A stretch of 39,977 nt of DNA. It comes from Bacilli bacterium. Lineage in GTDB: Bacteria > Bacillota_I > Bacilli_A > ML615J-28 > CAG-698. The stretch lies in contig JAQUYJ010000001.1 in assembly GCA_028691905.1 (NCBI GenBank), positions 1 to 39,977 of the forward strand. Reading direction: 5' to 3'. The notes beneath the pieces are model-generated. The model was not told where the DNA came from and made no database searches. It worked only from the letters and a program-made list of their open reading frames with translations. The position numbers and the translations under genes are program-made. Numbering within the stretch: the stretch's first letter is position 1; each line of letters begins with the position of its first letter. Below, piece after piece: positions 1 to 39,977 of this stretch.

Positions 1-51
1 AATTCTATCTATTTACAATGTGTTCTATGATTTAATTACTCCGTAAAAAGG

Positions 52-76
52 AAGCCGGGAAACCGGCTTTTTTTAT
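52..76 (+). terminator. Rho-independent terminator of a gene upstream of the window
   Basis: Hairpin aagccgg-gaaa-ccggctt (52-69) followed by a T-run. Confidence 0.7.
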
Positions 77-135
77 TGTAAAAAAGTAGAAAATAAACAT
101 AGAATAAGGTATAATAAAACAAATAGAGGTGGATT

Positions 136-1002
136 ATGAAAAAAAATATATTCAGAGATTTACTGGTAGAAAATCTAGAAGAAGCAACTGTTGTTTTTAT
201 GGGAATACCTTTTGATAAAGCAGTATCGTGTGGGCAGGGTGCTCGTTTTGCTCCCTTAAAATTGCGGGAATTATCAGCCTTTTTACCTCCGGTATCCTAT
301 CAGGGAAAAAAGCTTAACACAAAATTGTTTGATGGTGGTGATATTGAAAACTATCAAGCCAATCAAACCGATTCCAAAGTCACTTTTGCTTTTAAACAAA
401 ACAAATTTTGCTTTTTCGTTGGCGGAGATCACTCCGTTTCCATTGCCATGCAGAAAGCTTTTACTGAAAAAAACAGTGGAAAAAAGGTGGGAATTATTCA
501 TGTTGATGCCCATGCTGATTTGTGCGATATATACGATAACAATCGCTATTCTCATGCAAGTGTGAACAGACGGGCGATTGACAATGGGGTACAGGATGGG
601 GATATTGCTTATATCGGTATTCGGTCATGGGAAAAAGAAGAAGTAGAATATTACCAAAATCATCCTGAAGTTACATTAATTCCGATGCAGGAAATCCACC
701 ACAGTGGGTTACCTACCCAACTGGATAAACTGATTAATCAATTCAGACATCATGATGCAGTTTACCTATCGTTTGATATTGATGCAATTGATCCTGCCTA
801 TGCACCAGGAACAGGAACGCCGGAAGCAGCGGGGATGACTTCCTATCAGGCATTGGAATTGGTTCGTTCTTTACTGCTCCATCTTCCGATTCAAGCAATG
901 GATATCGTTGAAGTGGCTCCCCCCCTGGATCAAAATGATATCACATCCTGGCTTGCACTCAAGATGATGTATGAAGCATTTTCTGCTTTAGAAGAAAAAT
1001 AA
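136..1002 (+). CDS. speB: Arginase-family ureohydrolase, most likely agmatinase
   Basis: 288-aa ORF with RBS agaggtgg upstream. Mn-binding ureohydrolase motifs are present: [34 protein letters not shown]. Substrate (agmatine versus another guanidino compound) cannot be decided from sequence by eye. Confidence 0.8.
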
Positions 1003-1007
1003 ATTAA

Positions 1008-1044
1008 TCTGTCAAGCAAAAATACTTGACAGATGTTTTTTTTA
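1008..1044 (+). terminator. Rho-independent terminator after the ureohydrolase gene
   Basis: Stem ctgtcaag (1008-1015) pairs with cttgacag (1025-1032), followed by a T-run (1036-1043). Confidence 0.75.
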
Positions 1045-1054
1045 TAGGTATAAT
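1026..1054 (+). promoter_or_regulatory. Sigma-A promoter of rpsP-khpA
   Basis: TTGACA (1026-1031), exact 17-bp spacer, TATAAT (1049-1054). The -35 box lies in the 3' arm of the preceding terminator. Confidence 0.7.
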
Positions 1055-1087
1055 AATTCTAGTTCAGTTGAAGGAGGATTAATTGAT

Positions 1088-1357
1088 ATGGTTAAAATTA
1101 GATTACAACGATTTGGTGCCCATAAACGCCCATTCTATCGTATTGTTGCAACCGATGCCCGCAATCCCAGAGATGGTCGTTTTATCGAAATAGTTGGTAC
1201 TTACCACCCGTTGGATAAAGAACAACAACTAAAAATCGACGAAGAAAAAGCTTTAAAATGGCTTCAAGCTGGAGCACAACCAACCGATACGGTTAAATCA
1301 TTATTTACAAAAATGGGTATCAATGCGAAATTTACAAGTAAGAAACAAGGTGAATAA
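1088..1357 (+). CDS. rpsP: 30S ribosomal protein S16
   Basis: [20 protein letters not shown]... is a typical S16 N-terminus. RBS is gaaggagg. Confidence 0.97.
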
Positions 1358-1359
1358 CG

Positions 1360-1611
1360 GTGGCTGAATTGAATTATGAAAAATTCGTTAGCGACCTTAT
1401 CCGCCCAATCGTCATGTATCCGGAAGAAGTTCGGGTAAAAATATTTGCTGAAGACAATCAGGTTATTACCTTGCAGGTAATGGTAAATGAGAAAGATCTT
1501 GGTCGTGTCATCGGTAAAAAAGGGCGTGTTGCCAATGCCATTCGCACAATAGCTTTTGCTTGTGGAGCGAGAGAAGGCAAAAAAATAGAAATATCCATTG
1601 ACTCATTTTAA
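1360..1611 (+). CDS. khpA: KH-domain RNA-binding protein (YlqC/KhpA family)
   Basis: 83 aa with a GTG start 2 nt after the rpsP stop. KH GXXG loop VIGKKGRVANAIRT. Conserved position after rpsP. Confidence 0.9.
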   Translation: MAELNYEKFVSDLIRPIVMYPEEVRVKIFAEDNQVITLQVMVNEKDLGRVIGKKGRVANAIRTIAFACGAREGKKIEISIDSF

Positions 1612-1614
1612 AAA

Positions 1615-1639
1615 AAGATTAGGAAACTAGTCTTTTTTT
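1615..1639 (+). terminator. Rho-independent terminator after khpA
   Basis: Stem aagattag pairs with ctagtctt (one G-U pair), GAAA tetraloop, then a T-run. Confidence 0.7.
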
Positions 1640-1640
1640 G

Positions 1641-1669
1641 TTGACAAGATAAATAAAACAAAGTATAAT
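1641..1669 (+). promoter_or_regulatory. Sigma-A promoter of the ArsR-family regulator / P-type ATPase operon
   Basis: TTGACA (1641-1646), 17-bp spacer, TATAAT (1664-1669). Confidence 0.75.
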
Positions 1670-1670
1670 A

Positions 1671-1694
1671 ATATATGAGCGTTTGCTCATATAT
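1671..1694 (+). promoter_or_regulatory. Putative ArsR/SmtB-family operator (10-4-10 perfect inverted repeat)
   Basis: atatatgagc-gttt-gctcatatat starts 2 nt after the -10 box and covers the expected transcription start. It resembles the TGA..TCA-cored, AT-flanked palindromes bound by CzrA/SmtB-type repressors. Confidence 0.65.
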
Positions 1695-1706
1695 AGGAGA
1701 ATTCAA

Positions 1707-1991
1707 ATGAATAAACTAGATAATAGTGCATTATTGTTTAAAGCTTTGGGAGATCAAACCAGAATTAGAATTATTGAAGCAATAATGAATACAGAAAAAA
1801 ATGTAATGCAGATAGCCAATGAATTGAATATGACGCATTCAGCTATTTCTCATCAATTGCAATTATTAAAAGAAGTGAATATTGTCCGTTTTAGAAGAAA
1901 AGGGAAAGAAATATTTTATACGCTAAGTGATTCCCACATTAAGACAGTAGTCGAGCAGGTATTCACACATGCAATGGAATGTGAGGAATAA
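1707..1991 (+). CDS. ArsR/SmtB-family metal-sensing repressor, CzrA/SmtB-like (alpha-5 site)
   Basis: ATG at 1707 preceded by RBS aggaga; the ORF-track TTG at 1683 lies inside the operator. Winged-helix motif NMTHSAISHQLQLLK. The C-terminal DSH-x10-H-x2-E (DSHIKTVVEQVFTHAME) matches the alpha-5 Zn/Co sensing motif DxHx10Hx2E. No CadC-type CVC motif. Confidence 0.85.
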   Translation: MNKLDNSALLFKALGDQTRIRIIEAIMNTEKNVMQIANELNMTHSAISHQLQLLKEVNIVRFRRKGKEIFYTLSDSHIKTVVEQVFTHAMECEE

Positions 1992-1992
1992 A

Positions 1993-4350
1993 ATGAAAAA
2001 GAAATTCTTTATTAAAAATACAGAAAATCAAGCCGAATTGAAACGGGTTGAAGAAGAAATAAGCATTGCCTTTGATGAGGGTGATGTCATAATGGATTAT
2101 GAGGAAGAAGCGATAGAAGTTGATTGTCATGACAATCCGGACCGTTTTAATCAATTGCTGTTTATTGTCCGATCGATTAATCCAAAAATCAATCTTGTGG
2201 AAAAAGAAGATACAAAAAAATATCGTAAAGTATTGTTTTTGGATGGTTTGGATTGCGCAAACTGTGCCTTAAAAATAGAACGGATCGCAAAAAGATCCCT
2301 GAGTCATGAATTTATCAGTGTTGATTTTACTTCTGCACGATTTATAATCGAAACAAAAGATGAAAAAACACATCAAAATATTATTGATGAAGTAAGTAAA
2401 ATCACCTCAATGGTTGACCCTTCTGTGCAGGTTAAAACAAAATCAACAATTCGGACTACACCAAAAAGTTTGATTGATACCAAACCAAAACTGGATCTTA
2501 TTCTATTCATAATTGGCGTCGGTTTGTTTTTAACCGGGGTAATTATCCGTTTTGCTCTTCAATCTGTCGGAACCATTTTACCCGATTGGACAATCCTGTT
2601 AATGTATACAGTCGCTTATATTTTACTGGGAAAAGACGTTTTATATGGAGCATTTAAAAATATCATATCGGGTCGCTTTTTCGATGAAAAGTTTCTGATG
2701 ACACTTGCAACCAGTGTTTCTTTGGGAATCGGGTTTTATGAAGAGGCGGTATCCGTCATGATTTTCTACAAAATCGGTGAATTTTTCCAGGAATATGCGG
2801 TTAACAAATCCCGAAAATCCATTTCTTCTCTTTTGGATATCAAACCACCCCATGCCAATCTTTTGGTGAACAATGAAGTGGTTGAAGTTGACCCGGCTGA
2901 AATATGCGAAGGGGATATCATATATGTGAAAAGTGGTGAACGGGTACCTGTTGATGGGATTATCATTGAAGGAGAATCTTCCCTGGATGTTTCTGCACTT
3001 ACAGGAGAATCAAAATTGGTTGATGTAGGTGTTGGAAATGATATTATTTCCGGTTCAATCAATACCACTGGCGTTCTAAAAGTTCAGGTAGATAAAATAT
3101 ATGAAGACTCCATGGTTGCTCAAATTCTACACATGGTAGAAAACGCAAGCATGTTGAAATCCAAATCGGAAAAGTTGATTTCCAAATTGGCTAAATACTA
3201 TACTCCGATAATTGTTATATTTGCTTTATTTTTGGCTTTATCACCTATTTTGTTTCATTCGTGGAATTTTCAGGATTCAATATACAGTGCAACTATTTTT
3301 CTTGTTGCATCCTGCCCCTGTGCATTGGTTATTTCTGTTCCTTTAGGCTTTTTTGGAGGAATCGGTGGAGCCAGTAAACACGGGATATTAATCAAGGGCA
3401 GTAACTATCTGGAAGCTTTAGCTGATTTGGGTGGTATTGCTTTCGATAAAACAGGAACACTTACAAAAGGTCAGTTCACTGTGGGTGAAATAGTTGCCCA
3501 TACAGGCAGTAAGCATGATATATTGGAATTTGCTGCTTATTGTGAATTTACTTCCAGTCATCCGATCGCCCGTTCCATTATTACCGAATACGGGGAAGAT
3601 AATATTGATACTTCACGTATTCGTATTCATTCCAAAGGAATGAAAAATGGAACGAGAATCTATTTGGATGAAGAAGAAATAGCCATCGGTAATGCTGCTT
3701 TCATGCATAAAATCAAAGTAAAAGTACCGGAAATTAACAGCGATGATGTAATTGTTTATGTCGTGAAAAACCAGGAATACGTTGGTCACATTATCATGCA
3801 AGATGAAATCAGAACAGAAGCAAAAGCTGTTATCAAGCAACTGAAAGAACGTGGAATTAAAACTGCTATGTTTACTGGTGATAAAGAAGTAGTTGCCAGT
3901 GAAGTTGCTGAGTCTGTTGGGATTGATATGATTTATGCCGGCATGAGTCCAATCGACAAAGTGAAAAAACTTCGCCAAATGAAAAAAACGTTAAATAAGA
4001 AAAAGCAGGCATTTATAGGTGATGGTATCAATGATGCTCCTGTTTTAAGCAGTGCGGATGTCGGTATTGCCATGGGTGGATTGGGCAGTGATGCAGCGAT
4101 AAAAGTCGCTGATGTTGTCTTAATGGATGATGATCTGACTAAAATTCCCCTTGCCATTGATATTGCGAAAAAAACAAAACAAATTGTTTATCAGAATATT
4201 GCTTTTGCCCTTGTCGTAAAAATCATTGTATTGGCACTGGCTCCGGTTGGTATATCCCATTTATGGGAAGCCATTTTTGCTGATGTCGGGGTTTCGCTCC
4301 TGGCTATTCTTAATTCCCTGCGAGCTGCAAGAATAAACAAGCGCAATTGA
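1993..4350 (+). CDS. Heavy-metal P1B-2-type ATPase (Zn/Cd/Pb efflux class)
   Basis: ATG at 1993 is 1 nt after the regulator stop, with RBS gaggaa. HMA domain with CANC (nt 2254-2265). TGES, CPC (SCPCALVIS), DKTGTLT, HP and GDGINDAP motifs are present. TM7 N-x7-K (NIAFALVVK) and TM8 DxG-x7-N (DVGVSLLAILN) are characteristic of the Zn/Cd/Pb subgroup. An uncharacterised extension of about 75 aa precedes the HMA domain. Confidence 0.92.
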   Translation: MKKKFFIKNTENQAELKRVEEEISIAFDEGDVIMDYEEEAIEVDCHDNPDRFNQLLFIVRSINPKINLVEKEDTKKYRKVLFLDGLDCANCALKIERIAKRSLSHEFISVDFTSARFIIETKDEKTHQNIIDEVSKITSMVDPSVQVKTKSTIRTTPKSLIDTKPKLDLILFIIGVGLFLTGVIIRFALQSVGTILPDWTILLMYTVAYILLGKDVLYGAFKNIISGRFFDEKFLMTLATSVSLGIGFYEEAVSVMIFYKIGEFFQEYAVNKSRKSISSLLDIKPPHANLLVNNEVVEVDPAEICEGDIIYVKSGERVPVDGIIIEGESSLDVSALTGESKLVDVGVGNDIISGSINTTGVLKVQVDKIYEDSMVAQILHMVENASMLKSKSEKLISKLAKYYTPIIVIFALFLALSPILFHSWNFQDSIYSATIFLVASCPCALVISVPLGFFGGIGGASKHGILIKGSNYLEALADLGGIAFDKTGTLTKGQFTVGEIVAHTGSKHDILEFAAYCEFTSSHPIARSIITEYGEDNIDTSRIRIHSKGMKNGTRIYLDEEEIAIGNAAFMHKIKVKVPEINSDDVIVYVVKNQEYVGHIIMQDEIRTEAKAVIKQLKERGIKTAMFTGDKEVVASEVAESVGIDMIYAGMSPIDKVKKLRQMKKTLNKKKQAFIGDGINDAPVLSSADVGIAMGGLGSDAAIKVADVVLMDDDLTKIPLAIDIAKKTKQIVYQNIAFALVVKIIVLALAPVGISHLWEAIFADVGVSLLAILNSLRAARINKRN

Positions 4351-4366
4351 TGTGCTTGTTTTTTTC
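4336..4366 (+). terminator. Rho-independent terminator of the metal-efflux operon
   Basis: Stem aacaagcgc pairs with gtgcttgtt, 7-nt loop, then a T-run. It overlaps the last codons and stop of the ATPase. Confidence 0.7.
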
Positions 4367-4383
4367 ATTTGATATGGTATAAT
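4356..4383 (+). promoter_or_regulatory. Candidate extended -10 promoter of rimM-trmD
   Basis: tatggTATAAT (TG 4375-4376, -10 box 4378-4383) with a weak -35 ttgttt (4356-4361, 16-bp spacer). Confidence 0.55.
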
Positions 4384-4407
4384 GAAGAGGGTACAAAGAG
4401 GTGTAAC

Positions 4408-4890
4408 ATGTATTTGGTAGGTAAAATCATTGGAACGCACGGTATAAAAGGTGAATTGAAAATTCACGCGGAAACTAATTTTTCACGGTTTGAAATTGGT
4501 AATGTTTTACATATAAAAAAAGAAAATGAATATCAGGAATTAAAAGTAAAAACCCATCGTATGCACAAAAACAATCATCTGGTTAGTTTTGAAGGCTATA
4601 CGAATATTAATGAAGTACTGTCCTGGATTGGATTGAATCTGTTTACTACACATGATCCCGATGAATTGCAAATTGGTGAGTATTATTATGAAGATTTAAT
4701 CGGAAAAACGCTTCTTTCAACAAAAGGGGAAATACTGGGGAAGGTTATTGATATCAGAGAAGTACCACAGGGAATTATCCTGGAAGGAAAAAACGATAAA
4801 AAAACATTTCTAATTCCCTTTGTCGATGAATTTGTAAAAGAAATTACAACAGACAAAATCGTCATTGAAGTGATGGAAGGATTATTATGA
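4408..4890 (+). CDS. rimM: 16S rRNA processing protein RimM
   Basis: Start chosen at MYLVGKIIGTHGIKGELK (typical RimM N-terminus, RBS aagaggtg). PRC-barrel C-terminal half. Confidence 0.9.
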   Translation: MYLVGKIIGTHGIKGELKIHAETNFSRFEIGNVLHIKKENEYQELKVKTHRMHKNNHLVSFEGYTNINEVLSWIGLNLFTTHDPDELQIGEYYYEDLIGKTLLSTKGEILGKVIDIREVPQGIILEGKNDKKTFLIPFVDEFVKEITTDKIVIEVMEGLL

Positions 4891-5612
4891 GAATAGATAT
4901 TTTAACTTTATTCCCAGAGATGTTTGCCGGGATGCTGTCACAGTCGATATTGAAAAGGGCGATTGAACGTGACTTGGTTGAAGTGCATGTTCATGATTTC
5001 CGTTCTTTTGCGACGAACAAACATAAAAAAGTGGATGATACCATCTATGGTGGCGGTGCGGGAATGCTTATTTCTGTTGAGCCGATTGTCCGCTGCCTGC
5101 AGGCAATTCCGGGTTACGAACGGGCAACCAAAATTTTAACCACACCAGCGGGTATGACTTATACACAGGAAAAAGCTTGCTCTTTTGCGAAGCAAGATCA
5201 TTTGATCATTGTCTGTGGCCATTATGAGGGTATTGACGAACGGATTCTTCATTTTATTGATGAAGAAATATCGTTAGGTGATTTCATCCTAACAGGAGGG
5301 GAGATTGCCAGTCTTGCTATTGCTGACAGTGTGATTCGGTTGCTTCCGGAAGTAATCAATGAAATTTCAATTGCAAGTGAAAGCTATGTGGATGGATTGT
5401 TGGAATATCCCCAGTATACAAAACCACCCGTTTTTGAGGGGTTGGAAGTTCCTGAAGTACTCCTGTCAGGCAATCATGAAGCAATTCGCAGCTATCGGCG
5501 GTATATGGCAATTAAAAAAACATATCTTCGCCGGAAAGATTTATTGGAAAAAATGGAATTAAGTAAAGAAGACAATCAATTTTTAGAAAAAATCAAACAA
5601 GAAAACGATTAA
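4887..5612 (+). CDS. trmD: tRNA (guanine37-N1)-methyltransferase
   Basis: ATGA overlap with rimM. Motifs MRIDILTLFPEMF, GGGAGM, GHYEGIDER. Confidence 0.96.
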   Translation: MRIDILTLFPEMFAGMLSQSILKRAIERDLVEVHVHDFRSFATNKHKKVDDTIYGGGAGMLISVEPIVRCLQAIPGYERATKILTTPAGMTYTQEKACSFAKQDHLIIVCGHYEGIDERILHFIDEEISLGDFILTGGEIASLAIADSVIRLLPEVINEISIASESYVDGLLEYPQYTKPPVFEGLEVPEVLLSGNHEAIRSYRRYMAIKKTYLRRKDLLEKMELSKEDNQFLEKIKQEND

Positions 5613-5618
5613 AAATGA

Positions 5619-5647
5619 TTGCTATTTAAGAAGGTATATGGTATAAT
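5619..5647 (+). promoter_or_regulatory. Sigma-A promoter of rplS
   Basis: TTGCTA (5619-5624), 17-bp spacer, TATAAT (5642-5647) with upstream TGg (extended -10, tatggtataat). Confidence 0.65.
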
Positions 5648-5654
5648 AATTGAG

Positions 5655-5733
5655 GTTTGAAAAAGCCAAAGCACGGTGTTCCGCTACTATTCTTAGGATA
5701 GGAATGAACATTGGAAGAAGGAGCGTGAACGAA
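5655..5733 (+). promoter_or_regulatory. Possible ribosomal protein L19 leader (autoregulatory 5' UTR)
   Basis: An untranslated leader of about 80 nt lies between the promoter and the rplS RBS. It contains small hairpins (for example ctattc-tta-ggatag at about 5685-5699) and a ttctt tract complementary to the aagaa of the RBS region. L19 leaders are known in Bacilli, but I cannot verify the covariance model by eye. Confidence 0.3.
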
Positions 5734-6081
5734 ATGAGTCAACAATTGATTGATCAAATCACTAGTGAGTATATGCGTAATGATATTCCTGAATTCCGAC
5801 CTGGAGATACAGTAAAAGTGTTCGTTAAAATCAAGGAAGGTAACAGAGAACGTCTGCAAGCATTTGAAGGACTAGTAATCAAAAGACGCGGTGGAGGAAT
5901 CAGTGAAACGTATACAGTACGTAAAGTTTCCTATGGAATTGGTGTGGAAAGAACTTTTCCAATCCATACTCCAAATGTTGCTAAAATTGAAGTGGTTCGT
6001 AGAGGAAAAGTACGTCGAGCTAAATTAAATTACATTCGTACTTTATCAGCCAAGGCTGCTCGTATTAAAGAGCGCCGCTAA
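5734..6081 (+). CDS. rplS: 50S ribosomal protein L19
   Basis: ATG at 5734 with RBS gaaggag. [13 protein letters not shown]...FRPGDTVKV... is typical L19. The upstream part of the track ORF (5650-5733) is leader, not coding. Confidence 0.96.
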
Positions 6082-6084
6082 TAG

Positions 6085-6110
6085 AAAAGCAGGAAACTGC
6101 TTTTTTATTT
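6085..6110 (+). terminator. Rho-independent terminator after rplS
   Basis: aaaagcag-gaaa-ctgctttt followed by a T-run. Confidence 0.8.
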
Positions 6111-6128
6111 TAAAAATTTTTAAAAAAC

Positions 6129-6157
6129 TTGAAAAAGCTTTCATATTATGATACAAT
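6129..6157 (+). promoter_or_regulatory. Sigma-A promoter of the ccpA-like gene, overlapped by a cre-like box
   Basis: TTGAAA (6129-6134), 17-bp spacer, TACAAT (6152-6157) with TGa extended -10. The sequence tgaaaaagctttca (6130-6143) is cre-like with one central mismatch. Confidence 0.6.
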
Positions 6158-6186
6158 AAGACATCACAGTGAATAGAGGTGATTTT

Positions 6187-7173
6187 ATGAATCAAGCCAA
6201 GATATATGATATAGCCGGTGCTGCAGGTGTAAGTCTAGCTACTGTATCCCGTGTTTTAAACCATCCCGAAAAAGTGAAAAAAGGAACAAGAGAAAAAGTA
6301 CTTCGAATTATAAAAGAAAAAGGATATAAACCCAACGCCAATGCAAGGGGACTTGCAAGCAGAAAATCAACTACAGTAGCGGTTGTCGTTCCGACGGTTC
6401 TTAGGGCATCCATTTCTGAAATGATTCAGGGAATTGCCGACAGTGCAAAAAAATACGGATATTCCATTCGTCTTTTCGTCAATGGTCAGCATCAGACCAG
6501 TACGGATGCATGGTCCGATGTGATAGCATCCAGTGTGGATGGTATTTTGTTCATGAATGACGAAATGGAAAATGAAACATACGAGTTAATTGAACATACA
6601 CCAGTCCCTGTTATTTTTATTAATGCACTGTCAAAAAGCACTAAAATCGGCAGTGTCGGCATTGATAATGAAGACTGCTCCTACCGTGTTACAAAGGAAA
6701 TGATTACCCGTGGATTTAAAGATATTCTTTTCATTACAACCGAGCATAAATACGCAGTCAATGATTTAAAAGAAAAAGGATATCGTCGGGCAATGGAAGA
6801 ATTTCGTTTGCTACCATCTGTTTTTAAAAGCAGTGGTGATTTAGCAATAAACGAAAAGCAGTTCAAGGAAATGTTGGACAGTAGAACACCGGAAGTTGTT
6901 TTTGCGGTTCGTGATTCGATGGCGATTTCATTTATGAATGTGGCCAGCAAACGTGGAATCAAAATACCGGCACAAATGCAGGTTGTTGGTTTCCAGAATA
7001 CAAGATATGCTGAACTGTCCAATCCGAAACTAAGTTGCGTGGAAACACCGATTTATGAAATTGGCAATGTCGCCATGGAAAAATTAACAGAATTGATGAA
7101 AAATGCGGAAGAAACAAAACCGACAAATGTGGTAGTAGACTATCGAATTATTTATCGCGAATCAACTAAATAA
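6187..7173 (+). CDS. ccpA: LacI-family regulator, probable catabolite control protein A
   Basis: ATG at 6187 with RBS agaggtga. HTH IYDIAGAAGVSLATVSRVLN. As I remember B. subtilis CcpA, several blocks resemble it (GLASRKSTTVAVVVP, VDGILFMN, GFQNTRYAEL...IYEIGNVAMEKLTELM, C-terminal RESTK) and the length is similar. The position near tyrS also matches B. subtilis. Orthology needs an alignment to confirm. Confidence 0.65.
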   Translation: MNQAKIYDIAGAAGVSLATVSRVLNHPEKVKKGTREKVLRIIKEKGYKPNANARGLASRKSTTVAVVVPTVLRASISEMIQGIADSAKKYGYSIRLFVNGQHQTSTDAWSDVIASSVDGILFMNDEMENETYELIEHTPVPVIFINALSKSTKIGSVGIDNEDCSYRVTKEMITRGFKDILFITTEHKYAVNDLKEKGYRRAMEEFRLLPSVFKSSGDLAINEKQFKEMLDSRTPEVVFAVRDSMAISFMNVASKRGIKIPAQMQVVGFQNTRYAELSNPKLSCVETPIYEIGNVAMEKLTELMKNAEETKPTNVVVDYRIIYRESTK

Positions 7174-7199
7174 AAACGAAGAAAAAGAACAAGTAGACC

Positions 7200-7367
7200 T
7201 TTTTACATGCAGATAGAGAAATAGTGGCTGGTGAAAACTATTCTGTTGGAAGGATTGAAATACCTCTTTGGAGTTTTACCAAATAAATGAGGGCATCTGT
7301 TTACAGATGAACTAAGGTGGTACCGCTGGAAATTTCTAGTCCTTAGATAATATAAGGACTCTTTTTT
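7200..7367 (+). promoter_or_regulatory. T-box riboswitch leader, tyrosine-specific
   Basis: AGAGA bulge (7215-7219) and distal GGTGAAA. Candidate specifier UAC (7261-7263) after GAAA. T-box sequence aactaaggtggtaccgctgg (7310-7330). Terminator agtcctta / taaggact (7338-7360) plus T-run. ctaagg of the T-box is complementary to ccttag of the terminator 5' arm, giving the antiterminator. Confidence 0.9.
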
Positions 7368-7385
7368 ATGGAAAGGAATGATAAT

Positions 7386-8645
7386 ATGAAAAATATTTTA
7401 GAAGAATTAAAATGGCGCGGTTTAATATACGATATTATTAATGAAGAGGAATTGGAAAAAAGATTGCAGGAACCCATTACTTTGTATTGTGGATTTGATC
7501 CGACTGCAGACAGTTTGCATATAGGATCTCTTTTGCCAATTGTTACATTGATGCGATTCCATCAAGCCGGACATCGGATTATAGCTTTGACTGGAGGTGG
7601 AACAGGTTTAATAGGAGATCCCAGTGGCAAGAAAAATGAAAGACAAATGAATCAAGAAGAAACTGTCTTTTCCTGGGCGGAATTATTTAAGAAACAATTT
7701 GCCCGTTTTTTGCCCTTTGACGACGAAACAGCATTTTCACTTGACAATTATCAATGGCTGGGAGAAATGAAGGCCATTGATATGTGGCGTGAGTATGGGA
7801 AACATTTCAACATCAATTACATGCTGGCAAAGGATTCGGTAAAGTCCCGTCTGGACAATGGTCTCAGTTATCTGGAATTTTCCTATATGATTATGCAGTC
7901 CATTGATTTTTTGAAAATGTATCAGGATAATAAATTGCATTGTGAAATGCAAATAGGCGGGCAGGACCAATGGGGAAACATTACGGCCGGAATGGAACTG
8001 ATCCGCAAAGTGGCAGGAAGTGATGCGAAAGTATTTGGATTGACCCTACCCTTGATAACAAAAAGCGATGGTACAAAGTTTGGAAAAACGGAAAGCGGTG
8101 CAGTTTGGCTGGACGAAGAAAAAACATCTCCCTATGAGATGTACCAATTCTTTATCAATACTGCAGATGCAGATGTTATTCCATTCCTGAAGTATTATAC
8201 ATTCCTTAATAAAGATGAAATTGCTTCACTTGAAGAAAAAGTCCAAAAAGAACCTCATTTACGGGAAGCCCAGAAAACACTTGCGAAAGAAGTGGTAAAA
8301 TTGGTTCATGGCAAACAGGGATTGGAAAATGCAATGAAATTAACGGAAGCTTTATTCAGTGGAAACATTCAATCCTTGAACGTTCAGGAAATAAAAATGT
8401 GTTTCAATGATGTCGCTTTTATTGAAACAAAGGATGATATGGGCTTGCTTGATGCCTTAACCGCTTTACAGGCAGCATCCAGCAAAAGAGAAGGGCGGGA
8501 ATTCATTAAAAACGGTGCAATCAGTGTGAATGGAATTCAAGTCCGTGATTTGGAATTTGTTGTTCGTAAAGATGAAGCAATCGGCAAAGAATTCAGTGTT
8601 ATTCGCCGGGGAAAGAAAAATTATTATTTAATTAAACATCAATAA
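7386..8645 (+). CDS. tyrS: Tyrosyl-tRNA synthetase
   Basis: HIGH-type motif (LHIGSL), KMSKS-type motif (KFGKT), C-terminal S4 domain. ATG at 7386 is preferred over 7368 because 7368 directly abuts the terminator T-run and has no free RBS. Confidence 0.95.
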   Translation: MKNILEELKWRGLIYDIINEEELEKRLQEPITLYCGFDPTADSLHIGSLLPIVTLMRFHQAGHRIIALTGGGTGLIGDPSGKKNERQMNQEETVFSWAELFKKQFARFLPFDDETAFSLDNYQWLGEMKAIDMWREYGKHFNINYMLAKDSVKSRLDNGLSYLEFSYMIMQSIDFLKMYQDNKLHCEMQIGGQDQWGNITAGMELIRKVAGSDAKVFGLTLPLITKSDGTKFGKTESGAVWLDEEKTSPYEMYQFFINTADADVIPFLKYYTFLNKDEIASLEEKVQKEPHLREAQKTLAKEVVKLVHGKQGLENAMKLTEALFSGNIQSLNVQEIKMCFNDVAFIETKDDMGLLDALTALQAASSKREGREFIKNGAISVNGIQVRDLEFVVRKDEAIGKEFSVIRRGKKNYYLIKHQ

Positions 8646-8648
8646 AAA

Positions 8649-8705
8649 AACATCCACCAATGATAGAATATCAGATAAGCAGATATTCTGTCTTTGGTGG
8701 GTGTT
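8649..8705. terminator. Bidirectional terminator between convergent tyrS and trpS
   Basis: Long hairpin with outer stem aacatccaccaa / ttggtgggtgtt and inner stem agaatatc / gatattct. An A-run lies on one side and a T-run on the other. Confidence 0.75.
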
Positions 8706-9698
8706 TTATCTTCCGATTCCCATTAAGGAATATAGTTTTTGTAATTTTGAACGGGCGAACATGGATGCTCTTGCTTTTCCTTCATCAAGAATTTCGTCCA
8801 GCATAGGAGAATGAATCCATTCAAAATACTTTGTTTGAACTTGTTCGATTTCTTTTGCGACGATTTCAGCAAGATCATTCTTGAAATCACCATATCCCTT
8901 ACCTTCATATAAAGCAGTAATTGCCTGAAGCGAATCGCCGGTAATAGAGGAATAGATGGTCATCAAATTGGATATACCGGGTTTCTTTTCTGAATCAAAA
9001 TATACTTTTGCTTCGTTGTCGGTAACAGCGGCTTTTATTTTCTTTTTAATGGTTGGAATGGAGTCGAGTAGTGATATGCATCCTTTTGGATTTTCAGCTG
9101 ATTTATCCATTTTATTGGTTGGGCTTTGCAAATCCATTATTCTTGATCCTACTTTAACGGTAAGTGGTTCCGGGACAGTAAAAAAATCATGATAGCGGTT
9201 GTTGAACCTGGTTGCAAGATTTCTTGTCAATTCCAAGTGTTGAATCTGGTCGTCACCAACAGGAACATAGGAAGCGTCGTATAACAATATGTCGGCTGCC
9301 ATCAAGGCTGGGTAAGTAAAGAGGGCGGATGTAACACCTTGGACTTGTTTTTGCATCTTGTCTTTGTATTGGGTCATCCGTTCCAATTCCCCCATATAGG
9401 CTAGAGACTGCATGACATACCCCAATTCAACATGTTCATGGACTTCAGATTGGATGAAAAGGGTAAGGTTATCCAAATCAAGACCACTGGCCAAATAAAG
9501 TGCAGCAACACTTCTTGTGTGTTCTTTTAACTCTTGGGGATCCTGGGGGGTGGTAATGGCATGCAAATCGGCTACAAAAATCAAGAATTCAAATTCTTTC
9601 ATTTCATTTTGTAACCGTACAAAATTTTTCAATGCACCCAGGTAATTACCGAGTGTGGGAATGCCGGTCGGTTTGACTCCTGATAATACAAATTTCAT
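8706..9698 (-). CDS. trpS: Tryptophanyl-tRNA synthetase
   Basis: 330 aa. Class I motifs are present (TLGNYLGA in the HIGH position, KMDKS as KMSKS). Confidence 0.95.
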   Translation of the reverse strand: MKFVLSGVKPTGIPTLGNYLGALKNFVRLQNEMKEFEFLIFVADLHAITTPQDPQELKEHTRSVAALYLASGLDLDNLTLFIQSEVHEHVELGYVMQSLAYMGELERMTQYKDKMQKQVQGVTSALFTYPALMAADILLYDASYVPVGDDQIQHLELTRNLATRFNNRYHDFFTVPEPLTVKVGSRIMDLQSPTNKMDKSAENPKGCISLLDSIPTIKKKIKAAVTDNEAKVYFDSEKKPGISNLMTIYSSITGDSLQAITALYEGKGYGDFKNDLAEIVAKEIEQVQTKYFEWIHSPMLDEILDEGKARASMFARSKLQKLYSLMGIGR

Positions 9699-9766
9699 TA
9701 GGTATCATCTCCTCATTATTGCTGCATATTTTTAAAATAACAGCGACATTATCAAAATGCATACTT

Positions 9767-9795
9767 ATTATATCTAAAAAAAGATGAAAATGCAA
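9767..9795 (-). promoter_or_regulatory. Sigma-A promoter of trpS
   Basis: On the minus strand: TTGCAT (9795-9790), 17-bp spacer, TATAAT (9772-9767). The leader is about 60 nt and has no T-box sequence. Confidence 0.65.
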
Positions 9796-9813
9796 GTGAA
9801 ACAATAATTATCA

Positions 9814-9827
9814 TGTAAGCGTTTTAG
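9814..9827. promoter_or_regulatory. cre-like / LacI-family operator half-palindrome (site A)
   Basis: tgtaagcgttttag matches TGWAANCGNTNWCA except at the last two positions. Its first 12 nt are the exact reverse complement of part of site B. Confidence 0.45.
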
Positions 9828-9865
9828 AGAGCATTTTTTAAGGGTTTTACGCATTTATTTAACAT

Positions 9866-9879
9866 TGAAAACGCTTACA
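9866..9879. promoter_or_regulatory. cre box (site B), full match to TGWAANCGNTNWCA
   Basis: tgaaaacgcttaca lies 14 bp upstream of the -35 box of the opp-like operon promoter. Confidence 0.6.
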
Positions 9880-9893
9880 TTGAAAAAAACATG

Positions 9894-9922
9894 TTGACAT
9901 TTTCATAGAAAGTTTATATAAT
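9894..9922 (+). promoter_or_regulatory. Consensus sigma-A promoter of the opp-like operon
   Basis: TTGACA (9894-9899), exact 17-bp spacer, TATAAT (9917-9922). Confidence 0.75.
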
Positions 9923-10004
9923 ATATATAATCAAGATATATACAATTATTGTATCTATATTTGATGATTCATCTTTTTTATAATCAAAAAACGGGAGGAA
10001 AAAA

Positions 10005-11960
10005 ATGAAAAAGTTTTTGAGTGTAATGTTAGTATTTGCTCTTGCTTTTGCTGTTGTTGGTTGTAAACCGAAAGAAGTGGATGTTGAAACAACATTAGTT
10101 GTTGGAACAACTACTGAACCAGGCGTTAATATGTTTGGTACTTTCTGGGGAAACAATGCTTCTAATGCAGACGTAAGAGAATTGACTTTTGGTTATGGAA
10201 CTGTGTCATTCACCAAAGAAGGTAAATATGCAGTAGATCCTACATCAGTCAAAAGCCTAGTAGAAACAGAGAATACTGATGGAAGTAAAACATATACAAT
10301 CGAAATTAACACAGGATTGGTTTGGAATGATGGCGAACCAGTTACTGCGAAAGATTATGTGTTTGCTGTTCTATTAAGTATTAATCCGATTTTCTCTAGT
10401 GTAGTTGGAAAAAGCTTATCAACTGATGGAACCATCGTAGGTAGCAAGGATTTCAATGATCCAGATGTGAATACCGATGGTAAGGCTGAACTTCCTGGTT
10501 TGGATTTGATTAATGATTACAAGTTCTCCGTAACTATTGGGGCTGAAAATTTCCCATATTACTACGAATTCTTGTATTATTCTTTCACTCCATATCCACT
10601 ACATGTTTTAGCTCCAGAAGCTGATGTAGTTCAAGGAACAGAAGGCGCAAAAATGAGTGGCGTCTTCACTTCTGCTGTATTAGAAGATACAGTTGATGAT
10701 GGCGAAACCGGATATCGTTATGATATCAGCGTTACTTGCGGACCTTATGATTTATTTGATTTTGATGTTGAAACTTCAACAGCAACATTAAAGAGAAACC
10801 CATTATTTAAGGGCGATTATACTGGACAAGTTCCTGATATCGACAACGTTGTAATTAAATACGTTCCAAACTCTGTATTGTTACAATCCTTGGTTAATGG
10901 TGAAATTGACTTAATTGAATCTGTATCTGGTGGAGCAAACATCCAGGATGGATTATCTGAAGTTGCGTATGGAAAAATTAAATTTACAACATTCCCACGT
11001 AATGGTTACGGATTAATCGCATTCCACTGTGATGAACCTGCAGGTCCTACTTCTCAATTAGAAGTTCGTCAAGCTATTGCTTATTTAATTAATAGAGATT
11101 TATTCTTACAGACTTATACATTAGGATATGGCGTATTACCAAACGGTGAATATGGACTATCTCAATGGATGGTTGCTGCTTCTTCCAATGAAGACGGTGT
11201 TGTAATGGGTAAAAATGCTGATGGAGAACTAGTAGCACTAGAATCTTACAGTTACAATCCAACTAAAGCCGTTCAATTATTAGAAGCTGCTGGCTGGACT
11301 AAGAATGCTACAGGTGGAGCTTATGTTCAAGCTGAAGGCGCTGTTCGTTACAACGCTGATGGCGAAAAACTTGAGATTCCTTGGGCTAACACTCCAGATA
11401 ACCCAGTTTCTGAATTAATTCGTACTCAATTATTGCCAAATGCTGCTGCAGTAGGTATGAGCTTTATTGATACTACTATGGACTTCAATACTATGCTTTA
11501 TACTCACTATTATGGAGCATATGGTGATGGTTATGGATTACCAACCCAAGATGATGATGGCAACTGGTTAGTTCCTGAATACGAAGCTGAAGAAACAGAT
11601 GCTCGTGAATATCATATGGTTAACTTAGGAACTGGATTCAATCCTGGTCTATATGAACCTTACTATGATGTTTCTGTTGAGTACTGGGGCTGGGATGGCG
11701 GAGCCAATATCAGCTATCTATACGATGCAGATTTATTAGAAGCTGCGAAAGATATGAAATTTGCCGCTGATGATGATGAATATCTAGATGCATGGCAAAG
11801 ATATCAATATCGTTTCAATCAATTATTACCAAGCTTACCATTGTATTCCGATATGTATCATGCATTCTTTACAACTAAGCTAAGTGATTATGAAGTTACA
11901 CCTGAATGGACTATGACTTCAGCAATTCTTTATGCTAAGATGGAAGAAGTAGCTGAATAA
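10005..11960 (+). CDS. oppA: ABC transporter substrate-binding lipoprotein, family 5 (Opp/Dpp type)
   Basis: Lipoprotein signal MKKFLSVMLVFALAFAVVGC (lipobox VVGC). 651 aa with SBP_bac_5-like regions. Codon usage looks highly expressed. RBS gggagga. Confidence 0.85.
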   Translation: MKKFLSVMLVFALAFAVVGCKPKEVDVETTLVVGTTTEPGVNMFGTFWGNNASNADVRELTFGYGTVSFTKEGKYAVDPTSVKSLVETENTDGSKTYTIEINTGLVWNDGEPVTAKDYVFAVLLSINPIFSSVVGKSLSTDGTIVGSKDFNDPDVNTDGKAELPGLDLINDYKFSVTIGAENFPYYYEFLYYSFTPYPLHVLAPEADVVQGTEGAKMSGVFTSAVLEDTVDDGETGYRYDISVTCGPYDLFDFDVETSTATLKRNPLFKGDYTGQVPDIDNVVIKYVPNSVLLQSLVNGEIDLIESVSGGANIQDGLSEVAYGKIKFTTFPRNGYGLIAFHCDEPAGPTSQLEVRQAIAYLINRDLFLQTYTLGYGVLPNGEYGLSQWMVAASSNEDGVVMGKNADGELVALESYSYNPTKAVQLLEAAGWTKNATGGAYVQAEGAVRYNADGEKLEIPWANTPDNPVSELIRTQLLPNAAAVGMSFIDTTMDFNTMLYTHYYGAYGDGYGLPTQDDDGNWLVPEYEAEETDAREYHMVNLGTGFNPGLYEPYYDVSVEYWGWDGGANISYLYDADLLEAAKDMKFAADDDEYLDAWQRYQYRFNQLLPSLPLYSDMYHAFFTTKLSDYEVTPEWTMTSAILYAKMEEVAE

Positions 11961-12004
11961 TAAGCTAGTTAACGCAATCGTAATTAAAAAGTAAATAAAA
12001 TGAA

Positions 12005-12037
12005 GGAGATTGGTGTTAGCCAATCTCCCTAATTTTT
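12005..12037 (+). terminator. Intra-operon hairpin (partial terminator / mRNA stabiliser) after the binding-protein gene
   Basis: ggagattgg-tgttag-ccaatctcc followed by ctaattttt. This is the usual position for differential expression of the binding protein relative to the membrane components. Confidence 0.55.
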
Positions 12038-12051
12038 AGAAGGAGATAAAA

Positions 12052-13056
12052 ATGTCAAGATATATCATAAAAAGAATTGTATACATATTTTTTGTCGCAA
12101 TATTGATTACTGTTATCTTGTTCTTATTGTATAAATCCATTCCCGGGGGAGATACTGCCCGTGTTTTTGCCTATGTTGATCAAAACTTAAAAAGAACTAA
12201 CCCAGCATTATATGTCATAAAAATGCAAGAAGCTATCGAGGAATTGGGAATCAATAAACCAGATATCGTTCAATACTTTTTGTGGGTGAAAAGTGTCTTA
12301 AAAGGTAATCTTGGATATACATTATATACAAACGAACCTGTACTTCAATATATTAAAGCGCCTTTAGGGAATACAGTAAAATTAAATTTAGTTGTAATGT
12401 TTTTTGTTTTCGCAATAACATTTCCATTAGGTATCAAATCAGCAGTTAAAAAGTATTCAACATTTGATAACAGTGTTCAGGTGTTCACTATTGTTGGGAT
12501 GTCCTTACCAAGTTTCTTCATTGCCTTGATTTCCATTTTAATATTTTCTGCAACGTTAGGATGGCTGGCAAGTAACGGAATGAATTCCGGTATTTTAGCC
12601 CGAAGCAATATGACTGGTTTTGAGCGGCTCTTGGATAGCTTGAAATACATGATAATGCCGGTATTTGTTTTAACGGCATCATCACTGGCTGGAATTACCA
12701 GGTATGTTCGAGGGGCAATGATCGATATTCTTTCCCAGGATTACATCAGAACAGCACGTGCGAAAGGACTAAAAGAAAAAGTAGTCATTTATTCCCATGC
12801 TTTTCGTAATGCAATGATTCCTGTAATCACCATACTGGCCGGTTGGTTTCTTGGTATATTTGGTGGTGCCACCATTACAGAAACAATCTTCGGTTGGAAC
12901 GGAATGGGAAAAGTAATGTTTGATGCATTAATGCAGGGACCGGACTATGCTGTTATTATGGCAATGAACCTGTTTTATACTGTACTTGGTTTAGTTGGTA
13001 ATTTGATACTTGATGTATTGTATACTGTAGTAGATCCAAGGGTTAAGTTGGGGTAG
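12052..13056 (+). CDS. oppB: ABC transporter permease, OppB/DppB type
   Basis: 334 aa, multi-TM, EAA loop IRTARAKGLKEKVVIYSHAFRNA. RBS aaggaga. Confidence 0.9.
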   Translation: MSRYIIKRIVYIFFVAILITVILFLLYKSIPGGDTARVFAYVDQNLKRTNPALYVIKMQEAIEELGINKPDIVQYFLWVKSVLKGNLGYTLYTNEPVLQYIKAPLGNTVKLNLVVMFFVFAITFPLGIKSAVKKYSTFDNSVQVFTIVGMSLPSFFIALISILIFSATLGWLASNGMNSGILARSNMTGFERLLDSLKYMIMPVFVLTASSLAGITRYVRGAMIDILSQDYIRTARAKGLKEKVVIYSHAFRNAMIPVITILAGWFLGIFGGATITETIFGWNGMGKVMFDALMQGPDYAVIMAMNLFYTVLGLVGNLILDVLYTVVDPRVKLG

Positions 13057-13060
13057 AGAT

Positions 13061-15031
13061 ATGAAGAAAAATAACTTTATTGAGAATGTTAGAGATTTTT
13101 TCATTATTATTGGAAGAGCACTTAAAAATGCTTTTGTCCGTGCCTTTTTTGGTACACATAAAGAACTTTCCATGTTGGAAGAAGAAGCAGTAGAAAGTCC
13201 GCTAAAGGGAGCTACTCGGAAATTTTTTAAAAACAAATTAGCCATTATCGGCTTAATTGTGTTTCTCGCAATATTTGCGTTTTGTTTTGTTGGAAGTATT
13301 TTTATTAAGGATAAAGAGTATCGTTATTTAAATATTACACAAAGAAATATCAGCCCGGGCTATCAAATGATGGCTGTTCCCAAGGGCTTGCAGGAAAACG
13401 GAATACTGGATATAGCTGTTGGTTCAAAATACAGTGCCGGTATTGATTTAGACAACAATGTTTATCTGTGGGGACAGGACATTAACAACTTAGTAGAAGA
13501 CTTTCCCCAAGGTCAAGCTGCACCTTCTGATTTAAAAGTTGGAAGAGATGCGATTGCCGGTTTGAAAGCAAAACGTGTCTGGGCCGGTCAAACCCATTTT
13601 ATGTTTGAAAAAATGGACGGAACACTTGAAGGAATCGGAATACGAACAGATATCGTTTCATTTGGATTAACAGCAGTACCAACTGCCGTCTTGTCCGGAG
13701 CTGTATTGGTTAATATAGCACAGCAGATTCAATTGGATGGCGGTGTCCTGGACATGGTTTTATTTAATCAAATAAACCTCGTCATTACCAAAAAGAACCG
13801 CGTGTTTATGTGGGGAAATACGGTTGGAAGAACGACTAATTTTTCTGCAGTCAATGCTTTAAAACCAGTTCAAGCAGGATTTTCGCGCAGTAATATTACG
13901 TTTCTTTATGAAGATGGCACTGTTGGTGTTATCGGTGAAGGAAGTTTGAAAAATACCCTTCCCGCCGGACTGAGTGGCATTGTTCAGATTGTAACTACAG
14001 CGGGAAGTGCATTGGCATTAAAAGCTGATGGGACATTTATTACCTGGGGTGATAATTTGTCCAAGGAATTTGAATATGATGACTCCATCCAGGGCCGTAT
14101 TAAGAAATTATCTAAATCAGCTTTGGGCTCAGATAACTATCAGCATTTTACAGCTGTACTGGATGATGGATCAGTATATTCATGGGGAAGCAATCAATAC
14201 AATGCTTCCACTCCACCTAAAAAATTAGCAGAAGGAACCGAAGCAGCAAATGTATTTTCTGGATATTTCCAAAATTATGTCATTGACGAAGAAGGAAAAT
14301 TGCTGGGTACCTATGGATTAAAAGGACACTTGTTTGGAACAGATGATTATGGTCGGGATTTGTTGGACCGAGTAATGGGTGGCGGAAGAATTTCCTTAAC
14401 AATCGGATTGATTGCTGTCATCATTTCCACAACAATCGGAATTATTATTGGTGGTACTGCCGGATTTTACGGTGGTAGAGTAGATATATTATTAATGCGT
14501 TTTAGTGAAGTGGTTGGATCAATTCCATTCTTGCCGATTGCGATGACTTTCTCGGCAATTTTAAGCAGAACCAATCCTGATATGACAACGACGGATCGAA
14601 TGGTTATGATTATGATTATTCTCGGTGTCTTGAGTTGGACCGGATTGGCTTATCTTATTCGAGCTACCATTTTGTCAGAAAGAGAAAAGGAATTTGTTAC
14701 CGCTGCGAAAGCACTTGGTGTAAAAAACCGAGCAATTATATTCAGACATATTATTCCTAATGTATTAACTATTATTATTATCAGTGCAACTCTTGGTTAT
14801 GCATCTTCCTTATTGACTGAAGCTGGTCTTTCATTCCTGGGATTTGGTGTTCAGTTACCTGCTCCTTCTTGGGGGAACTTATTAACGGGTGCTCAGGAAA
14901 TGACAGTTATTAAAGTCTATTGGTGGCGTTGGGTATTCCCATCTGTCTTATTGTGTCTTGCAACCATAAGTATTAACTTAATCGGTGATGCAATAAGAGA
15001 TGCTGTGGATCCACGTTCCAGTGAAAGATAG
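13061..15031 (+). CDS. oppC: ABC transporter permease, OppC/DppC type, with a large RCC1-like repeat insertion after TM1
   Basis: 656 aa. TM1 is at about residues 59-82. The conserved OppC_N motif LFGTDDYGRDLLDRV is at about 424-438. EAA loop VTAAKALGVKNRAIIFRHIIPN. Residues of about 100-420 are extra and carry seven WG/IG/YG-terminated repeats. Confidence 0.88.
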   Translation: MKKNNFIENVRDFFIIIGRALKNAFVRAFFGTHKELSMLEEEAVESPLKGATRKFFKNKLAIIGLIVFLAIFAFCFVGSIFIKDKEYRYLNITQRNISPGYQMMAVPKGLQENGILDIAVGSKYSAGIDLDNNVYLWGQDINNLVEDFPQGQAAPSDLKVGRDAIAGLKAKRVWAGQTHFMFEKMDGTLEGIGIRTDIVSFGLTAVPTAVLSGAVLVNIAQQIQLDGGVLDMVLFNQINLVITKKNRVFMWGNTVGRTTNFSAVNALKPVQAGFSRSNITFLYEDGTVGVIGEGSLKNTLPAGLSGIVQIVTTAGSALALKADGTFITWGDNLSKEFEYDDSIQGRIKKLSKSALGSDNYQHFTAVLDDGSVYSWGSNQYNASTPPKKLAEGTEAANVFSGYFQNYVIDEEGKLLGTYGLKGHLFGTDDYGRDLLDRVMGGGRISLTIGLIAVIISTTIGIIIGGTAGFYGGRVDILLMRFSEVVGSIPFLPIAMTFSAILSRTNPDMTTTDRMVMIMIILGVLSWTGLAYLIRATILSEREKEFVTAAKALGVKNRAIIFRHIIPNVLTIIIISATLGYASSLLTEAGLSFLGFGVQLPAPSWGNLLTGAQEMTVIKVYWWRWVFPSVLLCLATISINLIGDAIRDAVDPRSSER

Positions 15032-15042
15032 GAGGAAACACG

Positions 15043-16038
15043 ATGGCACTATTAGAAGTTAAAGATCTCCACACTTTCTTTACAACCAAAAGAGGTATTG
15101 TAAAGGCAGTTAACGGAATGACATATGAATTGGAAGAAGGAAAAACATTGGGTATTGTTGGGGAAAGTGGTTCTGGAAAGAGCGTTTCCGCGATGAGTAT
15201 TCTTCGTTTACTGGATGGAAATGGTTATATTGACAGTGGAACTGTCCTTCTGGACGGTGTGGATCTGACAAAAGTTGATGAAGCAGCGCTGCAATATATC
15301 CGTGGCAATAAAATATCAGTCATTTTCCAAGAGCCCATGACCTCTTTAAATCCGGTATTTACTGTAGAAAAGCAAATTGGTGAAGTATTCCAAATTCACC
15401 AAGGAATGACAAAAAAAGAATCCTACGCGAAAAGTGTTGACTTATTGCGTGAAGTAGGGATTCCCAATCCGGAAAAAGTGGCAAAAAACTATCCCCATCA
15501 ATTAAGTGGCGGGATGAGACAACGGGTTATGATTGCGATGGCACTGGCCTGTCGTCCCCGAATTTTAATTGCGGATGAACCTACTACTGCTTTGGATGTA
15601 ACCATCCAAGCTCAGATTTTAAAATTAATGAATGACTTAAAAAAAGAATCCAATATGGCAATTATCTTTATTACTCATGATTTGGGTGTTATAAATGAAA
15701 TGGCTGATGATGTTATCGTTATGTATTGTGGTGAGATTGTAGAAAAGGCATCCGCAAAAGTGATTTTTGCGGAATCATCCGATTACACTCATCCTTATAC
15801 AGAAGGATTGATGACCTCTATTCCACGTTTAAACAAAGGAAAAGAGCGATTGGATGCCATCCCAGGTGCAGTTCCCCATCCACTTGATTTACCGGTAGGA
15901 TGTAAATTTGCACCCCGATGCAAATATGCAACAGCAAAATGCCAGGAAAAAGAACCGGATCTGCTATTGGTAGAAGAAGGACACAGCGTAAGATGTTTCT
16001 ATCCGAAAAAAGGGGTGAGAAGTAATGGCGAAAAGTAA
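15043..16038 (+). CDS. oppD: ABC transporter ATP-binding protein, OppD/DppD type
   Basis: Walker A GESGSGKS, signature LSGGMRQR, Walker [14 protein letters not shown]-terminal Opp-type Cys motif [18 protein letters not shown] aggagga. Confidence 0.93.
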
Positions 16039-18175
16039 AACACTGACCAATACTCCTTTAATTAAAATTGTAGGAGTAAAAAAGCACTTTCCACTGAAAA
16101 AAACGCGCTTGTTTCAACGAGAAGTTTTGACTGTAAAGGCAAATGATGGAATTGATTTAACTATAAACAAGGGAGAAACACTTGGTTTAGTAGGTGAAAG
16201 TGGTTGTGGGAAATCAACACTTGGCCGCGTATTACTGCAACTTTATCCTGTTACATCGGGGAAAATCATTTATTATGGTTATAATGTTGATCAATATGCA
16301 CCGAAATATTTTACGAGAGAAATAAGACGATTGCATTTGTCTAAGGAAATGCGGGAAAGACTGGAAGCAAAAATTCCCCTTCTTGAAGAAAAAATTAAAG
16401 AGCTGCAAGCCGATGAAGTTGAAAAGGCAAAACGAAATGAATTAGCTGCGAAAATAAAAGAATTGGAAAAAGCAAATCAGAATTTATGGGACGAATGCCA
16501 TGGTAAGCATCAGGCTTTCATCGTAAGTGAAGATATTCATGCTATCCGTCGTTTTCCAAAGTTGGATTCATATATTGCCAAGGCTGAAGCTAAAATTACG
16601 AAATTACAACAAAAAATTGACGATTATGAGGGTACGCGGGAAAGTGCAAAACAGTATCGTAATCCGAAAGCAGAAGCGGAAGTTGTAGAATTAAAAAAAC
16701 AAATCGAAGTTGCTGAATTAAGCTGCATTGCTGATTTAAATAAAAAATTAGCTATCGCAGAACGTAAAGCAAATTATAAATTATATGAATTGGATTTGAA
16801 TATTTTAAATACTCAGAATAAAATCAACTTAATCAAAAACGAAATGATGATGCACGCGCAGCGAATTAAATCCAGTTTAGATAAACCGATTGAATTAAGT
16901 TCTGATGTTCTGAAAAGCTTGGTTGAATATAAAGAAAAATATCATGCAAATAAGCAGTTAATCAAGCAATATCAAGCAGTAATCGACTTTAAAAAACAAA
17001 AAGATGAAATTCAAAAGATTCAAAACAGAATTGATAAAATTTTGGATAATGCTGCAAACGCAACCGGCGGTTATGTATTAAGCAATCAATCCTTAAAAGT
17101 ATCACAAAGCTTGTTTCAACGTGTTGCAAACTTACGTAAAATTGTCGATGAAGAAGAGAAAATTCAAATTTGCAAAGTAGCAAAGTTTAGAACTGAAAAA
17201 GAGCTGGAAGCAAAAAAGGATAAACTAACCAATTTGCAAATTAACAAATTGCAGAAAAAAATTGTGAAATACGAAGAAAACCTGGCTTTATCTGACCAAA
17301 AAATTCAAGAATTTAACCGTTTGGTTGACGAAGCCAATGTTGAATTAAGAAAACTAAAAGAAGAAGTCAAACAAAATGAATTATTTGATGAATTGGAAGC
17401 AAAAAGAGAAAAAGGAATTGATTTATCCCGTTTAACAAACGAGGAAATGCGTATTTTACGTAAACATCTCCAATTAATTTTCCAGGATCCTTATTCCTCA
17501 TTGAATCCAAGAATGACAGTTGGTCAGATTATTTATGAAGGTATAAGAGCGCATCATTTGGATGAACTGACTTATGACGACAAACAAGAACAAATTATCA
17601 AAGTAATGGAGAAATGCGGATTGGCACCATATATGCTTCATCGTTATCCTCATCAGTTTTCTGGTGGACAACGTCAACGAATCGGTATCGCTCGTGCCCT
17701 TGCTGTAAATCCGACTTTTGTCGTCTGCGATGAAGCTGTCAGTGCCCTTGACGTATCTATTCAATCACAGATAATCAACTTGCTCGAAGATTTAAGAGAC
17801 AATGAAAATCTAACCTACTTGTTTATTTCTCACGATTTAAGTGTTATTAAACATATTAGTGACCGAATCGGCGTTATGTATTTAGGTAATATGGTAGAAT
17901 TGGGTGATTCTGATGCAGTTTACGAAAGACCACTTCACCCTTATACCAAAGCTTTAATTTCATCTATTCCAACTACAGATCAGGAGCAAAGGAAACGAAT
18001 TTTATTAGAAGGAGATATTCCTTCCAATGTATTCCCACCTAGTGGATGTAAATTCAGAACCAGATGTCCATTGGCCCGTAAAGCATGTGCAGAAAAAGTA
18101 CCTGAGTTTAGAGAAGTAGAACCGGGAAGATTCGTTGCCTGTCATTTCTATGAAGAAACAGAAAATCTTAGATAG
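16025..18175 (+). CDS. oppF: ABC transporter ATP-binding protein, OppF/DppF type, interrupted by a coiled-coil insertion of about 375 aa
   Basis: 716 aa, with a 14-nt overlap with oppD. Walker A GESGCGKST (about residues 57-65). Q-loop LIFQDPYSSLNPR begins only at about residue 484. Signature FSGGQRQR, Walker B FVVCDEAVSALD, C-terminal GCKFRTRCPLARKAC. Residues of about 91-466 are Lys/Glu/Leu/Ile/Gln-rich and heptad-like. Confidence 0.9.
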   Translation: MAKSKTLTNTPLIKIVGVKKHFPLKKTRLFQREVLTVKANDGIDLTINKGETLGLVGESGCGKSTLGRVLLQLYPVTSGKIIYYGYNVDQYAPKYFTREIRRLHLSKEMRERLEAKIPLLEEKIKELQADEVEKAKRNELAAKIKELEKANQNLWDECHGKHQAFIVSEDIHAIRRFPKLDSYIAKAEAKITKLQQKIDDYEGTRESAKQYRNPKAEAEVVELKKQIEVAELSCIADLNKKLAIAERKANYKLYELDLNILNTQNKINLIKNEMMMHAQRIKSSLDKPIELSSDVLKSLVEYKEKYHANKQLIKQYQAVIDFKKQKDEIQKIQNRIDKILDNAANATGGYVLSNQSLKVSQSLFQRVANLRKIVDEEEKIQICKVAKFRTEKELEAKKDKLTNLQINKLQKKIVKYEENLALSDQKIQEFNRLVDEANVELRKLKEEVKQNELFDELEAKREKGIDLSRLTNEEMRILRKHLQLIFQDPYSSLNPRMTVGQIIYEGIRAHHLDELTYDDKQEQIIKVMEKCGLAPYMLHRYPHQFSGGQRQRIGIARALAVNPTFVVCDEAVSALDVSIQSQIINLLEDLRDNENLTYLFISHDLSVIKHISDRIGVMYLGNMVELGDSDAVYERPLHPYTKALISSIPTTDQEQRKRILLEGDIPSNVFPPSGCKFRTRCPLARKACAEKVPEFREVEPGRFVACHFYEETENLR

Positions 18176-18356
18176 GTTAAATGTTACTCCGGAAAAAGAG
18201 CGATTAGCAAAAGAAAATCTAAAAAATAATCCGTTGGAAAAGAATGATATGAAAGCGATAATGATTGCTGCATTTCTGGCTTTTGTTTTACCTACAATAC
18301 TTGTTCTGGGAGTAATAGCATTTATTATTTGGTTAATTATCATTATGATTGCATAA
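18150..18356 (+). CDS. Small hypothetical membrane protein (single C-terminal TM)
   Basis: The ORF fills the gap between the oppF stop (18175) and the operon terminator (18361). It has a charged N-terminal part and the hydrophobic stretch AIMIAAFLAFVLPTILVLGVIAFIIWLIIIMIA. No strong RBS is visible, and the start is uncertain (18135, 18150 or 18249). Confidence 0.4.
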   Translation: MKKQKILDRLNVTPEKERLAKENLKNNPLEKNDMKAIMIAAFLAFVLPTILVLGVIAFIIWLIIIMIA

Positions 18357-18360
18357 ATAA

Positions 18361-18390
18361 AACAAGACCTAGTTTAGGTCTTGTTTATTA
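18361..18390 (+). terminator. Rho-independent terminator of the opp-like operon
   Basis: aacaagacct-agttt-aggtcttgtt followed by a T-rich tail. Confidence 0.75.
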
Positions 18391-18467
18391 TCCATGAAAA
18401 ATAAAAAAAAGTATTTCTTTTTTTCGGAAAAAATGGTAAGATAATAGTAGAAAGGTAGGTTAAAAAA

Positions 18468-18896
18468 ATGTTGAAACTGTATACCTCTCCAAGTTGCTTA
18501 TCTTGTCGCAAAGTAAAAAAATATTTCAATAAATATAATATTCCCTATATCGAAAAAAACATTTTACATAACAAATTATCACGTGATGAAATTTTTAAAA
18601 TGCTTGCCAACAGTGAAAATGGATTTGAAGATATCATATCAATGCGTTCCAAAATAATCAAAGAACAGAATATTGATTTGGATTCCATGAAAATTCACGA
18701 ATTAGTGGATTATATTGTTGCCAATCCCACTATCTTAAAAAGACCGATTATTGTTACAGATTATGAAATTCAAGTAGGATACAACGATGATGATATTACT
18801 TTGTTCTTGCCTCCGGAAATTCGGGAGCGGGAATGCCAATTTTGTTTGGGTCCAAATGAAGATTGCGACTATGTGAAAGCGCTGAAGATAGAATAA
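18468..18896 (+). CDS. spx: Spx/ArsC-family RNA-polymerase-binding redox regulator
   Basis: MLKLYTSPSCLSCRKVKKYF... carries the N-terminal CxxC. RPIIV...QVGYNDDDI is conserved in Spx. 142 aa with an atypical Cys-rich C-terminal tail. Confidence 0.9.
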   Translation: MLKLYTSPSCLSCRKVKKYFNKYNIPYIEKNILHNKLSRDEIFKMLANSENGFEDIISMRSKIIKEQNIDLDSMKIHELVDYIVANPTILKRPIIVTDYEIQVGYNDDDITLFLPPEIRERECQFCLGPNEDCDYVKALKIE

Positions 18897-18919
18897 AAAA
18901 AGCCCGTTGGGCTTTTTTT
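18895..18919. terminator. Bidirectional terminator between spx and the CYTH gene
   Basis: A6-agccc-gtt-gggct-T7. Confidence 0.8.
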
Positions 18920-19517
18920 AATGCAATCTTTTATATGTGTTAAATGCACGTTTAATCTTTTTGTCGGATTTCTTATATTGAATATCAAAATCACTGATTA
19001 ATTGAATAAATTCTTTTTTCCCCAGTTCATAGTCTTTTGCTTCATATTCCATTTCATGGTCCATTAATTGGACTATTTTATTATCGTTCATAATAGTAGG
19101 GAACTGATAAGTGCTTTCATCAATAAAAAGGATACCGCTGTAGTAGTTAAGAAATAAACGGTTAGTGGAAAGACTTAAAAAATTTATCAGTTTTTGATCT
19201 TTAATAATATGGGATAATTCAGCTTGTAAATCTTCCAATTTCAATAAACCGGTTGTTTGTAACTCGATTAGTTCAGATTGGGTGATTGGAATGGAAATTT
19301 CATTGACAGAATATCCCTTTTTATGCTTAAGAGCAATCTCAAATCGGTCATCCCGTTCTTTAACCCGCAGGGAAATATCCTGTGCTTTTAATGAAAAACG
19401 AGGGGTATCAAAATAATGATTGGTTTGTAAGTCCGTTTTATTTCCTTGAAATTGATGAATTAATCGATTATATTCATCTTTTGTAAGCAGACTTCTGAAC
19501 TCTTTACCTTTTTGCAT
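18918..19517 (-). CDS. yjbK: CYTH-domain protein (YjbK-like triphosphate tunnel metalloenzyme family)
   Basis: 199 aa. The block NHYFDTPRFSLKAQDISLRVKER and the overall size resemble B. subtilis YjbK as I recall it. It is adjacent to the small alarmone synthetase, as in Bacilli. Confidence 0.75.
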   Translation of the reverse strand: MQKGKEFRSLLTKDEYNRLIHQFQGNKTDLQTNHYFDTPRFSLKAQDISLRVKERDDRFEIALKHKKGYSVNEISIPITQSELIELQTTGLLKLEDLQAELSHIIKDQKLINFLSLSTNRLFLNYYSGILFIDESTYQFPTIMNDNKIVQLMDHEMEYEAKDYELGKKEFIQLISDFDIQYKKSDKKIKRAFNTYKRLH

Positions 19518-19548
19518 GATTCAGCTTACTCCTTTCATAGTATATTAT

Positions 19549-19576
19549 ATTATACATAATATCTAGAAGTAGTCAA
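19549..19576 (-). promoter_or_regulatory. Sigma-A promoter of the CYTH gene
   Basis: On the minus strand: TTGACT (19576-19571), 16-bp spacer, TATAAT (19554-19549). Confidence 0.55.
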
Positions 19577-19657
19577 CTATTTTTTACTTTTTTTTAATTA
19601 TTGAATAAAATGATGAAAAAAAACAAAAAATATGGTAAAATAGAAAGGGTGATGAAA

Positions 19658-20350
19658 ATGAAGGAAACATTTAATTGGACTCTTTTTTTACAACCGTATG
19701 AATTGGCGATAAATGGTTTTATTATAAAATTAGAATCAATCAAACAACAGTATATTTTGAATGGAAAAAAGAATCCAATTGAATTGATAACAGGGCGGGT
19801 AAAAACGCCGGAAAGTATTTTGGAAAAAGCAAAAAGACTACAGGTTGCTTTTGACGATATCCCGGAAAAAATCCAGGATATTGGGGGAATCCGAATTACC
19901 TGTAAGTATATTAACGATGTGTATTATGTTTTTGATTTACTTAAATCGAGAAAAGACATTGAAATTGTGTTAATAAAAGATTACATTAAGGAACCGAAGG
20001 CATCGGGATATCGTTCTCTTCACGCAATTGCAAGATATCATGTTGAAACCATTGACGGACAACAACCGATTTATATTGAATTTCAAATTCGGACTTTGGC
20101 GATGCATTTATGGGCAAGTATCGAACATTCCTTAAAATACAAATACGTCCGTAACATTCCGGAAAATATTCGAACACGGTTATTGAAAGCTTCTGAAATC
20201 ACAGCCGAACTGGATGCGGAAATGTCTTACATTCAAGCTGAAGTAGAAGCAGCCAATGGCTTGCATCATCCTGTTGAAGAAGTATTGAAAAAACACCAGG
20301 ACAGTGAATTGGAATGGGGTATTAATACACTGAAAAGAGGAAGTTTATGA
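19658..20350 (+). CDS. relQ: Small alarmone synthetase (RelQ/YjbM-type GTP pyrophosphokinase)
   Basis: RelA/SpoT synthetase motifs are present: GRVKTPESILEK, DIGGIRITC, SGYRSLH, EFQIRTLAMHLWASIEH. The start at 19658 (MKETFNWTLFLQPYE) aligns with YjbM-type N-termini and has RBS aaagggtga. A tatggTAAAAT box at 19631-19641 would give a very short leader. Confidence 0.88.
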   Translation: MKETFNWTLFLQPYELAINGFIIKLESIKQQYILNGKKNPIELITGRVKTPESILEKAKRLQVAFDDIPEKIQDIGGIRITCKYINDVYYVFDLLKSRKDIEIVLIKDYIKEPKASGYRSLHAIARYHVETIDGQQPIYIEFQIRTLAMHLWASIEHSLKYKYVRNIPENIRTRLLKASEITAELDAEMSYIQAEVEAANGLHHPVEEVLKKHQDSELEWGINTLKRGSL

Positions 20351-21108
20351 AATACCATATTTTTGGTGAAAAAAAAGAAGCCCTTCATTTGGAAGAATTA
20401 CTCCAACGAAGAAAACATATAAAAGATGATGTTTATCCCGATATAGTGTTCTCTTTGGGTGGGGACGGAACAATCCTGAAGGCTGTGCAAAAGTTTGTAG
20501 CCCAAAAAAACGTAAAATTTGTAGGAATCAATTTAGGGAAATTAGGATTCTATACGGACTATGAATGCAAAGAAGCGGATCAAATGCTGTATGATATAGA
20601 GAATGGACAATATCAACTGGCCAGTTATTCTCTGCTTGAATATGTTTTTAAAAACGATGATATAGCTTATCAAGGTTACAGTTTGAATGAAATAGCTATT
20701 ATCAGCCCCATTCATACGCAAATTATTGATGTTTTTATTGATCAAAAGCATTTTGAAACTTTTCGGGGAACCGGATTTCTTATTGCCACACCCACTGGAT
20801 CAACAGCATATAATAAATCATTGGGGGGAAGTGTAATTGACCCCAATATTCAGGCAATGCAATTGACTGAGATTGCTTCTATCAACAACCGAGTATATAA
20901 AACACTGTCATCGTCCCTGGTCTTTTCCAAGCAAACCAAATTGACATTGCAATCCAATTTTGAGAACGACTATATAACAGTGGACGGAATATTTAATGAA
21001 TTTAGAAAAGTGAAAGAAATTATAGTGAGTCTTTCCGATAAAACAGCTAATTTTATCGTAAAAAATCGAACCGATTTTTGGGATCGAGTGAAAAAAAGTT
21101 TTTTATAA
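20347..21108 (+). CDS. nadK: NAD kinase
   Basis: ATGA overlap with relQ. Motifs GGDGTIL, NLGKLGF, TPTGSTAYNKSLGG. Confidence 0.93.
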   Translation: MKYHIFGEKKEALHLEELLQRRKHIKDDVYPDIVFSLGGDGTILKAVQKFVAQKNVKFVGINLGKLGFYTDYECKEADQMLYDIENGQYQLASYSLLEYVFKNDDIAYQGYSLNEIAIISPIHTQIIDVFIDQKHFETFRGTGFLIATPTGSTAYNKSLGGSVIDPNIQAMQLTEIASINNRVYKTLSSSLVFSKQTKLTLQSNFENDYITVDGIFNEFRKVKEIIVSLSDKTANFIVKNRTDFWDRVKKSFL

Positions 21109-21118
21109 GGAGAATAAA

Positions 21119-21634
21119 ATGAATAAACAGAATGTATATGTAGCTTTTGATGGGAAAAATGATATTAAAGAATTTGCCAATTTTGAAGAATGGGAAAAAA
21201 CTGAAAATTATCCCTTTCATTTCATTAACGGAATGGAAGTTGCCCTTCGATTGGATAAAGAAAGCGATGAAGTGTTAAAGAAAAAATTGGGAGAGTTAAT
21301 CGATTCCTGTGCAATTTTTGTTGTATTGGTTACAAAAACAACAAAAAGTTTCCGTCGTTTTGTAAAGTGGCAAGTCGAATATGCCATTGAAAAGGGAATG
21401 CCAATCATCGTTTCCAATACGAATTTGATTCGTTCGGTCGACTATGACCGCTGCCCGATGAAATTAAAAAAAGCTTTATCCTTGCATATCGCCAATAATC
21501 AGGAAATCGTATCCTATGCTCTGCTGAATTGGCCTGCCAGTCATCAAGATCACCTTCAGAATGAGCGAATACAAACATTTCGATATGAAAAGGAACTATA
21601 TGATTTTTATCATATAAAAACATCACCATTTTAA
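21119..21634 (+). CDS. TIR-like domain protein (DUF1863 / MTH538 / ThsB-like family)
   Basis: 171 aa, strong RBS aaggaga, 10 nt after the nadK stop. The pattern VYVAFDGKND...(acidic/aromatic region)...SCAIFVVLVTKTTKSFRRFVKWQVEYAIEKGMPIIV fits the flavodoxin-like TIR fold of DUF1863 proteins. Assigned by eye only. Confidence 0.6.
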   Translation: MNKQNVYVAFDGKNDIKEFANFEEWEKTENYPFHFINGMEVALRLDKESDEVLKKKLGELIDSCAIFVVLVTKTTKSFRRFVKWQVEYAIEKGMPIIVSNTNLIRSVDYDRCPMKLKKALSLHIANNQEIVSYALLNWPASHQDHLQNERIQTFRYEKELYDFYHIKTSPF

Positions 21635-21664
21635 ACAGCAGTACGAAATTGTCATCCTAAAAAT

Positions 21665-21690
21665 AAAAGTAGACCGAGGTCTACTTTTTT
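21665..21690. terminator. Bidirectional terminator between the TIR-like gene and clpP
   Basis: aaaagtagac-cgag-gtctactttttt. It overlaps the clpP stop codon. Confidence 0.8.
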
Positions 21691-22262
21691 GTCATGATAT
21701 CATCGATGATACCATATGTTTTTGCTTCTTCCGCAAACATATAGAAATCGCGTTCGGTATCAACACTGATTGTCTCAATTGGCTGGTTGGTCTGCTTCGC
21801 AAGAATAGCATTCATTTTTTCACGGATACGGTAAATATGCTTTGCTGCAATTTGAATGTCTGTAGATTGACCCTGGGCACCACCCATTGGCTGGTGAATC
21901 ATAATTTCACTGTTTGGAAGGGCAAAGCGTTTCCCTTTGGCACCGCTGGCCAGAATGAAAGCAGCCATCGATGCAGCCATCCCTAGGCAAATCGTTGAAA
22001 CTGCGGGTTGGATGAACTGAATGGTGTCATAAATAGCCATCCCGGCAGTAATGGAACCACCTGGAGAATTGATATATAGATAGATATCTTTTTCCGTATC
22101 TTCTGCAGCAAGAAATAATAATTGCGCAACAACACTATTGGCTAAATGGTCATCGATTTCTCCGCAAAGCATAATGATTCTGTCCTTCAACAAGCGGGAG
22201 TAAATATCATAGGAACGTTCACCGTGCGGAGTATTTTCTATTACGATAGGTGTATTGTACAT
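21681..22262 (-). CDS. clpP: ATP-dependent Clp protease proteolytic subunit
   Basis: 193 aa. [25 protein letters not shown] (Ser), IMIHQP (His). Confidence 0.97.
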
Positions 22263-22285
22263 TTTCTTTCTCCTTTTTCTCTTTA

Positions 22286-22314
22286 ATTGTACCGCAAAAA
22301 AAGGTTTCTGTCAA
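22286..22314 (-). promoter_or_regulatory. Sigma-A promoter of clpP
   Basis: On the minus strand: TTGACA (22314-22309), 17-bp spacer, TACAAT (22291-22286). No GGTCAAA CtsR direct repeat was seen. Confidence 0.65.
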
Positions 22315-22329
22315 TTGATGGACTGCATC

Positions 22330-22358
22330 TTGTAATCAAGTTTTAAATAGTGTATAAT
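22330..22358 (+). promoter_or_regulatory. Sigma-A promoter of the acyltransferase-YfcC operon
   Basis: TTGTAA (22330-22335), 17-bp spacer, TATAAT (22353-22358). Confidence 0.55.
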
Positions 22359-22395
22359 GAATGAATAAGAATATCTTCACTGAAGGGAAAACGAT

Positions 22396-23604
22396 ATGCA
22401 CAGGCATTTTAACCGCTACAAAAACAAGGTCCGAAAACCCAATTTTTTTCTTTATTATTTTTTACTTCTCGGTTCATTCTGGATTTTAAAATTATTATTG
22501 CATATTCAGGTTAAAAATAAAGAGATTATTCAAAAAATGAATAAGCCTTTTATATTATTGTTTAATCATCCATCAAAATTGGATTTTATTTATGCATATG
22601 CACCATTGTGGCGTCATCGTATCAATACAATGGCAGCCTATTATTACTTCTGTCAGAAAAATGTTGGTGATCTAATGCATTTGGTGGGAGCTTATCCCAA
22701 AACGCTTTTTTCACCGGATCTGAGTGCGATTAAAAATACATATAAAATCGTGAAAAGAAAAGGATCAATCGGTATTTCACCGGAAGGAAGACTTTCCCCG
22801 CACGGAGCAATGGAGTCCGTCCATTTGTCCACTGCGAAACTGATTCAGAAAATGGGAGTGGATGTATACTGTGCCCATATTCATGGTTCTTATTTTGTAT
22901 TTCCAAAATGGGCGAAAAATATCCGAAGAGGGTTGATTGAAATAGAATATGAACATCTGTTTACTTCGGAAATATTGGAAAAACTTGAATTAAAAGAAAT
23001 TGAAAACAGATTGGTTCAAGCGATGGATTATAATGAATATGCCTGGCAGGAAAAAAAACAAACTCGCTATAAAAGTAATAATTTAGCCAAAGGACTGGAA
23101 TACTTATTATATCGGTGTCCGGTTTGTCATGAAATGTATACACTTGAAACGAATGGCAACGAAATCAGTTGCAGTCACTGCCACACTGCATTCGCTTTGG
23201 ATTCCAAATATTATTTACACAGTCAGGAAAAAGGCCCAACTACGATTAAAGAATGGTACGAGTTTCAAAAAGAGTATGAACGAAAAAATATACCAGATGA
23301 TTTTTCTTTAAGGAGTCCGGTTGTATTAAAGATGCCGGATAAACAGGGAAAAGGATTTATTGAAGTGGGAAGAGGAATGACAACGATAAATGCAGAAGAA
23401 CTCATCTATCAAGGGTTATTAATGGGTGAAGAAACAAAAATTTCTTTTCCGATTAAAAAGATTCAGACAATTCTTTTTGGTCCGAATGAAGATTTTGAAG
23501 TATACCATGAAGATGAATTTTATTATTTCGTCCCGGAGAATATCAAAGAATGCGTTCGGTACACCATATTAGCTGATGTATTTTATGAGAGGGTTGTAAA
23601 ATGA
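22396..23604 (+). CDS. Lysophospholipid (PlsC-family) acyltransferase-like protein with a C-terminal zinc-ribbon-containing domain
   Basis: N-terminal TM. HX4D motif NHPSKLD and SPEGR motif. CPVC...CSHC zinc ribbon (nt 23116-23184), followed by an uncharacterised domain of about 140 aa. Confidence 0.7.
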   Translation: MHRHFNRYKNKVRKPNFFLYYFLLLGSFWILKLLLHIQVKNKEIIQKMNKPFILLFNHPSKLDFIYAYAPLWRHRINTMAAYYYFCQKNVGDLMHLVGAYPKTLFSPDLSAIKNTYKIVKRKGSIGISPEGRLSPHGAMESVHLSTAKLIQKMGVDVYCAHIHGSYFVFPKWAKNIRRGLIEIEYEHLFTSEILEKLELKEIENRLVQAMDYNEYAWQEKKQTRYKSNNLAKGLEYLLYRCPVCHEMYTLETNGNEISCSHCHTAFALDSKYYLHSQEKGPTTIKEWYEFQKEYERKNIPDDFSLRSPVVLKMPDKQGKGFIEVGRGMTTINAEELIYQGLLMGEETKISFPIKKIQTILFGPNEDFEVYHEDEFYYFVPENIKECVRYTILADVFYERVVK

Positions 23605-24986
23605 CAGAAAACCAAATATTAAAAATTAACAAAAAATCTTTTATAATTGTTTGTATCATTTTAGGGATATTAATGACTTTGACTTATATATTAACCTATC
23701 TCGTCCCCAAAGGAGAATTTGTTGAAGGGGTATACCAAACCATTCCCAGTTTTAATTTACCGGTCTGGAAATGGATTGGAGCACCTGTTTTGGTCCTGGG
23801 CAGTGACAGTGGTCTGAATATTATTGTTATTTCATTGTTTATTATTATTTTAAGTGGTTCTTTTCAGGTGATGAACAAGACGGATGGTATTTCTTCCATT
23901 ATCGGGTATCTTGTAAACCGTTTTTCAAACAATAAAAAACTGTTAATGAGTTTAATTGTCCTGCTTTTTATGGGTTTAGGTGCTTTTTTTGGTATTTTTG
24001 AAGAAGCAGTTACGCTGTTGCCAATCATTGTTTTACTTGCATTGTCCCTTGGCTGGGATACATTTACAGGATTGGGTATGTGTTTGCTGGCAGCAGGATT
24101 TGGTTTTTCCACAGCAATTACAAATCCTTTTTCGATTGGACTGGGAAGCACCGTAATGGGTATTTCTTTAATGGAGGGAATGGGATATCGTCTTATTTTG
24201 TTTTTTATAATGTATGGCTTGCTTCTTTTATTTTTGTTTATTCATATTAAAAAAATAGAGAAAAAACCGCAATCATCCATCACATATGAAAGTGATGAAG
24301 AAAAAAGAAAAGATATGCTGTTTCATTTGGAACAAAACCCTAGAGCATTGCGTGTATACACCATATTTTTCCTGATACTGTTGGCCTTAATCATCCTGTC
24401 ATCCATTCTCCCCTTTCTTCAGGGGTATTCCATTCCGATTATTGCCCTGGCTTTTTTAGTAGGAATATTCATTTGTGGATTGCGTTTATCCCATTCTTTT
24501 TTGACTATTCTTAAATGGTTTTTAAGTGGAATGAAGGCAATGGCTCCGGCTATTATCATGATATTAATGGCAGCATCCATTCAATATATTCTTAATGAAG
24601 GAAAAGTACTGGATACCCTCATTTATCAATTGGAATCAGTGTTTGCCGGTGGATCAAAATTTAAGGCAGTATTGTTCATTTATTTATTGATTTTAATTAT
24701 TCAGTTCTTTATTGGATCTGCTTCCGCCAAAATTCCCCTTCTTCTGCCGATTCTTTCCCAACTGGCAACCAATGTTGGTATTACAAAAAACATTGCCTTG
24801 CTCGCTTTTGTTTTTGGTGACGGATTTACGGACCTGATTTATCCAACCAATCCTGTTTTGTTAATTGCTTTGGGGATGGTTGGACTCAGTTATCCAAAAT
24901 GGTTTAAAAAAACAGGATTATTGCAATTGGCAATATTGATTATTACAGTTGTATTTTTGTATATTGCATTTTTGATTAATTATTAA
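23601..24986 (+). CDS. YfcC/DcuC-like (C4-dicarboxylate anaerobic carrier family) membrane transporter
   Basis: 461 aa, polytopic. ATGA overlap with the acyltransferase gene. Confidence 0.7.
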   Translation: MTENQILKINKKSFIIVCIILGILMTLTYILTYLVPKGEFVEGVYQTIPSFNLPVWKWIGAPVLVLGSDSGLNIIVISLFIIILSGSFQVMNKTDGISSIIGYLVNRFSNNKKLLMSLIVLLFMGLGAFFGIFEEAVTLLPIIVLLALSLGWDTFTGLGMCLLAAGFGFSTAITNPFSIGLGSTVMGISLMEGMGYRLILFFIMYGLLLLFLFIHIKKIEKKPQSSITYESDEEKRKDMLFHLEQNPRALRVYTIFFLILLALIILSSILPFLQGYSIPIIALAFLVGIFICGLRLSHSFLTILKWFLSGMKAMAPAIIMILMAASIQYILNEGKVLDTLIYQLESVFAGGSKFKAVLFIYLLILIIQFFIGSASAKIPLLLPILSQLATNVGITKNIALLAFVFGDGFTDLIYPTNPVLLIALGMVGLSYPKWFKKTGLLQLAILIITVVFLYIAFLINY

Positions 24987-24992
24987 AATCAC

Positions 24993-25021
24993 TTGAAATG
25001 CGAAGAGCACTATGATATAAT
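24993..25021 (+). promoter_or_regulatory. Sigma-A promoter of the pheST leader
   Basis: TTGAAA (24993-24998), 17-bp spacer, TATAAT (25016-25021) with TGa extended -10. Confidence 0.7.
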
Positions 25022-25027
25022 AGGTAT

Positions 25028-25253
25028 AACAAATCGATGATGGAGAACCAGTATATTGATTTTGTCTTTTCAGAGAGGAAATGGGTGGTGCAAATTTCCA
25101 GGACAACCAATAGAATTCATCTCCGGAGTGACTCCAATCCAGTCCGTTTACCTGGCGTTAACAGGGAACGAGGGCATCAATTACGTAATTGGTGAACTAA
25201 GGTGGTACCGCGATTTTTTCGTCCTTAGAAGACATCTCTTCTAAGGATTTTCT
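25028..25253 (+). promoter_or_regulatory. T-box riboswitch leader, phenylalanine-specific
   Basis: AGAGAGG bulge (25072-25078). Specifier GAA-UUC-A (UUC at 25116-25118). T-box aactaaggtggtaccgcg (25195-25212). Terminator tccttagaaga / tcttctaagga (25222-25247) plus a T-rich tail. Confidence 0.92.
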
Positions 25254-25267
25254 ATTTGGAGGAAAAT

Positions 25268-26287
25268 ATGAAAGATTTAAATCATTTACAAAAAGAAGCA
25301 CAAAATGCAATTCAATTCACCAAAACGCAGCATGAACTAAATGAAGTAAAAGCACTGTATTTAGGAAAAAAGAGTGCATTGAATCAAATTATGGCAACGA
25401 TGAAAGATCTGTCAATTGAAGATCGGAAAGCACTTGGTCAGGAAATAAACCAGTTCAAAGTACAGATTGAAGAATGGGTGGCAGGCCAAAGAGATAAATT
25501 GGTAGAAAGAGCCATTCAAAGCCAACTACAGGCTGAAGCAATCGATGTAACCTTGCCGGGTAAAGCAATCACACAGGGGAAACTTCACATTCTAACTCGA
25601 ACGCAGCAGGAAATAGAAGATATTTTTGTTGGTATGGGGTATCGGGTAGTAGAAGGACCGGAAGTGGAATTGGACTTATATAATTTTGAAATGTTGAATT
25701 TGCCTGTTGGACATCCGGCACGGGAAATGCAGGATTCATTCTACATCAATCCGGAAACATTACTTCGGACACATACTTCACCTGTTCAGGTGCGAACATT
25801 GCTGGAAAATAAAAATGAACCGATTAAGATCATCTGCCCGGGAAAAGTCTATCGCCGTGATGATGACGACGCAACCCATTCCCATCAGTTCAGTCAAATC
25901 GAAGGGTTGGTTGTCGGACCTCATATAACGATGTCCGACCTGAAAGGAACACTCAGCACTTTATCCAAAAAATTATTTGGTCCCAACCGTGAAATCAGAT
26001 TTCGACCTTCCTTTTTCCCATTTACCGAACCAAGTGTTGAAGTAGATGTCAGTTGTTTCAAATGCGGTGGCAAAGGTTGTAATTTATGTAAACAGACAGG
26101 GTGGATTGAAATCCTTGGAGCTGGAATGGTTCATCCCAATGTGCTTAGAATGGCCGGCTATGATTCCGACCATTTGCGGGGATTTGCATTTGGAATGGGA
26201 ATAGAACGTATCACATTATTAAAATATGGAATCGATGATATTCGTCATTTCTACCAAAATGACATTCGATTTTTAAAACAGTTGTAG
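25268..26287 (+). CDS. pheS: Phenylalanyl-tRNA synthetase alpha subunit
   Basis: ATG at 25268 after RBS ggagga. Class II core motifs are present ([23 protein letters not shown]). Confidence 0.96.
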
Positions 26288-26296
26288 AGGTGGATT

Positions 26297-28675
26297 ATGA
26301 AAGTTAAAACAGATTGGTTGCGGGAATTGGTTGATTTAACCGATATCACAACTGAAGATATTGTAAATAAAATATCGCTTCATTCCGGAGAAGTCGAAAG
26401 CGTGTACTCAATAATTGATGCAAGTTCAATTGTCGTCGGACATGTACTGACAAAAGAAAAACATCCGGATTCTGATCACCTGAGTGTATTGCAGGTGGAT
26501 GTGGGGACAGAAACAGTACAGATTATCTGTGGAGCAAGTAATGTTGCTGCAGACCAATATGTTATTGTTGCCTTGAATGGGGCAGTTTTACCGGGTAATT
26601 TTAAAATAAAAAAATCGAAAATCCGTGGCATAGAATCAAATGGAATGGTTTGTTCCTTACAGGAACTGGGCTTGGAGAAAAAGTTCATCCGCGAAGAATT
26701 CGCCAATGGAATTTTCTATTTTGATCAGCCGCTTCCTGTTGGTATGGATGGTAAAAAAGCACTCGGGTTCGCCGATGATGTTATTGAACTGGGATTAACA
26801 CCAAACAGAAGTGATCTCCTGTCGATGCTAGGGGTAGCGCAGGAATGCAGTGCCATGTTTAAAAGAAATCTCCTGCCTGTTAAGGCTGATGTTTGTCATA
26901 CACCAAGTAAAGAAAAAATCAATCTGAAACTGGATACTCCACTTTGCTTGACTTATTATGGTCAACTGATCCGAAATGTAGTGGTGAAACCTTCTCCTGT
27001 TTGGCTCTCCAACCGCTTAATTGCGTTTGGAATTCGTCCCATCAACAATCTGGTTGATATAACAAACTACATACTGGCATTATATGGACAACCATTACAT
27101 GCGTTTGATTACGACAAGTTGGGAAATACAATAGTTGTTCGCAATGCTCTGCCGGATGAAGAAATAACTACCCTGGATGAAGTAAAACGAAATTTGGATA
27201 GGAATGATCTTGTGATTACAAACGGAGCAAAACCGGTTGCAATTGCCGGCGTGATGGGGGGATTGGAAACAGAAGTCACCGGTTCAACCAAGAATATTGT
27301 TTTGGAAGCCGCTGTATTTGATCCACTTAGTATCCGAAGAACTTCATCGAGACTCAATCTTCGCAGTGAGTCCTCTGTTCGCTTTGAACGGGGTATTGAT
27401 TTAAATCGAACCCAGGAAGCGTTGCAGTATGCCTGTTACTTATATCAAACGCTTGCTGATGGTGTTATTGATGAATCAGTTGCTTTTGCGGGAATCAAAC
27501 ATGTCTCTGATAAAAAAATCAAAGTTACCGGTTTGGATATCCAACATGTATTGGGAATAGAAATCCCGGAAAATGAAATAAAACAGATATGTCACTGGTT
27601 AGGGTTCATAAGAGAAGAAGAATGGATTATTGTTCCCAATCGCCGCTTGGATATTACTATCAAAGAAGACTGTATTGAAGAAATAGGAAGAATGTATGGT
27701 TATTTCCATCTTGAATCAACTTATCCGGTTGACAATATGGTTGGAGCGCTCAGCTTGGAACAAAAGCGATTACGGGAGCTAAAAAGTATTTTATCCCACT
27801 ATGGATTATACGAGCTGATTACTTATTCACTGGTTAATGAACAGGAAAGCAGAGAATTTTCTTTTAACCATTCCAATCAGGCCAAAGCTTTAAAGATTTT
27901 ATCTCCGCTGACAGAGGAACATCAATTCTTACGTCAGGAACTGCTTCCTTCAGTCTTACAGGTATGTCAATACAATTATTCCCATAAAAACAGTAATGCA
28001 AGTTATTTTGAAATTGGGAAAGTGTACTGTGAACTGGATGGTAAAACGAAAGAAGTGAAACATCTGGCTGGAGCAATGTCCAATCTGTTTACCGATACAT
28101 TATGGAACAACAAGCAGGAACGTGTTGATTTCTTCCTCGTAAAAGGATTATTGGAAAATGCATTTCAAATAATGGGCTGGGAACTAACCTTTCAGCCACT
28201 GGAGGAAAAAACAACAGAACTGCATCCCAACCGCAGTGCTGCCATTTATTATGGCAATCAAAAAGTTGGAATACTGGGCCAGCTTCATCCATCCTATGCG
28301 CTCACAAAAGATTTGGATGAAATGATTGTGTTTGATATCAATTTGGAGAGCTTCCTTCAAAGCAGTCCAAATGAGGTCGTTTTTACTTCCATACCCAAAC
28401 TGCCAAGTGTACAGCGAGACATTTCAATTGTCATTAAAAAAGATATTTTAGCCAATGATATCATTCAACAAGTCAAAAAATCAGACCGAAATATCATAAG
28501 TGTAAAATTGTTTGATTATTACGTCGGAGAAAAAGTTGCTGATGATGAAAAATCAATTGCAATGAATATTGTTTTTTCATCAGAAGATCCATTGACAGAT
28601 GAAATTATCAAACAAAAAATGGACAGAATAACAAAAGGATTGGTTAAAATGTTTGCTGCAACGCTGCGGACATAA
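26297..28675 (+). CDS. pheT: Phenylalanyl-tRNA synthetase beta subunit
   Basis: 792 aa. N-terminal tRNA-binding (OB) domain, B3/4 and B5 domains, C-terminal FDX-ACB-like domain. Confidence 0.96.
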   Translation: MKVKTDWLRELVDLTDITTEDIVNKISLHSGEVESVYSIIDASSIVVGHVLTKEKHPDSDHLSVLQVDVGTETVQIICGASNVAADQYVIVALNGAVLPGNFKIKKSKIRGIESNGMVCSLQELGLEKKFIREEFANGIFYFDQPLPVGMDGKKALGFADDVIELGLTPNRSDLLSMLGVAQECSAMFKRNLLPVKADVCHTPSKEKINLKLDTPLCLTYYGQLIRNVVVKPSPVWLSNRLIAFGIRPINNLVDITNYILALYGQPLHAFDYDKLGNTIVVRNALPDEEITTLDEVKRNLDRNDLVITNGAKPVAIAGVMGGLETEVTGSTKNIVLEAAVFDPLSIRRTSSRLNLRSESSVRFERGIDLNRTQEALQYACYLYQTLADGVIDESVAFAGIKHVSDKKIKVTGLDIQHVLGIEIPENEIKQICHWLGFIREEEWIIVPNRRLDITIKEDCIEEIGRMYGYFHLESTYPVDNMVGALSLEQKRLRELKSILSHYGLYELITYSLVNEQESREFSFNHSNQAKALKILSPLTEEHQFLRQELLPSVLQVCQYNYSHKNSNASYFEIGKVYCELDGKTKEVKHLAGAMSNLFTDTLWNNKQERVDFFLVKGLLENAFQIMGWELTFQPLEEKTTELHPNRSAAIYYGNQKVGILGQLHPSYALTKDLDEMIVFDINLESFLQSSPNEVVFTSIPKLPSVQRDISIVIKKDILANDIIQQVKKSDRNIISVKLFDYYVGEKVADDEKSIAMNIVFSSEDPLTDEIIKQKMDRITKGLVKMFAATLRT

Positions 28676-28680
28676 AATAA

Positions 28681-28709
28681 AACAGAAATTAGGTCATCTA
28701 ATTTCTGTT
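28681..28709. terminator. Bidirectional terminator between pheT and ispH
   Basis: aacagaaattag-gtcat-ctaatttctgtt flanked by an A-run and a T-run. The 3' arm overlaps the last ispH codons. Confidence 0.75.
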
Positions 28710-29603
28710 TTTTTTGTTTGTGTAGTTCAGATAATCATTTGGTTGAAGGTAGGAATTAAAATCATTGTTTGTTATTCCACTTATTATTTCATCCACTATT
28801 GCAGTAGGTGTAGATGCACCGGCAGTAACACCTACAGTTGAAAACAAGGACAAATCAACTGCTTTTAAATCGGTAATATTCTGCACCAGAATGGATGGTG
28901 TAGCAGTATAAATATCACATACTTCCTTTAATTTTTTGGTATTGTTACTGGAAGGATCCCCTACTATAATTATAAAATCAACCAAATCTGCGGATGCCAG
29001 CAATGCTTCCTGACGTAATTTTGTAGCATTGCATATGTCAATATGAATTTCAATGGTGGGATATACTTCTTTTAGCTGTTCAGCCAGATGTAAGACATCT
29101 AAATAGCCCATCGTTGTTTGGGTAGTAAACGCTAATTTTGACGGATAAGGAGGTAAATTCTTTATTTCATCCTGGTGCTGAATGAGGATGATATCCTTAC
29201 TGATACCAAGAATACCCTTTGTTTCCGGATGGGTTGCTTTCCCGTAGTACAAAATGGTGTATCCTTCATTAATTTTTGTTTTGATCAGGTCGTGTGTCTT
29301 TAAAACATCAAAACAGGTAGCATTAATGACATGCAGTTTTTTTTCATGAATTGCTTCCAATACAGCATCACTTATGCCATGAGCAGTAATGATAACCGTC
29401 CCCTGATCAATGGAATCGATTGATGAAATCACTTGAATATCTGCATCCTGATAAGATTGAATAATGTGCTTATTATGAACGAGTCCTCCCAACATATAGA
29501 TTGGGCGGGGAATGGTTGGATCCAGTAAGGCTTTGTTTATTAAAGCAATTGCCCGAATTACGCCTTTACAGAACCCTTGGGGTGTGATTTTTATAATTTT
29601 CAT
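28698..29603 (-). CDS. ispH: 4-hydroxy-3-methylbut-2-enyl diphosphate reductase
   Basis: 301 aa. Three cluster cysteines in the contexts GFCKGV, ATCFDV and DICNAT. Confidence 0.93.
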   Translation of the reverse strand: MKIIKITPQGFCKGVIRAIALINKALLDPTIPRPIYMLGGLVHNKHIIQSYQDADIQVISSIDSIDQGTVIITAHGISDAVLEAIHEKKLHVINATCFDVLKTHDLIKTKINEGYTILYYGKATHPETKGILGISKDIILIQHQDEIKNLPPYPSKLAFTTQTTMGYLDVLHLAEQLKEVYPTIEIHIDICNATKLRQEALLASADLVDFIIIVGDPSSNNTKKLKEVCDIYTATPSILVQNITDLKAVDLSLFSTVGVTAGASTPTAIVDEIISGITNNDFNSYLQPNDYLNYTNKKNRN

Positions 29604-29701
29604 TGGGTTATCTCCAATCCGGTTTAAAACATTTTACATAATAGTATTATAACAAAAAAAAGTTTAAATTACAAAACGAATACTTTTAAAATGAGAAAAC
29701 A

Positions 29702-29730
29702 GTTGTTAGATGGCCAAATATATAGTATAA
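29702..29730 (+). promoter_or_regulatory. Sigma-A promoter of the chromate-transporter pair
   Basis: TTGTTA (29702-29707), 17-bp spacer, TATAAT (29725-29730). A small palindrome atagta-taa-tactat overlaps the -10 box. Confidence 0.55.
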
Positions 29731-29746
29731 TACTATAGGACAAAGG

Positions 29747-30316
29747 ATGAAAAGAAAGCCAATGAATAAACTGATAAGTCTTTTTTTTACTTTTTTTAAG
29801 ATAGGTGCATTTACATTTGGCGGCGGACTGGCGATGCTGCCGTTTATTCACAGCGAAATGGTAGAAAAAAAGAGTTGGATTACCGATGAAGAAATGATGG
29901 ACATCATAGCTGTAGCGGAATCCACTCCCGGTGTAATTGCAGTGAATACTGCTACTTTTGTAGGATATAAAGTAGGGAAGTTTTGGGGTAGCCTGGTTGC
30001 TACAGTTGGTGTGGTTTTACCTTCTTTAATCATTATCTGTGTTATTTCCCTCTTTTTTGAAGACTTTCTGACTTATCCGATTGTTGCTGCTGTATTTAAG
30101 GGAATTCGGGTTGGAGTTACCGTTTTAATATTTAATGCAGCAATAAAAATATTTAAAAAAAGTCCGAAAACCGTCATTACTTACAGTATCATTGCATTAT
30201 CCATTATACTTAGTATTTTTACGCCATTGGATTCTATTCTTATCATTATTTTAGGTGCATTGATAGCGATTCTATCCCAAGTCGTACTCCTGAAAAAAGG
30301 AGATAAAAATGATTAA
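29747..30316 (+). CDS. chrA: Chromate ion transporter (CHR) family protein, short-chain, first of a pair
   Basis: 189 aa. FGGGLAMLPFI and ESTPGVIAVNTATFVGY motifs. The start (29747 or 29762) is uncertain. Confidence 0.85.
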   Translation: MKRKPMNKLISLFFTFFKIGAFTFGGGLAMLPFIHSEMVEKKSWITDEEMMDIIAVAESTPGVIAVNTATFVGYKVGKFWGSLVATVGVVLPSLIIICVISLFFEDFLTYPIVAAVFKGIRVGVTVLIFNAAIKIFKKSPKTVITYSIIALSIILSIFTPLDSILIIILGALIAILSQVVLLKKGDKND

Positions 30317-30863
30317 ATTACTGGAACTTTTTATTACTTTTTTCTTAATCGGTTTATTTACCATTGGTGGCGGATATGCAATGATTCCAATGATTCAAGA
30401 CCGTGTCTTGGCCAATAACTGGTTAACGATAGATGAGTTATTGAATTTCTTTGCTATATCAGAGTCAACACCCGGACCTTTTGCTGTCAATACAGCTACT
30501 TTAATCGGTTTTTCCCAATTTCCTGAATTTCCCATTTTGGGAGCCATCACCACAACAACTGCAGTGATTCTTCCTTCCTTTATTATTATTTTGCTCATTG
30601 CGAAACACTTTCATCATTTGATGGAGAACAAAGTAATAAGGTGGGCACTGATGGGCATCAAAGCTACAGTAATTGGTTTGATTATTGGTGTGGTAGTGAT
30701 GCTGGTTCGGGCGAATGTATATGTTGAAGGACAGTGGGATATCTATGCTATCATTATTATTGCCATTGTATTTGCGTGCACCAAAATATTTAAAAAAATT
30801 GGTCCCATTCCCATTATTGTTTTATCCGGTTTATTGGGATACCTATTTTATATTTTAATATAA
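30309..30863 (+). CDS. chrA: Chromate ion transporter (CHR) family protein, short-chain, second of a pair
   Basis: 184 aa. GGGYAMIPMI and ESTPGPFAVNTATLIG motifs. 8-nt overlap with the first gene. Confidence 0.85.
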   Translation: MIKLLELFITFFLIGLFTIGGGYAMIPMIQDRVLANNWLTIDELLNFFAISESTPGPFAVNTATLIGFSQFPEFPILGAITTTTAVILPSFIIILLIAKHFHHLMENKVIRWALMGIKATVIGLIIGVVVMLVRANVYVEGQWDIYAIIIIAIVFACTKIFKKIGPIPIIVLSGLLGYLFYILI

Positions 30864-30874
30864 AGGAGAAAAAA

Positions 30875-31744
30875 ATGATTTATACCATTCAAAACGAGTT
30901 TTTAACGGTTGGAATTAATTCGCTGGGCGCAGAAAAAGAGTTTATTATAAGTAACAAAAATGTTTCGTACTTGCGAAAGCGGGATGAATACTGGGACAGT
31001 ATTGCCCCCCTCCTTTTTCCCAATGTCGGAAGATTGAAAGAAGGCTATACTTTTATTAACAACGAGCGATATGAATTGGAATTACATGGTTTTGCGAGAA
31101 AACAGGAATTTGAAGTATTACACCAAAAGAAAGATGAAATCACCCTTTTTAACAGTCATTCCAAAGAAACACTAAAACATTATCCGTTTGAATATAAATT
31201 ATTTGTTACCTACACTTTGAAAAATAAAACACTGACAACAAAAATCAGAATTGTCAATCACAGCATGAAGGACATGCCGTTCAATTATGGCGGACATCCG
31301 GGATTCCGCGTTCCGCTTTATGATAATGAACGCTTTGAAGATTATGAGATTCATTTTGAAAAACCCGAAACGTTTCATTCTCCGACCGTAGAAAAGGATG
31401 GAACGCTTAATTTTGATAATCCGCATTGGCAATTTAACAAACTGGAAAAACTGCAACTGGATTACCGCTATTTTACAATTGATGCAATCGTGATTCCCCG
31501 TGTTCAGTCCAATGAGGTTTCATTGGTTAACAAGGAAGGAAAGGGCATTCGTTTTTCTTTTGCTGATTTCGTCAGTTTGGCACTGTGGACCAAACCAAAC
31601 GCTTCCTTTATCTGTCTGGAACCTTGGATAGGATATGCAGATTTATATGTGACTGATCATCTGTTTTCGAAAAAAGACAATATTATCAATCTGGAACCAT
31701 TAAAAGATTTTACAGCAAGTTATGCGATTACGATTTTAGATTAA
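30875..31744 (+). CDS. Aldose 1-epimerase family protein (LacX-like)
   Basis: 289 aa. Galactose-mutarotase-like pattern (LHGFAR, GGHPGFRVP, EPW). Confidence 0.75.
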   Translation: MIYTIQNEFLTVGINSLGAEKEFIISNKNVSYLRKRDEYWDSIAPLLFPNVGRLKEGYTFINNERYELELHGFARKQEFEVLHQKKDEITLFNSHSKETLKHYPFEYKLFVTYTLKNKTLTTKIRIVNHSMKDMPFNYGGHPGFRVPLYDNERFEDYEIHFEKPETFHSPTVEKDGTLNFDNPHWQFNKLEKLQLDYRYFTIDAIVIPRVQSNEVSLVNKEGKGIRFSFADFVSLALWTKPNASFICLEPWIGYADLYVTDHLFSKKDNIINLEPLKDFTASYAITILD

Positions 31745-31805
31745 ACAGTTTACTGGACAAAAAGCTATTTTTATAATATAATAAATAAATATAAGGAGAC
31801 AATTT

Positions 31806-32363
31806 ATGATTTCAACAAGTGATTTTAAAACAGGAATGACAATTGAATATGATAACAGTATTTATCAGATAATTGAATTTCAACATGTAAAACCAGGGAA
31901 AGGACAGGCGTTTGTCCGTACCAAATTACGCAATTTACGGACAAGTTCGTTAACTGATGTCACTTTTGGTGCTGGTGAAAAAATGGAACAGGCCATGATT
32001 GAAAAGAAAAAAATGCAGTATCTCTATGTGAGTGGGGAATTTTATTCTTTTATGGATATGGAAACGTACGAACAAATTGAAATGCCCGCTGAACGCTTAC
32101 AATATGAGAAAAACTTTATGCTGGAAGGCATGGAAGTAATTATTGTCGATTATAAAGGTGAAATTTTAGGTGTTCAACTACCGGAAAAAGTGGCACTGGA
32201 AGTAGTGGAATGTGCTCCCGGTGTACGGGGGAATACCGCAGCCAATGCTACCAAAGATGCTGTTTTAGAAACAGGGCATCGCGTATTGGTTCCTTTGTTC
32301 GTTGAAACAGGAGATAAAATTATCGTTTCAACAATCGACGGAAAATACAGTTCAAGAGCATAA
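31806..32363 (+). CDS. efp: Elongation factor P
   Basis: MISTSDFKTGMTIEYDN...KPGKGQAFVRTKLRNL. RBS aaggaga. Confidence 0.97.
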   Translation: MISTSDFKTGMTIEYDNSIYQIIEFQHVKPGKGQAFVRTKLRNLRTSSLTDVTFGAGEKMEQAMIEKKKMQYLYVSGEFYSFMDMETYEQIEMPAERLQYEKNFMLEGMEVIIVDYKGEILGVQLPEKVALEVVECAPGVRGNTAANATKDAVLETGHRVLVPLFVETGDKIIVSTIDGKYSSRA

Positions 32364-32381
32364 ACAGGTGGGAGGGATACC

Positions 32382-33152
32382 ATGTTAATATGTGTTGATG
32401 TTGGCAATTCCAATATTGTAGTTGGTGTATTCAACGATCAAAACCAATTATTACCTCCGTTTCGCCTGGAAACAAAGGTTCTGCGGACAGAGGATGAATA
32501 TGGTATTCGATTTTTGGAAAATTTACAGTTTTTAAATGTGAAGGCAAGTGACATTACAGGAGCTATTATAGCCAGTGTTGTTCCAACGGTTGATGCCAAT
32601 TTGGAAAAGACTTTTCTAAAATATTTTCAGATAAAACCGCTCTTTATTGCTCCCGGTGTGAAAAGCGGGATTAAAATAACCATTGATAATCCCAAGCAGT
32701 TGGGAGCTGACCTTTTGGTTGGAGCAGTCGGAGCAACCAGCAAATATGGGTATCCATGCCTGGTGGTTGATATGGGAACAGCAATCACCTTAATGGTTGT
32801 CAACGAGCGAAAAGAAATCATCGGTGGAATTATCTATCCAGGAATCTATACCGCATATAATGGTTTGATTCGTTCAACATCTTTATTGGAATCAACGAAA
32901 ATCGGTGTTCCCAGTCATGTTATCGGTAAAGATACAGTCAGTTCAATCCAAAGCGGAATGATTTTTGGGACTGCGGGAGCAATTCAGGGCATGATTGATA
33001 AGGTCTTTGAAGAACAGGGTAAGATGAAAGTAGTAATAACAGGCGGAACAGCAAGTTATATTTACCCATATTTAAAAAATGTAATATATGATGAACATTT
33101 ACTTATGGATGGACTGCGTATCGTCTATGAAAAAAACAGAAGCAAGGATTAA
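32382..33152 (+). CDS. coaX: Type III pantothenate kinase
   Basis: MLICVDVGNSNIVVG..., GADLLV, DMGTAIT. Confidence 0.92.
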   Translation: MLICVDVGNSNIVVGVFNDQNQLLPPFRLETKVLRTEDEYGIRFLENLQFLNVKASDITGAIIASVVPTVDANLEKTFLKYFQIKPLFIAPGVKSGIKITIDNPKQLGADLLVGAVGATSKYGYPCLVVDMGTAITLMVVNERKEIIGGIIYPGIYTAYNGLIRSTSLLESTKIGVPSHVIGKDTVSSIQSGMIFGTAGAIQGMIDKVFEEQGKMKVVITGGTASYIYPYLKNVIYDEHLLMDGLRIVYEKNRSKD

Positions 33153-33168
33153 TTTCCTTGCTTTTTTT
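33131..33168. terminator. Bidirectional terminator embedded in the overlapping 3' ends of coaX and the GNAT gene
   Basis: A7, then agcaagga-ttaatt-tccttgct, then T7. Both stop codons (TAA 33150-33152 on plus, TAA 33151-33149 on minus) lie in the loop. Confidence 0.7.
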
Positions 33169-33580
33169 GATAAGTCATTTTACGATGTTTTATGCCTGCA
33201 TCCAGGAAGACGGGTCCTGTTGCCTGAAACCCCAACTGTTCATAAAAAGGGATGGCACTGACCTGTGATTCTAGGATAATATCAGTAATACCTTTTTTAA
33301 AAATATCCCGAATAATTTTTTTCATCAGTTGTAAACCAAAATGTTTCCCCCGATAGGCTTGGTCCACACAGACGCGGCCTATTTTCGCGTAATCGTCAAT
33401 TATTTTATATCGGGCAGTTGCAATACAAGCCGTATCTTTCACCAAGATGTAAATTTCATAGTCCTTATCTTCCAAATCAAATTCCAGCGGATAACTGACT
33501 TGCTGTTCATCGATAAACACTTTTTTCCGAAGAATATAACTGTCAATTAAATCGTCTTTTTTCTTACATATTTTTATCAT
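33149..33580 (-). CDS. GNAT-family N-acetyltransferase
   Basis: Start at MIKICKKKDD (ATGA overlap with the uppP stop). Acetyl-CoA motif VCVDQAYRGKHFGLQLM. Confidence 0.85.
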   Translation of the reverse strand: MIKICKKKDDLIDSYILRKKVFIDEQQVSYPLEFDLEDKDYEIYILVKDTACIATARYKIIDDYAKIGRVCVDQAYRGKHFGLQLMKKIIRDIFKKGITDIILESQVSAIPFYEQLGFQATGPVFLDAGIKHRKMTYQKKQGN

Positions 33581-34398
33581 GCAGTCACTCCCAAATAAAT
33601 AAAAATAGCCAAAGAAACAAGAAGGCAATAATAACCAAAGTACTTTAAATTATTCTTTCTAACCAGTTTGAAGAAGAAATGAATGGATAGAAAGGTTCCG
33701 ATGATGCTCATAAGGAAGGCCCCAATATAGCCGGCAAAGAAAGTCTGTTCCATATCGATATCAAGGATACCCAATAACAGGGAGGCAAAACTCACAGGAA
33801 TGTACATCATGAAGGAAAAACGAAGTGCTTTTTCCAATTGGGCTTTGTTAGCCACTCCAAATGAAGTGGTTACACCGGAACGGGATATTCCGGGCAGTAA
33901 ACCAAATATTTGCGCAACACCCATTAATATTGCCGTTTTTAAAGTGATATTTTCCTGATCTGCTCTTTTCGACATGGCTTGGATAAATAAAAGCAACCCT
34001 CCGGTAATCAATAAACAGATTGCAACGGACAATAGAGTGGACAGGGTGGAGTCGATTAAATCTTTCAATAATAAACCGGCAATACCTGCAGGAATGGTCG
34101 CAGCAATAACAAGAACAATATAAATAAAATCTTTTTGATATTCTTTCTGTTTTTTAAAAAGATAGCGAAAAGCTCCAACAATTATTTCTTTCAAAAATAA
34201 ACGGTAATAAAGAATGATGGCAATCAGTGATCCAAAATTAACAAAAATATTAAAATTGAGTTCATCATTCATTATTACACCAAAAATATTTTTGAATATT
34301 ACCAGATGACCGCTGGAAGATATGGGGAGCGGTTCGGTTATTCCCTGTACCAGACCGAGTAAGACATATTTCAAAAAATCTAAAAAAGCCAGTATCAT
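33577..34398 (-). CDS. uppP: Undecaprenyl-diphosphate phosphatase
   Basis: Start at MILAFLDFLKYVLLGLVQGITEPLPISSSGHL with RBS gaggtga 5 nt upstream. PGISRSG motif. TGA stop. Confidence 0.92.
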   Translation of the reverse strand: MILAFLDFLKYVLLGLVQGITEPLPISSSGHLVIFKNIFGVIMNDELNFNIFVNFGSLIAIILYYRLFLKEIIVGAFRYLFKKQKEYQKDFIYIVLVIAATIPAGIAGLLLKDLIDSTLSTLLSVAICLLITGGLLLFIQAMSKRADQENITLKTAILMGVAQIFGLLPGISRSGVTTSFGVANKAQLEKALRFSFMMYIPVSFASLLLGILDIDMEQTFFAGYIGAFLMSIIGTFLSIHFFFKLVRKNNLKYFGYYCLLVSLAIFIYLGVTA

Positions 34399-34478
34399 TA
34401 AGTTCACCTCTTCTTTAAAAAAGTATATCACATTTCCGAAAAAAAAGAAAGATGAAATCGCGAAACGAAATGTTTTTA

Positions 34479-34507
34479 TTAACAAAAAACAAGATTTGTG
34501 CTATAAT
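34479..34507 (+). promoter_or_regulatory. Sigma-A promoter of the EIIB-like gene / tkt
   Basis: TTAACA (34479-34484), 17-bp spacer, TATAAT (34502-34507) with TGc extended -10. Confidence 0.6.
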
Positions 34508-34534
34508 AGGGATGAAAAAGAAAGGAATGATAGG

Positions 34535-34921
34535 ATGTTATTTTTAGAATCAAATGCATTTCAATTAATTTTATGGTTACTGTTGGTACCACTAGTATTA
34601 ATAGCCATTCTCATCATTGTAGCTGTCATTGTTCGAATTCAAAAACAAGGCAAGGTTAACAGTGCCCGTAAACAAAAAATAGTTACAGAAGCAATTGATT
34701 ATGAACAGCAATTGGTTTTTTATCGGGCATTTGGCGGTAAAGAAAACATGCTTCAAATCGAACAGAATTTATCAAGAATATCTGTTCAGGTTGAAGATGT
34801 GAATAAAGTTGATGCCATGCTCCTGAAGGAATTGGGTGCGAATGGGGTATTGATTTCTGATCATATGGTAAAATGTTCGTTTGGTGACCGGGCAGAATAT
34901 ATTTATCAATTATTGAAGTAG
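34535..34921 (+). CDS. Membrane-anchored PTS EIIB-like domain protein lacking the phospho-acceptor cysteine
   Basis: ATG at 34535 (RBS aaaggaa). The upstream part of the track ORF overlaps uppP on the other strand. N-terminal TM (about residues 8-34). The C-terminal AFGGKENMLQIEQNLSRISVQVEDVNKVDAMLLKELGANGV aligns to the glucose-family EIIB motif GGKENI...C(I/A)TRLR, with Asn replacing Cys. Confidence 0.7.
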   Translation: MLFLESNAFQLILWLLLVPLVLIAILIIVAVIVRIQKQGKVNSARKQKIVTEAIDYEQQLVFYRAFGGKENMLQIEQNLSRISVQVEDVNKVDAMLLKELGANGVLISDHMVKCSFGDRAEYIYQLLK

Positions 34922-34928
34922 GTTGTTT

Positions 34929-36848
34929 ATGGAACACACACTAGATCTTTTATCTATCCAGACAGCAAAAGTATTGGCAATGGAAGCAATTCAAAAAGCA
35001 AAATCAGGACACCCCGGTATTGCCCTAGGAGCTGCTCCCATTTTATATACTTTATTTTATAAAATAATGAATATGGACCCCCTCGAGCCAGACTGGATCA
35101 ATCGTGACCGTTTTATATTGTCTGCAGGCCACGGCTCATCAATCTACTATGCTTTTCTCCATTTAATGGGTTATCCAATCACCATCTCGGATTTACAGTC
35201 TTTTCGTCAGTTAAACAGTTTTACACCGGGACACCCGGAATCCCATTTGACAGCTGGAGTGGATGCGACAACCGGTCCCCTGGGGCAGGGTTTGGCGATG
35301 GCAGTTGGATCTGCTGCAGCGGAAGCTCATTTACAGGCAAAATATCCTGACGTGATTAATCATTATACATATGTTTTATGCGGAGATGGCGATTTACAGG
35401 AAGGAATCGCCTGGGAAGCGCTTAGTTTTGCGGGGCATCAGCAATTATCAAAACTGATTATATTGTTTGATTCCAATGATATTCAGCTGGATGGTCCGAC
35501 CAATCAGACAAACAGTGATAATATTGGCTTGAAAATAAAAGCTCTTCATTTTGATTATCAATTGGTTCAGGATGGAACGGATATAAAAACTATTGAAAAA
35601 GCGATCAAAAAAGCACAAAAATCAAATCAACCAAGTTTTATTGAAATAAAAACCATTATCGGTATGGGTTCAAGCAAACAAGGTACTTCCCAGGTACATG
35701 GTTCTCCCCTTGCGGATGAGGAAGTAAACCGCATGCGTAAAGAACTTGGCGGAAATCCCTTTGAAGTAAGCAGCGAAGTGGTAATGCACTTTAAGAAAAA
35801 AGCCAAAAAAAACCATCAAAAATATTTGAACTGGCTGAAACAGGCAAATGGATGGGAAGAAATCAAACAAAATAAAGTAATGATTCCTGCCCTGGATAGT
35901 CTTGCCTGTATACAACCTCCCTTTAATGGAGCGACAAGGGTTTCATCAGGGCTTATTTTAAAAGAATACAATCGCATCAATGCCAATTTAATCGGCGGAT
36001 CAGCTGATTTAAGTTCCTCAACCAATGTGGAAGGCGGAGATGGCCTGTTTTGTCCAGGCAACCGGTCAGGAAGAAATATCAAATTTGGTGTACGGGAACA
36101 TGCGATGGCAGCAATCAGTAATGGGATTGCATTGCATGGGGGGCTGCGGGCTTTCTGCAGTGGATTTTTTGTATTTGCTGATTACATGAAACCGGCTATC
36201 CGTTTGTCTGCGATAATGGAACTTCCGGTGGTGTATTTATTCACCCACGATTCCATCGCAGTCGGTGAAGACGGTCCGACCCATCAGCCAATCGAACAAT
36301 TGACCATGTTAAGAAGTATTCCCAATTGTATCGTAATCCGTCCGGCTGATGCATATGAGGTCAAAGCAGCATATGAAATGGCTTTTGCCAGTACCCATCA
36401 ACCGGTTATTCTCGTGCTGACAAGGCAGAATTTACAAAACTGTACGATGGCTGCAACAGATCAGGTTAAAAAAGGTGCCTACATTCTTGCTGAAGACGAT
36501 CAGCCGGATTGGATAATTATTGCTTCCGGTTCGGAAGTAAACCTTGCTCTTGAAGTAAAAAAAGTCTGGAATAAGAAGGGTAAAAAGGTTCGTTTAATCA
36601 GTATGCCCAGTACTCAGTTATTTAATCAACAAAGTTTGGCCTACCAAGAAAGTATTTTACCGTCCCATATTACCAAAAGAATCGCAATAGAAGCAAGCGA
36701 AGGAGCGCATCTCTACCGTTATGTTGGATTGGATGGGATGGTGTATGGATTAAACCGCTTTGGAAAGAGTGGGAAAGGCCCTCAGGTAATGGCTGATTTA
36801 GGGTTTGAAGTAGATAAAATTGTTGAAGCAATGGAAGAAATAGAATAA
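34929..36848 (+). CDS. tkt: Transketolase
   Basis: SGHPG, GDGDLQEG (ThDP-binding), pyrimidine-binding and C-terminal domains. ATG at 34929 (TTG at 34923 is also possible). Confidence 0.95.
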   Translation: MEHTLDLLSIQTAKVLAMEAIQKAKSGHPGIALGAAPILYTLFYKIMNMDPLEPDWINRDRFILSAGHGSSIYYAFLHLMGYPITISDLQSFRQLNSFTPGHPESHLTAGVDATTGPLGQGLAMAVGSAAAEAHLQAKYPDVINHYTYVLCGDGDLQEGIAWEALSFAGHQQLSKLIILFDSNDIQLDGPTNQTNSDNIGLKIKALHFDYQLVQDGTDIKTIEKAIKKAQKSNQPSFIEIKTIIGMGSSKQGTSQVHGSPLADEEVNRMRKELGGNPFEVSSEVVMHFKKKAKKNHQKYLNWLKQANGWEEIKQNKVMIPALDSLACIQPPFNGATRVSSGLILKEYNRINANLIGGSADLSSSTNVEGGDGLFCPGNRSGRNIKFGVREHAMAAISNGIALHGGLRAFCSGFFVFADYMKPAIRLSAIMELPVVYLFTHDSIAVGEDGPTHQPIEQLTMLRSIPNCIVIRPADAYEVKAAYEMAFASTHQPVILVLTRQNLQNCTMAATDQVKKGAYILAEDDQPDWIIIASGSEVNLALEVKKVWNKKGKKVRLISMPSTQLFNQQSLAYQESILPSHITKRIAIEASEGAHLYRYVGLDGMVYGLNRFGKSGKGPQVMADLGFEVDKIVEAMEEIE

Positions 36849-36871
36849 GCTGCCGACAAGCAGCTTTTTTT
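36847..36871 (+). terminator. Rho-independent terminator after tkt
   Basis: aagctgc-cgacaa-gcagctt followed by a T-run. Confidence 0.8.
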
Positions 36872-36902
36872 ATGGGGGGGACTTTTAAATTAAAGAAAAT
36901 TA

Positions 36903-36911
36903 TGGTATAAT
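36903..36911 (+). promoter_or_regulatory. Extended -10 promoter element upstream of pepV
   Basis: tatggTATAAT with no good -35 box. Confidence 0.5.
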
Positions 36912-36937
36912 AAAGTAATTATAAAAGGAGTAATATC

Positions 36938-38281
36938 ATGAATTTTAATGAAAAAGTAAAACAGAATAAAACGGATCTGATCAGTGATTTGCGGCAGTTA
37001 TTGCGTATTCCGAGTGTATTGATAGAAACACCGGATAATCTGGAAGCACCGTTTGGTCAGGGATTGCGGGATGCACTTGATTTTATATTGGCGTTAGGGG
37101 AAAAAATGGGATTTAAAACCAAACGTGTCGATCAGATAGCGGGCCATATAGAATTCGGCGAAGGGGAAGAAATTATTGGGATTCTCTGTCATCTGGACGT
37201 GGTACCGGCAGGAGAAGGTTGGAAATACGATCCTTTTCAGGCTGTTATCGAAGATAATAAAATCTATGCCCGCGGTGCCATTGATGACAAAGGCCCTTTA
37301 ATCAGTGCCCTTTATGCAATGAAAATAATTAAAGATTTAAAACTCCCTATTCATAAAAGAATCCGTTTGATTGTTGGAACGGATGAAGAAACCGCATGGC
37401 GCGGGATTAAAAGATATCTGGAAGTTTCTGAAATGCCTACTTTTGGTTTTTCTCCCGATGCTAATTTCCCACTTATCTATGGTGAAAAAGGAATATTATC
37501 CCTGGACTTGATCAGTAATTTTCAAGATCAGCATATGCAGCTGCTGGAAGCAGGAGAGCGCTATAATGTTGTTCCGGAAAAAGCTGTTATACAGATTTCC
37601 AATCATATTGAAAAAGACTTTCAGGAATATTTAAAAGCAAATAAATTGGTTGGCGATGCAAAGCTGAACGAATATACGATTCATGGCCAAAGTGCCCATG
37701 CTATGGAACCAAACAATGGCATCAATGCATTGATTCATATGGCCCATTTCGTTACCGGTTTTCATCATCATCCCCTGCTCCAGTTTATATCTGAGAAATT
37801 AAATGATTCCAGATTTAAAAAAATGGGACTCCACTTTACGGATCCTGAAATGGGCGATTTGACTGTTAATGTCGCACTTGCCAGAATCGACCAACAAGGA
37901 GGTCGAATCGGTCTGAATTTACGATATCCAATAAATTGGTCAAAAGATGAATTCTTAAGTCTTTTCGCGAAAGAAGCTTTGAAATACGGTATTGAAGTAA
38001 GAGAAAAAGAGGACAGCAAACCACATTTTGTCGATAAGAATTCCTGGTTGGTTCAAGTCCTTCATCAGGCATACATCAAATATACCGGCGATACAACAAC
38101 CCCACCTGCGACAATCGGTGGCGGAACCTATGCCCGTGCATTGAAAAATGCCGTAGCTTTCGGAATGATGATGCCGGGCAGGGAAGATGTCGTCCATGAA
38201 AAAAATGAATATGTATTCATTGATGACTTATTGACAGCAACAGCAATCTACTGTGAAGCTATTGCAGCGCTTGGGAAATAA
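36938..38281 (+). CDS. pepV: M20-family dipeptidase (PepV/Sapep type)
   Basis: 447 aa. HLDVVP, GAIDDKGP, GTDEET. RBS aaaggag. Confidence 0.88.
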   Translation: MNFNEKVKQNKTDLISDLRQLLRIPSVLIETPDNLEAPFGQGLRDALDFILALGEKMGFKTKRVDQIAGHIEFGEGEEIIGILCHLDVVPAGEGWKYDPFQAVIEDNKIYARGAIDDKGPLISALYAMKIIKDLKLPIHKRIRLIVGTDEETAWRGIKRYLEVSEMPTFGFSPDANFPLIYGEKGILSLDLISNFQDQHMQLLEAGERYNVVPEKAVIQISNHIEKDFQEYLKANKLVGDAKLNEYTIHGQSAHAMEPNNGINALIHMAHFVTGFHHHPLLQFISEKLNDSRFKKMGLHFTDPEMGDLTVNVALARIDQQGGRIGLNLRYPINWSKDEFLSLFAKEALKYGIEVREKEDSKPHFVDKNSWLVQVLHQAYIKYTGDTTTPPATIGGGTYARALKNAVAFGMMMPGREDVVHEKNEYVFIDDLLTATAIYCEAIAALGK

Positions 38282-38282
38282 T

Positions 38283-38930
38283 ATGCGCCTTAGAAAGTTA
38301 AAGCATGCCAGTGAACGTTTGGAAAAACATCCGGATTTTGTCATTTTGAATCCATTGGACTATAAAGGAAAATGGAATCAGTTATTCGCGAAAAAACAGC
38401 CAATCCATTTGGAAATAGGGATGGGTAAGGGCAAATTCATCATTGCAATGGCGAAACAAAATCCCCATATTAATTTTATCGGGATGGAACGGGAAGACAG
38501 TGTCTTGGTTAAAGCAGTGGAAAAAGAAGAAAATCCCCTTCCCAATTTAGTGTATATTTTAGGGGATGCGAAAGACAGCTTATCTTTATTTGAAAAAGAA
38601 GAAGTGGCGATGATTTATTTGAACTTTTCTGATCCCTGGCCGAAAAACAGGCATACCAAAAGAAGGCTCACAAGTGATAATTTACTGATGAGTTACCAAA
38701 GCATTCTTCAAAAAAACGGTATTATCGAAATGAAAACCGACAACAGAAAATTATTTGAATTCAGTGTCTTACAGTTTATAGAGCAGGGTTTTCAGGTTAT
38801 GGAATGGAGTCTTCATTTGCATGAAGACAGGCAGGATGTTATAACAACAGAATATGAAGAAAGATTTCTTCAGGAGAATAAAACAATATATTATGTGAAG
38901 GTGAAAAATGGAACGAATGAAATTATATGA
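38283..38930 (+). CDS. trmB: tRNA (guanine46-N7)-methyltransferase
   Basis: ATG 1 nt after the pepV stop. MRLRKLKHA..., SAM motif LEIGMGKG, FSDPWPK. Confidence 0.92.
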   Translation: MRLRKLKHASERLEKHPDFVILNPLDYKGKWNQLFAKKQPIHLEIGMGKGKFIIAMAKQNPHINFIGMEREDSVLVKAVEKEENPLPNLVYILGDAKDSLSLFEKEEVAMIYLNFSDPWPKNRHTKRRLTSDNLLMSYQSILQKNGIIEMKTDNRKLFEFSVLQFIEQGFQVMEWSLHLHEDRQDVITTEYEERFLQENKTIYYVKVKNGTNEII

Positions 38931-39975
38931 ACAATTGGTTAATATGGCGGGAATTGCCGGTCATGAAAGTGAAATTAAAAAATTTGTTCGTGCAGAATTG
39001 CAAAAAGTAAGTGATGAAATTATTCAGGATAAGCTGGGCAGTGTATTTGGCGTAAGCAAAGGCAATGGACCAGTCATCATGATTGCCGGACATATGGATG
39101 AAGTGGGAGCAATGGTAACCAAAATAACCGATGAAGGCTTTATTAAAATGCTGGCTATTGGGGGAATTAATCCTGAAGTATACTTGTCACAGAACATGGA
39201 GATAATTATCAGTCCAACCAAGCGGATAAAAGGAATTATAGGAGCGGTTCCTCCCCATATAAACCGCGGAAGCGAAGACAGTAAACCGGAATTGAAATTT
39301 GAAGATTTATTATTGGATATCGGTGCGGATTCAAAAGAAGCAGCTATCCAGATGGGAGTTAAAGTAGGCCAGCAAGTCGTCAGTTTAAACCAGTACTATG
39401 TCATGGAAGATCAGAATAAAATCGTATCAAAAGCATGGGATAATCGGTTTGGAGTTGGAATGGCAATTGAAGTATTACGGGCAATTCATCATACCAATCA
39501 TCCCAATACAGTAATAGCCGGAGCCACAGTTCAAGAAGAAGTGGGATTAAGAGGGGCCACAACAGCATCCAATATGGTTCAACCCGATCTTTTTTTGGCG
39601 ATTGATGTTTCACCGGTAGGTGACTTCTTACCCAAAGATCATCCCCGTGCATACGGCAAACTTGGCGGTGGGTTTTTAGTCCGTTTTTATGATCCCCGCT
39701 GTATTATGCACCTGGGTGTAAAAAAATATATTGAAGACTTGGCTAATGAAAGACAGATTAAATATCAGCACTTTCTGTCGATGGGAGGAACCGACGCAGC
39801 AGCTGCACAGTACAATCATGCCATTGCAACGACAATCGGTCTTCCCGGAAGATACATTCATACCAATGCAGCAGTAATCGATGTCCGCGATGTGGAAGAA
39901 GTGAAGAAGATGCTTCTTGCCATCATTGAAACGTTTGATGCGGATAAACTTGCTGAAGTAAAAGCAAATGGTTAA
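38908..39975 (+). CDS. M42-family glutamyl aminopeptidase / peptidase (YsdC/PepA/FrvX-like)
   Basis: 355 aa. GHMDEVG, WDNRFG, QEEVGLRGA. Overlaps the trmB 3' end. The start could be 38908 or 38917. Confidence 0.88.
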   Translation: MERMKLYEQLVNMAGIAGHESEIKKFVRAELQKVSDEIIQDKLGSVFGVSKGNGPVIMIAGHMDEVGAMVTKITDEGFIKMLAIGGINPEVYLSQNMEIIISPTKRIKGIIGAVPPHINRGSEDSKPELKFEDLLLDIGADSKEAAIQMGVKVGQQVVSLNQYYVMEDQNKIVSKAWDNRFGVGMAIEVLRAIHHTNHPNTVIAGATVQEEVGLRGATTASNMVQPDLFLAIDVSPVGDFLPKDHPRAYGKLGGGFLVRFYDPRCIMHLGVKKYIEDLANERQIKYQHFLSMGGTDAAAAQYNHAIATTIGLPGRYIHTNAAVIDVRDVEEVKKMLLAIIETFDADKLAEVKANG

Positions 39976-39977
39976 AG

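Follow-up and report, generated by a model that had tools for sequence, protein, structure and literature searches.

The window analysed here, a stretch of 39,977 nt from a Bacilli bacterium (contig JAQUYJ010000001.1), contains six consecutive forward-strand genes that encode a large substrate-binding lipoprotein (SBP; 10005-11960), an OppB-type permease (12052-13056), an OppC-type permease (13061-15031), the ATPases OppD (15043-16038) and OppF (16025-18175), and a small membrane protein (18150-18356). An ORF check recovered all of them with the boundaries and lengths given in the first-pass annotation, which had described an operon of five plus one genes whose products bear additional elements on either side of the membrane, in agreement with the ORFs and domains that we found. 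The promoter and the terminator that it had proposed were also confirmed. A sigma-70-type promoter (TTGACA-17 nt-TATAAT; 9894-9922, forward strand) matches the consensus at 12 of 12 positions, a perfect match that occurs three times in the window versus 0.02 expected by chance, and a terminator scan placed at the end of the operon a hairpin (18360-18386; −15.1 kcal/mol, z = −5.2) readable as a terminator on both strands. The spacing between successive genes (+91, +4, +11, −14 and −26/−41 nt) is in line with a single operon. The same type of scan detected a stable hairpin followed by a T-run in the gap between the SBP gene and oppB (12005-12028, forward strand; −17.5 kcal/mol, z = −4.3), which probably works as a partial terminator or mRNA stabiliser and would lead to an excess of SBP. 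A search of Rfam around the operon revealed neither a riboswitch nor a T-box.

All the core components of an Opp/Dpp importer are present: a family-5 SBP, permeases of the OppB and OppC types with BPD_transp_1 domains, and two oligo_HPY ATPases. The SBP, oversized at 651 aa, carries a signal peptide, the lipobox VVGC and a Pfam SBP_bac_5 domain (E = 3.9e-38; 131.9 bits vs a cut-off of 32.4); its counterparts in the related cassettes described below measure 597 to 810 aa among the loci listed. Its best solved relative is a chain labelled 'OppA' (9p48_A, E = 4.5e-28) and genes for peptidases of families M3, M1 and M29 are occasional neighbours of such loci, both being weak hints of a peptide substrate. 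OppB (334 aa) has the Pfam domains BPD_transp_1 and BPD_transp_1_N, and OppD (331 aa) is a canonical ATPase with ABC_tran and oligo_HPY domains and 47 aa between its Walker A motif and its Q-loop, a distance that is the same in all relatives. The Walker A, Q-loop, signature, Walker B and H-loop motifs, read directly in the sequences, are intact in both ATPases. Given five canonical core components and two ATPases with all catalytic motifs preserved, the locus should function as a binding-protein-dependent importer.

The OppC-type permease is much modified. In this protein of 656 aa, the Pfam domain OppC_N (residues 46-83) is followed by RCC1_2 (56 bits vs a cut-off of 22) and then by the BPD_transp_1 permease domain (residues 460-653). 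The AF2 model (mean pLDDT 84) places between TM1 (residues 59-81) and TM2 (residues 434-470), in the extracytoplasmic loop, a seven-bladed RCC1-like beta-propeller of pLDDT ~90, recognised by its strand pattern and spanning residues ~100-425 (13358-14335, forward strand). The membrane domain resembled E. coli OppC (8z21_B, TMt 0.72) in Foldseek searches, which also matched DppC chains, while the propeller matched BLIP-II (TMt 0.79) as well as UVR8 and the RLDs of HERC2. BLIP-II was likewise the match found with phmmer. Some propeller positions are invariant across phyla. The earlier proposal of an OppC with an outside propeller is thus upheld by the confident seven-blade model, the Pfam domain and the Foldseek match to BLIP-II.

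OppF (716 aa) carries a second large insertion, on the other side of the membrane. Its oligo_HPY domain and all its catalytic motifs (GESGCGKST, FQDP, FSGGQRQR, VVCDEAVSALD and ISHD) are retained, and the ABC_tran domain is split, with the Walker A near residue 60 and the remainder starting at residue 468. Walker A and Q-loop are separated by 421 aa, versus 42-48 in ordinary OppF proteins and 155-249 in the other cassettes. From the motif spacing and the AF2 model, the inserted segment is an arm of ~375 aa (16292-17410, forward strand) made of long helices (pLDDT 80-96) with a heptad-like hydrophobic periodicity of 3.5 residues (z = 4.1 above shuffled sequences). What had been called a 'coiled coil' is indeed a long helical insert on the inside, and 'coiled-coil-like arm' is the better term given these helices and this periodicity. 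Its boundary motifs and a GG[FL] motif are conserved; within the close clade, the total length of OppF is held at 714-720 aa and the insert sequence is poorly conserved. Comparison of the arm with itself revealed no internal repeat, and Foldseek searches against the PDB matched OppF in the ATPase core only, leaving the arm without match. That core was itself poorly modelled by AF2, probably due to a shallow alignment.

The last gene encodes a tail-anchored, single-pass membrane protein and overlaps the end of oppF. Translation from the ATG at 18150 yields 68 aa and is favoured by both the public annotation and the family alignment; an alternative TTG start at 18135 would yield 73 aa (18135-18356). 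Alignments across phyla showed a conserved motif, [LM]EK[GKN]D..AM.I[SA]A, followed by the transmembrane helix, and the N-terminal part has a net charge of +4. The family comprises 710 representatives at 50% identity, and the ORF of the window, itself among the sequences from which the family HMM was built, scored 72.6 bits against it (E = 1.2e-20). Pfam and NCBIfam hold no model for this family, the sole match in those databases being a chance one to FlhA.

A scan of GTDB species revealed the same six-gene order in at least about 36 to 40 species-level genomes; the closest relatives of the window, absent from the loci listed, were recovered by exact-protein look-ups. Among the matches listed, the carriers included Lachnospiraceae, Oscillospiraceae, Tissierellaceae, Erysipelotrichaceae, Sphaerochaeta and Treponema, with unrelated gene neighbourhoods, and the full order was also seen in Sedimentibacter and Treponema. 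Culturable carriers of the cassette include Sellimonas intestinalis BR72, Sedimentibacter sp. zth1 and Clostridium sp. Cult1. Among these same matches, 37 of the 41 assessable loci with a propeller-bearing OppC had the OppF insert, always at the same site between Walker A and Q-loop, and 38 of the 41 had the small protein, whereas none of 27 ordinary OppF proteins had an insert. Reverse look-ups starting from three small proteins led in all three cases to the end of a cassette; two of these loci were new and the third (L089) lies on the same contig as one already listed (L024). The first-pass annotation had suggested asking whether the propeller, the helical segment and the small ORF go together; across these loci they proved correlated, not sporadic, and on the basis of these frequencies we regard them as one cassette. 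The window displays all its traits: a propeller between TM1 and TM2, an insert only in OppF, a small protein with the EK.D..AM signature after oppF, and placement in the cassette clade. The three modules are not strictly interdependent, since one locus (L040) has the small protein without propeller or arm and four propeller loci lack the arm, whose length across cassettes ranges from 0 to ~110-205 aa. Literature searches found no description of a propeller-bearing OppC or of an OppF arm, the only useful result being the precedent of AmiC. Our preferred reading, to which we assign a probability of roughly 0.6, is that the locus belongs to a conserved subfamily, with six genes, of ABC importers of the Opp/Dpp type (peptide/nickel family), with the putative module roles discussed below.

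The genomic position of the operon tells a part of its history. It is flanked by trpS (reverse strand), spx, and genes for CYTH, RelA_SpoT and NAD kinase proteins, and the order trpS(−)/oppABCDF/spx is shared with two Bacillus loci (L053 and L056), in line with the resemblance to the B. subtilis region that had been pointed out from the sequence alone. Relatives whose OppC is 61-63% identical to that of the window have also preserved the order trpS/opp/spx, and nothing in the GC content points to a recent acquisition. These data would fit a housekeeping Opp of Bacilli to which propeller, coiled coil and small ORF were added in place, and which either passes signals through the membrane or is anchored to a structure in the cytoplasm; a transporter with one domain outside and an arm inside is compatible with signalling. 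Likewise, the Bacilli-type members (the window, L028 and L040) diverge close to the base of the cassette clade, so an origin within Bacillota is possible. However, Clostridia and Spirochaetes carry all six genes together in unrelated surroundings, and the sequences group otherwise: OppB of the window is 38-51% identical to cassette proteins vs 31% to that of the Bacillus Opp at the trpS-spx position, OppD is 59-74% vs 51% identical, and a tree of OppB and OppD (simple neighbour-joining, two proteins) places the window inside the cassette clade and the trpS-spx Bacillus Opp far outside. The locus therefore agrees with the B. subtilis-type Opp (Spo0K) in position and not in sequence grouping. 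Concerning signalling, which by itself is neither favoured nor contradicted by the data, no kinase, regulator or other partner recurs among 111 flanking ORFs. We find the scenario as a whole unlikely. The first-pass annotation, which saw an ancestral housekeeping Opp and not a horizontally acquired novelty, was right about the native composition and the trpS-spx slot; in-place acquisition of the modules by an ancestral Opp is not supported by the sequence relationships. Because OppB and OppD are nearer to the cassettes than to the Bacillus Opp and fall inside their clade, the modules came with the cassette lineage. Lengthening of the arm from ~110-205 to ~375 aa is the sole lineage-specific change, and the cassette would be a long-time resident of the trpS-spx slot in which this lengthening took place.

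How might these additional parts work in the cassette? In structures of Opp, Dpp and Ami complexes, whether solved or modelled, the TM1-TM2 outer loop of OppC-type subunits touches the binding protein, and the P2 loop of MalF serves in docking and retention of the binding protein in its own system. In the pneumococcal transporter, the extracellular domains of AmiC have been proposed to clamp the loaded binding protein and the TM1-TM2 loop of AmiD contacts its lobe 2 (PMC11192437). By analogy, the propeller probably provides an additional platform for docking and retention of the unusually large lipoprotein SBP.

The transported substrate would most likely be oligopeptides. An alternative is that the system imports other compounds (for instance fragments of the cell wall, glycans or metal chelates), the propeller then being a further domain that captures substrate or binds polymers instead of docking the SBP. 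All six proteins scored below the cut-off of every NCBIfam model, so that no equivalog, of peptide importers or others, was reached; the sub-cut-off permease scores were 246 bits for Opp4B, 229 for the nickel-type Opp2B and 185 for NikB, and the nickel-type and opine-type models scored nearly as high as the peptide ones. Moreover, characterised OppA proteins are only distant relatives of the SBP, and some loci adjoin GH2 or sugar ABC genes. Opp-family SBPs of Thermotoga can bind sugars, which also counts in favour of non-peptide import. Nevertheless, glycoside hydrolases are not recurrent neighbours, the oligopeptidase M3 being the sole mildly recurrent catabolic one, the best solved SBP relative bears the label OppA, and the operon of the window clade sits among housekeeping genes. 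All in all, we consider non-peptide import improbable.

On the cytoplasmic side, the arm would be a spacer, a regulatory element or a protein-contact element and not a catalytic one, and the insertion is limited to OppF, with OppD spared. The small protein (~65 aa), translationally coupled to OppF, is probably a sixth, membrane-embedded subunit, in the same manner as other small subunits, such as KdpF for Kdp and AcrZ for AcrB. A more daring possibility would be a six-subunit 'sensing' importer, in which the propeller and the oversized SBP form a capture or receptor complex outside and the arm and the small protein a gating or output device inside, with uptake regulated by, or reporting to, a cytoplasmic partner. 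We grant it a slim chance; if true, it would give type I ABC importers a novel design for communication across the membrane, and one frequent in gut Clostridia. Finally, that the additional parts are tolerated insertions devoid of specific function, and the small ORF a by-product of the 3' end of oppF, might be suggested by the poorly conserved sequence and highly variable length of the arm and by the loss of arm and small ORF, each in some lineages, but is very hard to reconcile with the propeller positions invariant across phyla and modelled at pLDDT around 90, the conserved arm boundaries and GG[FL] motif, the uniform OppF length of the close clade (714-720 aa), and a small-protein motif kept across phyla in a family of 710 representatives.

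Opp-type importers are a main route for peptide nutrition and signalling in Firmicutes, and structural work on type I ABC importers now uses them as models. The subfamily described here is widespread and departs from their five-part plan in three ways at once, none of which has been named or given a family model. With its beta-propeller, the permease lends itself to cleanly testing what extracytoplasmic domains contribute to the docking of binding proteins. The arm, variable and confined to one of the two ATPases, illustrates an asymmetry that is part of the design, and the small protein is a candidate for a new type of accessory subunit. Clostridia of the human and animal gut, where peptide uptake shapes community ecology, are the source of many members.

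Compared with canonical Opp/Dpp systems (OppBCDF, 8z21, and DppBCDF, 8z1v, of E. coli; OppABCD, 8j5q, of M. tuberculosis), the membrane and ATPase cores are alike, with a family-5 SBP, two BPD_transp_1 permeases and two oligo_HPY ATPases including the four-Cys motif. However, the system of the window has an SBP about 100 aa larger and adds the ~325-aa propeller of OppC, the ~375-aa arm of OppF and a sixth small membrane protein. The Opp of Mollicutes, a related lineage within or near Bacilli, also has ATPases far longer than 330 aa (NCBIfam models MMSYN1_0167, 561 positions, and MMSYN1_0168, 649 positions), and OppF of the window aligns to both models on the flanks of the extra length. In Mollicutes, nevertheless, OppD is long as well as OppF, and the model for OppC, at just 307 positions, has no propeller. 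Assignment to this type (MMSYN1_0165 to 0168) was rejected, as all scores fell below the equivalog cut-offs: 113.6 vs 350 for OppB, 138.5 vs 370 for OppC, 349 vs 740 for OppD, and 295 vs 800 and 236 vs 740 for OppF. SMC and Rad50 proteins are likewise ABC ATPases interrupted by a long helical, coiled-coil-like segment, inserted in their case after the Q-loop. An SMC-like nature of OppF was also discarded, since the SMC_N score was 21.4 bits vs a cut-off of 40, the insert precedes the FQDP/Q-loop and, outside the insert, the protein is an ordinary OppF.

For the extracytoplasmic side, pneumococcal Ami (AmiC) and the P2 loop of MalF share with the cassette a large domain in a permease loop beside the SBP docking site. 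They differ in the fold of the insert and in the subunit concerned, which is OppB-type or MalF there and OppC-type, with an RCC1-type propeller, in the window; the resemblance is one of analogy and not of homology. The fold itself, with its seven blades of RCC1 repeats, is that of BLIP-II (TMt 0.79) and of RCC1-like proteins such as UVR8 and the HERC2 RLD. The propeller of the window differs from BLIP-II by its position inside a transporter loop, an identity of ~20% or less and the lack of any beta-lactamase context; BLIP-II is a secreted bacterial propeller of the RCC1 type that is able to bind protein tightly.

Judged from its sequence, the window operon encodes an Opp/Dpp-family ABC importer that depends on a binding protein, is complete and catalytically competent, and carries three conserved accessory modules. 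Our ORF list reproduced all the coordinates and lengths that the first-pass annotation had given for the six genes. A substrate-binding lipoprotein (SBP; 10005-11960, 651 aa, Pfam SBP_bac_5), which starts with a signal peptide and a VVGC lipobox, is followed by OppB (12052-13056, 334 aa, BPD_transp_1), OppC (13061-15031, 656 aa, OppC_N, RCC1_2 and BPD_transp_1), OppD (15043-16038, 331 aa, ABC_tran and oligo_HPY), OppF (16025-18175, 716 aa, a split ABC_tran match and oligo_HPY) and a small ORF (18135-18356). From oppB to the small ORF, neighbouring genes overlap or are separated by 4 or 11 nt, which fits a single transcript. The last ~40 residues of both OppD and OppF carry a four-cysteine motif, GCKF..RC......C...(n)...C, which does not vary in the OppF alignments. 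Opp-type ATPases are reported to bind an Fe-S cluster through this motif.

The operon is preceded by a perfect TTGACA-17-TATAAT promoter (9894-9922), one of three such sites in the window versus 0.02 expected; the other two lie at 1026-1054 and 1641-1669 on the + strand. It ends in a hairpin at 18360-18386 (-15.1 kcal/mol, z = -5.2). A second hairpin (12005-12028, -17.5 kcal/mol, z = -4.3) separates the SBP gene from oppB, as is usual where binding protein would be produced in excess of the translocator. An Rfam search found no leader RNA around the operon. Upstream of the promoter, TGAAAACGCTTACA at 9866-9879 (region noted as 9866-9880) perfectly matches the cre/CcpA operator consensus TGWAANCGNTNWCA, 15 nt from the -35 box, and has a perfect 13-nt inverted partner at 9813-9825, 42 nt further upstream. 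A LacI-family regulator gene beside tyrS (6169-7173) could encode the cognate CcpA-like protein. The site and this gene suggest that the operon may be under catabolite control. In the 5' leader, a near-perfect palindrome (AAGATATATACAAT/ATTGTATCTATATT, 9933-9961) immediately follows the -10 box and is a candidate repressor operator.

The first accessory module is a beta-propeller inserted in OppC. In Pfam searches, OppC_N matched residues 46-83 and RCC1_2 scored 56 bits (cut-off 22), and the permease domain did not begin before residue 460. The AF2 model (27 homologues, mean pLDDT 84) places TM1 at 59-81, then seven four-stranded blades at ~100-425, followed by the usual five-helix permease core. 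Foldseek matched this core to OppC and DppC of E. coli and OppC of M. tuberculosis, and the ectodomain to BLIP-II (TMt 0.79), UVR8 and the RCC1-like domains of HERC2. In OppC-type subunits the TM1-TM2 loop faces the cell exterior, so the propeller is extracytoplasmic. Three OppC relatives from a near clade (P0013-P0015) reach 821-899 aa; the longest (P0015, 899 aa, on the same contig as the OppF P0131) has ~240 extra residues, some of them helical, inside the propeller. Expansion of the outside module is thus still under way.

The second module is an insert in OppF, where the Pfam ABC_tran match is split between Walker A near residue 60 and a remainder from residue 468. All catalytic motifs are intact, and Walker A and the Q-loop are 421 aa apart versus 42-48 aa in ordinary OppF. 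AF2 modelled the insert as long helices (pLDDT 80-96), and its 3.5-residue hydrophobic periodicity exceeds that of shuffled sequences (z = 4.1). We describe the insert as a predicted coiled-coil-like arm; a PDB search gave no match to it. Its ends are conserved (YYGR...AP.Y on one side, F..YE...D.GIDLSRLT..EMR.LR.DLQIIFQDP on the other), as is a GG[FL] element mid-arm, and the helices between these points are variable.

The third module, the product of the sixth gene, starts at ATG 18150 in the public annotation (68 aa). Its charged N-terminal part (~36 aa, net +4) and single C-terminal TM helix mark it as tail-anchored, with a cytoplasmic N-terminus. An M.F.KK..R-like start, a juxtamembrane [LM]EK[GKN]D..AM.I[SA]A motif and a proline in the TM segment are conserved across phyla. 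Profile searches recovered 273 clusters from a word-indexed database and, from an exhaustive one, 710 representatives at 50% identity; the family members, all of 50-130 aa and all called 'hypothetical', have no Pfam model. In three of three reverse look-ups from small proteins (two to new loci; the third, L089, shares its contig with L024), the gene lay in a propeller cassette, directly after an enlarged OppF.

The three modules occur together far beyond the window. The best 47 clusters of the OppC protein search were RCC1-bearing homologues from Bacilli MAGs, Oliverpabstia, Sedimentibacter and Treponema. Sedimentibacter sp. zth1 and Treponema share this set of six genes and its order, including the enlarged OppF and a 62-65-aa ORF overlapping the oppF end. 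Scanning the GTDB species genomes yielded at least ~36 further loci, the matches listed including Roseburia, Agathobacter, Sellimonas, Ruminococcus, Gemmiger, Oscillospiraceae, Tissierellaceae, Anaerococcus, Scatosoma, Erysipelotrichaceae, Sphaerochaeta and Clostridium sp. Cult1. ORFs were predicted in every locus and assigned by comparison with the window proteins. Among 41 assessable propeller-OppC loci, 37 had the OppF insert at the same site (Walker A to Q-loop, 155-249 aa) and 38 the small protein, versus no insert in 27 OppF proteins of ordinary Opp-type operons from the same data set. OppD was canonical (47-51 aa between the same motifs) and the SBP large (597-810 aa) in all of them. 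The first-pass annotation had asked whether the additions are gained and lost together; they are correlated, and the sporadic distribution that it would have taken as refuting its reading was not observed. The exceptions are each confined to single lineages: the arm is absent from a sister pair (L004 and L031) and from two Scatosoma loci (L021, L023), and the small gene from three (L021, L023, L027). Such a distribution is that of a single gain with losses in some lineages later on. A Mollicutes MAG locus inside the cassette clade (L040, 543-4778) keeps the small protein next to plain OppC and OppF lacking propeller and arm, and an Acholeplasmatales locus (L059, 8937-13369) has an 87-aa TM ORF after OppF that weakly matches the small-protein HMM (E = 5e-4); both may be reduced or ancestral forms.

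The first-pass annotation had considered the locus an ancestral housekeeping Opp elaborated in place. The synteny behind this idea is real: two Bacillus loci show trpS(-)/oppABCDF/spx, and the window order is tyrS, trpS(-), the cassette, spx, CYTH, RelA_SpoT and NAD kinase, a neighbourhood kept in relatives at 61-63% OppC identity. GC content is unremarkable. However, the window shares only 31% (OppB) and 51% (OppD) identity with Bacillus at this position, versus 38-51% and 59-74% with cassettes of Clostridia and Spirochaetes. A neighbour-joining tree of OppB and OppD grouped all propeller systems, window included, with L040 in one clade and placed the Bacillus Opp far outside. The modules are therefore hallmarks of a widespread cassette lineage and not local additions. 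Cassette contexts in other organisms are unrelated to that of the window (one adjoins the S10 ribosomal operon). Possibly the trpS-spx slot was refilled by replacement; alternatively, the Bacillus Opp and the cassette may represent a very deep divergence from one ancestor at this position. Within the cassette lineage, arm lengthening is the only clearly local elaboration: OppF proteins of 714-720 aa are confined to the window's close clade, where length is fixed and sequence drifts. Nearby, a 171-aa ThsB-like TIR-domain ORF (21119-21634; ThsB_TIR, E = 2.4e-10), with no ThsA partner near it, lies between the NAD kinase and clpP genes. As these two genes are adjacent in two relatives (L084, L087), the ORF appears to be a defence-type gene brought in by a small, lineage-specific insertion.

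The substrates are probably oligopeptides, as inferred from the closest solved SBP relative, an OppA, and from peptidases as occasional cassette neighbours; nickel-type and opine-type models score similarly low to peptide models. For the modules, we infer roles as follows. The propeller is best read as an additional platform on which the SBP docks or is retained, because its loop would contact the binding protein, it always occurs with an oversized SBP, and BLIP-II, the structure closest to the propeller, binds protein tightly. In an AF-Multimer model of the pneumococcal Ami permease, the AmiD TM1-TM2 loop touches lobe 2 of the binding protein, which the extracellular domains of AmiC clamp (PMC11192437). 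The arm ranges from 0 to 375 aa in length and some lineages do without it, which favours a spacer, regulatory or contact element over a catalytic one. The most persistent of the hallmarks is the small protein, whose translation is coupled to that of OppF; most simply, it would be a sixth membrane subunit. Sedimentibacter sp. zth1 carries two complete cassettes in tandem (L001, 5093-17848), and two other loci (L009, L020) each have two SBP genes preceding one translocator, which hints at several binding proteins sharing one propeller-bearing permease. A dedicated signalling output, also envisaged initially, is possible but finds no support in conserved neighbours.

Neither a family model nor a name or a paper turned up for the OppC propeller, this OppF arm or the small protein, in a literature library with few subscription journals. 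The cassette, relevant to transporter biology, is not categorically new. It shares its ordinary core with Opp/Dpp importers, extracytoplasmic inserts are known in permeases such as AmiC and MalF (P2), and over-long OppD and OppF are known from Mollicutes (NCBIfam MMSYN1_0167 and 0168).

Follow-up and report, generated by a model that had tools for sequence, protein, structure and literature searches.

Gene content of the locus

The window (the whole stretch of DNA analysed, 39,977 nucleotides) carries on its forward strand an operon with genes for OppA, OppB, an OppC-type ABC permease and two oligo_HPY ATPases. The operon begins with oppA (10005..11960), encoding a 651-aa lipoprotein of a divergent SBP_bac_5 subfamily with the lipobox VVGC at residues 17-20, followed by oppB (12052..13056; 334 aa), which is of ordinary length and keeps the BPD_transp_1_N region in Pfam. 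The third gene, oppC-RCC1 (13061..15031, stop codon included), is an ORF of 656 aa in which Pfam finds OppC_N, RCC1_2 and BPD_transp_1. Then come an ordinary oppD (15043..16038; 331 aa) and oppF-long (16025..18175), whose 716-aa product matches Pfam ABC_tran in two stretches. Both ATPases retain four C-terminal cysteines, which in DppD/F bind [4Fe-4S] (PMC12136057).

The last gene (18135..18356; 73 aa from a TTG codon) encodes a small single-pass membrane protein and was recognised as an ORF with homologues directly after oppF elsewhere. Its probable start is the ATG at 18150 (MKKQK...), and the product contains PLEKNDxxAxxIAA followed by a TM segment and matches no Pfam or NCBIfam family. A promoter-like TTGACA-17-TATAAT (12/12) is located upstream of oppA on the same strand (9894..9922; consensus scan only), and the same kind of scan placed a 12-bp hairpin, likely the operon terminator, right after the small ORF (18360..18386). 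No tRNA was found in a scan of the window.

The OppC-type permease

The sequence-only reading had described the third ORF as about twice the usual size of OppC/DppC permeases and canonical at both ends, and both descriptions were borne out. The solved OppC/DppC chains are 287-302 aa, and in a phmmer search of the PDB their alignment is limited to permease residues 415-653. Pfam assigns OppC_N to aa 46-83 (37.3 bits; cutoff 23.9) and BPD_transp_1 to aa 460-653 (104.4 bits; cutoff 26.4). The first part of the protein (aa 1-83; 13061..13309) comprises the cytoplasmic N-terminus, with a predicted amphipathic helix at 3-30, and OppC_N/TM1, as judged from hydropathy, Pfam and a model helix at 59-81. 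By hydropathy, TM1 spans about residues 60-82, with a peak of 2.95 at 60-78, and five further TMs follow from residue 441.

Canonical OppC homology resumes just ahead of TM2, in the segment GLKGxLFGTDxxGRD (aa 421-440; 14321..14380), where the alignment to E. coli OppC (8z21_B) begins at query 421, equal to chain position 80. The motif LFGTDDYGRDLLDRV was found at aa 424-438, and G422, G426, D428 and G431 are invariant in the family alignment. The remainder is the TM2-TM6 core (aa 441-656; 14381..15028), delimited by BPD_transp_1 and Foldseek. Hydropathy and model helices together give a permease core of six TM helices with an EAA-type coupling loop between TM4 and TM5, and this loop (EFVTAAKALGV...IPNV, aa 543-567) could be aligned to that of E. 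coli OppC, with which the core shares 41% identity. In the AlphaFold2 model of the whole permease (mean pLDDT 85.7, pTM 0.78), the core superimposes on OppC, DppC and MtbOppC chains with a TM-score of 0.73-0.74 per target and an rmsd of 2.2-2.3 A; for instance, 8z21_B is matched with an E-value of 2.6e-16 (TMt 0.73, rmsd 2.3 A).

None of the named NCBIfam OppC equivalogs (Opp4C, Opp3C, PRK15406) was reached, the best being Opp4C with 306.4 bits, under its 350. As far as sequence can place it, the permease is thus a member of the OppC family and not an equivalog of a characterised system. It shares OppC_N/TM1, GTDxxGRD, the six-TM core, the EAA loop and the oppABCDF operon with E. coli OppBCDF (8z21), DppABCDF (8z1v-8z1z) and M. 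tuberculosis OppABCD (8j5q), but at the point where the solved chains have a short TM1-TM2 periplasmic segment, the window protein has a propeller of about 337 residues.

A seven-bladed propeller between TM1 and TM2

The insert lies between TM1 and the GTD motif/TM2, and its residues 100-420 (nt 13358-14320) had been read from the letters as seven repeats forming an RCC1/BLIP-II-type propeller. The seven repeat strings were found at aa 115-140, 171-193, 229-253, 270-294, 307-332, 362-381 and 396-419, and the blades resemble one another more than shuffled blades do (summed pairwise local score 491 vs 392 +/- 19; z = 5.1). Of the two RCC1 profiles proposed for checking this, PF13540 (RCC1_2) matched the insert in three stretches with 56-60 bits against a cutoff of 22, while classical PF00415 stayed at 13-18 bits, under its 21.7. 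PF25390 (WD40_RLD) gave 61-65 bits, under its cutoff of 150, though with E-values of 1e-16 to 1e-17. AlphaFold2 places seven beta-strand groups within residues 115-419, and the structural matches below agree with the propeller reading as well.

The insert is entered through a linker from TM1 (aa 84-113; 13310..13399) of the form TQxNxxPG...PKxL, in which P99 and P107 are invariant, the mean conservation is 2.30 bits and the pLDDT is 90-94 from residue 91. Blade 1 (aa 114-146; 13400..13498) has strands at 115-120, 124-129, 133-138 and 144-146 and an invariant W137-G138. Blade 2 (aa 168-217; 13562..13711; strands 169-175, 179-184 and 189-194) leads into a loop peculiar to the clade, which is moderately hydrophobic at 198-219. 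The next three blades each have three strands: blade 3 (aa 218-267; 13712..13861) at 229-234, 238-243 and 248-252, blade 4 (aa 268-304; 13862..13972) at 269-274, 278-283 and 288-292, and blade 5 (aa 305-350; 13973..14110) at 307-312, 316-321 and 326-330. Blade 6 (aa 351-392; 14111..14236; strands 362-367 and 372-376) holds the best RCC1_2 match of Pfam, at 360-381. Blade 7 (aa 393-420; 14237..14320; strands 395-401, 404-409 and 414-419) carries a family-specific YFQNY and is the most conserved blade (2.47 bits).

Linker, blade 1 and blade 7 are the best-conserved stretches of the insert, and indels are concentrated in blades 2-4, where three homologues (P0044-46) even have a coiled coil of about 200 aa. 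Most of the strongly conserved positions belong to the structural signature of RCC1 (G, W, H, P); a conserved patch on the surface was not evident from the alignment. The 337 residues contain no cysteine. Both ends of the propeller exit from the neighbouring blades 1 and 7 via well-conserved, confidently modelled connectors, so it probably sits rigidly on the transmembrane domain.

For the fold, BLIP-II is the closest relative. It was matched at residues 281-405 by phmmer against the PDB (E 1e-7), and Foldseek aligned the permease model to it over its full length (282 columns against 271 residues of the seven-bladed protein; TMt 0.71, E 2e-12), with UVR8 and HERC2 RLDs next. What is more, the model of a Treponema homologue (P0070) shows seven clean three-strand blades, with BLIP-II again as the best match (E 3e-19, TMt 0.78, rmsd 2.3 A, 26% identity; 247 columns against 269 residues). 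For the two models together, the non-OppC matches are BLIP-II, UVR8, HERC1/2 RLDs, RPGR and RCC1. It is thus predicted by two independent models that the seven blades close into one propeller. We are nearly certain of two things: the gene product is an OppC-type permease, serving a peptide ABC importer that depends on a binding protein, and the sequence from TM1 to the GTD motif holds a seven-bladed propeller of the RCC1 superfamily, similar in kind to BLIP-II.

The insert shares seven short blades, each about 40 aa long, and the signature G..H...dG.vy.WG with BLIP-II of Streptomyces exfoliatus (1jtd, 3qhy, 3qi0), UVR8, the HERC2 RLDs and RCC1. However, BLIP-II is a free secreted protein and the window propeller is embedded in a membrane protein; since the likeness consists of the fold and weak sequence similarity only, we do not file the propeller as BLIP-II. 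The ectodomain of ACR4 'CRINKLY' (7a0j) is likewise an extracellular seven-bladed propeller on a membrane protein, matched by P0070 with a TMt of 0.69-0.73, but it belongs to a eukaryotic, single-pass plant receptor kinase that serves signalling and not transport, and the identity is 15-16%.

The placement on the outer face, which had been proposed from the usual OppC topology, agrees with the charge count, the hydropathy and the absence of a conserved TM inside the insert. There are 11 K/R among the N-terminal 58 aa of the permease. The coupling loop with the EAA motif has to point to the ATPase, and together with the positive charge of the N-terminus this puts the propeller outside the cytoplasm. 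Alignment and hydropathy revealed no conserved TM segment within the insert. The stretch 198-219 (hydropathy 1.87) was considered as a hidden TM that would flip the topology and was rejected, as it is clade-specific, polar at the same place in homologues and modelled inside the propeller. In the Dpp importer, the TM1-TM2 regions of DppB and DppC are periplasmic and capped by DppA (PMC12136057), and the propeller is on the OppC side of the surface that docks the lipoprotein OppA.

Distribution of the architecture

To judge from the proteins retrieved, this architecture is a widespread family, already deposited and domain-annotated by automatic pipelines. It is present in at least 47 of the best 150 representatives of 50%-identity clusters, with carriers from Sedimentibacter, Oliverpabstia, Treponema and gut and digester metagenomes, and the deposited propeller-permeases are all labelled only "ABC transporter permease". 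No paper describing an RCC1-type propeller in an OppC permease was found in full-text literature searches. The earlier remark that no Opp permease with a built-in propeller had been described therefore stands for the literature searched and fails for the databases. When the insert was searched by itself, the only matches were one close partial relative and generic RCC1 proteins; this result was limited by the word index, the family being recovered by a full-length search and an exhaustive HMMER search, and rarity of the insert was rejected.

That single close relative is also the one hint that the long ORF could be an artefact, produced by a chimeric assembly or by a frameshift that joined an RCC1 gene to oppC, an explanation with practically no chance of being right: 15 contigs from several sources carry the 100% identical protein (equal to NCBI MDD3191133.1 / MDY0063686.1), syntenic full-length homologues of 653-665 aa with 59-70% identity exist in independently assembled metagenomic genomes of related Bacilli/"Tenericutes", 93 retrieved proteins have the OppC and RCC1 domains in the same order, G+C is even along oppC-RCC1, and a simple fusion cannot give an ORF with OppC_N/TM1 upstream and the transmembrane domain downstream of the insert. 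Misassembly, raised as a caution when the sequence was first read, was rejected on these grounds.

Co-inherited genes of the cassette

The propeller permease belongs to a six-gene cassette of a long divergent lipoprotein OppA, OppB, the propeller OppC, OppD, an insert-bearing OppF and the small single-pass protein. OppAs from such cassettes score 146-998 bits against the window OppA, in comparison with 18-38 bits for OppAs beside a plain OppC, and nearly all of them have a lipobox. The window OppA reached no NCBIfam equivalog, and its nearest solved relative (PDB 9P48) gave only 101 bits; full-text literature searches found no relevant paper for that entry and nothing of use on OppABCD cryo-EM. 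The substrates of the cassette are probably peptides.

The insertion in OppF-long is about 375 aa (aa ~86-462; nt ~16280-17410). Alignment with short-insert and plain OppFs places it between the strand after Walker A and GIDLSRLT...FQDP. By composition only, it is helical/coiled-coil, and it has no significant Pfam or NCBIfam match. The question whether the OppC insertion always co-occurs with the long OppF was answered largely in the affirmative: 30 of 32 intact RCC1 cassettes have the OppF insertion, and all 5 plain controls lack it. The small protein shows a similar pattern (27 of 34 cassettes vs 1 of 7 controls, the control one being without the motif). Two cassettes (L009 and L017) have the propeller and the small protein without the OppF insertion, so the accessory parts are separable. 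We rejected the idea that OppF insertion and small protein are general to any big-loop OppC, as the ATPases are ordinary and the small gene is absent in L088, an operon whose big OppC loop is not of the RCC1 type. The only conserved candidates for a partner gene in the cassette are oppA and the gene of the small membrane protein.

Enlarged Opp ATPases are also represented by the mycoplasma profiles MMSYN1_0167 (OppD; 561 positions) and MMSYN1_0168 (OppF; 649 positions), against about 330 for ordinary OppD/OppF. The window OppF matches MMSYN1_0168 in two stretches with 295 bits, below the equivalog cutoff of 800, and the mycoplasma OppC profile MMSYN1_0166 has 307 positions and no propeller.

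Possible roles of the propeller

Accounts of type I ABC importers usually present them as minimal machines. A review of the maltose system (PMC6906923) calls MalF-P2, the one well-studied built-in periplasmic domain, "unique". The window family has a far larger and differently folded built-in domain in the peptide-permease family, in at least three lineages common in guts and anaerobic digesters. The best functional analogue is MalF P2 of E. coli MalFGK2, also a folded extracytoplasmic domain in a permease loop of a type I importer beside the docking site. However, P2 is Ig-like, of about 185 aa, and placed between TM3 and TM4 of an unrelated permease subfamily, whereas the propeller of the window OppC has about 330 aa and separates TM1 from TM2, which makes it an analogue and not a member. 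Contact with the binding protein is shown for MalF P2, which binds MalE throughout the cycle with a Kd of 7-22 uM (PMC6906923); for the propeller it is suggested by the comparison.

As the most likely role, we tentatively propose that the propeller is a rigid docking platform for its cognate OppA. It would be a protein-protein dock for the cassette's own divergent, long, lipid-anchored OppA, keeping it pre-bound or rightly oriented at the translocator, and it might report the loading state of OppA, as the Ig-like P2 does with maltose-binding protein. Translocation itself would be ordinary, with the OppB/OppC pathway and the OppD/OppF ATPases, and the propeller would be one of three co-inherited accessories, together with the helical insertion of OppF and the small single-pass protein. 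Analogy and co-inheritance are the two grounds on which we would favour docking over substrate capture or an anchor, both of which had been suggested beside it. The best structural relatives are all protein-binding propellers, and the propeller is inherited with a distinct OppA subfamily. Besides, the conserved linker and blades 1 and 7 together with the variable blades 2-4 fit a fixed membrane-proximal base and a free distal rim.

Several points count against docking. In canonical Opp/Dpp systems the binding protein docks without the help of a domain of this kind. The OppB of the cassette still has the region forming the scoop motif, so there is no obvious gap in the docking machinery. Blades 1 and 7 may be conserved simply because they join the transmembrane domain, any operon partner would be expected to be inherited together with OppA, and the conserved positions, being mostly structural, outline no obvious surface patch. 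If the propeller does dock OppA, it would be a second independent case in which the permease itself recruits the binding protein, and one well suited to studying how lipid-anchored binding proteins stay at their translocators.

A surface partner other than OppA is a less probable ligand, which still deserves consideration. The propeller would then position the transporter or capture substrate sources nearby, and the candidates are a protease that is secreted or bound to the wall, a penicillin-binding protein or one with the beta-lactamase fold, as in the case of BLIP-II, an envelope polymer, and a host or dietary protein. BLIP-II, the closest fold, is a picomolar binder of a soluble enzyme, and the distal blades 2-4 vary and tolerate large insertions, as for a surface adapting to diverse partners. 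Larger variants of the family (773-1142 aa) add further extracellular sequence without assignment, and the family comes from gut and digester anaerobes. However, the cassette conserves no gene for such a partner, and the top 50 Foldseek matches included no propeller that binds carbohydrate. Binding of something other than OppA would give Opp systems a receptor-like function.

A wider view of the cassette goes beyond the docking platform and seems unlikely at present: it would be a previously unrecognised subclass of Opp importers, whose OppC-OppF half carries a trans-envelope apparatus (propeller, helical arm of the ATPase and a sixth, single-pass subunit) that couples extracellular protein recognition to ATPase control or cytoplasmic recruitment, so that the transporter doubles as a receptor or scaffold.

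The narrower proposal that the propeller is an outside sensor, which with the OppF insertion and the small protein would form a trans-membrane module on the OppC-OppF half and gate the ATPase or recruit cytoplasmic partners on an extracellular cue, is more doubtful again. It draws on the cassette counts given above for the OppF insertion and the small protein and on the lack of the insertion in L088, and such co-occurrence is its sole basis within the family. In the solved complex DppC pairs specifically with DppF (PMC12136057), and MalF-P2 has been reported to signal substrate availability to MalK (PMC6906923). Against it, L009 and L017 do without the OppF insertion, and Pfam finds no known signalling domain.

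There is even less probability that the propeller has no specific ligand and is one tolerated insertion among many, a structural bulk or shield stabilising the permease or keeping it at a distance from the wall or S-layer. Few non-structural propeller residues are conserved, and the same OppC loop is found to accept other sequences: 61 retrieved relatives have unrelated inserts of about 130-630 aa without a Pfam match, and one has EF-hands there. However, members from Bacilli, Clostridia and Spirochaetes with identities from 35% to 100% keep the complete seven-bladed fold, which speaks for selection acting on something besides bulk. The loop between TM1 and TM2 of OppC turns out to be a general hot spot for insertions, and this matters for annotation because all such proteins currently carry the plain label "ABC transporter permease".

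Reading frame and domain content of the long oppC

On the forward strand, the opp operon of the window contains ORFs for oppA (10005-11960, 651 aa), oppB (12052-13056, 334 aa), a long oppC (13061-15031, 656 aa), oppD (15043-16038, 331 aa) and oppF (16025-18175, 716 aa). The long oppC starts 4 nt past the oppB stop and is preceded by GGGGTAGAG, which is ribosome-binding-like. Alignments with solved OppC/DppC chains (287-302 aa) cover no more than residues 415-653 of its product, hereafter RCC1-OppC, which therefore carries about 337 extra residues. The sequence-only reading had described seven repeats and the LFGTDDYGRDLLDRV motif in this protein; all of these strings were found where it placed them, and 13358-14320 indeed corresponds to residues 100-420. 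RCC1-OppC belongs to the OppC/DppC permease family, with Pfam OppC_N at 46-83 and BPD_transp_1 at 460-653, while no NCBIfam equivalog cutoff was reached (Opp4C, 306 bits vs 350). By consensus match only, a promoter-like TTGACA-17-TATAAT with perfect -35 and -10 elements lies upstream of oppA (9894-9922) and a 10-11 bp hairpin (12005-12028), which may be an intra-operon attenuator, separates oppA and oppB.

Fold of the insert

To the region between TM1 and TM2, Pfam RCC1_2 matched with 56-60 bits (cutoff 22), while the whole-domain profile WD40_RLD (E 1e-16 to 1e-17) stayed below its 150-bit cutoff and the classical PF00415 below the Pfam cutoff. The mutual similarity of the seven blade segments exceeded that of shuffled versions (z = 5.1). 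The AlphaFold2 model of RCC1-OppC, built from 41 family members (mean pLDDT 85.7, pTM 0.78), consists in order of an N-terminal helix, TM1 (59-81), seven beta-strand groups within 115-419 and a helical core. In Foldseek searches against the PDB, the core matched OppC/DppC/MtbOppC chains (E 1e-16 to 1e-12, TM-score 0.73 per target, rmsd 2.2-2.3 A), and the insert matched seven-bladed propellers of the RCC1 superfamily, namely BLIP-II (E 2e-12, per-target TM-score 0.71), UVR8, the HERC1/2 RLDs, RPGR and yeast RCC1. Besides, phmmer matched BLIP-II to residues 281-405 (1e-7). A compact, distant member from Treponema (P0070, 586 aa, about 41% identical) was also modelled (pLDDT 84.0, pTM 0.77); it shows seven clean three-strand blades with a period of about 40 residues, and its top PDB match overall is BLIP-II (E 3e-19, per-target TM-score 0.78-0.79, rmsd 2.3-2.4 A, 26% identity). 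From the Foldseek and phmmer matches and the two models, we conclude that the insert is, as predicted, a seven-bladed RCC1-like propeller of the BLIP-II type, BLIP-II being its nearest relative in the superfamily, in agreement with the fold proposed from the repeats. The loops between blades 1-2 and 2-3 are additions of the window's clade.

Placement relative to the membrane

The N-terminal 58 residues of RCC1-OppC contain 11 Lys/Arg, the EAA-type loop, which must reach the ATPase, lies at 543-567, and canonical OppC homology restarts at G421, immediately ahead of TM2. Structures of E. coli DppABCDF show a periplasmic location for the TM1-TM2 regions of DppB and DppC, with DppA as a cap over both permeases (PMC12136057). 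Within the insert, hydrophobic sequence is confined to residues 198-219, a clade-specific stretch that is polar in homologues and that the model puts inside the propeller, and none of the 337 insert residues is a cysteine. Taken together, these data place the propeller outside the cytoplasm, on the OppC side of the OppA docking surface, so that its assignment to the outer TM1-TM2 loop holds. The connectors are modelled confidently (pLDDT 90-94 from residue 91 and 90-93 around 421-440) and pTM is high for a two-domain protein, which suggests that the orientation of the propeller is fixed.

Authenticity and spread of the architecture

An assembly artefact, which had been a concern, is ruled out, because 15 contigs carry the identical protein and full-length homologues keep the synteny. 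The 100% identical NCBI entries MDD3191133.1 and MDY0063686.1 ("ABC transporter permease subunit") come from a Bacilli bacterium metagenome-assembled genome. Full-length homologues (653-665 aa, 59-70% identity) occur in "Tenericutes bacterium ADurb.BinA124", another Bacilli metagenome-assembled genome and further contigs, and share the neighbours trpS, oppABCDF, spx-like, CYTH and small alarmone synthetase. Members with 35-45% identity are found in Sedimentibacter sp. zth1, Oliverpabstia and Treponema. When 1.84 billion cluster representatives were searched exhaustively with HMMER, at least 47 of the top 150 had both domains, and 93 of the 299 fetched proteins had both in the same order. Variants of 773-1142 aa retain OppC_N ... 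RCC1 ... BPD_transp_1. In a sister lineage that shares the window's synteny (P0044, P0045 and P0046, 821-899 aa; locus L090, 7001-9700), about 200 aa of K/E/A-rich, coiled-coil-like sequence are inserted inside the propeller region of OppC. No paper mentioning a propeller-bearing OppC was found in the full-text literature searched; the architecture is present in sequence databases and missing from that literature.

The isolate genome of Sedimentibacter sp. zth1 (L005, CP071445.1) contains tandem complete RCC1-type Opp cassettes (5093-12481 and 12963-17848), each with its own long OppA, which makes it a convenient system for experiments. In locus L049 (2042-3840), the RCC1-OppC frame is interrupted by 7 in-frame stops when translated with table 11 and is open with table 4, so the family also exists in an organism where TGA is a sense codon. 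The loci L033 and L050, unlike L049, appear to be frameshifted assemblies.

Other members of the cassette

ORFs of 80 metagenomic loci were scored against the window proteins. Of the 32 RCC1-type loci in which both downstream ATPase genes are intact, about 30 have a long, inserted OppF, as against none of five plain OppC operons (318-360 aa, 5/5), which bears out the suspected link between propeller and long OppF. In 28 of these RCC1-type loci, the second ATPase measures 473-724 aa. In L018 the long one comes first (491 then 312 aa), which suggests a swapped oppF-oppD order; the OppF of L047 appears short because its long gene is split. Among the RCC1-type loci counted, the insertion is missing from L009 and L017 only, and the ATPases of L088, whose OppC has a large non-RCC1 loop, are ordinary. 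The insertion separates the strand that follows Walker A from the G[IV]DLxxLTxxEMRxLR...FQDP segment (GIDLSRLT...FQDP in the window). It has a common core of about 150 aa; shorter homologous inserts of this size were present in nearly every RCC1-type cassette and absent from the plain Opp operons examined. In the window's clade the insertion has grown to about 375 aa, giving the 716-aa OppF (nt ~16280-17410, K/E-rich); this segment had no match in Pfam and, by composition only, may be helical or coiled-coil.

Immediately 3' of oppF, inside the operon, lies a small ORF (18135-18356, +), which probably starts at ATG 18150 and is followed by a 12-bp hairpin, a likely terminator (18360-18386, consensus match only). 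Its product belongs to a conserved set of small proteins (58-113 aa), in which a basic N-terminus and the motif PLEK[NG]DxxA[ML][IL]I[AS]A precede a single TM helix, and it matched no family in Pfam or NCBIfam. Such an ORF follows oppF in 27 of 34 RCC1 cassettes with complete oppF (for instance L001 4064-4270, L005 12293-12481, L006 12318-12608 and L007 12230-12427) and in 1 of 7 controls, that one without the motif. This membrane protein may be a sixth subunit.

The cassette OppAs are long (598-806 aa), usually with a lipobox, and form their own subfamily, because they score 146-998 bits to the window OppA vs 18-38 for OppAs beside plain OppC. In two 65%-identical relatives (L003 5359-7776 and L004 6492-8912), OppA owes its 805-806 aa to a tandem pair of N-terminal repeats, each of about 75 aa (..VKVG..ITL....P.A.F.W.SSN...ATVNNGVVTGV..G.A..T..), which look like bacterial Ig-like domains in sequence. 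Four C-terminal cysteines in the window OppD (aa 287, 293, 300, 318) and OppF (aa 675, 681, 688, 706) are spaced as in E. coli DppD/DppF, where such residues coordinate [4Fe-4S] clusters (PMC12136057).

Possible function of the propeller

For the function of the propeller, as distinct from its demonstrated fold, position, conservation and co-inheritance, we infer tentatively that it would serve the lipoprotein OppA of the same cassette as a docking platform. This reading is favoured because of its relatives, its conservation pattern and a precedent. All close structural neighbours found by Foldseek are protein-binding propellers. Within the insert, conservation is higher in the TM1 linker (2.30 bits), in blade 1 (2.31) and in blade 7 (2.47) than in blades 2-4 (1.8-2.0), where indels and large secondary insertions occur, which fits a rigid membrane-proximal base that would adjoin the docking site and a distal rim that would be free. 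The best precedent is MalF-P2, a periplasmic domain borne by the permease that holds MalE throughout the cycle with a Kd of 7-22 uM (PMC6906923); the propeller at most works like it and is not a member of its class, since fold and loop both differ.

Against OppA docking count the strongly conserved insert positions, which mostly belong to the RCC1 structural signature, and the scoop-motif region retained in OppB. That the propeller binds some other extracellular partner rather than OppA seems somewhat doubtful to us. Less probable is a regulatory module that the propeller would form with OppF's insertion and the small subunit on the OppC-OppF half, for which the pairing of DppC with DppF in the solved E. 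coli Dpp complex speaks (PMC12136057). A structural insertion without ligand at a permissive loop is improbable but has to be taken seriously, because unrelated inserts of about 130-630 aa without Pfam match occupy the same site in 61 fetched OppC relatives (such as P0079, P0080, P0082, P0092, P0118, P0144, P0227, P0251, P0267 and L088; precomputed EF-hand matches exist for P0144). The TM1-TM2 loop of OppC-type permeases is a general insertion hot spot. RCC1-OppC itself falls into an established category, that of ABC importer permeases bearing an accessory domain outside the cytoplasm, here in a conserved six-gene cassette.

Other features of the window

Two T-box leaders exceed the Rfam gathering threshold, at 7170-7347 (+; 105 bits), upstream of a 425-aa ORF at 7368, and at 25028-25229 (+; 111 bits), upstream of an ORF at 25256 whose syntenic counterpart has phenylalanyl-tRNA synthetase domains; no tRNA genes were found in the window. 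Downstream of the cassette (18468-20350) lie genes for an ArsC/Spx-family protein, a CYTH-domain protein (- strand) and a small alarmone synthetase with a RelA_SpoT domain, and these neighbours are kept with the cassette across the window's lineage.

Follow-up and report, generated by a model that had tools for sequence, protein, structure and literature searches.

A 39,977-nucleotide stretch of DNA from a Bacilli bacterium (contig JAQUYJ010000001.1 of assembly GCA_028691905.1; the whole stretch is referred to here as the window) carries an Opp-type importer operon in which one of the two ATPases, OppF, is interrupted between its Walker A motif and its Q-loop. This raises the question of whether the extra sequence is genuine and, if so, what kind of domain it forms and what it might contribute to a peptide importer. 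The operon has the order oppA-oppB-oppC-oppD-oppF (10005-18175) and codes for an SBP_bac_5 protein, two BPD_transp_1 permeases and two ATPases (Table 1), to which a putative role in ATP-driven peptide import can be assigned; uptake of sugars and metals is also known among SBP_bac_5 systems.

Table 1 Coordinates of the opp operon and of the parts of OppF in the window
Feature	Position	Strand	Description
oppA	10005-11960	+	651 aa, SBP_bac_5 lipoprotein-type binding protein
oppB	12052-13056	+	334 aa
oppC	13061-15031	+	656 aa; RCC1-like propeller, about residues 95-425
oppD	15043-16038	+	331 aa, canonical, without insert; one unbroken ABC_tran match
oppF	16025-18175	+	716-aa Opp/Dpp-type ABC ATPase with insertion; 14-nt overlap with oppD
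NBD, N-terminal part	16025-16285	+	residues 1-87; A-loop F22, Walker A 57-65, strand KIIYYGY 80-86
Insertion	16286-17413	+	residues 88-463, ~376 aa; predicted all-helical domain, no family or fold match
N-junction motif VDQYAPKYFTREIRRL	16286-16333	+	residues 88-103; Y95, L103 invariant
Repeat copy 1	16313-16876	+	about residues 97-284; holds first G-loop copy
Repeat copy 2	16877-17413	+	about residues 285-463
GG motif ILDNAANATGGYVLSNQ	17039-17089	+	residues 339-355; G348, L352 invariant
C-junction ELFDELEAKREKGIDLS	17378-17428	+	residues 452-468
NBD, C-terminal part, and oligo_HPY domain	17414-18175	+	Q-loop, signature, Walker B, H-loop; Cys 675, 681, 688, 706
Small membrane protein gene	18150-18356	+	68 aa, conserved; 26-nt overlap with oppF stop

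The OppF ATPase and the limits of its insertion

Judged by its motifs, OppF is an ABC ATPase of the Opp/Dpp type and is complete for catalysis. Reading of the sequence located the Walker A motif GESGCGKST and the strand that follows it, a Q-loop (IFQDP, 485-489, the glutamine being Q487), a signature (FSGGQRQR, 545-552), a Walker B motif (FVVCDEAVSALD, 565-576, with DE at 569-570) and an H-loop (ISHDL, 601-605, with H603). Nearly all of these positions are invariant among 18 homologues, and the set of ABC motifs is complete in OppD as well. A Pfam search matched ABC_tran (PF00005) to OppF in two separated stretches and oligo_HPY (PF08352) to residues 624-688 (5.9e-20). The four C-terminal cysteines are invariant among the OppF homologues; in DppD and DppF, the four cysteines of this domain are ligands of a 4Fe-4S cluster (PMC12136057). 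The NCBIfam OppF/DppF match is likewise cut in two by the insert, and the equivalog cut-offs were missed both for OppF (NF011659, 374.6 against 540) and for DppF (NF043071, 311.9 against 660).

Comparison with proteins of known structure set the limits of the insertion. When OppF was searched against the PDB with phmmer, residues 13-87 aligned with residues 350-424 of M. tuberculosis Rv1281c and residues 464-656 with residues 422-611, while residue 87 of E. coli OppF corresponded to query residue 466. Residues 88-463 are extra and do not represent a normal NBD segment. They are inserted in the beta-hairpin after Walker A, between YYGY and GIDLS, at a solvent-exposed turn upstream of the Q-loop. 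The original prediction, made from the DNA alone, was that a coiled-coil stretch of ~375 aa separates Walker A from the Q-loop. A helical insertion of this size and place was borne out by alignment, by the split Pfam match and by AlphaFold2, and the coordinates first given (16295-17422) lie within 3 residues of those in Table 1. It had also described OppD as unmodified and the NBD pair as asymmetric, with which the single uninterrupted ABC_tran match in OppD agrees.

Some short metagenome contigs of the insert family are probably chimeric. That the window OppF, too, owes its insert to faulty sequencing or assembly, or to a piece of some unrelated gene fused in frame, is vanishingly improbable: the identical 716-aa protein is present on at least 15 contigs (up to ~100 kb long) from several independent SRA runs, orthologues in nine species have the same architecture, and the base composition is consistent with K/E-rich coding and bears no sign of foreign DNA. 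Six OppF ORFs with short spacing, found beside the small membrane protein gene, were examined as natural insert-less alleles and rejected; they are probably assembly chimeras, since they do not differ at all from the insert type in the C-terminal half and lie on short, low-coverage contigs.

Substitution rates indicate that the insert is under purifying selection. The long insert was found in nine GTDB species, and 17 homologues of 714-720 aa carry inserts of 374-377 aa, a length kept to within 2 residues. For the pair L006/L014, the sole unsaturated pair, dN/dS was 0.137 in the insert and 0.040 in the core, with dN in the insert 5 times that of the core, and the distal helices share 23-39 % identity against 80-85 % for the core. 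This high dN, together with a low-complexity composition and a solvent-exposed turn as the site of insertion, could be taken to mean that the insert is a neutral passenger, a surface loop whose growth was tolerated and which has no function of its own. We consider this quite improbable, however, given a dN/dS of about 0.14, a conserved length, homologues that are all free of frameshifts and stops, junction and GG motifs that are kept across phyla, and a confident fold prediction obtained from only 15 sequences.

Predicted fold and internal duplication of the insert

The insert differs markedly in composition from the core, with K 15.2, E 12.2, L 10.9, A 8.5, I 8.0, Q 6.6 and G 1.1 % against K 6.2, E 6.8 and G 6.8 %. 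A heptad-like character had been proposed for it, and a crude heptad score supports this (0.60, compared with 0.45 ± 0.03 for the shuffled insert and 0.26 for the core). AlphaFold2 predicts that the insert is a folded, all-helical accessory domain: modelled alone, it was wholly helical, with a pLDDT of 90.9 and a pTM of 0.64, and consisted of ten helices of 16-46 residues each. Helix limits within the insert were essentially unchanged in a full-length model, in which the NBD itself was badly predicted because the 18-sequence alignment is too conserved there. DSSP assigned bridges between I166 and L285 and between residues 86-87 and 464-465.

Neither Pfam nor NCBIfam matched any family in the insert. 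Foldseek searches of the insert model against the PDB and BFVD gave no match at E ≤ 0.001 and TM-scores of at most 0.23, and those with the full-length model returned NBD matches only. A word-indexed search with the insert alone gave no match, its word filter being saturated by low-complexity candidates, and an exhaustive phmmer search of 1.84 billion representatives gave 3 matches, all from the insert's own clade.

The best conserved part of the whole insert family is the GG motif, an LLDIT.I.GG(F/L) element that recurs family-wide; the N-junction has the consensus YYG.x(L/V)(D/E)(D/E)..P.Y....(I/V)..L, and the C-junction returns the chain to the NBD 23 residues ahead of Gln487. Profile comparison shows that the insert contains an internal duplication: hhalign of one half against the other scored 45.0, compared with 12.5-14.6 for reversed controls and 11.7 ± 2.3 for column-shuffled ones, in an alignment that spans only ~100 of the ~188 residues per copy. 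The first G-loop copy contains AFIV (164-167), preceded at position 163 by a glycine in the clade consensus and by a glutamine in the window OppF, and the second repeat opens with LDKPIELS (285-292), which resembles EKGIDLS of the C-junction. Taken with the model, these features lead us to infer a collar on the NBD, made of the conserved N-junction, GG motif and C-junction. The variable helices would be stacked as two four-helix bundles into a rod ~9 nm long, through which run two antiparallel helices of 60 residues each (103-162 and 293-352). This topology, and the projection of the rod relative to the membrane, were deduced from helix lengths, the two DSSP bridges and homology.

The original prediction had instead likened the insert to the coiled coils of SMC, Rad50 and UvrA, with the glycine-containing sequence NAANATGGY (343-350) as a possible hinge or turn. 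On such a reading the insert would be a long antiparallel coiled coil with an apical glycine hinge, by which transporters might be dimerised or tethered. The heptad-like periodicity would suit this arrangement, as would the sub-significant Foldseek matches, which were mostly to long coiled-coil proteins (Rad50, the MukB elbow, Smc arm fragments and viral SMC/SbcC), and a sub-threshold Pfam match of OppF to SMC_N (21.4 bits against a gathering score of 40). The proposal nevertheless fares poorly against the model. The insert precedes the Q-loop, its longest unbroken helix has 46 residues, and a single-hairpin path fails to close on the base and leaves the I166-L285 bridge unexplained. NAANATGGY lies within the modelled helix 323-352, the break being at 353-355. 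That G348 recurs in the 130-170-aa inserts, and has a counterpart at 163 that arose by the duplication, speaks against an apex hinge. The insert cysteines (158, 234 and 383) form no CxxC motif, and a hook is absent. We regard an SMC/Rad50-like arm as very improbable.

An OppF subfamily, its operon partners and putative role

Because a search with a single sequence is blind to them, relatives with shorter inserts were recovered only by means of a junction profile and hhalign. These short-insert OppF proteins (P0020, of 506 aa, the P0018/L067 type, L026 and L099) carry a homologous insert of ~130-170 aa and are present in MAG fragments of Oscillospiraceae and of Sphaerochaeta (Sphaerochaetaceae) and on many human-gut contigs; among MAGs of Clostridia and Sphaerochaeta the shorter insert is common. 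They share with the window OppF the insertion site, the N-junction, the GG motif and the C-junction, whose subfamily consensus at the post-Walker-A hairpin is (F/Y)..LE...G(I/L)(D/N)L; the window OppF carries all three of these marks. The P0020 and P0018 inserts aligned to residues 333-463 of the window OppF with 97 % probability in hhalign. All 80 of the 80 N-terminal fragments long enough to judge contain the insert. The spacing from Walker A to the Q-loop is 211 aa in 35 loci and 174, 189 or 421 aa in others, and insert length ranges from 130 to 376 aa across lineages. By these alignments, the ~130-170-residue insert defines a widespread OppF subfamily of which we found no earlier description, and the 376-residue domain is a duplicated, enlarged derivative of it, ~200 aa longer in the window clade. 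The suggestion that the insertion is a lineage trait holds in so far as it is a conserved trait of the clade; its restriction to mollicutes does not, given the shorter inserts in Oscillospiraceae, Sphaerochaetaceae and human-gut contigs.

The operons of the short-insert proteins resemble that of the window in having an OppC with a propeller, a normal OppD and a small membrane protein. In the window, the OppC propeller follows the N-terminal TM helix and precedes the permease core. A survey of co-occurrence, as had been proposed, found propeller-bearing OppC together with insert-bearing OppF in 7 of 7 loci examined by hand, and in 28 of the 32 metagenome loci that extend far enough upstream. 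The small protein, which had escaped notice before and has the motif (P)LEK(G/N)D..A..IAAF, is encoded directly downstream of oppF in every locus with downstream DNA. It matched no family in Pfam or NCBIfam, and a DUF6442 match (E = 0.12) in the Pfam/NCBIfam search with the insert and the small protein was not significant. The insert-bearing OppF, the RCC1-propeller OppC and the small membrane protein are inherited together in nearly every locus examined, and the small protein, which is single-pass, is a candidate sixth subunit.

What the insert does can be approached from this context. We infer that it acts as an OppF-specific docking or allosteric module. It would bind a partner, the leading candidate being the N-terminal stretch, on the cytoplasmic side, of the small membrane protein that is co-translated with OppF; this candidate link is suggested by gene adjacency, gene overlap and co-occurrence. 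The partner-bound state would then be relayed along the strand that leads to the Q-loop, 23 residues downstream, and could tune the binding or hydrolysis of ATP in the subunit whose Dpp counterpart is the first to load nucleotide, DppF being the one that holds the single nucleotide of the resting state (PMC12136057). Such a mode of action would resemble those of the ABCE1 helix-loop-helix insert and of the regulatory domains at the C-termini of MalK and MetN. Taken as a whole, the explanation that we favour, in which a duplicated helical domain of a co-inherited subfamily has an OppF-specific docking or allosteric role, has in our estimation about an even chance of being correct.

Fast-diverging distal helices and a length that ranges so widely are also compatible with a generic spacer. 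The insert might be an architectural brace or spacer with no part in allostery. It would either stabilise the assembly of so elaborate a transporter, in the way that the C-terminal Fe-S domains stabilise Dpp and Opp complexes, or determine how transporters are spaced or clustered at the inner face of the membrane. A base that is conserved and a distal part that varies in sequence and length would fit this role. The Fe-S domains of Dpp are required for stability of the complex (PMC12136057), and in M. pneumoniae the OppF protein turned up in a core fraction insoluble in detergent, for which the authors invoked large metabolic complexes (PMC4669176). However, a pure spacer would not obviously need either a length kept within 2 residues per clade or an invariant collar motif beside the strands of the nucleotide site. 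We consider this rather unlikely.

A wider proposal would join the OppF rod, the small membrane protein and the RCC1 propeller that OppC carries outside the cytoplasm into one undescribed class of six-component Opp-type importers, with an accessory transmembrane axis that gates the ATPase cycle. The class would be common in Sphaerochaeta, in Clostridia of the gut and in Tenericutes-like Bacilli. For instance, the insert would pass on to the OppF nucleotide site what happens outside, at the propeller or OppA, or else a signal from the cytoplasm, and the length of the rod would have been tuned lineage by lineage through duplication. At present this proposal must be called doubtful.

Opp/Dpp importers are textbook systems for which cryo-EM structures are now available, and the insert-bearing variant appears to be abundant in gut and digester bacteria. 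Should the insert, in keeping with the docking or allosteric role favoured above, dock a partner or gate the use of ATP, this would represent a new form of regulation for a type I ABC importer, in a naturally asymmetric NBD pair with the control element on one subunit only. The duplication, from ~170 to 376 aa, also provides a ready length series for experiments.

Comparison with known systems

An in-NBD helical domain, an OppC propeller and a sixth small subunit are absent from the Opp/Dpp cryo-EM structures and the searchable literature, and the literature searched held no relevant description of long OppF, of RCC1-bearing OppC, of MPN218/MG080 or of MMSYN1_0167/0168. Several systems nevertheless offer partial parallels. 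The arms of SMC and Rad50 leave the ABC head after the Q-loop and run for hundreds of residues to end in a hinge or a Zn hook. These proteins and SbcC share with OppF an ABC head broken by helical sequence, and were the weak top Foldseek matches of the insert, whereas the window insert lies before Q487 and has neither hinge nor hook. Cytoplasmic regulatory domains are also carried by importer NBDs, as in MalK, MetN (C2), ModC and OpuA (CBS). These are C-terminal, beta-rich or CBS, and present on both NBDs; their likeness to the OppF insert is one of function only.

A further parallel is the helix-loop-helix of ABCE1. It precedes the Q-loop in NBD1, to which it is coupled via the next strand, and serves to dock onto the ribosome (PMC7196836). 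Like the OppF insert, it is helical, upstream of the Q-loop and present in one NBD of two; it differs in size (~30 against 376 residues), is non-homologous and belongs to a soluble ribosome-recycling factor.

That mollicute OppF proteins are annotated as unusually long had been pointed out in the original prediction, and the M. mycoides NCBIfam models agree, NF043078 (MMSYN1_0168, OppF) having 649 positions and NF043079 (MMSYN1_0167, OppD) 561. Some 344 (OppF) and 220 (OppD) of these are extra, located after the Walker A strand and ahead of the signature region; the ~344 of NF043078 fall between query residues 82 and 518 in the model alignment, which places the exact site coarsely, and the NF043079 model aligns unbroken with query residues 250-668. 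The window OppF scored 294.8 bits against NF043078 and missed the cut-off of 800 for this mollicute equivalog, and TGA is a stop codon in the window organism, which is therefore not a code-4 mycoplasma. The M. mycoides OppD is also expanded, whereas that of the window is not, in a comparison that takes the mollicute side from the NCBIfam models alone. An insert of this kind may also explain the great length of the mollicute Opp ATPases.

The nearest canonical importers are E. coli OppBCDF (8z21) and DppBCDF (8z1v) and M. tuberculosis OppABCD (8j5q). In the parts that align, the core of the window OppF shows 46-53 % identity to E. coli DppF and OppF, and the protein has in common with canonical OppF/DppF the ABC motifs, an oligo_HPY domain with four cysteines and the oppABCDF operon. 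Beyond the canonical Opp/Dpp systems, that of the window has 376 residues in the post-Walker-A hairpin of OppF, a propeller in OppC and a small membrane protein.

The insertion in OppF and its reality

The catalytic motifs of both ATPases encoded in the opp operon (see table) are complete and modification is confined to OppF; as originally predicted, the OppD partner is an unmodified, canonical ATPase. OppF keeps all ABC motifs and an oligo_HPY domain with Cys675, 681, 688 and 706, and is matched by Pfam ABC_tran in two separate stretches. Alignment by phmmer against PDB sequences placed OppF residues 13-87 and 464-656 on contiguous parts of M. tuberculosis Rv1281c, and residue 466 opposite residue 87 of E. 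coli OppF. Based on these alignments we defined the insertion as residues 88-463. The original prediction of an insertion between Walker A and the Q-loop was therefore confirmed by both the Pfam split and the PDB alignments, its coordinates being three residues off these boundaries. The canonical hairpin xIxxxG-xDLxxL is cut exactly, with KIIYYGY before the insert and GIDLSRL after it. The inserted sequence is abundant in K, E, L, A, I and Q and scarce in G and P, and a crude heptad score lies ~5 SD over that of its own shuffles.

Features of the opp region and of OppF (nucleotides of the window; residues of OppF where stated)
Feature	Position	Strand	Remarks
oppA	10005-11960	+	SBP_bac_5, lipoprotein-type signal
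oppB	12052-13056	+	
oppC	13061-15031	+	RCC1-like propeller, residues about 95-425
oppD	15043-16038	+	331 aa, canonical ATPase
oppF	16025-18175	+	716 aa
OppF insertion	16286-17413	+	residues 88-463
Walker A	residues 57-65		
Q-loop	residues 485-489		
Signature	residues 545-552		
Walker B	residues 565-576		
H-loop	residues 601-605		
Insert helices	residues 103-129, 131-162, 177-203, 214-229, 232-249, 251-283, 293-320, 323-352, 356-396, 403-448		AlphaFold2 full-length model
Small protein ORF	18150-18356	+	68 aa, 26-nt overlap with the oppF stop
Antisense ORF	18005-18343	-	long, opposite oppF
ThsB_TIR gene	21119-21634	+	171 aa

The identical protein is present in a public collection as 'MAG: Bacilli bacterium'. 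It was also recovered from several sequencing runs, on at least 15 contigs assembled independently of one another and without exception within this operon, and 17 further proteins of 714-720 aa (46-61 % full-length identity) carry inserts of 374-377 aa. The insertion is not an artefact, an explanation whose probability we consider negligible. When 185,579 species genomes were scanned, the long insert turned up in nine species, including 'Tenericutes bacterium ADurb.BinA124', 'Bacillales bacterium UBA2253' and 'Bacilli bacterium' MAGs. The window ORFs are intact under table 11; TGA is therefore a stop codon and the organism is not a code-4 mycoplasma. GC is slightly lower and A-skew strong in this region, consistent with K/E-rich coding. 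A long antisense ORF opposite oppF was also seen in locus L014 (7908-8684, minus strand); this ORF and its window counterpart are probably not genes but a side effect of the purine-rich K/E codons in the sense strand. The labels Bacteroidales, Omnitrophota or Staphylococcaceae on the MAG contigs L006, L007, L011, L012 and L013, all with a Tenericutes-like operon, are probably binning or taxonomy errors. Downstream of the operon, the 171-aa gene, assigned to ThsB_TIR (PF08937) in the precomputed annotation of identical contigs, encodes a lone Thoeris-type TIR protein flanked by NAD kinase and ClpP.

Across the long-insert clade, identity is 25-35 % in the insert versus 80-85 % in the core. For L006/L014, the only pair with unsaturated dS, dN/dS was 0.137 for the insert and 0.040 for the core, and the insert evolved about five times faster. 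Despite this faster evolution, the insert is clearly constrained. We consider its interpretation as a neutral passenger improbable.

Origin of the insert and the parts inherited with it

A 166-aa insert occupies the same OppF site in P0020 (506 aa, belonging to a sister lineage that shares the TrpRS neighbour of the window) and in P0018 (805 aa, L005 41-2458). The latter is an OppD-OppF fusion ORF that is either a real fusion or the product of a frameshift or read-through; the same OppF is encoded as a separate gene on other contigs (P0123, L067). Both share with window OppF the N-junction YYG..(L/V)(D/E)(D/E)..P.Y....(I/V)..L, the GG motif LLDIT.I.GG(F/L) and the C-junction (F/Y)..LE...G(I/L)(D/N)L. 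The window version of the GG motif is ILDNAANATGGYVL (339-352), in which G348 and L352 are invariant. This Gly-containing segment had been taken for a possible hinge and is instead a conserved base element, not at the apex.

Using hhalign, the short insert mapped to residues 333-463 of the long one (97 % probability, E = 9e-11) and its N-terminal part to residues 97-182. An internal repeat in the long insert, pairing residues about 100-206 with about 296-395, scored 45.0, compared with 12.5-14.6 for reversed controls and 11.7 +/- 2.3 (maximum 20.1) for 60 column shuffles, and the mid-insert segment LDKPIELS (285-292) resembles the C-junction EKGIDLS. Based on the repeat score and this echo, we conclude that internal duplication of an ancestral unit gave rise to the 376-aa insert. 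An N-junction profile retrieved numerous OppF fragments from the N-terminal side, including some named Oscillospiraceae, Sphaerochaetaceae or Sphaerochaeta. None of the 80 that were of sufficient length had a Q-loop within 60 residues of YYG, and several extended to the GG motif. Beyond the first reading, the origin of the insert is thus traceable to duplication of a widespread shorter insert. The P0020 lineage also holds a second opp operon (L016/L017 3519-11194), with a 1037-aa OppA bearing Big_2/Ig domains, a 444-aa OppC with no propeller match and a 395-aa OppF about 55 aa over canonical length.

In OppC, the RCC1-like propeller follows the first TM helix and precedes the permease core. 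It accompanied the OppF insert at all seven loci inspected manually and in 28 of the 32 metagenome loci with at least 5.2 kb of upstream DNA. The manually inspected loci included L010, L013, L014, L015, L019 and, from Sphaerochaetaceae, L018. The small protein, a candidate sixth subunit, is charged in its N-terminal segment, carries the motif (P)LEK(G/N)D..A..IAAF (PLEKND.KA..IAAF in the window) and a hydrophobic tail, and matched no family in Pfam or NCBIfam. It is kept 3' of oppF in all loci with downstream DNA, the distant P0018 lineage included. When metagenome contigs were probed with this protein alone, 80 loci were retrieved, mostly from human gut, and an OppF-type gene ended less than 700 nt upstream in 70 of the 74 with upstream DNA. 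Walker A-Q-loop spacing was 211 aa (35 loci), 421 aa (two), 174 aa (one) or 189 aa (one), compared with about 42 aa canonically. Six OppF ORFs with canonical spacing (L059, L068-L070, L081, L084) lie on short, low-coverage contigs; their N-terminal halves are unrelated to the insert-bearing gut type and their C-terminal halves identical to it, so they are probably assembly chimeras, probably joined at conserved ABC motifs.

Overall, the insert is a real elaboration of a well-known transporter: a module that is folded, selected and co-inherited with propeller OppC and the small protein. It marks an Opp subfamily, absent from the first reading and undescribed, that spans several bacterial phyla and has two further signature parts, the small membrane protein being previously unnoticed. 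The literature searched contained no description of RCC1 together with OppC, or of such an OppF insert. We are highly confident in the insert-bearing OppF as described here.

Predicted fold and possible role

The insert matched no family in Pfam or NCBIfam, and exhaustive phmmer against 1.84 billion representatives returned nothing beyond its own clade. AlphaFold2 confidently modelled it as all-helical, with pLDDT about 90 in the full-length protein and a mean pLDDT of 90.9 (pTM 0.64) for the insert alone (15 sequences). Foldseek against PDB and BFVD gave no significant match (best TM-score 0.23), the weak matches being generic long coiled-coil proteins.

The proposed topology was constrained by the meeting of the ends (a two-residue DSSP ladder, 86-87/464-465, at the base), contact between loops 163-170 and 284-292 (isolated bridges at I166 and L285), the equivalence of the short insert to helices 103-129, 323-352, 356-396 and 403-448, and the pairing of helix lengths. 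In the simplest closing path, helix 103-162 would extend outwards by about 9 nm, 177-229 would run back and 232-283 out again, helix 293-352 would return antiparallel to 103-162, and 356-396 with 403-448 would form a proximal hairpin. The insert would then be two stacked four-helix bundles, the proximal one the ancestral unit and the distal one its duplicate, with a conserved collar of N-junction, GG motif and C-junction on the NBD hairpin. Two bundles lying side by side would fit the constraints too; a single 25-nm hairpin fails them.

An SMC-like arm, as first proposed by analogy with SMC/Rad50/UvrA coiled coils, would be in keeping with the heptad score. The analogy, however, broke down for each defining feature that was checked: the insertion precedes the Q-loop and does not follow it, the helices are short, neither hinge nor hook is present and SMC_N is sub-threshold in Pfam; we regard such an arm as very unlikely. 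The idea that mollicute OppF proteins are unusually long held in part: the NCBIfam models of M. mycoides OppF and OppD (649 and 561 positions) have about 344 and about 220 additional positions, respectively, which map to the stretch from the Walker A strand to the signature region, but the trait is not mollicute-specific. Window OppF scores far under the cut-offs of both models. NF043079 (M. mycoides OppD) aligns continuously to OppF 250-668, through the second half of the insert, which may be compositional similarity; it suggests that mycoplasma OppD may have an insert at the same hairpin.

We consider a purely architectural brace to be doubtful, with a probability well above that of a passenger. 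In E. coli Dpp, the single resting-state nucleotide is held by DppF (PMC12136057), and the helix-loop-helix insert in NBD1 of ABCE1 precedes the Q-loop, to which the next strand couples it, and docks a partner (PMC7196836). Because of these two precedents we tentatively favour, by analogy, a docking or allosteric module specific to OppF. Its likeliest partner would be the cytoplasmic segment of the co-translated small membrane protein, and the partner-bound insert could act on the Q-loop, 23 residues downstream. Taken as one statement, the entity and this mechanism have about even chances of being correct. The closest positional precedent for the OppF insert is the helix-loop-helix of ABCE1 NBD1.

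Follow-up and report, generated by a model that had tools for sequence, protein, structure and literature searches.

The thsB-like gene described here encodes a ThsB protein that has lost the catalytic glutamate of its family and has no effector gene beside it. It is under purifying selection and is the last gene of (relQ-)nadK-thsB operons or, in a sister subclade, of pncB-gmk-like-thsB operons. It looks like an immune protein that has been recruited into housekeeping. To our knowledge, every known TIR protein of the ThsB type is a phage sensor, producing a nucleotide signal for an effector encoded next to it. The gene is part of a stretch of 39,977 nucleotides from a Bacilli bacterium, which was analyzed as a whole and is called the window below. 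The features of the locus are as follows.

18918..19517, minus strand: CYTH-domain gene (yjbK-like), divergent; Pfam match at 5.8e-12.
19601..20350, plus strand: relQ/yjbM-like small alarmone synthetase gene; RelA_SpoT match at 1.3e-30, NF053588 at 241 bits, below the cut-off of 320.
20347..21108, plus strand: nadK (NAD kinase, 253 aa); PF01513, PF20143, and NF003424 at 251 bits, cut-off 220.
21107..21113, plus strand: ribosome-binding site AAGGAGA, overlapping the nadK stop codon, 5 nt before the ATG of the thsB-like gene.
21119..21634, plus strand: thsB-like gene, ATG start, 171 aa; TIR-like domain of the kind found in EcThsB2 ("subfamily 9" of type II Thoeris), with Tyr7, Gln85 replacing the catalytic Glu, and Tyr156 and Tyr161 in the C-terminal tail.
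21137..21139, plus strand: Tyr7 codon TAT, counterpart of the EcThsB2 active-site Tyr8.
21371..21373, plus strand: Gln85 codon CAA, aligned with the catalytic Glu of EcThsB2 (E89), of B. cereus ThsB, and of 8wcf.
21377..21379, plus strand: Glu87 codon GAA, acidic, two positions past the catalytic position and variable in the family.
About 21665..21688, bidirectional: intrinsic-terminator hairpin common to the thsB-like gene and the convergent clpP gene.
21681..22262, minus strand: clpP, convergent, the downstream limit of the operon.

The open reading frame was found where the preliminary description of this DNA had placed it, at 21119..21634 on the plus strand, with 171 aa, a ribosome-binding site and a position 10 nt after nadK, and the peptide segments singled out there, VYVAFDG and SCAIFVVLVTKTTKSFRRFVKWQVEYAIEKGMPIIV, matched the translation exactly. 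The nadK stop codon, TAA, occupies 21106-21108 and leaves an intergenic gap of 10 nt before the thsB-like gene, and the relQ stop and the nadK start overlap by 4 nt; the start codon of relQ is uncertain (TTG 19601 or ATG 19610). The identities first given to the neighboring genes, namely an opposite-strand CYTH gene, a small alarmone synthetase gene, and an NAD kinase gene, agreed with the Pfam and NCBIfam matches. The locus thus has the layout of a relQ-nadK (yjbM-ppnKA) operon, with the alarmone synthetase and NAD kinase genes on the same strand and the divergent CYTH gene upstream. The proposed terminator was located as well, between the thsB-like stop codon and clpP. Its GC-rich hairpin, GUAGACC-GAGG-GGUCUAC, overlaps the end of clpP, has an A-run on one flank and a T-run on the other, and has a minimum free energy of -14 kcal/mol (z = -3.2 relative to shuffled sequences). 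From this layout, relQ, nadK, and the thsB-like gene appear to form a co-transcribed operon that closes at the bidirectional terminator.

Over its full length, the protein belongs with EcThsB2 in "subfamily 9" of the type II Thoeris ThsBs. A TIR-like/ThsB (DUF1863) assignment had been made by eye; it was upheld by PF08937, by the PADLOC ThsB1 model and by the structure 8v6t, and could be narrowed to this subfamily. The match to PF08937, ThsB_TIR (DUF1863 / MTH538 TIR-like), covered residues 7-98 with an E value of 2.4e-10 and a score of 41.1 bits, compared with a gathering cut-off of 21.2, and PADLOC ThsB1 (PDLC00429) covered the full protein (E = 7e-39). A search of NCBIfam with the protein returned no matching model. 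Searching the PDB with the single sequence yielded 8v6t at 1.7e-9, and a profile built from 30 homologs matched the same structure, that of EcThsB2, with an E value of 1.7e-37 over positions 1-167; the next ThsB structures with this profile were 9uv0, 3hyn, 8wcf, and 9b7d/6lhy. The AlphaFold2 model of the protein, computed from the 30-sequence alignment, had a pLDDT of 94.8 and a pTM of 0.91. In a Foldseek comparison with the PDB, 8v6t ranked first (E = 1e-11, TM 0.84, rmsd 2.4, 172 columns), followed at far lower scores by 3hyn, other ThsBs, the CMP N-glycosidases MilB/BcmB, NDTs, DNPH1, and the SARM1 TIR domain. The strand (153-155) and helix (158-163) of the modelled C-terminal tail fell inside the full-length superposition on 8v6t. 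The family is small, as an exhaustive HMMER search covering 1.84 billion representatives retrieved 182 proteins at an E value of 1e-3 or less and 4 at 1e-30 or less.

The active-site residues of EcThsB2 are Y8 and E89 (PMC11204291). In both profile and global pairwise alignments, Y8 corresponded to Y7 of the thsB-like protein, E89 to Gln85, and Y159/Y164 to Y156/Y161. The alignment at Gln85 runs ungapped to the invariant Pro95, ten residues on, and the segments WVRYEIM of B. cereus ThsB, which contains its E85, and WVKYEIE of 8wcf align in an identical manner, with F81-V-K-W-Q85 as the counterpart of WxxxE. The catalytic Glu had initially been sought in the E of KWQVEYA, which is E87. This candidate was ruled out by the three independent PDB alignments and the published Y8/E89 pair, which lead to Q85, and by the variability of position 87, where E, D, Q, N, K, S, R, T, V, and P all occur across 177 family members. 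The canonical position is that of Gln85, in this protein as in its whole clade. Of the same 177 proteins, 139 have E and 27 have Q at position 85; the 23 distinct members of the clade all have Q. Position 87 is acidic in 24 of the 27 Q85 proteins compared with 119 of the 139 E85 proteins; as its acidity is no commoner in the former, nothing indicates that the catalytic acid has moved. Relative to the pocket, the positions of Q85, E87, and the clade-specific residues are predicted ones, read from the alignments.

The WxxxE-type motif with a catalytic Glu that marks catalytic TIR NADases and cyclases is thus missing from the thsB-like protein. In TIR, CD38, and NDT enzymes, exchanging the catalytic Glu for Gln is the classic way to abolish activity and trap the substrate. 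The Foldseek matches include one such case, 8pqq, an E88Q NDT with bound substrate that serves as a substrate trap. An NAD-consuming or cADPR-type signaling enzyme, as the preliminary description had envisaged, is less likely because Gln85 occupies the canonical catalytic position throughout the clade.

Related loci were gathered from exact-protein look-ups, one genome scan, and one metagenome scan. The 23 distinct Q85/E87 proteins formed a single clade, sister to the E85 ThsBs, in a neighbor-joining tree. All 23 came from uncultured "Bacilli bacterium" or "Bacillota" MAGs and from metagenomes, with samples that include rumen, a rabbit-derived ("Lapin") MAG, and fermentation metagenomes, and the nearest named NadK homologs belonged to Bacilli and Acholeplasmataceae MAGs. 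The gene contexts, with loci denoted by L numbers, were distributed as follows.

Context A, relQ-nadK-thsB: the window, L007/L023, L018, L022, L024, L037, L042, L043, L044, L052, and L053.
Context A2, CYTH gene beside nadK-thsB, without relQ: L027, L028, L045, and L046.
Context B, pncB, then a guanylate-kinase-family gene, then thsB: L030, L047, L048, L050, and L051.
Context B variant, in which an MFS gene and an unknown gene intervene: L013/L026.
Context C, thsB adjoining hipA and an ABC transporter: L029.

In context A, thsB starts 8-12 nt past nadK and is followed by the convergent clpP wherever the contig extends far enough. The pncB gene of context B encodes a nicotinate phosphoribosyltransferase (NF006695, 683 bits, cut-off 469), and the adjoining kinase-family gene reached 98 bits with the guanylate kinase model, whose equivalog cut-off is 160. 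A guanine-nucleotide gene is present in each NAD context, relQ in one and the guanylate-kinase-family gene in the other. The active-site Tyr, present in the window's protein as Y7, is Phe in L022, L052, L027, L028, and L045, and overall Tyr7 is replaced by Phe in about a third of the Q85 clade. The thsB-like gene is dispensable, as it is absent from syntenic sister genomes: in a sister MAG of matching synteny (L054), clpP directly follows relQ-nadK after a 26-nt gap, and the MAG that carries context C has a nadK locus without thsB (L055).

The association with relQ-nadK is real, and the linkage to nadK has been kept in many diverged relatives. A chance or recent insertion private to this genome was ruled out by the conserved linkage, the low dN/dS, and the housekeeping context. 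A link of the gene to both NAD metabolism and the relQ and CYTH functions had been suggested beforehand; the NAD part of it stood, with nadK or, in the sister subclade, pncB as the neighbor, and the relQ/CYTH part did not. A specific link to relQ or CYTH is weakened by L027, L028, and L045, which lack relQ, and by context B, which has neither gene. The adjacency to nadK in many genomes probably reflects a single ancestral insertion held in place by regional synteny. The independent placements are few, i.e., nadK, pncB, and one outside NAD metabolism (L029, adjoining hipA), and two of these three directly adjoin genes of NAD biosynthesis or are a single gene away from them. As such genes make up a small fraction of a genome, this would, by our own rough reasoning, be unlikely to have arisen by chance.

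The absence of a ThsA-like effector from the window, reported at the outset, was upheld by three types of searches. Pfam analysis of every ORF of at least 90 aa revealed no ThsA, SIR2, SLOG, or Macro gene in the 40-kb window. PADLOC returned no ThsA model for its 38 proteins, and ThsB models for the thsB-like ORF only. Two ThsA_Macro proteins used as tblastn queries matched neither the window nor any of the Q85 loci (within 8-10 kb). The further PADLOC matches among the window proteins were mad3, mad8, Csa3, CasR, AriA, and AbiLi, none of which is a ThsA model. The remaining genes of the window are all housekeeping genes: an arginase-family gene, an ArsR regulator and a P-type ATPase, rimM, trmD, rplS, a LacI regulator, tyrS, trpS, the opp operon, spx, the CYTH gene, relQ, nadK, clpP, an acyltransferase, a DcuC-type carrier, pheST, ispH, chrA, galM, efp, coaX, a GNAT acetyltransferase, uppP, tkt, peptidases, and trmB.

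In contrast, E85 relatives have a ThsA_Macro gene adjacent to or overlapping thsB, with recombinases, restriction-modification (R-M) systems, or plasmid genes close by. P0157 and P0166 directly adjoin PF20016 ThsA_Macro, beside resolvases, Peptidase_M78, or ApeA, and P0171 is located inside a BREX island. The relatives on Carnobacterium and Brucella plasmids, in which the WE motif is present, adjoin annotated macro-domain genes, R-M systems, and integrases. No phage homologs of the thsB-like protein were found, and plasmid homologs, which are ordinary Thoeris II pairs, were only about 30% identical to it; a mobile-element origin of this copy was rejected on both counts. A ThsA gene encoded beside thsB, as in the E85 relatives, is lacking at the Q85 loci, and in place of a patchy distribution in defense islands or mobile elements, synteny is kept where NadK proteins are 48-63% identical. 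Without a catalytic Glu and an adjacent ThsA, the thsB-like gene should not be classed as a Thoeris system.

The protein might nevertheless be an orphan Thoeris sensor, with a ThsA of the TM-macro or another type encoded elsewhere in the genome and the site next to nadK as a neutral landing place. Its clear type II ThsB homology, which extends to the autoinhibitory-looking C-terminal tail, agrees with such a role, as does the accessory-like presence and absence of the gene among syntenic sister genomes. We consider this improbable, however. The catalytic Glu is gone in every member of the Q85 clade, and more than 20 loci have no ThsA within 8-10 kb, whereas the E85 relatives have theirs immediately at hand. 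In addition, the gene has been inherited vertically for a long time in a core operon, with low dN/dS, its second landing site is again an NAD operon, and no phage or plasmid copies of the Q85 clade were found.

Where dS was unsaturated, pairwise dN/dS ratios were 0.06-0.17, in the nadK subclade as well as in the pncB subclade. Versions of the window's gene recovered from other samples showed 7 nucleotide differences, and each of these was synonymous. Identities between lineages were 35-52% for the ThsB-like proteins, 48-63% for NadK, approximately 65-72% for RelQ, and approximately 74-81% for ClpP. With identities below those of its neighbors, the ThsB-like gene is faster evolving yet clearly constrained. 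Relative to 83 E85 proteins, K47, D50, S77, R79, Q85, I104, and K117 are fixed in the Q85 clade, and the family core (D11, D15, K54, W84, A89, P95, N100, N102, R105, D108, P113, and Y161) is retained. Clade-specific fixed residues on a kept family core are the pattern that an altered function, rather than decay, should produce.

Those features would also suit an enzyme with altered chemistry, in which a Tyr/Gln pocket together with E87, D11, or D108 would act on NAD(P)+, NaMN, or NMN. Housekeeping work in NAD salvage or NADP turnover, for example as an N-glycosidase or by base exchange, would explain the placement next to nadK or pncB, two distinct NAD-gene contexts, and strong purifying selection along with the fixed K47, D50, S77, R79, and K117 argues for a site that was remodelled and has not decayed. 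The fold family holds nucleoside 5'-monophosphate N-glycosidases, with MilB, BcmB, DNPH1, and NDT in the Foldseek list, and the ThsBs of subfamily 9 have an NDT/DNPH1-like Tyr-Glu site (PMC11204291). EcThsB2 displayed no NADase activity in vitro despite its Glu (PMC11204291), and the activity of the subfamily is poorly understood, so that the Gln variant might still do chemistry. Nevertheless, we regard such an enzyme as rather unlikely, because the residue that acts as the nucleophile or the oxocarbenium stabilizer in all characterized relatives is Gln here and equivalent E-to-Q mutants are inactive (e.g., the E88Q NDT of PDB 8pqq). Furthermore, the Q85 clade does not conserve E87 any better than the E85 relatives do, giving no hint of a compensating catalytic shift, and the loss of Tyr7 to Phe in part of the clade also speaks against it.

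Alternatively, the protein might be a defense-related guard or decoy of NAD metabolism, i.e., an inactive TIR, co-expressed with NadK or PncB, that detects or absorbs phage factors directed at ThsB-type proteins or at the NAD supply of the host and signals by protein-protein contacts, not by a nucleotide. In the Thoeris literature, NAD supply is a known battleground, and phage proteins that bind ThsB exist, as the ThsB-Tad3 complex 9b7d in the Foldseek list illustrates. We find this reading very improbable, as no other defense gene was recognized in the window and the conservation pattern of the gene is housekeeping-like.

The explanation that we find best, if not quite probable, is that of a domesticated ThsB that has abandoned the canonical mechanism and may bind a pyridine nucleotide in NAD(P) metabolism. 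The change from Glu to Gln would have abolished Glu-dependent NAD+ cleavage or base exchange, and the nucleotide pocket would have been retained, with Tyr7, Gln85, and the conserved D11, D15, N100, R105, and D108. Produced in step with NadK or PncB, the protein would bind a pyridine or ADPR-type nucleotide (NAD+, NADP+, or an ADPR-like molecule) without turnover. It would sense, buffer, or regulate NAD(P) supply and would not be a His-ADPR-making phage sensor. More tentatively, the exapted Thoeris TIR could be a catalytically silent or re-tooled pyridine-nucleotide binder, co-expressed with NadK or PncB, that adjusts the NAD(P) pool or signals its state, possibly with a tie to (p)ppGpp control; the presence of relQ or a gmk-like gene in the same operon prompts us to mention such a guanine-nucleotide tie. 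An unrelated function takes up the remaining probability.

In our literature search, no paper was found that links ThsB or DUF1863 to NAD kinase, and searches on an inactive, glutamine-bearing ThsB and on a Thoeris TIR joined with nicotinate phosphoribosyltransferase returned nothing relevant. A recent systematic TIR survey discarded standalone TIR proteins outside multigene operons. The Q85 clade departs from known ThsBs, as it has neither an adjacent effector nor the Glu, is inherited vertically, and has been twice recruited into NAD operons. If this is true, it would represent a clear case of an immune TIR module exapted into core metabolism; a less likely alternative is that the clade points to a metabolic ancestry of ThsB. 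It also indicates that "ThsB" matches of defense-finding programs can be non-defense genes, and the natural E-to-Q variant might capture the molecule that physiologically occupies the poorly understood active site of subfamily 9. The finding is confined to uncultured Bacilli, and it would be surprising to specialists.

The closest known protein is EcThsB2 (8v6t), which in E. coli belongs to a type II Thoeris system whose ThsA is of the TM-macro kind, and which is the type member of ThsB subfamily 9 (PMC11204291). In that subfamily, the active-site Tyr is hydrogen-bonded to the catalytic Glu, as in NDT and DNPH1 enzymes, and approximately 20 residues at the C terminus form a tail that folds back on the domain (PMC11204291). 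The His-ADPR-producing ThsB of B. amyloliquefaciens has been placed in the same class (Shi et al., Sci Adv 2024, PMC11204291). Like EcThsB2, the thsB-like protein has the full-length fold (TM 0.84) in approximately 170 aa, an N-terminal (T/V)YVAF strand with the active-site Tyr, an F-x-x-x-(E/Q) helix, an NxN...R..D..CP loop, and a C-terminal tail of approximately 20 residues with two identically spaced Tyr. It differs from EcThsB2 by Gln85 in the place of Glu89, the lack of an adjacent ThsA_Macro gene, and a sequence identity of approximately 22%. Its gene is found in a core nadK (or pncB) operon, not in a defense island or on a plasmid, and has descended vertically in one Bacilli lineage.

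With the type I ThsB of B. cereus MSX-D12 (6lhy, 9b7d), a 3'cADPR synthase, the protein has in common the TIR-like/DUF1863 fold and an aligned WxxxE-type helix, but the similarity is weak (profile E = 3e-4, TM approximately 0.4). The B. cereus protein has W...E(85) and a SIR2-SLOG ThsA partner, whereas the thsB-like protein has F81...Q85. The nucleoside 2'-deoxyribosyltransferase/DNPH1/MilB-BcmB enzymes have a similar flavodoxin-like fold (TM approximately 0.5) with a Tyr adjoining the catalytic acid. Unlike the thsB-like protein, however, those enzymes require a Glu nucleophile; sequence searches gave no significant similarity to them, and the matches, at 12-15% identity, are structural only.

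Finally, the locus resembles the B. subtilis region yjbL-yjbM-(ppnKA)-yjbO(rluD) (PMC3814617), in which yjbM, ppnKA, and yjbO correspond to relQ, nadK, and rluD, respectively. The shared order is spx, then the divergent CYTH gene, then relQ-nadK-X. In some sister MAGs (L054), nothing is found at position X. In B. subtilis, X is a pseudouridine synthase gene (PMC3814617), in agreement with the yjbO that the preliminary description had named for the equivalent position, and here it is the thsB-like gene.

The presence of the thsB-like gene, which follows nadK directly in the window, was compared with the same locus in related genomes. A sister genome (contig L054, positions 5001-6355) has the gene order spx, CYTH, relQ, nadK, clpP and pheST, a synteny identical to that of the window. 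There, nadK and clpP lie just 26 nt apart and the thsB-like gene is missing, which shows that its presence or absence varies at precisely the nadK-clpP site. In the metagenome-assembled genome GCA_050953065.1, the nadK locus (L055; CYTH, nadK, clpP) similarly lacks the gene, and a thsB-like gene with glutamine at the aligned catalytic position (Q85) is found on a different contig (L029), next to hipA/hipA_N and an ABC transporter. Thus, the NAD linkage of the Q85 gene is not obligatory.

In a sister subclade, the Q85 gene lies downstream of pncB, a bona fide NAPRTase gene, and of a guanylate-kinase-family gene whose score is below the Gmk equivalog cut-off. These loci are as follows:

L030, 7923-10522: pncB, guanylate-kinase-family gene, thsB-like gene
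L047, L048, L050 and L051: same three genes
L013, 4178-9125: same three genes, with an MFS gene and an unknown gene inserted

A guanine-nucleotide gene is therefore present in each NAD context, as the gmk-like gene accompanies pncB and relQ is found in the other. The start of relQ is ambiguous (window 19601-19660), with candidates at a TTG codon (19601, 249 aa) and an ATG codon (19610, 246 aa), and versions of 230 aa have been called in other assemblies. The window protein scored 241 bits, below the NCBIfam YjbM equivalog cut-off of 320.

The window also contains the following features:

7170-7347 and 25028-25229: T-box leaders that precede tyrS and pheS, each scoring above the Rfam gathering threshold
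13061-15031: OppC-like permease, 656 aa
16025-18175: OppF-like ATPase, 716 aa
18135-18356: small 73-aa ORF overlapping the end of oppF, its C-terminal half hydrophobic
34322-34921: 199-aa ORF sharing approximately 160 nt with the 5′ end of uppP/BacA (33577-34485), which is on the opposite strand

RCC1/WD40-like repeats separate the OppC_N and permease domains of the OppC-like protein, and a Lys/Glu-rich, coiled-coil-like insert of approximately 390 aa separates the ABC and oligo_HPY domains of the OppF-like protein. Both were also seen in related genomes (L007, 755 and 534 aa; L037, 749 aa), and genes of 65 to 75 aa have been called at the place matching the small ORF in related contigs (L001, L010, L053 and L054). 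The 199-aa ORF had no Pfam match; either its true start is further in or it is spurious.

In L035 (1899-2889) and L036, a gene for ThsA_Macro, the type II Thoeris effector, adjoins a thsB gene that retains the glutamate (E85). Its match to the ThsA of L031 covers residues 1-232 in one reading frame and 231-320 in another, suggesting that this effector is frameshifted and possibly inactivated.
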